DNA of 20,000 bases from an uncultured virus (IMG/VR IMGVR_UViG_3300007609_001041) (IMGVR_UViG_3300007609_001041:51989-71988), one strand, 5' to 3'. Numbered from the stretch's first letter, positions 1 through 20,000 are shown. A program made the numbers and translations. The notes: generated from the sequence alone by a model not told the origin.

Positions 1-1
1 T

Positions 2-1456
2 TTATCCGCCATAAATATCTCTTATATCTTTGCCTGTAATTTTTTTATATCGTTCTACTAGAAATGTTGGTGAGTCTAACGCAAATTTGTAACCTAAATC
101 TCTGCAATGATTGCGTAATCTAAACCATCTTTCAATTCTTACTTTTTGTGTGTTATCACCGATTTCCCATGCTCCTACATCGTCATAGTCTACACCCATT
201 TCTTGAAACTGATCGAATAGCGGCGTGCCTGGATAGATTCGCATAGTTGCTCCGAGACTGACTTGAAAAACTGTTCCATCTTTTGCATACTTGGCATTTC
301 GAGTAAACATGTCCATAGTTTCTTGAAATTCTTCCTCGCCTTCGCCCGGGTATCCAATTAGCATCATCATTACAGTATCGATGCCGTTTTTAGAACATTG
401 TTCCAAAGTGTAGTCAATATCAACAGCTCTAGCACCCTTTTTCATTGCATTAAGAACTTTTTGACTGCCGCTCTCGATACCTAACAGCATTCTAGTACAT
501 CCGCTCTTTGATAACTTTTCGTATATTTCTGGACCTTGCGAATTAGGAGGTCTCACAATAAATTGTCCTCCCCATTTTACACCATCTAAATTTTCTTCAA
601 TGAGTGTGTCCATCATTGCATCCATTTGGGGAATATTACCGTTTAGTAAACTATCTGTAAAATAAAACTCTTTTATTCCTGGATGCGTCTTAACTTGATG
701 TATAATTTCTTTTGCAATAGTTACTCCGCTTTTACTAGTAAAAGATGGCCAGCGTTTGCCTACATCACAAAACTTACAACGTCTAATACACCCTCTACTT
801 CCAGTTAAGTATAACAGATCTGTTCCTTTTGGATCTTCAAATGGATCTCTAAACAAATGACTATATTGTGACAAGTCATAATCTGTATAATCAGCAAACG
901 GAAGTGAATCTAACTCTTTCATCTGTATAGGAAACTTTCCGTTTATTCCTGGATAGTCTGTATTTCCGTTAAGCAGATGTAGTATAGGATTTTCTCCTTC
1001 TGCTTCCACATATGCATAAATTCTATCTTGTTTAAGATTAGTAGGCCCGTAATCAGGTGATGCACCCGGTCCTCCTAATATAACTTTAACTTCGGGCAAT
1101 CTAATAAGTATTTCGTCTAAGAACAAGTCACACATTACAAGTTGCCAATGACTTAATAATGTTATACCAACAAACTTTGGATTATAACCTGCAATTTTCT
1201 CTACAGCCTGTTCTACTAACGGAACAAATATATGTTTAACTTTTTCAAAATATTTCTTGTTAATTAGTGTTTGGTCGTTGTCTAGCCAAAGATGAGCATA
1301 TTCGTCTTTTACAATATTCCAAAATTCTACATTAAAGTCAATACATTTACTAGTATAACCATGTTCTTCGACAACTGCCTTTAGTGCTGCTGGCCCAATA
1401 AGAGGGCTTTGTACTTCAAATTTTGGAATACTAATAAAAACAATATCTTTATTCAT
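2..1456 (-). CDS. Cobalamin (B12)-binding domain radical SAM protein, copy 1
   Basis: 484 aa ORF. N-terminal B12-binding-type region (PLIGPAALKA...FVGIT...VILGGP...EGE), CxxxCxxC motif in SRGCIRRCKFC, then FTDS, GIESGS and IGYPGE motifs typical of this class. Overlaps the end of the upstream permease by 8 nt. Confidence 0.9.
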   Translation of the reverse strand: MNKDIVFISIPKFEVQSPLIGPAALKAVVEEHGYTSKCIDFNVEFWNIVKDEYAHLWLDNDQTLINKKYFEKVKHIFVPLVEQAVEKIAGYNPKFVGITLLSHWQLVMCDLFLDEILIRLPEVKVILGGPGASPDYGPTNLKQDRIYAYVEAEGENPILHLLNGNTDYPGINGKFPIQMKELDSLPFADYTDYDLSQYSHLFRDPFEDPKGTDLLYLTGSRGCIRRCKFCDVGKRWPSFTSKSGVTIAKEIIHQVKTHPGIKEFYFTDSLLNGNIPQMDAMMDTLIEENLDGVKWGGQFIVRPPNSQGPEIYEKLSKSGCTRMLLGIESGSQKVLNAMKKGARAVDIDYTLEQCSKNGIDTVMMMLIGYPGEGEEEFQETMDMFTRNAKYAKDGTVFQVSLGATMRIYPGTPLFDQFQEMGVDYDDVGAWEIGDNTQKVRIERWFRLRNHCRDLGYKFALDSPTFLVERYKKITGKDIRDIYGG

Positions 1457-2195
1457 AAGTTCGATTTACCCTTCCTAAGTATATGAGAACAGCATATACT
1501 ATAGTAGTTATCACACTTACTGATAAGACACTTGGACTAATGATGTCAGTAACATAACTCCACATAATAATTGGAAGAGTTTGAGTACTATGATCTAATA
1601 ACAACAACGCTACAATAAACTCGTCAAAACTAGTAATAAACGCAAGAGAACATCCTGCAAGCAATCCGGGCAACATAACTGGAAGTTGTATATCTTTTAA
1701 TATTTGAAAACTATTTGCACCGCATAGTCTAGCACTTTTTGCAATATTTTCATCATAGTTATTTAGACTACTTAGCGTCATTAAAATTACATAAGGAACA
1801 CATAAAACAGTATGTGCTATAATAAGATTGATAAAACTGTTAGTAAACCCTATATCATTAAAAAAGAAAATCCAGCCAAGGCCAATAATGATACTCGGTA
1901 TTACAATAGGACTGATTATTACACTTAGAACTATTCCGTTTCTATATTGGTTCAACCACAACGCCGCAGGAACAGATAGTAGTATACAACTAATAACAGT
2001 ATATGCTCCTACTTGAAAACTAGTTACAATACTTTTATACCACATAGGATCTGTAAATAATTGGTTATACCATTTCAAGCTGAACTCAAAATCAGAAATT
2101 TTAAAATAGTTTCCACCGTCAACGCTAAACAAAATAATAACCAACATAGGCATTAACAAATATAAGAACATGCCATAAGCAAATAATCTAAGCAC
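1449..2195 (-). CDS. potC: ABC transporter permease, PotC family
   Basis: Hydrophobic helices, FSLKWY motif, EAA-like loop (AKSARLCGAN), AFITSFDEF and TLP motifs. Start moved from 2231 to the GTG at 2195, which follows an AAGGAG Shine-Dalgarno and overlaps the potB stop. Confidence 0.88.
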   Translation of the reverse strand: MLRLFAYGMFLYLLMPMLVIILFSVDGGNYFKISDFEFSLKWYNQLFTDPMWYKSIVTSFQVGAYTVISCILLSVPAALWLNQYRNGIVLSVIISPIVIPSIIIGLGWIFFFNDIGFTNSFINLIIAHTVLCVPYVILMTLSSLNNYDENIAKSARLCGANSFQILKDIQLPVMLPGLLAGCSLAFITSFDEFIVALLLLDHSTQTLPIIMWSYVTDIISPSVLSVSVITTIVYAVLIYLGRVNRTYE

Positions 2196-3174
2196 GGGCG
2201 TCTCCTTTAAAGTTAATACGATAATAAACATAAAACAACATTAAACTAGTTGATAGCATAATAACTGTTAGCGCACTTGCTAGGCCCCAGTTTAATGTAT
2301 ATTGAACTTGTCTAATTATTTGTTCTGTAACAAACAGGCCTTTACTTCCACCTAACAGACTTGGAGTAATATAGTATCCAGTAACACTCATAAATGTTAG
2401 TATGGTGCTGTTTGCAATACCTTTGATTGTTTGCGGCAAATACACATATCTAAATGTTTGAAATTTATTAGCACCTGAAATTGTACTTACTTTAATTAAA
2501 TCGTTATTAACATTTTTCATAGCAAGATATATAGGTAATACACTTAGTGGCAGTGCGATATATACACTGCCTATATAAATTGCTGTAATTGTATTCATAA
2601 GATCGAAAGGTTGTAACAATAATATCCAACTAACTGTACGACTTAAGAAGCTACTAAACAGCGGAATCAACACAACAAATAGTGCAATCTTAGCTGCTTT
2701 GCCTTTTAGTTTAGTAAGATAATATGCAAGAGGATACGCTACTACTAAGCAAATGGCTGTAATAATTGCACTAAGAAGATATGTCCTTCCTATAACTTTT
2801 AAGTATAAGTCGTTAAATGCACGTTTAAAATTAGCAAATGTATAAGGCTTTACTTCTTGTTCTATTACACTCCAAAATGCAGGGTCTTGCCATCCAGGGT
2901 GTTCTAAACCTTTTCTAAACATACTTCGTGTTTTGTGATAGTGATGATTAAGGTAGGTGATAGATCTACGACTGTCCTCACGGGCTAAGTCACTTTTTAT
3001 AGCTTCAGTCCGGTCTCCGCCGTTAACTACGTAGTCGGTTATGTTTGGAAGATAACGTTCAACAGTTGTGTTGTAAACACTATTTTTAAGAATTTCACCT
3101 AGTGGAAGGAGAAAGAACACTGCTAGAAAAAATACTAGCGGTATAATCTTTCCATGTTTCGCAAACAAATTCAT
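2188..3174 (-). CDS. potB: ABC transporter permease, PotB family, with a long N-terminal extracytoplasmic loop
   Basis: 328 aa. AYPLAY, LIPLFSSFLSRTVSW, EAA-like loop (STISGAN), YYITPSLLGG and LNWGLASAL motifs. AGGAG upstream of the ATG. Confidence 0.88.
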   Translation of the reverse strand: MNLFAKHGKIIPLVFFLAVFFLLPLGEILKNSVYNTTVERYLPNITDYVVNGGDRTEAIKSDLAREDSRRSITYLNHHYHKTRSMFRKGLEHPGWQDPAFWSVIEQEVKPYTFANFKRAFNDLYLKVIGRTYLLSAIITAICLVVAYPLAYYLTKLKGKAAKIALFVVLIPLFSSFLSRTVSWILLLQPFDLMNTITAIYIGSVYIALPLSVLPIYLAMKNVNNDLIKVSTISGANKFQTFRYVYLPQTIKGIANSTILTFMSVTGYYITPSLLGGSKGLFVTEQIIRQVQYTLNWGLASALTVIMLSTSLMLFYVYYRINFKGDARA

Positions 3175-3838
3175 TTACAAAATCACTCCTAGGATTATCA
3201 AGAATTTCTGTAGGACTGCCTACTTGCTCTACTTTTCCTTGATTCATAATAACAATAGTGTCGCACATATTAAATGCTTCAGTGAAGTCGTGTGTGACGT
3301 ACACTACTGTTGTATTTTTAAGTAGCTGTTTAATATCTTTTTGTAATTTAATTCTTAGCTTTAAGTCTAGCGATGCTAAAGGTTCGTCCATTAGTATAAC
3401 ATCTGGATTATATACTAATGCCCTTGCAATTGCAACTCGCTGTTGTTGCCCACCGCTTAATTGTTTAGGATATTTATCAGCATGTTCTTCCATTCCTATA
3501 ACATTTAAAATATTAGATACAGCGGATGTATTCTTGCCTTTTACTCTCAATGGATATGCTATATTTTCATAAGCAGTCATATTAGGAAATAAACTAAAGT
3601 TTTGAAACACCATTCCTAGTGGTCTTTTATTACTACTTAGGCTAGTAATATCCAAACCGTTAACTATTACTTGTCCACAGTCTGGTGTTTCAAACCCTGT
3701 AATGCAATTAAGTAGGGTACTTTTGCCGCTGCCACTAGGTCCTAGAACAGCGACATTCGATCCAGAAGAAACATTAAAAGTTACATCATCGAGAACTTTA
3801 TCTCGAAATGTTTTGCTAATGTTCTTTATTTCTAGCAT
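3095..3838 (-). CDS. potA: ABC transporter ATP-binding subunit, PotA family (short, no C-terminal TOBE region)
   Basis: Walker A GPSGSGKST, Q-loop VFQNFSLFP, signature LSGGQQQR, Walker B ILMDEP, H-loop VTHD. TAATG coupling to the upstream potD. Confidence 0.92.
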   Translation of the reverse strand: MLEIKNISKTFRDKVLDDVTFNVSSGSNVAVLGPSGSGKSTLLNCITGFETPDCGQVIVNGLDITSLSSNKRPLGMVFQNFSLFPNMTAYENIAYPLRVKGKNTSAVSNILNVIGMEEHADKYPKQLSGGQQQRVAIARALVYNPDVILMDEPLASLDLKLRIKLQKDIKQLLKNTTVVYVTHDFTEAFNMCDTIVIMNQGKVEQVGSPTEILDNPRSDFVNEFVCETWKDYTASIFSSSVLSPSTR

Positions 3839-4923
3839 TAGTCTAAGAGCCAGGCTTCCCAGCGTTCATTGATGCGTTCGCCATTGTCAGCCCACCATGC
3901 GCCGTCACGTGGAATGCTACCAGTATAGTTATTAGGGTTAGTAACCATTTCGGCTTCCATGTCTGATCCAGTGTCTACCGAAGTCCAGTTGCCTGAATTT
4001 AAATCAATTGAACTCTTACGTGTAGGCGAGTAAGGAATAATACGACTAATTAGTGCTAGTGTTTCTGTACTAGTAGCATGTTGCAAAAACGCCTTTACTT
4101 CAGGAGTCATTTGTCCTTTTGCTACTACCCAAGGAGAAACTGTATAAATTTGTGCATCCCAAATTTGCTCAATGCTTTGTCCGTCTACGTTCTTGGCTTT
4201 CCAAAAACGTCCATTATAGCTTGCTAAAATTTGTACTTGTCCTGCACTCAATTGTTGAATACCAGCGGCTGCTTTGTCCCACCATACAATATGATCTTTA
4301 ATAGTATCTAACTTAGCAAATGCACGATCGAGTCCTTCGTCAGTTGCTAGTACATCACGTACAATGTTTCGATCCACTCCATCGGCAATCAGTGCCCATT
4401 CTAAGTTATTGTAAGGACGGCGTTGTAATCCTCGCTTTCCTGGAAACTGTTCAACATCAAATACATCGTAAATTGTTTGTGGTGCGTTGTTAGCGTATGT
4501 TTCTGGATCGTATCCAAACTGAATACTGTATACTGCCTGTGGTGCCACACAATCTTTTAGCATACCAGGAAGAAAGTCCTCACTAGGTAGTGTACCGTCT
4601 GGTGCAGGCAGCAACACATCGTCGTGATTAAAGTTTTCTACTAAACCGTCTTCGCATGCAATAGCAAGTGCTTCCTGAGGAATATCAATTACATCATATG
4701 TAATGTTTCCTGTTTCAATTTGTGTACGCAATGCTGCTAGTGCAGAGTGTGCATTTTTGATAACGTTTACAGTTACATCTGGATTCTGCTCAATAAACGG
4801 ATCAATTGCTGCTCTTTGTTGTGCTTCGCCCCATGCACCGCCATAATTTACAATATTTACAGTACTGTCAGCATATGCTGAACTTGCAACAAGTGCTAGA
4901 ACTGTCATAAAGGTATATTTCAT
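3838..4923 (-). CDS. potD: ABC transporter periplasmic substrate-binding protein, PotD/PotF (polyamine/amine) family
   Basis: Signal peptide MKYTFMTVLALVASSAYA|D, YGGAWGEAQ, FDVEQFPGKRGL, LEWALIADGV, LDRAFAKLDTIK, YNGR and C-terminal ERWEAWL. CAGGAG Shine-Dalgarno. The exact ligand cannot be determined from sequence. Confidence 0.88.
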   Translation of the reverse strand: MKYTFMTVLALVASSAYADSTVNIVNYGGAWGEAQQRAAIDPFIEQNPDVTVNVIKNAHSALAALRTQIETGNITYDVIDIPQEALAIACEDGLVENFNHDDVLLPAPDGTLPSEDFLPGMLKDCVAPQAVYSIQFGYDPETYANNAPQTIYDVFDVEQFPGKRGLQRRPYNNLEWALIADGVDRNIVRDVLATDEGLDRAFAKLDTIKDHIVWWDKAAAGIQQLSAGQVQILASYNGRFWKAKNVDGQSIEQIWDAQIYTVSPWVVAKGQMTPEVKAFLQHATSTETLALISRIIPYSPTRKSSIDLNSGNWTSVDTGSDMEAEMVTNPNNYTGSIPRDGAWWADNGERINERWEAWLLD

Positions 4924-4997
4924 TTCATCTCCTGTAAGTCTTACTATAGTAATTATCTACGTATATAACTTAGATATTTACTTCTGACATACTAATA

Positions 4998-5026
4998 ATA
5001 ATACTACAATCAGCTCTAGTAGTCAA
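4998..5026 (-). promoter_or_regulatory. Sigma70-type (early) promoter for the potDABC-radical SAM operon
   Basis: Minus strand reads TTGACT-17 nt-TATTAT, about 75 nt upstream of the potD start. Confidence 0.7.
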
Positions 5027-5054
5027 CTGTTTTATCGAGCATATATAATATACA

Positions 5055-5909
5055 ATGTCATATAAAGTAACACATAATCACCATCTTAGCGTTCGCAAAA
5101 CAACAGATTATATTGTAAAATTAGGTCGTTGTGAGAACATGCCTATGGATTTTAAATCTGAAGCATTACGAGCTGCTAAGTTAATAGCAAAAGAATCTAA
5201 TAATATATGGATTAGTTACAGCGGCGGTATAGACAGTGAGTTTATTATTCAAGTGTTTCTTGAAGCAGGCATCCAATTTAGAGTTGCCACAATTGTTATG
5301 AAAGACGGATCTAACGATTACGATCTACAGCACAGTAGAAATTTTTGTAAACGTATGGGTATCAAGCTACACGAATTTGAAATTGATTTAGAAGAGTTTT
5401 ATAAAAATGATCTAGAAACATATGCTGTTGCAACTAATTGTATTAGTCCACAGTTTCCGGTGCATATGTGGTTATGGGATCAACTAGATGGATTTATAGT
5501 TGCAGGCCACGGTGATCCAATCTTTAAACGTAAAGATTCTAGATGGTATCTTCAAATTCAAAAAAAAGAAGACAGCGTATTTAGATATGCTCAGTGGAGA
5601 AATAGAAACATGGCTCCGGGATTTTACGTATATACTCCGGAACTTCTACTAAGTTTTATGCTAGAAAAAGAAGTAAGTAATATGTTTATTGCTCCTAAGT
5701 TAGCAGGGTTAAGAGATATTGCACAAGTCAAACATCTGGTTTATTCTAAATATTACGATATGGTCGAAAGAGAAAAAAGAACTGGCTTTGAGTTAGTAGA
5801 TAACTTAAACAATGAATATAAAATACATTTAGAAAATACAATACCCGGACATGGCGTATTTCTACAATCAGTAGAAGACCTATTACATAGAATTTGGCCT
5901 AAACTATGA
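5055..5909 (+). CDS. PP-loop (adenine nucleotide alpha-hydrolase-like) ATP pyrophosphatase family protein
   Basis: 284 aa. IWISYSGGIDSE PP-loop motif followed by the typical alpha/beta pattern (FCKRMGIKLHEFEID). Lacks the Zn-binding Cys cluster of QueC. Confidence 0.65.
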   Translation: MSYKVTHNHHLSVRKTTDYIVKLGRCENMPMDFKSEALRAAKLIAKESNNIWISYSGGIDSEFIIQVFLEAGIQFRVATIVMKDGSNDYDLQHSRNFCKRMGIKLHEFEIDLEEFYKNDLETYAVATNCISPQFPVHMWLWDQLDGFIVAGHGDPIFKRKDSRWYLQIQKKEDSVFRYAQWRNRNMAPGFYVYTPELLLSFMLEKEVSNMFIAPKLAGLRDIAQVKHLVYSKYYDMVEREKRTGFELVDNLNNEYKIHLENTIPGHGVFLQSVEDLLHRIWPKL

Positions 5910-6355
5910 TTATTAAACAAGTAGATTTTGAAACAGTGTTACCTGCGTGGGAAAACAATCTTTGGCCTAATCGCAAAGATCCTATTAAACCTACAAATAA
6001 TATTTGTTATCTAGGTGGAAGAGATAAAGATATTAATAATCAAACACCTGTATTTTTTGCCGTGTACGATAATAAAACTATAGTAGGTGTAAACAGCGGC
6101 TTTCCTACACTACACGGAGGATTTCGTAGTAGAGGTATTTGGGTTGATCCGGCATATAGAGAAAAAGGTGTTGGGGCAATGTTGCTAAATGCTGTAATTG
6201 ATTATGCTCGAGAGAATGAATATTCTTATGCATGGAGTATGCCAAGACAAAGTGCTCTATCAGCATATACTAATGTAGGCTTTGAGCAAACAAGCGATTT
6301 TTTTGACGAAGGCGTAGAGTTTGGTCCTAACTGTTTTGTAAGGATTGATCTATGA
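5906..6355 (+). CDS. GNAT family N-acetyltransferase
   Basis: Acetyl-CoA binding motif A (RGIWVDPAYREKGVGAMLL) and motif B (ALSAYTNVGF). ATGA overlaps with both neighbours. Confidence 0.88.
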   Translation: MIIKQVDFETVLPAWENNLWPNRKDPIKPTNNICYLGGRDKDINNQTPVFFAVYDNKTIVGVNSGFPTLHGGFRSRGIWVDPAYREKGVGAMLLNAVIDYARENEYSYAWSMPRQSALSAYTNVGFEQTSDFFDEGVEFGPNCFVRIDL

Positions 6356-7824
6356 CTGATGTAGTTTTAGTTACTTTACCTAAAATGGAAATTAGAGCAC
6401 CCTTAATTGGCCCGGCTGCTCTTAAAAGTATATGCGAAGCAGATGGGTACTCTGTACATTGCGTTGACTTTAATATCGAACTATATCATCAATTGCGAAC
6501 ACAAGTTCCTGAATGGTGGATTTATAATGATCAAACATTTATGCAAGACGATTTATTTGACGAAGCATGGACTACTATATTAGAACCTATAGTTCACAGC
6601 TGGTGTAAAAAACTACAAGACCTAAATCCTAAAGTAATTGGTGTTACAGTATTAAGCATGTGGACCGAACGTATCTGTAATAAGTTTTTGCAAACACTAG
6701 AATTATATTGTCCAGATACCCGTGTAGTATTAGGGGGACCGGGAACACAGCCAGCATATGGTCCAAAGATGCTAGAAGCAAAAAAAATTGATGCATACAT
6801 TACAGGCGAAGGCGAAGTTAGTTTTTTAGAATATCTTAGAGGCAACAAATATTATCCTGGAATAAATGGCAATCCTGCTGAACAGATTGGAGATATGAAT
6901 ACATTACCGTTTCCTGACTATAGTGATTTTGATTTATCAAAATATAGCAGCACTTGGTGGGAACCTCACAAAGAGCCAACAGGGTGTAAATGGTTGTATA
7001 TTACAGGCACTCGGGGGTGTATTAAGCGATGCACTTTTTGTAATGTAGGATCAATATGGCCAAAGTTTGTTAGCAAAACAGGTGAAACTATTGCTAAAGA
7101 AATAAAACATTATATGGATACTACAGGAGTAACTCACTATTATTTTACTGACAGTTTACTCAATGGTAATGTAAAGAATCTAGAAGAAATGGTAGACGCT
7201 ATTATTTCTTTAGGTATTAAGCCTACTATAAAAGGACAATGGATTGCTCGTGGTAAAGATTTAATTAATAGTGAGCTATGGAAAAAGATGGGCAGAGCAG
7301 GTTTCAAACAACTCTTAGTGGGTATCGAAAGTGGAAGTTATAAAACACGCAACGAAATGAAAAAGGGTGTTAGAGAAGAAGATATAGAATATACATTTGA
7401 ACAAGCAAGCAAAAACAAAATTAGATGTATACCGTTGCTTATGGTAGGATATCCAACAGAGACAGCAGAAGATTTTGAGGAAAATATTAAATTTTGGACT
7501 AGGTATAAAAAATATAATGACAATGGTACTATTCTAAAACCTAGTGTGATGGCAACGAATATTTTACCAGACACTCCTCTACATCATAAATTTACCGGAA
7601 ACGGACTAGAGTATGACGATTTAGGTAACTGGGTATATAAAGACAACACTATGAAAGTTCGAATCGAACGCTGGTTTAGATATCGAGACGAGGCACATCG
7701 CTTAGGTTATGAACTTACTTTAGATACTCCTAAACATCTCATAAGAGAATACAAGCGTATTACTGGAATAGATCTTAGTGAAGAATACAAACTCAAAGAT
7801 ACAGAAGAAATATGGAATGATTGA
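6352..7824 (+). CDS. Cobalamin (B12)-binding domain radical SAM protein, copy 2
   Basis: 490 aa. PLIGPAALKS, VVLGGP, TGEGE, TRGCIKRCTFC (CxxxCxxC), YFTDSLLNGN, GIESGS, VGYPTE. Co-linear paralog of 2..1456. Confidence 0.9.
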   Translation: MTDVVLVTLPKMEIRAPLIGPAALKSICEADGYSVHCVDFNIELYHQLRTQVPEWWIYNDQTFMQDDLFDEAWTTILEPIVHSWCKKLQDLNPKVIGVTVLSMWTERICNKFLQTLELYCPDTRVVLGGPGTQPAYGPKMLEAKKIDAYITGEGEVSFLEYLRGNKYYPGINGNPAEQIGDMNTLPFPDYSDFDLSKYSSTWWEPHKEPTGCKWLYITGTRGCIKRCTFCNVGSIWPKFVSKTGETIAKEIKHYMDTTGVTHYYFTDSLLNGNVKNLEEMVDAIISLGIKPTIKGQWIARGKDLINSELWKKMGRAGFKQLLVGIESGSYKTRNEMKKGVREEDIEYTFEQASKNKIRCIPLLMVGYPTETAEDFEENIKFWTRYKKYNDNGTILKPSVMATNILPDTPLHHKFTGNGLEYDDLGNWVYKDNTMKVRIERWFRYRDEAHRLGYELTLDTPKHLIREYKRITGIDLSEEYKLKDTEEIWND

Positions 7825-7851
7825 TACATATTTAATAAAGGATTAAACAAT

Positions 7852-8454
7852 ATGATAAACACACTTTATAAAGTACCAATTTGGATACAAGACAATACAT
7901 TGCCGCAAGATAAATTAGATATGCTAGAACAAGCATGCTACGACAAGTGTCAACCATTGTCAGATTATCCAGATGAATTTAATCCTGATATTTTTAAATT
8001 TTCTCGTTCTAACAAAATAAATGTTCATACGGAGCCTGAATTTAAAGAAGTTACTAACTTAATGTTAACAGCCGCAAGAAATATGATGTTAGAAATGAGT
8101 TACACACAAGAACAGGCTCAGCGTCTTAGAATTGTTAACAGCTGGTTTGCAATATATAAAAATAAAGATAATCTACCTATGCATACACACCGTGATAGTT
8201 TCTTTTCAGGAGCATATTATATTAAAGATGTTACAGATTGTAAATTACGATTTATTCATGACATCTATAGAAATACACCTTACCCAGAAGATTTACATAA
8301 TGAATGGGGCAAAAATGTTACAGACTTTGATTGTAAAGACGGACGAATTATTATATTTCCTAGTGACTGTATACACGGAATTGATCAGCTTAATAGTAAT
8401 AAGCCCGATAATGAACCTATTAAAGTTATGTTATCGTATAATTTTAATTTTTAA
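7852..8454 (+). CDS. Putative 2OG-Fe(II) oxygenase (TIGR02466-like)
   Basis: SW...HTH..SFFSGAYY...GRIIIFPS..IH...SYNF pattern typical of phage 2OG-Fe(II) oxygenases. AAAGGA upstream. Confidence 0.8.
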   Translation: MINTLYKVPIWIQDNTLPQDKLDMLEQACYDKCQPLSDYPDEFNPDIFKFSRSNKINVHTEPEFKEVTNLMLTAARNMMLEMSYTQEQAQRLRIVNSWFAIYKNKDNLPMHTHRDSFFSGAYYIKDVTDCKLRFIHDIYRNTPYPEDLHNEWGKNVTDFDCKDGRIIIFPSDCIHGIDQLNSNKPDNEPIKVMLSYNFNF

Positions 8455-8945
8455 ACACAGGCAACAATATGAATTCGATCCTCAAAACTTCCGTTTAATG
8501 CTAGGTGCTTTAATCTAGTATCTAACCAATATAAATGACCTACTGATTCCATTCTTAATATTTCTTCGTCTACTATAAACATACAATTATTATTTGTAGT
8601 TACAGGAATATGCATTCGCGGGGTTGGATCTGTGTGATATGAATAACATTCTTTAGAGCGCAGTGTCATTACTCTAGTTCTATATAAATTATTTTCTTTA
8701 ATAATACTATTAATATATGGTATATCGTAGTAACATTCGGTAATATCTGTTTCTTCAAAATGTGTTTTAGCAGTTCTTTCTTTGTTTATAGGATCAAACA
8801 CATCAAAATCACCTCTCCATGTTTGTAGATTATTGTTAGAATTTATAGCGTAGTTAATACTTTCTAATTCACTAATAATCTTTTCAACATCATATTTTTT
8901 GCCTGTTTTTATAAATTTATTCACGTACCTTTTCCCTTCGGACAT
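8451..8945 (-). CDS. Aspartyl/asparaginyl beta-hydroxylase-like 2OG-Fe(II) oxygenase
   Basis: RTRVM...YSYHTD..RMHIPVTTN...WLDTRLKH.A.N.S.EDRIHIV, giving an HxD...H facial triad plus distal Arg. Confidence 0.78.
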   Translation of the reverse strand: MSEGKRYVNKFIKTGKKYDVEKIISELESINYAINSNNNLQTWRGDFDVFDPINKERTAKTHFEETDITECYYDIPYINSIIKENNLYRTRVMTLRSKECYSYHTDPTPRMHIPVTTNNNCMFIVDEEILRMESVGHLYWLDTRLKHLALNGSFEDRIHIVACV

Positions 8946-9373
8946 ACAGTTAATTCTTTTACTCTATACGGCTGGTCCAATACCCATTCAATTATACCTA
9001 CTACATATTCTAAATCCATTTTAGGAGTGTCAATGTCTGCTACTCGTTCGGTATCAAAAAAACCAAAATTTAAACATGTAGTATCGTAATAATTATCAAA
9101 AAGTTGGCTGTTTGCATCACGCAGAGCTTTCTTTTCTACGCCATATCTATATGTTTTTTTTCCTGGATGATAAATCCAGTCACTTGCTGAACTTCCTATA
9201 TTAATTACTTTTTTGTTTTTTTCTATTGCTTTGTAGAGTAATTTTACTTGAGAAAATTCGTCATGCTTACAGTTAATAAACACATCGCATTCGTCTAACG
9301 ATTCGCAATTGCCGTATTTTTCTTCAAGAACTTTTCCTAGACCTCGTCTTGTTCCTGTGATATAAAATTTCAT
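8921..9373 (-). CDS. Minimal short-chain dehydrogenase/reductase (SDR)-like protein
   Basis: TGTRRGLG (TGxxxGxG), DVFINC, INIGS, YGVEK (YxxxK), GFFDT. Only 150 aa. Confidence 0.75.
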   Translation of the reverse strand: MKFYITGTRRGLGKVLEEKYGNCESLDECDVFINCKHDEFSQVKLLYKAIEKNKKVINIGSSASDWIYHPGKKTYRYGVEKKALRDANSQLFDNYYDTTCLNFGFFDTERVADIDTPKMDLEYVVGIIEWVLDQPYRVKELTVCPKGKGT

Positions 9374-9440
9374 TAGTAAGTTCCTTGGCTATAACACTAT
9401 TATAAGTATATATACACTTATATTAGAAAGGACATATATT

Positions 9441-9794
9441 ATGGCATGGGGCTATCATTTATTAGTGGACTGTAAGCAAGGCGACATTCCTAGTATTACT
9501 AGCAAAGAAAATGTATCTACTTTTGTTAGGAAATTAGTAAAAGGAATTGACATGGTAGCATACGGTGATTTAATGATTGAACGCTTTGCTACACATGATC
9601 CTGATAAAGCCGGTATTAGTTTTTGTCAAATGATTGAAACGTCAAACATTACAGGACATTTCGTCGAACTTAATGGAAACTTTTATATTGATGTTTTTAG
9701 TTGTAAACCTTATGATACTCATACAGTGCTGGATTTAATACAAGAATATTTTAATCCAGCATCTGTTAGCACAACTTTTATTAATAGAGATTAA
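9441..9794 (+). CDS. speD: Pyruvoyl-dependent S-adenosylmethionine decarboxylase-family proenzyme (SpeD/SpeH class 1b)
   Basis: G.HLLVD N-terminus, self-cleavage region IETSNITGH (Ser68), IDVFSCK with the conserved Cys. AAAGGA Shine-Dalgarno. Confidence 0.85.
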   Translation: MAWGYHLLVDCKQGDIPSITSKENVSTFVRKLVKGIDMVAYGDLMIERFATHDPDKAGISFCQMIETSNITGHFVELNGNFYIDVFSCKPYDTHTVLDLIQEYFNPASVSTTFINRD

Positions 9795-10786
9795 GCAACT
9801 AAGTTGACCCAAGCGCCGTTTTCGTAGCCTTGGAATTTATTGTCAGTTGTATTATAGATAACCATGCCATTGGCAGCAGTTAATGCATCTCTTTCAGTAG
9901 TAGTTAAGCTACCAAACTGTACAAATCCTGTAAAAGAACCGTTTCCTCTAATGTCTAGTTCATTTTGAGGAAAGTATGTACCATAAGCAATACCTTCGTA
10001 TGTAATTGTAGTAGTAGTTTCTTGTACCCAGTTACCTGGATTTCCAGTAGCAAAGTCGTTTTGTATAAACAAACCATATCTACCACCGACAAGTTTTAAT
10101 CCTTGTCCTTTTAGACCAGTAGTTGTTCTACCAGAAAAAATAACTTCCCCATATGACTGATCTAAGTCGCCCATGTTGTCATACACAAGTTCTACTATAG
10201 CTCTATTACCATCCTCGCTGTAGAGTGTTTTACTTCCACTCATATTAGGAGCATGCAATGTACCGTTAATAGCATCTAATAAAAGACTAGAATCATCAGC
10301 AAACACACTACCTTCAATATCACCGACAACATTTCCAAAGTGAGATCCTGTCGTATTACCGATTACGCTACCAGTAACACTACCAGTTACATCACCTATT
10401 AAGTCGCCTACAATATTACCAGAACTTATAACTGACGTAGTATTAACAGGCCCAAGTATTTGTCCATTGATTGCATCTACTAACAATGTAGAATCGTCAG
10501 CGTAAATATTACCACGTAAGTCTAGTGCAGGATTGTCAGTAGGAGCCCAATTTGAACCATTATAAACAAGGATTTGATCTTTCTGCGGTGCTAATGCTTG
10601 CACATTGCCTAAATCTTCTAAATCTTGCGTAGATACTGAAACTGGAACACCGCCTACTGTTGCTCCATCGCCTACAAAAACTTCTTTAGAATCCGTAGTG
10701 TAAACGAGTTCACCTTCTGCAGGAGTAAATCCCGGACTGTCTTGTAATGCAGTCTTAGTTCCTCGTTTAATTCTTAACGTACCCAT
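9791..10786 (-). CDS. Phage virion fibre/decoration-like protein with Mtd-N-like N-terminal domain
   Basis: N-terminal LRIKRGT...PAEGELVYTTDSKEVFVGDG, internal G-x-x-x repeats and two ADDS..L.DAING repeats, C-terminal LTTTERDAL..ANGMVIYNTTDNKFQGYENGAW. These are modules typical of fibre proteins in large phages. AGGAG Shine-Dalgarno. Confidence 0.75.
   Translation of the reverse strand: MGTLRIKRGTKTALQDSPGFTPAEGELVYTTDSKEVFVGDGATVGGVPVSVSTQDLEDLGNVQALAPQKDQILVYNGSNWAPTDNPALDLRGNIYADDSTLLVDAINGQILGPVNTTSVISSGNIVGDLIGDVTGSVTGSVIGNTTGSHFGNVVGDIEGSVFADDSSLLLDAINGTLHAPNMSGSKTLYSEDGNRAIVELVYDNMGDLDQSYGEVIFSGRTTTGLKGQGLKLVGGRYGLFIQNDFATGNPGNWVQETTTTITYEGIAYGTYFPQNELDIRGNGSFTGFVQFGSLTTTERDALTAANGMVIYNTTDNKFQGYENGAWVNLVA
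10262..10513 (-). repeat. Intragenic protein repeats in the fibre gene
   Basis: GNIYADDSTLLVDAING (10463-10513) and GSVFADDSSLLLDAING (10262-10312) flank a run of tetrapeptide repeats GNIV-GDLI-GDVT-GSVT-GSVI-GNTT-GSHF-GNVV-GDIE. Confidence 0.85.
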
Positions 10787-10813
10787 TTAATGCTCCTAAA
10801 TCGTTGTTATATG

Positions 10814-10820
10814 TATTTAT
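10814..10820 (-). promoter_or_regulatory. T4-like late promoter core (ATAAATA) upstream of the fibre gene
   Basis: CATAAATA on the minus strand, about 28 nt upstream of the ATG at 10786. One mismatch to the T4 gp55 consensus TATAAATA. Confidence 0.5.
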
Positions 10821-10836
10821 GCCATAATCAGAAATA

Positions 10837-11151
10837 TCATCTTCTTTTTTTAGTAGGATTTTTTAAAAAGGCTCTAGTTTTTTTAATAACATCTTTTTTA
10901 ACTTTCTGCGTATTCAAACGAAAATCAACATGGAGAATTTCATCTCCATACTCATCAAATAACCCAGCTACAGTTTCGTCAAGATTTGCACCTGTTTCTT
11001 TTTTGGCATTACAATCTATTTCCCATACAGTACCTTCTTTAAATTCTATTCGAATCGTACTAAGATAGTTAATGGGAATAGTGTGTATATCAATGTCTTT
11101 AAAGACTTCGGGCCAATGTTTAATTACATCCTCAGGAAGTCTTTTATTCAC
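10837..11151 (-). CDS. Hypothetical phage protein
   Basis: 104 aa ORF overlapping the upstream stop, in operon orientation. Basic C-terminus. Confidence 0.75.
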   Translation of the reverse strand: MNKRLPEDVIKHWPEVFKDIDIHTIPINYLSTIRIEFKEGTVWEIDCNAKKETGANLDETVAGLFDEYGDEILHVDFRLNTQKVKKDVIKKTRAFLKNPTKKRR

Positions 11152-11788
11152 TTTTGACTTTCTTTTTTGTAGGGACTAATTCTTCTGCCTGCTTTCTTAA
11201 CGCTTGTGCTTCTTTAAACAATCTGTCAGCTTGTGATCTATAACTTGCAGCTAAGTCGTCGTCTGAAAGAACTCCGTCTGTCGGCGCTTGTAAGTTTGCA
11301 GCTTGCGATTCTGCCACTACAGGAGAGGGTTTGCTAGGCATCTCATTAACAGATCCCGCTTCTTGAATAGTAGTACCTTCGGGAAGTTCGTTAGGATCCT
11401 TAAGTGCTAAGTCGGCTATTGTTACACCACGCTGGTCTGCAATAATTTTATTAAGTTCATCAAGACCGATACTAGTTGTTGTGTTAGGAGTCATTTCGAT
11501 TTGACTCATTGGAATCTTTTGTAACTTTCCAGTTGCATGGAAACGTGCAAGCATATTAGCGCCATCACTTAATTGTGAGCGTGACATCACTTCTACAAAC
11601 TCAAATGCACTCTGTCCTGCATTGCTTTCAACAGTTCTAATTACGGTATCATGATCAGAATCTGATAAACTAGCTGTGTCAATTACAAGTGCGTTAGTTG
11701 GAGGATTTTCACCGGGGATAACTCGGTAAGCAACAATAACTTTACGTTGATTTGCTTTAAGTCTTCCTACATGTTTAATTTCGCTCAT
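11144..11788 (-). CDS. Hypothetical phage protein with C-terminal coiled-coil
   Basis: 214 aa ORF, AGGAG Shine-Dalgarno, TAATG coupling to the upstream gene. C-terminal helix LAASYRSQADRLFKEAQALRKQAEEL. Confidence 0.8.
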   Translation of the reverse strand: MSEIKHVGRLKANQRKVIVAYRVIPGENPPTNALVIDTASLSDSDHDTVIRTVESNAGQSAFEFVEVMSRSQLSDGANMLARFHATGKLQKIPMSQIEMTPNTTTSIGLDELNKIIADQRGVTIADLALKDPNELPEGTTIQEAGSVNEMPSKPSPVVAESQAANLQAPTDGVLSDDDLAASYRSQADRLFKEAQALRKQAEELVPTKKKVKSE

Positions 11789-12030
11789 TACTTGTCTCCT
11801 TGTGCCTCGTCGGCTTGGGCCTTAGCTTCTTCTTCCGCTTTTTGTACAGTCTGCAAGAAAGTATCAAGTTTGTTAAACGTTTTACCAACTGCTTCTAGCT
11901 CATTAGCTTTGAATGCACCCCGCTGAGATGCAACATCAATAATAGATCTTAATACACCAAGATCTTGTACAGTAAGCTCAACTGCTGTTTGAGTTGTTTC
12001 TGCTTCCTGAGTTGCTGTTTCTGTAGACAT
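11788..12030 (-). CDS. Hypothetical phage protein
   Basis: 80 aa ORF with AAGGAG Shine-Dalgarno. LTVQDL...IIDVASQRGAFKANEL helical core. Confidence 0.8.
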   Translation of the reverse strand: MSTETATQEAETTQTAVELTVQDLGVLRSIIDVASQRGAFKANELEAVGKTFNKLDTFLQTVQKAEEEAKAQADEAQGDK

Positions 12031-12066
12031 ATTAATACTCCTTCTAGTTATATATGTACTTAATAT

Positions 12067-12348
12067 TTATTTATATTTTAGGAAAGGACATGCAAGAACG
12101 AAATAGGAAAGCTCTTTTGGATCTTCAAATCCGACTCTTACAATGTTATCTATTTTATTTTCGCTAGTAACTCCTACGCTTTTACTAAGAAAATATCTTT
12201 TTTTAAGATTAGCTTCTATCCATTTTTCTAATGCTTTTTCTATATTATATGTGTAAGCTAAGTCAATAGTTTCAAGGTGGGGAGGCTGATGAGAAAGCCT
12301 CCTTATCTTAAATAAATTTTCTGGTGTAGTAGCAGACTTAATTGACAT
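12067..12348 (-). CDS. Hypothetical phage protein (93 aa)
   Basis: Start reassigned from 12498 to the ATG at 12348 (MSIKSATTPENLF...), which reduces the overlap with the VWA gene to 11 nt. Confidence 0.7.
   Translation of the reverse strand: MSIKSATTPENLFKIRRLSHQPPHLETIDLAYTYNIEKALEKWIEANLKKRYFLSKSVGVTSENKIDNIVRVGFEDPKELSYFVLACPFLKYK
12068..12075 (-). promoter_or_regulatory. T4-like late promoter TATAAATA
   Basis: Exact TATAAATA on the minus strand, overlapping the stop of the upstream gene, about 38 nt before the ATG at 12030. Confidence 0.55.
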
Positions 12349-13654
12349 GTTCGTCGTACAGTGCCGTTTGTCCAAATGGTGCCTGAATGTTCTTGTCGTG
12401 GTGAGAGTGAATAACAAATACTGTATCACAGTAGTCCTCGTCGCCCCAGCTGTTCCAAGCATAACCATCTGTAAACATAATAAACTTCTTAGGAACAATG
12501 TTATTTTCTTTCATGTAATCCCAGTTACACATAAAGTCAGTACCACCGCCACCTACAATTTCGTAGTCTAGCAAGTCATCTCCTCCGTCTGCACTAAAGT
12601 CTTGCTCATTATATACCTTAGTGTCAAAACACCACAATTTAATATTGTAGTCTTTATACTCTTCCATAATACCTTTGATTTCGCTAAGAAAGTCCTGAGC
12701 TTGATCATTACCAATTGACCCGCTCATATCAAGAGATACAGCAATATCAATTGTCTCTGAGAAATTCATACCAGGTAGTACTGCACCAGTATGCCAACCT
12801 TTACGTGACGGACGTTGAAACGTAAAGTCGTTTCGAATAGTGCTCTGGATTTGTTGACGTAACAGTTCACGCCAGTTCATCTTAGGCTCTGTAAGCTCTT
12901 TAATCATCCTAGCAACTTCGCCTGGAATATTTCCTGCTCCGGCACTTTGCGCTGCACTAAGCATGTTCTCTTTGATCTCGTCTTTGATCTGCTTCATTTC
13001 TTCTTCAGAGAACTTAGGCCTACGCTTGCTTACATCGTTGCCGTTACTGTCTTCGCCTTCTGCATCACCTTCACTGTCATTGTCGTCTTCGCCTTCACCG
13101 TCAAGGTGTTCATCTAGCATTTCGCCTAACTTTTCTAAGAACTCTTCGCCGTTTTTTTCAGCTTGCTCGAATAAGTCATCATACACTTCTTCCGAACTCC
13201 AGCCGTCGTATTTAAAGTCTTGGAAACAGTCTACAATCTTAGGAGTTTCGCCGATGCGATCACGTACTAGAGTATTGTTTACAATATAGTCAGCTGCAAT
13301 ATTATACAGCATGGGATTACGTTCTTCACGTCGCCCTAAGTGATCAAACACCATGTGTAGAATTTCGTGTGCAACAACAAACTCGATCTCCTTGTTTGAC
13401 ATTGCATTAAAGAATTGTGTGTTATAATATAAGTTACGTCCGTCTACAGCGGCTGTCGGAAGCCAGTCATCAGCCGCTAGTACACGCAATCGTGTTGCCA
13501 TATTACCAAAGAATGGATGACGTAGTAGCAAGCCGACTCGTGCAATAATAATACGATCGTATACTTCTACACGCATTTTTTCTAATTCTTCTTGCGTGAT
13601 ATCCGGGTCGGGTGTCCAGTTTTTAAGTTTACTTGCTGTATCTTTAGCCGCCAT
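12338..13654 (-). CDS. Metallopeptidase-like (HExxH) plus VWA domain protein (DUF2201-like)
   Basis: TAAVDG...AHEILH...NIAADY..N zincin-like N-domain, acidic linker, VWA MIDAS motif DMSGS...GGGTDF...FTDG. Confidence 0.88.
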   Translation of the reverse strand: MAAKDTASKLKNWTPDPDITQEELEKMRVEVYDRIIIARVGLLLRHPFFGNMATRLRVLAADDWLPTAAVDGRNLYYNTQFFNAMSNKEIEFVVAHEILHMVFDHLGRREERNPMLYNIAADYIVNNTLVRDRIGETPKIVDCFQDFKYDGWSSEEVYDDLFEQAEKNGEEFLEKLGEMLDEHLDGEGEDDNDSEGDAEGEDSNGNDVSKRRPKFSEEEMKQIKDEIKENMLSAAQSAGAGNIPGEVARMIKELTEPKMNWRELLRQQIQSTIRNDFTFQRPSRKGWHTGAVLPGMNFSETIDIAVSLDMSGSIGNDQAQDFLSEIKGIMEEYKDYNIKLWCFDTKVYNEQDFSADGGDDLLDYEIVGGGGTDFMCNWDYMKENNIVPKKFIMFTDGYAWNSWGDEDYCDTVFVIHSHHDKNIQAPFGQTALYDEHVN

Positions 13655-13686
13655 ATTGCACCTTATTTGTTAATTTCTATAGTATA

Positions 13687-13715
13687 ACTATAACAGTATT
13701 TACAGAGTAAGTCAA
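13687..13715 (-). promoter_or_regulatory. Sigma70-type promoter for the peptidase-VWA gene
   Basis: TTGACT-17 nt-TATAGT with an extended -10 TGn, on the minus strand. Confidence 0.7.
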
Positions 13716-13720
13716 GAGAT

Positions 13721-13741
13721 TAAGGGGCATTATGCCCCTTA
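13721..13741 (-). terminator. Stem-loop directly after the AAA+ ATPase stop (probable terminator or processing hairpin)
   Basis: TAAGGGGCA-TTA-TGCCCCTTA perfect 9-bp stem, 1 nt after the stop codon. The following U-tract is weak (ATCTCTT). Confidence 0.6.
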
Positions 13742-13742
13742 G

Positions 13743-14831
13743 TTATGCACTTTGTGCTGCTTGGATATACTTGCCAAACCGCTCGTGGAATTCATCAAAA
13801 CATTCAATGGAGTCCGGATCAATAGGCAATGAGTATTGCGTAAGAGCAAGTTTAATGCCCATCACTACAAGCTCTGTATCAAAATTGTCCATAGCAAAAC
13901 GCAAGAAGTTATTTACTTTGTTATCAAACTTCTTGTCATCTTTATCACAAGCATCTTTTAACTCGTAGCATAGCGATACTGTCAACGAGTACAATGCACT
14001 AATTTCTTTAGTCTTAATATCTTTGACTTTGCCGTTTAAAATATCTGTTGGATTAGGGAGTTTGCTAGCAACTTTTCGATGTGCCATGAACTTAACAGCA
14101 AGTCCTTCGCCAACAGCACCGCTAACAAGATCAGTTGTAGTACTTTCGTCATCGTCGTCCTCTAACAACTCTGATACAAAAGACCACGAACGAGGCGTTG
14201 CAAAGCTACGACTTGGACTCTTAGGATCAAAATCATACAAGTCTTTCTTACTAAACTGAAGAAAACCTACAACATCTTTGTGAATACTGTTTTTAACAGC
14301 CCATTCAAACCAATCATCGAAACTAACTTCCATTTCCAAGTGTACAAAGCGATTAGCCAACGGAGCAGGCATACGATATGTAACACCTTTGTCAGCTTCT
14401 CTGTTACCTGCGGCAACAATAAGCACATTGTCTGGTAACTCGTATGTACCAACTTTGCGATTAAGAATAAGCTGATATGCCGCCGCCTGTACAGCAGGAG
14501 CCGCTGAGTTCATTTCGTCTAAGAACAATACAATGTTGTCGTACTTAGCAGCCATTTCTGCACTAGGCAGTTCACTTGGCGCAGCCCAAACCATAGTACT
14601 TGAGTTGCTATCAAAGTAAGGAATACCTTTAATGTCTGTAGGCTCCCATAAACTCAAACGAATATCAATTAACAAACTGTTTTCAAGACTTTTTGTAATC
14701 TGATCAACAATTTCAGACTTACCAATACCCGGAGCACCCCAAAGAAACAGCGGACGCTTCTTTTTAAAAGCTCGGACAATACTCTTTTTTGCATTATTAG
14801 GACTTACAGTACGTAGTGCAATATTTTCCAT
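13743..14831 (-). CDS. MoxR-like AAA+ ATPase
   Basis: Walker A GAPGIGKS, Walker B LFLDEMN, AAGN sensor 1, PLANRF arginine finger, TPRSW. Adjacent to a VWA partner gene. Confidence 0.9.
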   Translation of the reverse strand: MENIALRTVSPNNAKKSIVRAFKKKRPLFLWGAPGIGKSEIVDQITKSLENSLLIDIRLSLWEPTDIKGIPYFDSNSSTMVWAAPSELPSAEMAAKYDNIVLFLDEMNSAAPAVQAAAYQLILNRKVGTYELPDNVLIVAAGNREADKGVTYRMPAPLANRFVHLEMEVSFDDWFEWAVKNSIHKDVVGFLQFSKKDLYDFDPKSPSRSFATPRSWSFVSELLEDDDDESTTTDLVSGAVGEGLAVKFMAHRKVASKLPNPTDILNGKVKDIKTKEISALYSLTVSLCYELKDACDKDDKKFDNKVNNFLRFAMDNFDTELVVMGIKLALTQYSLPIDPDSIECFDEFHERFGKYIQAAQSA

Positions 14832-14881
14832 TATGTATTCCTTGTAGTTTGCTAATGAAAGTTATTTCTAACTATGAATAC

Positions 14882-14909
14882 AGTATAGCACCACAGTATA
14901 AAAAGTCAA
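14882..14909 (-). promoter_or_regulatory. Sigma70-type promoter for the AAA+ ATPase gene
   Basis: TTGACT-16 nt-TATACT with an extended -10 TGn, on the minus strand. Confidence 0.65.
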
Positions 14910-14926
14910 CCTCTTTGTGCGAAAAT

Positions 14927-15322
14927 TTATTCTTCTTCATCTTCTTCATGTCTTGCAATAGCTTTGTTAAGTCCATACTTGCGTAAATCGCCACTAAACA
15001 AATGTAATTCCATTGCCTTTTTTTCATCTGTTACAAAGATACTGTGATTGGTCAAATAGTAAGGGCATGTAATAAATTTATCTAAAAAAATAATAGTCTG
15101 TGTAGTCATCTTAAAATCTTTAGGAAAAGGAACTTCGTAGGTTTGTAAGTCCAAATTATCTGTGATAAATTCAAATCCTTGATCAGTTAACCTAAGACCG
15201 CCTTCGGATTTTTCTCTAGTATTTTGCCACCATACTGGCAAGTATTGTTTTAGTGTAGAGTTACTAACAGCAATGTTTGATTGTTTAAGAAAGATCTTGG
15301 TATAGGTCTCTTTCCAGTTCAT
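14927..15322 (-). CDS. Hypothetical phage protein
   Basis: 131 aa ORF, ATGA overlap with the upstream gene. WWQN.R...GGLRLTDQG motif. Confidence 0.8.
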   Translation of the reverse strand: MNWKETYTKIFLKQSNIAVSNSTLKQYLPVWWQNTREKSEGGLRLTDQGFEFITDNLDLQTYEVPFPKDFKMTTQTIIFLDKFITCPYYLTNHSIFVTDEKKAMELHLFSGDLRKYGLNKAIARHEEDEEE

Positions 15323-15609
15323 TCTTCTCTCACAACTTCCCCGTCAGTTAATTTGTACACAGCAAATTCATCTGACTTAAATGTTTCGTTTAATTTTTTT
15401 GCTAAGTTGTGAGCATGTCCTGGATTACTAAAACTTACTTTTTTATATTTAGGTCCGGGATAGTTTGTAAGAGCGTTAGATGTTTTTAAATTAAAAGGCT
15501 TTCCTTGATAGAATACAGCCCATATTGCATCTGCTAGTAATACTTGCTCTGATTTGTATGTTGATTTGTCGATATTTTCTAAAATAATCGTTGGTTTTGG
15601 ACGACTCAT
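15319..15609 (-). CDS. Hypothetical phage protein
   Basis: 96 aa ORF with AAGGA Shine-Dalgarno. YPGPKYKKVSFSNPGHA motif. Preceded by GATAAATA (core at 15641-15647). Confidence 0.8.
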   Translation of the reverse strand: MSRPKPTIILENIDKSTYKSEQVLLADAIWAVFYQGKPFNLKTSNALTNYPGPKYKKVSFSNPGHAHNLAKKLNETFKSDEFAVYKLTDGEVVREE

Positions 15610-15671
15610 ATACGTAATTCCTTTAAGTTAACTACGTATATATTTATCTTTTTTAGCTAAAAACTGCTAAG

Positions 15672-15917
15672 TTATTTCCACCCAGAGCCGCCGTCCATGC
15701 TAATAGTGACCACTTCTTCACTATTGGATTTGTTATCAACAATTAATTTTTCTAGACGTCCTTGCTGATTTGCCATTACTGTAGACAGTGCATACACAAG
15801 TGCTTTTGCCTGTGATAAAGGAAGTTTAACTTCTTTTTGATTGCTAGAGTCGGCTGTTTTTACAATTTGTATAAATTGTTGAATTGGAATAGTATTAATC
15901 GGTTCGTTTGTTTGCAT
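15672..15917 (-). CDS. Hypothetical phage protein
   Basis: 81 aa ORF, AGGAG upstream, 23-nt overlap with the upstream gene. Confidence 0.72.
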   Translation of the reverse strand: MQTNEPINTIPIQQFIQIVKTADSSNQKEVKLPLSQAKALVYALSTVMANQQGRLEKLIVDNKSNSEEVVTISMDGGSGWK

Positions 15918-16371
15918 TGCTCAACTCCTGACGCATAGTAAAGTCTGTCTTGAAAGGGCCTTTATGGTCATATTTCTCAAGTGTTGCTAACTTGGGGCAA
16001 AAACTTCTTACCCAACCTTTATCAAATTTAATAATATAATATCCTGCACAGTATAAACTCTTAGATTTTTTGCTCTTTGTAAAAAGAGGCAACTTTTTTT
16101 GTACATTATACATAACATTATACGGTGTAGAAGAAGTAGCAAATCCGTGAATATTTTTTTCTCGATCGCTGTCGTCAGAAATACTAGTTTTATCCCAGTT
16201 AACATCTCCTATAAACGATCTAAAAGACTTTGTATCATTAAAATACTCAGTACCGGATGAACAATGATACATGTATCTTTTGTCTTCTTCTTTCGAGAGC
16301 GTACCGATTCGTTCTCCGTCTGATTCAATAATCCAAAATTTATTTTTTAAAATTGGCTTTGCATTAATCAT
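15895..16371 (-). CDS. Hypothetical phage protein
   Basis: 158 aa ORF, AAGGAG Shine-Dalgarno, TAATG coupling to rnh. Confidence 0.8.
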   Translation of the reverse strand: MINAKPILKNKFWIIESDGERIGTLSKEEDKRYMYHCSSGTEYFNDTKSFRSFIGDVNWDKTSISDDSDREKNIHGFATSSTPYNVMYNVQKKLPLFTKSKKSKSLYCAGYYIIKFDKGWVRSFCPKLATLEKYDHKGPFKTDFTMRQELSNANKRTD

Positions 16372-17363
16372 TATATCTCCTTAGGATATTTTGCATTAAG
16401 TGCCTCAGCATAAGGCTGTATATTATCTGAAATTCTTTGCATGTCATGTTTAGCACAAAATTTCATTAGGCGCAATCCTACTTGTGATACTTCCTTAGGT
16501 TTTGCACGTTCTGCAATAGTGTTATTAATTATCTCTCTAATGTCATCAGGTTGTGCTGTAAGGTCACAAAGTGTTACATTGCGTGTGTAATCATCTAACA
16601 CACGATGTTCGACACCTTCGTGATCAATCCAACGCTGCAGCATCATGTTATTCCAGTTGTAACCTTTTGTGCCTTTGTCTTCAAACGCTTCGATAAGACC
16701 AACTTTATTCTTAGTACCTTTCTTGCGTACACCAGGATAAGCACTGAACACATTATCACTAGTGTCGCCACGCATACACTTTTCAAACAACATAAACGCA
16801 GGATCAGGTGCAGGCTTAGGTTCTTTAGTTTTCTTGTCAATTACTTCTGAACCGTCATCGTTAAAGTAACCTTCGTGTGTGATAGTTACATTACTAACAC
16901 CGTTGTATTGTTTTACATTAGGTGCTACTAGCTGTGCAAAGTCGCCGTCTGTTGAAATAATAACATGATTGTCATTAGGGTGCGACTGTACCCAGCCTGC
17001 AATCAAATCATCTGCTTCTAACTGTTTGTGCTGTAGTACAGTACAATTAGTTTTTTCACTTACAAAGTCTTTAAACTCATCAAATGTCTGCCAAAAGATT
17101 TCGTCTTCTTCTTGTTCGCGTTGTGTAAGTGCATCTCGTGCTACTTGTCGATTGCGTTTGTAGGGTTCGTAATAGTCTTTACGCCAACTACGACCTTCTA
17201 AACAAAACACAACATGAGTGCCATTAAAGTCTGTCCACGCTTTTTTAATACTGTTAAGAGTAATATGAAAAGCCATACCTACTTTAGTATCAATGTCGCC
17301 ACGCACAACATGTCGAGCTCTAAAAAAAGTGTTAGCTGTGTCTATTAAGATATAAGTATTCAT
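16371..17363 (-). CDS. rnh: T4-type RNase H / 5'-3' exonuclease (FEN family)
   Basis: LID, SWRKDYYEPYKRNR, LEADDLIA, IISTDGDFAQL, GDTSDNV...PGV acidic motifs of the 5' nuclease superfamily. Confidence 0.9.
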   Translation of the reverse strand: MNTYILIDTANTFFRARHVVRGDIDTKVGMAFHITLNSIKKAWTDFNGTHVVFCLEGRSWRKDYYEPYKRNRQVARDALTQREQEEDEIFWQTFDEFKDFVSEKTNCTVLQHKQLEADDLIAGWVQSHPNDNHVIISTDGDFAQLVAPNVKQYNGVSNVTITHEGYFNDDGSEVIDKKTKEPKPAPDPAFMLFEKCMRGDTSDNVFSAYPGVRKKGTKNKVGLIEAFEDKGTKGYNWNNMMLQRWIDHEGVEHRVLDDYTRNVTLCDLTAQPDDIREIINNTIAERAKPKEVSQVGLRLMKFCAKHDMQRISDNIQPYAEALNAKYPKEI

Positions 17364-17369
17364 TCGTCC

Positions 17370-17468
17370 TCACTGACATAAGTCTTCATACTTAATAGTA
17401 TATTGCCTATGTGTGCTTTTGTCAAATTTAAATAATGGAATGTAACCAAATAGTTTTTTAAATATCAT
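17370..17468 (-). CDS. Small hypothetical protein (32 aa), not in the ORF track
   Basis: MIFKKLFGYIPLFKFDKSTHRQYTIKYEDLCQ. ATGA overlap with the upstream gene, GAGG Shine-Dalgarno, fills the gap before rnh. Confidence 0.45.
   Translation of the reverse strand: MIFKKLFGYIPLFKFDKSTHRQYTIKYEDLCQ
17397..17425 (-). promoter_or_regulatory. Sigma70-type promoter for rnh
   Basis: TTGACA-17 nt-TATACT on the minus strand, about 34 nt upstream of the rnh ATG. Confidence 0.75.
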
Positions 17469-17854
17469 GATACCTCACTCTTGCCGTCGTCTAGTTTATC
17501 TGTTTTAATGTAACCTCGACCCCTGTCTGTGTCAAGACCGTCGTCCTCTAGCATCTGTCCAACAATTGTTTTAAACCAAGCATCTACAATTTGTTCTTGA
17601 CTCTCACCTTGATACCCTACATCCATAAGTTGTTCAATAAACTCATTATTCCAATCAAGTTCAAAGAAGCCGTTACGAATGTTTTCAGGATTAATCTGTG
17701 TGTCAAGTACAGCTACCCACGGTTCGCCTGCTTCAGTAGCCGCCGCCTTTTCTGCGTCTAGTGCTTCGCGACGTAGATCTTCTGAAGTCTTTACTTCTTC
17801 AGTAGTTTGTTCTTTCTCTTTCTTACCAATTAATCGTTTAAACCATTCACTCAT
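17465..17854 (-). CDS. Hypothetical phage protein
   Basis: 129 aa ORF with GGAGG Shine-Dalgarno. EPWV....NGFFELDWN..F motif. Confidence 0.8.
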   Translation of the reverse strand: MSEWFKRLIGKKEKEQTTEEVKTSEDLRREALDAEKAAATEAGEPWVAVLDTQINPENIRNGFFELDWNNEFIEQLMDVGYQGESQEQIVDAWFKTIVGQMLEDDGLDTDRGRGYIKTDKLDDGKSEVS

Positions 17855-17958
17855 AATCCTGCCTCCCTAGCTCGTTGTTCTAAATCTAAATCGGGTTTTT
17901 TAATCGGAGCCTTCATAGCACGTTTGTGTTGCTCATTTTTGTAGTATTCACTTGGCAT
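17851..17958 (-). CDS. Small hypothetical protein (35 aa)
   Basis: MPSEYYKNEQHKRAMKAPIKKPDLDLEQRAREAGL. This is the part of track ORF 17851..18384 that lies outside queE. ATGA overlap with the downstream gene. Confidence 0.45.
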   Translation of the reverse strand: MPSEYYKNEQHKRAMKAPIKKPDLDLEQRAREAGL

Positions 17959-17965
17959 ACCTCTA

Positions 17966-18859
17966 CTATGTTCCCCAGGCATTTCCGAATAAGCTGATGT
18001 GGAGTCTTGGCGTAAATCTCCAGCCCCGTTCCATACACGCTTCTGCAACGTCTTTAACATTGAGACTGTACTCTTCCGAACGTCCGCCAAGCGGCATAAG
18101 ATATACTGGACACTCAATGCCTCGATCACGGTATGCTTGAACAGCTCTAGTGACTTCATCAAAGTCGTCTTCACTAGCGACAACAAACTTGAGATACATG
18201 TCGCTACCGTTAACACTATCATACTGACTAGCAACATCAGGCAATATAGCAGTTTCCCAAGGTTCTCCGCTAACACTAAGTTTCGGGGAGCAACTCCAAG
18301 TAACTTCAAATCTGTCTTGAGTGTTGAGATACTCGTAGAAATCATCGTGTAACTTTTGTGTAGTGTTTGTTTCAAATGTAACATTTTTTAAATCCTTCAT
18401 ACGTGGATGCTCAAACAGTTCTACGTAAAGTCGTTGCCACGCTAACAACGGCTCACCACCTGTGAGGATAAGATGTACATCTTGTCCATTATCCATTGTC
18501 CACTTGCCCTCTGGAGTAAGACTCAGCAAATGTTCAACTACTTCGTCAACTTCTGCCTGACGATTAAAGTGTTTAAACTCAGGATAGATACTAGCATATG
18601 TGTCACAGCCTGTGTGGATAATAGGCAAGTCTTCAAACTTTTCTGTGGTCTTGTGTACATCTTTTGCAATTAAATCTGCAACTTCTGCGTTGTATCTTTG
18701 TCCTTCTGCGTGTAACTCTGTGCGATTCTTCTTAGTATCAACACCAAAGTTCATACAACGGAAGTTACAACCGAATGTGCGCAGGAATACACTAGGTACT
18801 CCTACGAACTTGCCTTCACCTTGCACTGAATAAAACGCTTCACTATAGCGTAGTTTCAT
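17966..18859 (-). CDS. queE: 7-carboxy-7-deazaguanine synthase QueE-family radical SAM protein
   Basis: SEAFYSVQGEG..VG.PSVFLRTFGCN, GCDT, LTGGEP, FETN, SPKL, LKFVV, RFTPRLH. ATG at 18859 follows GGAG. Confidence 0.88.
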   Translation of the reverse strand: MKLRYSEAFYSVQGEGKFVGVPSVFLRTFGCNFRCMNFGVDTKKNRTELHAEGQRYNAEVADLIAKDVHKTTEKFEDLPIIHTGCDTYASIYPEFKHFNRQAEVDEVVEHLLSLTPEGKWTMDNGQDVHLILTGGEPLLAWQRLYVELFEHPRMKDLKNVTFETNTTQKLHDDFYEYLNTQDRFEVTWSCSPKLSVSGEPWETAILPDVASQYDSVNGSDMYLKFVVASEDDFDEVTRAVQAYRDRGIECPVYLMPLGGRSEEYSLNVKDVAEACMERGWRFTPRLHISLFGNAWGT

Positions 18860-19049
18860 CAACAATCTCCCAATAGAACACTTCTTTACCTGTACGTTCT
18901 TCTACAGCAGGCAGTGCAATATACTTGTCGGTGACTTCTGTTCTGCCAACATACTGCCAAGTGTGTCCTGCGTTCTGACGCTCTTCTACCATTTCTAAAA
19001 ATTCAGCATTATCTGCGGCAAACAATGCAATAAATACCATCCAAATCAT
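18843..19049 (-). CDS. Small hypothetical protein with hydrophobic N-terminus
   Basis: 68 aa ORF starting MIWMVFIALFAA. TAATG coupling to the upstream small ORF. Confidence 0.65.
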   Translation of the reverse strand: MIWMVFIALFAADNAEFLEMVEERQNAGHTWQYVGRTEVTDKYIALPAVEERTGKEVFYWEIVDETTL

Positions 19050-19177
19050 TATCTTTGTCTCTTCCTTTCTGCTGTAGGTTTGTGTTCAGCTTCCGTAATA
19101 TGCGAAACTATCATGTTTGCTAACGGAGTCTGTTTATCTCTTTTTTTAGGTTTAAACATTTTAGTTAAAAACTTCAT
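19049..19177 (-). CDS. Small basic hypothetical protein (42 aa), not in the ORF track
   Basis: MKFLTKMFKPKKRDKQTPLANMIVSHITEAEHKPTAERKRQR. AAGAGG Shine-Dalgarno. Its stop overlaps the next ATG (TAATG). Confidence 0.55.
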   Translation of the reverse strand: MKFLTKMFKPKKRDKQTPLANMIVSHITEAEHKPTAERKRQR

Positions 19178-19190
19178 TCTGCAACCTCTT

Positions 19191-19628
19191 TTATCGGTTA
19201 AATCTTACTGTGTATTCACGATTGTTATCCCAAAAAGTAACAGTTGAATGACTGTAAACCCTAACCTGTTCTTCTTCATAGCGTGTTTCACGCTGACATT
19301 GTGTTCTAGTGCCACCTTGTGCGTCTGAGTTTTGGTTGCCAATAATGCCACCTAACACTCCGCCAATCTTTGCACCATCTTTGTGGTCAATTTGATGTCC
19401 TACTACGCCACCAATGATTGTACCAACAATAGTGTCAGCAGTTTTATCACCACTCACGGCAACATCCTTGCATACTTCGACAGTATACGGACGTTGTTTA
19501 ATCACAGTTTTGTAGTGGTCCTCTGTAACACCCATTACGTTATTAGAATCAGCAAATGCTACACTTGCTAAGAAACTTGTGCCTACAGCAATTGCCACTG
19601 TGTGGAAATATAATTCTTTAAACTTCAT
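19191..19628 (-). CDS. Glycine-zipper 2TM domain exported/membrane protein
   Basis: Signal-like N-terminus (..LASVAFA|D), GTIIGGVVGHQI...GAKIGGVLGGIIG glycine zipper flanked by two Cys. Confidence 0.8.
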   Translation of the reverse strand: MKFKELYFHTVAIAVGTSFLASVAFADSNNVMGVTEDHYKTVIKQRPYTVEVCKDVAVSGDKTADTIVGTIIGGVVGHQIDHKDGAKIGGVLGGIIGNQNSDAQGGTRTQCQRETRYEEEQVRVYSHSTVTFWDNNREYTVRFNR

Positions 19629-19999
19629 GCTTCTTCCTCAATATACCTTAAAAGTTCTTTGTCTTCAACATCACCAGGGATGTCGTTTTTATAAAAAATT
19701 CTATAACTGTCGGAACCATATTTGCCAATGCCGCATAAATCGTTGGCATCCTTTTTGTCCCAGTTAATATATTGTAAACTCATTTTCCAAATACGTCTAG
19801 CCCTAACATTCTGCATGCCCAATGGCTTCAGCACTTCGGCAATCTCATCAACCGTTGCATACAGCAAATAGCCTGCTGTAGGCCACCGTTCAAAAAACTC
19901 TGTGAGCACAGGCTTGGTCTGACGCCTATCAACTTGGTTAAGGCAGATCACACCTACCATGTGTTGCCACTCGCATTCAACCTGTTGTTGCACCATCAA
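19625..19999 (-). CDS. MBD4-like HhH-GPD DNA glycosylase (5' end may lie just outside the window)
   Basis: W..MV..ICLNQ, LKPLG...RA..I, HhH motif LCGIGKYGSDSYRIF, acidic VEDKEL at the catalytic Asp position. Confidence 0.8.
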   Translation of the reverse strand: MMVQQQVECEWQHMVGVICLNQVDRRQTKPVLTEFFERWPTAGYLLYATVDEIAEVLKPLGMQNVRARRIWKMSLQYINWDKKDANDLCGIGKYGSDSYRIFYKNDIPGDVEDKELLRYIEEEA

Positions 20000-20000
20000 A

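What the first reader, a model, noticed from the sequence alone, without database searches (positions are those of the whole stretch)
1449..5026. Complete four-component polyamine-type ABC importer in a phage, with its own early-type promoter
Seen: binding protein with signal peptide, ATPase with all catalytic motifs intact and both permeases, translationally coupled behind TTGACT-17-TATTAT. Established: phage transport genes are usually lone components such as PstS, so a whole multi-subunit importer is uncommon. Polyamines neutralise DNA during packaging and are a nitrogen source. Inference: the phage installs its own uptake system early in infection. The binding protein (LPAPDGTLPSEDF, LEWALIADGV) and the long PotB loop resemble, from memory, marine alphaproteobacterial versions, which may hint at the host.
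Basis: partly seen in the sequence, partly recalled or inferred. Interest (0 to 1): 0.8.

Follow-up and report, generated by a model that had tools for sequence, protein, structure and literature searches.

The report
Jumbo-phage ABC importer tied to enzymes
A very large bacteriophage carries a complete four-protein nutrient uptake pump, always sitting among the same unusual enzymes in related phages, and it probably imports a small amino-acid-like compound rather than polyamines.

Summary
Window 1449-4923 (minus strand) encodes a binding protein with a signal peptide, an ATPase with all motifs intact, and two permeases, in overlapping frames behind TTGACT-17-TATTAT.

The contig is a jumbo myophage. 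The window is a 100% identical part of a 261,806-bp IMG/VR contig that has a T4-type capsid gene.

- Substrate: the binding protein is 12-16% identical to true PotD/PotF. Its closest solved relative is "SAR11 PotD" bound to GABA (Z 43.4, 34% identity), followed by GABA and opine binders. Polyamine is therefore a family label, not a substrate call.
- Host: the nearest cellular homologues (at most 47% identity) are mixed Gamma- and Alphaproteobacteria, so they give no host hint.

New findings from 15 related loci:
- The binding proteins form one clade (support 100).
- All four genes are under strong purifying selection (dN/dS 0.04-0.10).
- The ATPase lacks the C-terminal regulatory domain in 11 of 11 loci.
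- Gene order differs from cells: D-A-B-C in 9 of 9, against A-D-B-C in 106 of 106.
- The promoter motif is kept in 10 of 10.
- The transporter genes are interleaved with the same enzymes: an AsnB-like PP-loop synthetase, a GNAT, B12-radical-SAM enzymes, an ATP-grasp ligase and 2OG oxygenases.

Two 2026 preprints already report complete ABC systems in phages. I rate this a new variant of a known kind.

The parts
4998..5026 (-). sigma-70-type promoter-like site TTGACT-17-TATTAT, 74 nt upstream of the binding-protein ATG
   Evidence: Searches show it is present (10 of 12 matches to consensus); both hexamers and the 17-nt spacing are kept in L103 and L104 while the spacer and 5' leader vary. TTGAC[AT]-17-TAnnnT lies 27-69 nt before the SBP start in 9 of 9 relatives; 54 such motifs in the 262-kb contig against 9.8 in shuffles, 38 of them in the roughly 5.5% that is non-coding.
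3838..4923 (-). periplasmic substrate-binding protein (361 aa, type-I signal peptide, no lipobox)
   Evidence: Pfam SBP_bac_8, E 2.6e-39. AF2 model pLDDT 91.6. Best PDB match 8jv1, Z 43.4, rmsd 2.1, 338 aligned, 34% identity. phmmer against 8jv1, E 4.6e-53. Signal peptides.
3095..3838 (-). ABC ATPase (247 aa), minimal nucleotide-binding domain without the C-terminal regulatory domain
   Evidence: Pfam ABC_tran, E 6.6e-38. The best NCBIfam profiles are all 325-378 positions long and are matched only over their first ~235-250 positions. The alignment shows viral proteins ending about 10-20 residues after the NBD, while cellular ones continue for about 120 residues. ORF lengths are 228-258 aa in 11 of 11 viral loci.
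2188..3174 (-). permease 1 (PotB-like, 328 aa), with a ~100-residue loop between TM1 and TM2
   Evidence: Pfam BPD_transp_1, E 1.3e-15. Hydropathy puts TM1 at 10-28 and the next TM at 127-145. Cellular homologues align from residue ~26, so the loop is a subfamily trait.
1449..2231 (-). permease 2 (PotC-like, 260 aa)
   Evidence: Pfam BPD_transp_1, E 4.6e-16. NCBIfam PotC 110.7 bits against a cut-off of 326.
2..1456 (-). B12-binding radical SAM enzyme (484 aa), overlaps the last permease gene by 8 nt; same operon
   Evidence: Pfam Radical_SAM, E 2.2e-19, and B12-binding, E 6.2e-8. An orthologue at 51-88% identity lies next to the ABC genes in L103-L108 and L111.
5055..5909 (+). stand-alone PP-loop synthetase (284 aa, invariant SGGIDSE), divergent from the SBP gene here and between the SBP and ATPase genes in more distant relatives
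   Evidence: Weak Pfam PP-loop hits. Motif invariant in 10 of 10 sequences. Model pLDDT 83.8. Best folds are the asparagine synthetase B, beta-lactam synthetase and carbapenam synthetase synthetase domains, Z 12.8-15.3 over 223-252 residues. Within 1.3 kb of the SBP gene in 13 of 13 assessable loci.
5906..6355 (+). GNAT acetyltransferase (149 aa)
   Evidence: Pfam Acetyltransf_1, E 4.3e-12. Co-located in L103-L109, L113 and L182.
6352..7824 (+). second B12-binding radical SAM enzyme (490 aa)
   Evidence: Pfam. Orthologues at 62-84% identity in L103-L108, L111 and L113. Homologues are almost all unnamed metagenome proteins.
7852..8454 (+). 2OG-Fe(II) oxygenase (200 aa)
   Evidence: Pfam 2OG-FeII_Oxy_5, E 1.1e-10. 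phrog_81, E 3.1e-24.
8451..9373 (-). cupin-type Asp/Arg-hydroxylase-like protein (164 aa) and a 150-aa protein of no family (labelled 'SDR-like' by eye only; no family hit); both lie just upstream of the SBP gene in more distant relatives
   Evidence: Pfam Asp_Arg_Hydrox, E 4.2e-6. Synteny in L103, L104, L107-L110, L114, L163 and G002.
9441..9794 (+). divergent AdoMet-decarboxylase-family protein (117 aa), the only polyamine-linked gene nearby
   Evidence: Pfam AdoMet_dc, E 4.8e-16. NCBIfam 32.3 bits against a cut-off of 75.65. Present in L103, L104 and L108. Phage homologues can be AdoMetDC, ADC or ODC (PMC9992855, passages read).

Best explanation
This is a working, phage-owned, binding-protein-dependent ABC importer carried by a lineage of jumbo myophages of Gram-negative hosts.

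Shown:
- All four subunits are intact.
- They have been inherited together inside phages for a long time and are under strong purifying selection.

Inferred mechanism:
- The host sigma-70 RNA polymerase reads a conserved promoter before late genes.
- The binding protein is exported by the host Sec system into the periplasm.
- The two permeases and two copies of a stripped-down ATPase form the pump. The ATPase has no C-terminal regulatory domain, so it is probably free of feedback inhibition.

Inferred cargo:
- Most likely a small compound carrying both an amine (or onium) group and a carboxylate, of the GABA, betaine or opine kind. A polyamine is less likely.

Inferred use:
- The transporter genes are interleaved in one operon with a stand-alone AsnB-type carboxylate-adenylating synthetase, an ATP-grasp ligase, a GNAT, B12-radical-SAM enzymes and 2OG oxygenases.
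- The imported compound is therefore most likely the feedstock of that phage-encoded tailoring pathway. Its product is unknown.
For: Phage context:
- The window is a 100% identical part of a 261,806-bp viral contig with a Gp23 capsid gene.
- Capsid relatives are jumbo phages at 66-72% identity.
- Baseplate, tail and late-sigma genes are present.
- This is the only ABC set on the contig: 2 BPD_transp_1 and 1 ABC_tran matches.

Long residence in phages:
- 11 full-length SBPs form one clade, SH-aLRT 100.
- dN/dS is 0.04-0.10, with pS 0.59-0.72, for all four genes.
- GC is 0.32-0.40, like the phage.

Viral variant:
- ATPase ORFs are 228-258 aa in 11 of 11 viral loci, against at least 343 aa in 117 of 125 other loci.
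- Order is SBP-ATPase-PermB-PermC in 9 of 9 viral loci, against ATPase-SBP-PermB-PermC in 106 of 106 others.

Promoter:
- Kept in 10 of 10 loci.
- It belongs to a genome-wide class: 54 motifs against 9.8 expected, 22 of them in front of genes. These include the SbcD-like, late-sigma and RNase-H-like genes, and none lies in the structural block.

Cargo:
- Best PDB relatives are SAR11 PotD with GABA (Z 43.4), GABA sensors, Atu4243, and the opine binders MotA and AgtB (Z 35-37). True polyamine binders score Z about 28 at 12-16% identity.
- SAR11 potD binds glycine betaine (Kd 2 nM), DMSP and other osmolytes (PMC11485210).
- Atu4243 holds the GABA carboxylate with an Arg, between aromatic residues (PMC3656012).
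- Of 11 cellular homologue loci, 3 have an AraC-family regulator gene with a DJ-1/PfpI domain and 1 has an OpuAC gene next door. I recall that domain pair from betaine/carnitine regulators of the GbdR type.

Coupling to the enzymes:
- The PP-loop gene is within 1.3 kb of the SBP gene in 13 of 13 assessable loci, and lies between the SBP and ATPase genes in L105-L108 and L110-L113.
- B12-rSAM orthologues are adjacent in 8-9 loci, despite shuffled order.
- The PP-loop model resembles AsnB, beta-lactam synthetase and carbapenam synthetase.
Against: - No transport, binding or expression data exist.
- The ligand is inferred from relatives at only 28-34% identity. This SBP family changes specificity easily.
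- A divergent AdoMetDC-family gene lies 4.5 kb away and in 3 relatives. That keeps a polyamine link alive.
- Linkage with the enzymes could reflect a shared accessory island rather than shared chemistry. The island is large and rich in radical SAM genes, and distant homologues of those enzymes occur in 27 other viral loci without ABC genes.
- All relatives were found through the SBP, so the co-occurrence count is one-directional.
- The window contig and L103-L106 come from overlapping sample series, so not all loci are independent.
- The promoter's timing class is inferred from which genes share it, not measured.
Confidence: 0.55

Rival explanations
1. One reading: a polyamine (spermidine/putrescine) importer that supplies counter-ions for DNA packaging, or nitrogen, installed early in infection.
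For: - The best NCBIfam hits of the permeases are PotB and PotC, and PotA is among the top ATPase hits.
- JGI annotations of homologues read 'putative spermidine/putrescine transport system substrate-binding protein'.
- An AdoMetDC-family gene lies at 9441-9794 and in L103, L104 and L108.
- Viruses commonly encode polyamine enzymes (PMC9992855).
Against: - All Pot hits are far below their curated cut-offs, and the SBP has no NCBIfam hit.
- True PotD, PotF, SpuD and VcPotD1 are 12-16% identical, at Z 26-28, well below the GABA, osmolyte and opine binders at Z 35-43.
- The same 'potD' annotation in SAR11 was shown experimentally to be wrong (PMC11485210).
- The PNAS survey of viral polyamine metabolism does not mention transport or uptake (0 occurrences).
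- This view does not explain why carboxylate-activating enzymes sit inside the transporter operon.
Confidence: 0.17
2. A general osmolyte or nutrient uptake gene set (glycine betaine, DMSP or GABA type) that boosts the infected cell's turgor, energy or C/N supply. Its position next to the enzyme genes would then be only shared residence in an accessory island.
For: - The closest characterised relative is the broad osmolyte binder of SAR11.
- AraC-family regulator genes with a DJ-1/PfpI domain, or OpuAC genes, neighbour the homologue in 4 of 11 cellular loci. I recall that domain pair from GbdR-type betaine regulators.
- Many of the named cellular homologues come from halophiles and soda-lake bacteria.
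- The radical SAM families are scattered through related phages without ABC genes.
Against: - Enzyme genes sit between the SBP and ATPase genes on the same strand in L105-L108 and L110-L113.
- The PP-loop gene stays beside the SBP gene in 13 of 13 loci through repeated rearrangement and down to 57% SBP identity.
- The last permease gene overlaps the B12-rSAM gene by 8 nt.
Confidence: 0.23
3. An assembly chimera, or host DNA carried in a mis-called viral contig.
For: - The window's 72-kb record is only a sub-stretch of the same 262-kb contig, so it is not an independent assembly.
- The GenBank 'phage' records with distant permease hits that I opened (4 of 30) are all flagged UNVERIFIED.
Against: - Phage genes lie on both sides: 237 kb to the left, and strong PHROG hits to the right (phrog_1314 E 1.4e-115, phrog_1297 E 1.8e-101).
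- The same cassette occurs beside phage tail-fibre synteny in an independent 64-kb IMG/VR contig and in about 12 other contigs.
- GC and promoter class match the phage.
Confidence: 0.03

Closest known systems
SAR11 'PotD' (PDB 8jv1-8jv4; presumably SAR11_1336 of Ca. Pelagibacter ubique) and its cellular ABC operon
   Same: - Same SBP subfamily: E 4.6e-53, 34% identity, Z 43.4 over 338 residues.
- Same four-component type I importer layout.
- Carries the same misleading spermidine/putrescine annotation.
   Different: - Only 34% identical, and its ligand is not transferable.
- Cellular homologues have the order ATPase-SBP-permease-permease and a full-length ATPase.
- The phage version is embedded in an enzyme cassette.
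- That 8jv1 is SAR11_1336 is my inference from the entry title and the paper.
E. coli PotD-PotABC spermidine importer (TC 3.A.1.11.1; PDB 1pot, 8y5i)
   Same: Same overall family of SBP fold, the same permease family (BPD_transp_1) and the same ATPase clade.
   Different: - The SBP is 13% identical, at Z 26.6-28.1.
- Every equivalog cut-off is missed.
- There is no C-terminal domain on the ATPase.
- Gene order is D-A-B-C, not A-B-C-D (the E. coli order is recalled).
GABA and opine binding proteins Atu4243, Pf622 (iGABASnFR), MotA, AgtB
   Same: These are the second tier of structural relatives: Z 35-37, 24-33% identity, aligned over the full length. Their ligands all carry a carboxylate and an amine.
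   Different: They are cellular proteins of plant-associated bacteria. The binding-site residues could not be mapped here.
Complete ABC cassettes already reported in phages: Nitrosospira/Nitrosomonas phage roc5 (bioRxiv 10.64898/2026.05.02.722434) and 15 PspA-adjacent systems in huge phages (bioRxiv 10.64898/2026.10.24.761521)
   Same: In each, a binding protein, permease(s) and an ATPase are encoded together on a phage genome (passages read).
   Different: - roc5 has an arabinose-like (sugar) system, and the huge-phage systems sit next to PspA.
- Neither preprint mentions a Pot/GABA-type system: the huge-phage one has 0 occurrences of polyamine or spermidine, and the ABC passages read in roc5 describe a sugar system.
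- The passages I read describe no truncated ATPase and no radical SAM enzyme cassette. I read passages only, and bioRxiv supplements are closed.
Cyanophage PstS (lone phosphate-binding protein as an auxiliary gene; recalled, not searched here)
   Same: A phage-encoded periplasmic binding protein used to raise uptake during infection.
   Different: PstS relies on the host's own permease and ATPase. Here the phage brings all four parts.

Membership tests
Type I binding-protein-dependent ABC importer | Exported substrate-binding protein | tested here: met
   SBP_bac_8, E 2.6e-39. Type-I signal peptide in 21 of 21 clade members. Two-lobe SBP fold with pLDDT 91.6.
Type I binding-protein-dependent ABC importer | Two membrane subunits of the BPD_transp_1 family with an EAA-type loop | tested here: met
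   Both permeases are above the Pfam cut-off (58.1 and 59.5 bits against 26.4). Multiple TM segments. The EAA-like stretches were read by eye in the translations (motif recalled).
Type I binding-protein-dependent ABC importer | ATPase with Walker A, Q-loop, signature, Walker B and H-loop | tested here: met
   ABC_tran 130.8 bits. Motifs were read in the and 63 sequences and are conserved in 8 of 8 viral ATPases aligned.
Type I binding-protein-dependent ABC importer | ATP-driven uptake of a ligand | not testable with these tools
   Needs uptake assays.
PotABCD / PotFGHI polyamine importers (TC 3.A.1.11) | Subunits reach the curated equivalog scores | tested here: not met
   PotA 256.3 against 482, PotB 118.1 against 348, PotC 110.7 against 326, PotG 214.5 against 613. 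The SBP matched no family.
PotABCD / PotFGHI polyamine importers (TC 3.A.1.11) | Binding protein closest to characterised polyamine binders | tested here: not met
   PotD, PotF, SpuD, SpuE and VcPotD1 score Z 25.9-28.3 at 12-16% identity. Non-polyamine binders score Z 32.7-43.4 at 22-34% identity. No PotD or PotF appears in the phmmer hits at E <= 0.001.
PotABCD / PotFGHI polyamine importers (TC 3.A.1.11) | ATPase with a C-terminal regulatory domain | tested here: not met
   The protein is 247 aa, and it matches only positions 18-251 of the 378-position PotA profile.
PotABCD / PotFGHI polyamine importers (TC 3.A.1.11) | Binds and transports spermidine or putrescine | not testable with these tools
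   Needs binding and uptake assays.
SAR11-PotD / Atu4243 / MotA subfamily of SBP_bac_8 proteins | Full-length sequence and fold similarity to solved members | tested here: met
   8jv1, E 4.6e-53. Z 43.4, rmsd 2.1, 338 residues aligned. The next 16 entries all belong to this group.
SAR11-PotD / Atu4243 / MotA subfamily of SBP_bac_8 proteins | Arg plus aromatic pocket that holds a carboxylate-bearing amine | tested here: inconclusive
   Six Arg and several Trp residues are invariant in the 28-sequence alignment. I could not map them onto the ligand sites because no coordinates or residue numbers were available.
Tailed jumbo myophage with T4-type core | Gp23-type capsid, baseplate, tail and late-sigma genes on the same contig | tested here: met
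   Gp23, E 1.3e-81. PHROG baseplate wedge E 3.5e-291 and late sigma E 1.7e-81. Capsid 66-72% identical to 284-469 kb phages. CheckV completeness 73% at 262 kb.

The most novel reading that the evidence does not exclude
The importer is the dedicated feed line of a phage-encoded small-molecule or macromolecule-tailoring pathway. The phage would pull an extracellular amino-carboxylate into the infected cell. It would then activate the carboxylate with a stand-alone AsnB/beta-lactam-synthetase-like enzyme and an ATP-grasp ligase, and decorate the result with GNAT, B12-radical-SAM and 2OG enzymes. The product would be something the host cannot make, for example a modified amide or lactam metabolite, or a group attached to phage DNA or virion. 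That would be a virus bringing both the door and the factory for an exogenous precursor.
Probability: 0.3. Interest if true: 0.85.

Novelty: new variant of a known kind. Interest (0 to 1): 0.62.

Why it matters
Phage auxiliary transport genes are usually single parts that plug into host machinery. Here a whole four-subunit importer has been kept, streamlined and given its own promoter across a diverged lineage of jumbo phages. It is tied gene by gene to a set of rare enzymes.

If the link is functional, some phages depend on a compound taken from the environment during infection and process it with their own chemistry. That would add a new kind of virus-driven flux of dissolved organic matter and possibly a new natural-product or modification pathway.

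There is also a practical warning. 'Spermidine/putrescine' labels on viral and marine potD-like genes should not be read as polyamine uptake.

The system is small enough to test directly by expressing four genes, with or without the cassette, in a laboratory Gram-negative strain.

Tried and rejected
- Megablast of the whole window against GenBank phages found nothing. tblastn of the SBP also found nothing.
- The permease gave 30 distant records, all below 60% identity. The 4 I opened of those 30 are unannotated UNVERIFIED records, so they do not count as phage examples. The other 26 were not opened.
- A full-text search for '8JV1' returned only irrelevant papers. A search for a paper on the SAR11 PotD structure found only Clifton et al. 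and its preprint.
- The earlier-findings index had nothing for this genome or sequence, and the word search gave unrelated importers.
There is therefore no read-level check of contiguity or expression, and read laying was not used.
- PDB sequence searches gave only generic superfamily hits for the ATP-grasp protein (best E 8e-5, D-Ala-D-Ala ligase or biotin carboxylase types), the PP-loop protein (nothing meaningful) and the B12-rSAM enzyme (4 generic hits).
- The homologue search for the second B12-rSAM found almost only unnamed metagenome proteins.
- The protein atlas placed the PP-loop protein in viral clusters with weak QueC/Asn_synthase labels.
- NCBIfam on 25 island proteins named only one family above its cut-off, a twitch-domain radical SAM (310 bits against 170). 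It also gave PseC/LegC-like aminotransferase hits below cut-off.
- I considered an enzyme-class parallel with complex carbapenem clusters, which combine an AsnB-like synthetase, B12-radical-SAM enzymes, 2OG oxygenases and a GNAT (recalled). No crotonase-type gene appeared in the Pfam scans of the window and island. The similarity is at fold level only. I keep it as a lead, not a claim.
- Distant homologues (24-38% identity) of the B12-rSAM occur in 28 other IMG/VR loci. Only one of them, the G002 contig already known, has the SBP.
- Neighbours of cellular homologues were heterogeneous, and many ORF calls in GC-rich loci had no family.

Full report
**What is there.** ORF listing and Pfam put four ABC-importer genes on the minus strand:
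- a 361-aa SBP_bac_8 binding protein (3838-4923, E 2.6e-39);
- a 247-aa ABC ATPase (3095-3838, E 6.6e-38);
- two BPD_transp_1 permeases (2188-3174, 328 aa; 1449-2231, 260 aa).

The ATPase has every catalytic motif (read). The binding protein begins with a type-I signal peptide and has no lipobox cysteine, as do all 21 members of its clade. That points to a free periplasmic protein and so to a Gram-negative host.

The genes overlap: TAATG, then 80, 44 and 8 nt. The overlapping chain runs on into a B12-binding radical SAM gene (2-1456) and an ATP-grasp gene left of the window.

**Is it in a phage?**
- The window lies in a 71,988-bp record that is a 100% identical sub-stretch of a 261,806-bp IMG/VR contig, at positions 183,932-255,919. 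This means the two records are not independent assemblies.
- That contig has a Gp23-type capsid gene (E 1.3e-81). CheckV rates it 73% complete, and it carries 13 tRNA genes.
- PHROG hits include baseplate wedge (E 3.5e-291), baseplate hub/lysozyme, tail fibres, a 4,986-aa virion protein, a late sigma factor and an SbcD-like nuclease.
- The capsid protein is 66-72% identical to those of 284-469 kb phages of Sinorhizobium, Vibrio, Xanthomonas, Pseudomonas (PA5oct) and Erwinia.
- To the right of the ABC genes lie strong phage families: phrog_1314 E 1.4e-115, phrog_1297 E 1.8e-101 and an exonuclease at E 3.1e-40.
- The contig holds exactly two permease matches and one ABC ATPase match, all in this operon.

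**The promoter.** TTGACT-17-TATTAT is at 5026..4998 on the minus strand. Alone it means little in this AT-rich DNA: 50 promoter-like sites against 44.9 +/- 6.9 in shuffles. Three further results make it credible.
- In the two closest relatives both hexamers and the 17-nt spacing are kept, while the spacer and leader vary. Synonymous sites between these genomes are near saturation (pS 0.59-0.72).
- In 9 of 9 relatives a TTGAC[AT]-17-TAnnnT motif lies 27-69 nt before the binding-protein start, whatever gene is upstream. Two of these are perfect TTGACA-17-TATAAT.
- On the 262-kb contig this pattern occurs 54 times against 9.8 (range 5-20) in mononucleotide shuffles. Of these, 38 lie in the roughly 5.5% of the contig that is non-coding, and 22 lie 5-120 nt before a same-strand gene. 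Those genes include the SbcD-like, late-sigma, DUF2201 and RNase-H-like genes. None lies between 186.4 and 231.7 kb, where the structural genes are.

So the operon has a promoter of the phage's sigma-70-type class. 'Early' is a reasonable inference but is not measured.

**What kind of transporter?**
- NCBIfam gives Pot-type best hits for the permeases and PhnT2/PotA-type hits for the ATPase. All are far below their cut-offs, and the binding protein has no hit.
- Against PDB sequences the best match is 8jv1 (E 4.6e-53), followed by GABA sensors, MotA, Atu4243 and AgtB.
- An AlphaFold model built on 28 sequences (pLDDT 91.6) aligns best to 8jv1, 'Structure of the SAR11 PotD in complex with GABA' (Z 43.4, rmsd 2.1, 338 residues, 34% identity).
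- The next group is GABA and opine binders (Z 32.7-37.2). The true polyamine binders PotD, PotF, SpuD/E and VcPotD1 score Z 25.9-28.3 at 12-16% identity.
- Clifton et al. 2024 (PMC11485210, passages read) showed that the SAR11 potD product, annotated as spermidine/putrescine-binding, binds glycine betaine (Kd 2.0 nM), DMSP and other osmolytes. That 8jv1 is this protein is my inference.
- In Atu4243, GABA stacks between aromatic residues and its carboxylate meets an Arg (PMC3656012).
- I could not map pocket residues, so the ligand stays open. The nearest characterised relatives all bind carboxylate-bearing amines or onium compounds, not polyamines.
- Cellular homologues at 40-47% identity point weakly the same way. 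Of 11 loci, 3 have an AraC-family regulator gene with a DJ-1/PfpI domain next door, 1 has an OpuAC gene and 1 has a class-III aminotransferase. I recall that domain pair from GbdR-type betaine regulators.

**A viral lineage of the transporter.**
- The large protein search gave four clusters at 86-91% identity, sixteen at 52-64%, and then cellular proteins at 47% or less.
- In one genome per 185,579 species, the best cellular match was 47% (Halomonadaceae), with Rhodobacterales and Halomonas at 46%.
- JGI metagenomes and IMG/VR gave 14 further loci at 57-89% identity.
- Two of them lie on IMG/VR contigs of 63,955 and 28,908 bp, rated 18% and 9% complete. They are therefore fragments of equally large phages. 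One shows tail-fibre synteny with the window's phage, followed by an accessory island of more than 50 kb.
- On a 93-row tree the 11 full-length viral-type binding proteins form one clade (SH-aLRT 100). Path lengths of about 1 change per site separate its subclades. The next starred set holds 15 Gamma- and 6 Alphaproteobacteria and 2 unnamed rows. The tree used the quick method with a midpoint root, so no donor can be named.
- dN/dS among the three closest genomes is 0.04-0.10 for each of the four genes.
- GC of the operon (0.32-0.40) matches the phage.

**How the viral version differs from cells.**
- ATPase ORFs are 228-258 aa in 11 of 11 viral loci with a complete ORF. They are at least 343 aa in 117 of 125 other loci; the other 8 are shorter and were not examined.
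- Gene order is binding protein-ATPase-permease-permease in 9 of 9 viral loci that have all four genes. It is ATPase-binding protein-permease-permease in 106 of 106 others.
- The alignment shows viral ATPases ending 10-20 residues after the nucleotide-binding domain. Cellular ones carry about 120 more residues and a longer N-terminus.
- The best-matching NCBIfam ATPase profiles are all long forms, so the short form is derived.
- In related importers this C-terminal domain mediates feedback or regulatory control (established knowledge, recalled). Its loss suggests an unregulated pump.
- The long loop after TM1 of the first permease is shared with cellular homologues. It is a subfamily trait, not a host marker.

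**The enzyme cassette.** tblastn of the phage's proteins against the relatives shows that the ABC genes always travel with the same enzymes, in shuffled order.
- A PP-loop protein lies within 1.3 kb of the binding-protein gene in 13 of 13 loci where the sequence allows a check. Two further loci end inside the gene.
- In the window, L103 and L104 the PP-loop gene is divergent from the binding-protein gene. In L105-L108 and L110-L113 it lies on the same strand between the binding-protein and ATPase genes, often with a GNAT.
- Orthologues of the two B12-radical-SAM enzymes (51-88% identity), a third radical SAM, an ATP-grasp ligase, 2OG oxygenases, a cupin and, in three relatives, an AdoMetDC-family gene complete the set.
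- None of 80 cellular loci has these enzymes beside the transporter.
- The PP-loop protein keeps SGGIDSE in 10 of 10 sequences. Its model (pLDDT 83.8) is most like the synthetase domains of asparagine synthetase B, beta-lactam synthetase and carbapenam synthetase (Z 12.8-15.3). These enzymes adenylate a carboxylate and form an amide.
- With the ATP-grasp ligase and the GNAT, that makes three amide-forming enzymes beside a transporter whose relatives carry carboxylate-bearing amines. This is the basis of my preferred reading that the importer feeds the cassette. It remains an inference.
- Against it: the relatives were all found through the binding protein. The island is large and rich in radical SAM genes. 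Distant homologues of the B12-rSAM occur in 27 other viral loci without ABC genes.

**Prior knowledge.**
- A 2026 preprint on phages of ammonia oxidisers reports a complete arabinose-type ABC cassette in phage roc5 and calls it the first (10.64898/2026.05.02.722434, passages read).
- Another 2026 preprint notes 15 complete ABC systems next to PspA genes in huge phages (10.64898/2026.10.24.761521, passage read).
- Whole importers in phages are thus just entering the literature.
- In what I read, neither describes a Pot/GABA-type system, a truncated ATPase or a linked enzyme cassette. Their supplements were not available to me.
- The survey of viral polyamine metabolism (PMC9992855) contains no occurrence of 'transport' or 'uptake'.
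- PHROGs has families for ABC ATPases and for this permease type, but none for this binding protein.
- A permease-pattern scan of 2.9 million IMG/VR contigs returned only the window's own contig.

The most likely account is a streamlined phage-owned importer for a small amino-carboxylate. It would be expressed from a host-type promoter and serve a co-inherited tailoring pathway (confidence 0.55).

The rivals are general osmolyte uptake (0.23), polyamine uptake (0.17) and an assembly artefact (0.03).

Noticed in passing
G000:C1:13114-28074 (locus L002:15-14975, outside the window): A single 4,986-aa ORF follows the baseplate genes. It matches phrog_10938 'virion structural protein' (1,027 bits) and has a short head-closure-like stretch. 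This is an unusually large virion protein.
   Followed up: no
G000:C1:34000-52000 (L003/L004) and G002:C1:11500-63900: Between the tail-fibre genes and the ABC operon lies a large accessory island. It holds many radical SAM paralogues, including a twitch-domain radical SAM above its NCBIfam cut-off (310 against 170 bits). It also holds a PseC/LegC-like sugar aminotransferase, a NodU-type carbamoyltransferase, a nitroreductase-family protein and a SPASM-domain protein. In the related contig G002 this island exceeds 50 kb and has at least 8 paralogues of the twitch-domain enzyme.
   Followed up: partly
window 9441-9794 (+): An AdoMet-decarboxylase-family protein scores far below the NCBIfam cut-off (32.3 against 75.65 bits). 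By eye, the expected self-cleavage Glu-Ser seems to read Glu-Thr-Ser. Phage homologues of this family have been shown to be arginine or ornithine decarboxylases instead (PMC9992855).
   Followed up: no
window 9791-10786 (-): A 331-aa protein has an Mtd_N domain (major tropism determinant N-terminus, E 1.6e-11) and a tail-fibre-like C-terminal end. A 38-47% identical homologue flanks the cassette in L103, L104 and L107. No reverse transcriptase was seen in the window.
   Followed up: no
window 12338-14831 (-): A DUF2201 metallopeptidase/VWA protein and a MoxR-type AAA ATPase form a pair (phrog_1314 E 1.4e-115, phrog_1297 E 1.8e-101). The pair is conserved at 50-62% identity in other jumbo-phage contigs found through the radical SAM search.
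   Followed up: no
G001:C1:18-2382 and 66842-67093: There are two tRNA clusters of 10 and 3 genes, including tRNA-Met, Trp, Cys and Tyr, on the 262-kb contig.
   Followed up: no
window 3095-3174 (-): The last 22 codons of the short ATPase overlap the first 26 codons of the permease gene in another frame. The tail sequence is conserved in L103 and L104 but absent in more distant relatives, where the overlap is only 4 nt.
   Followed up: partly
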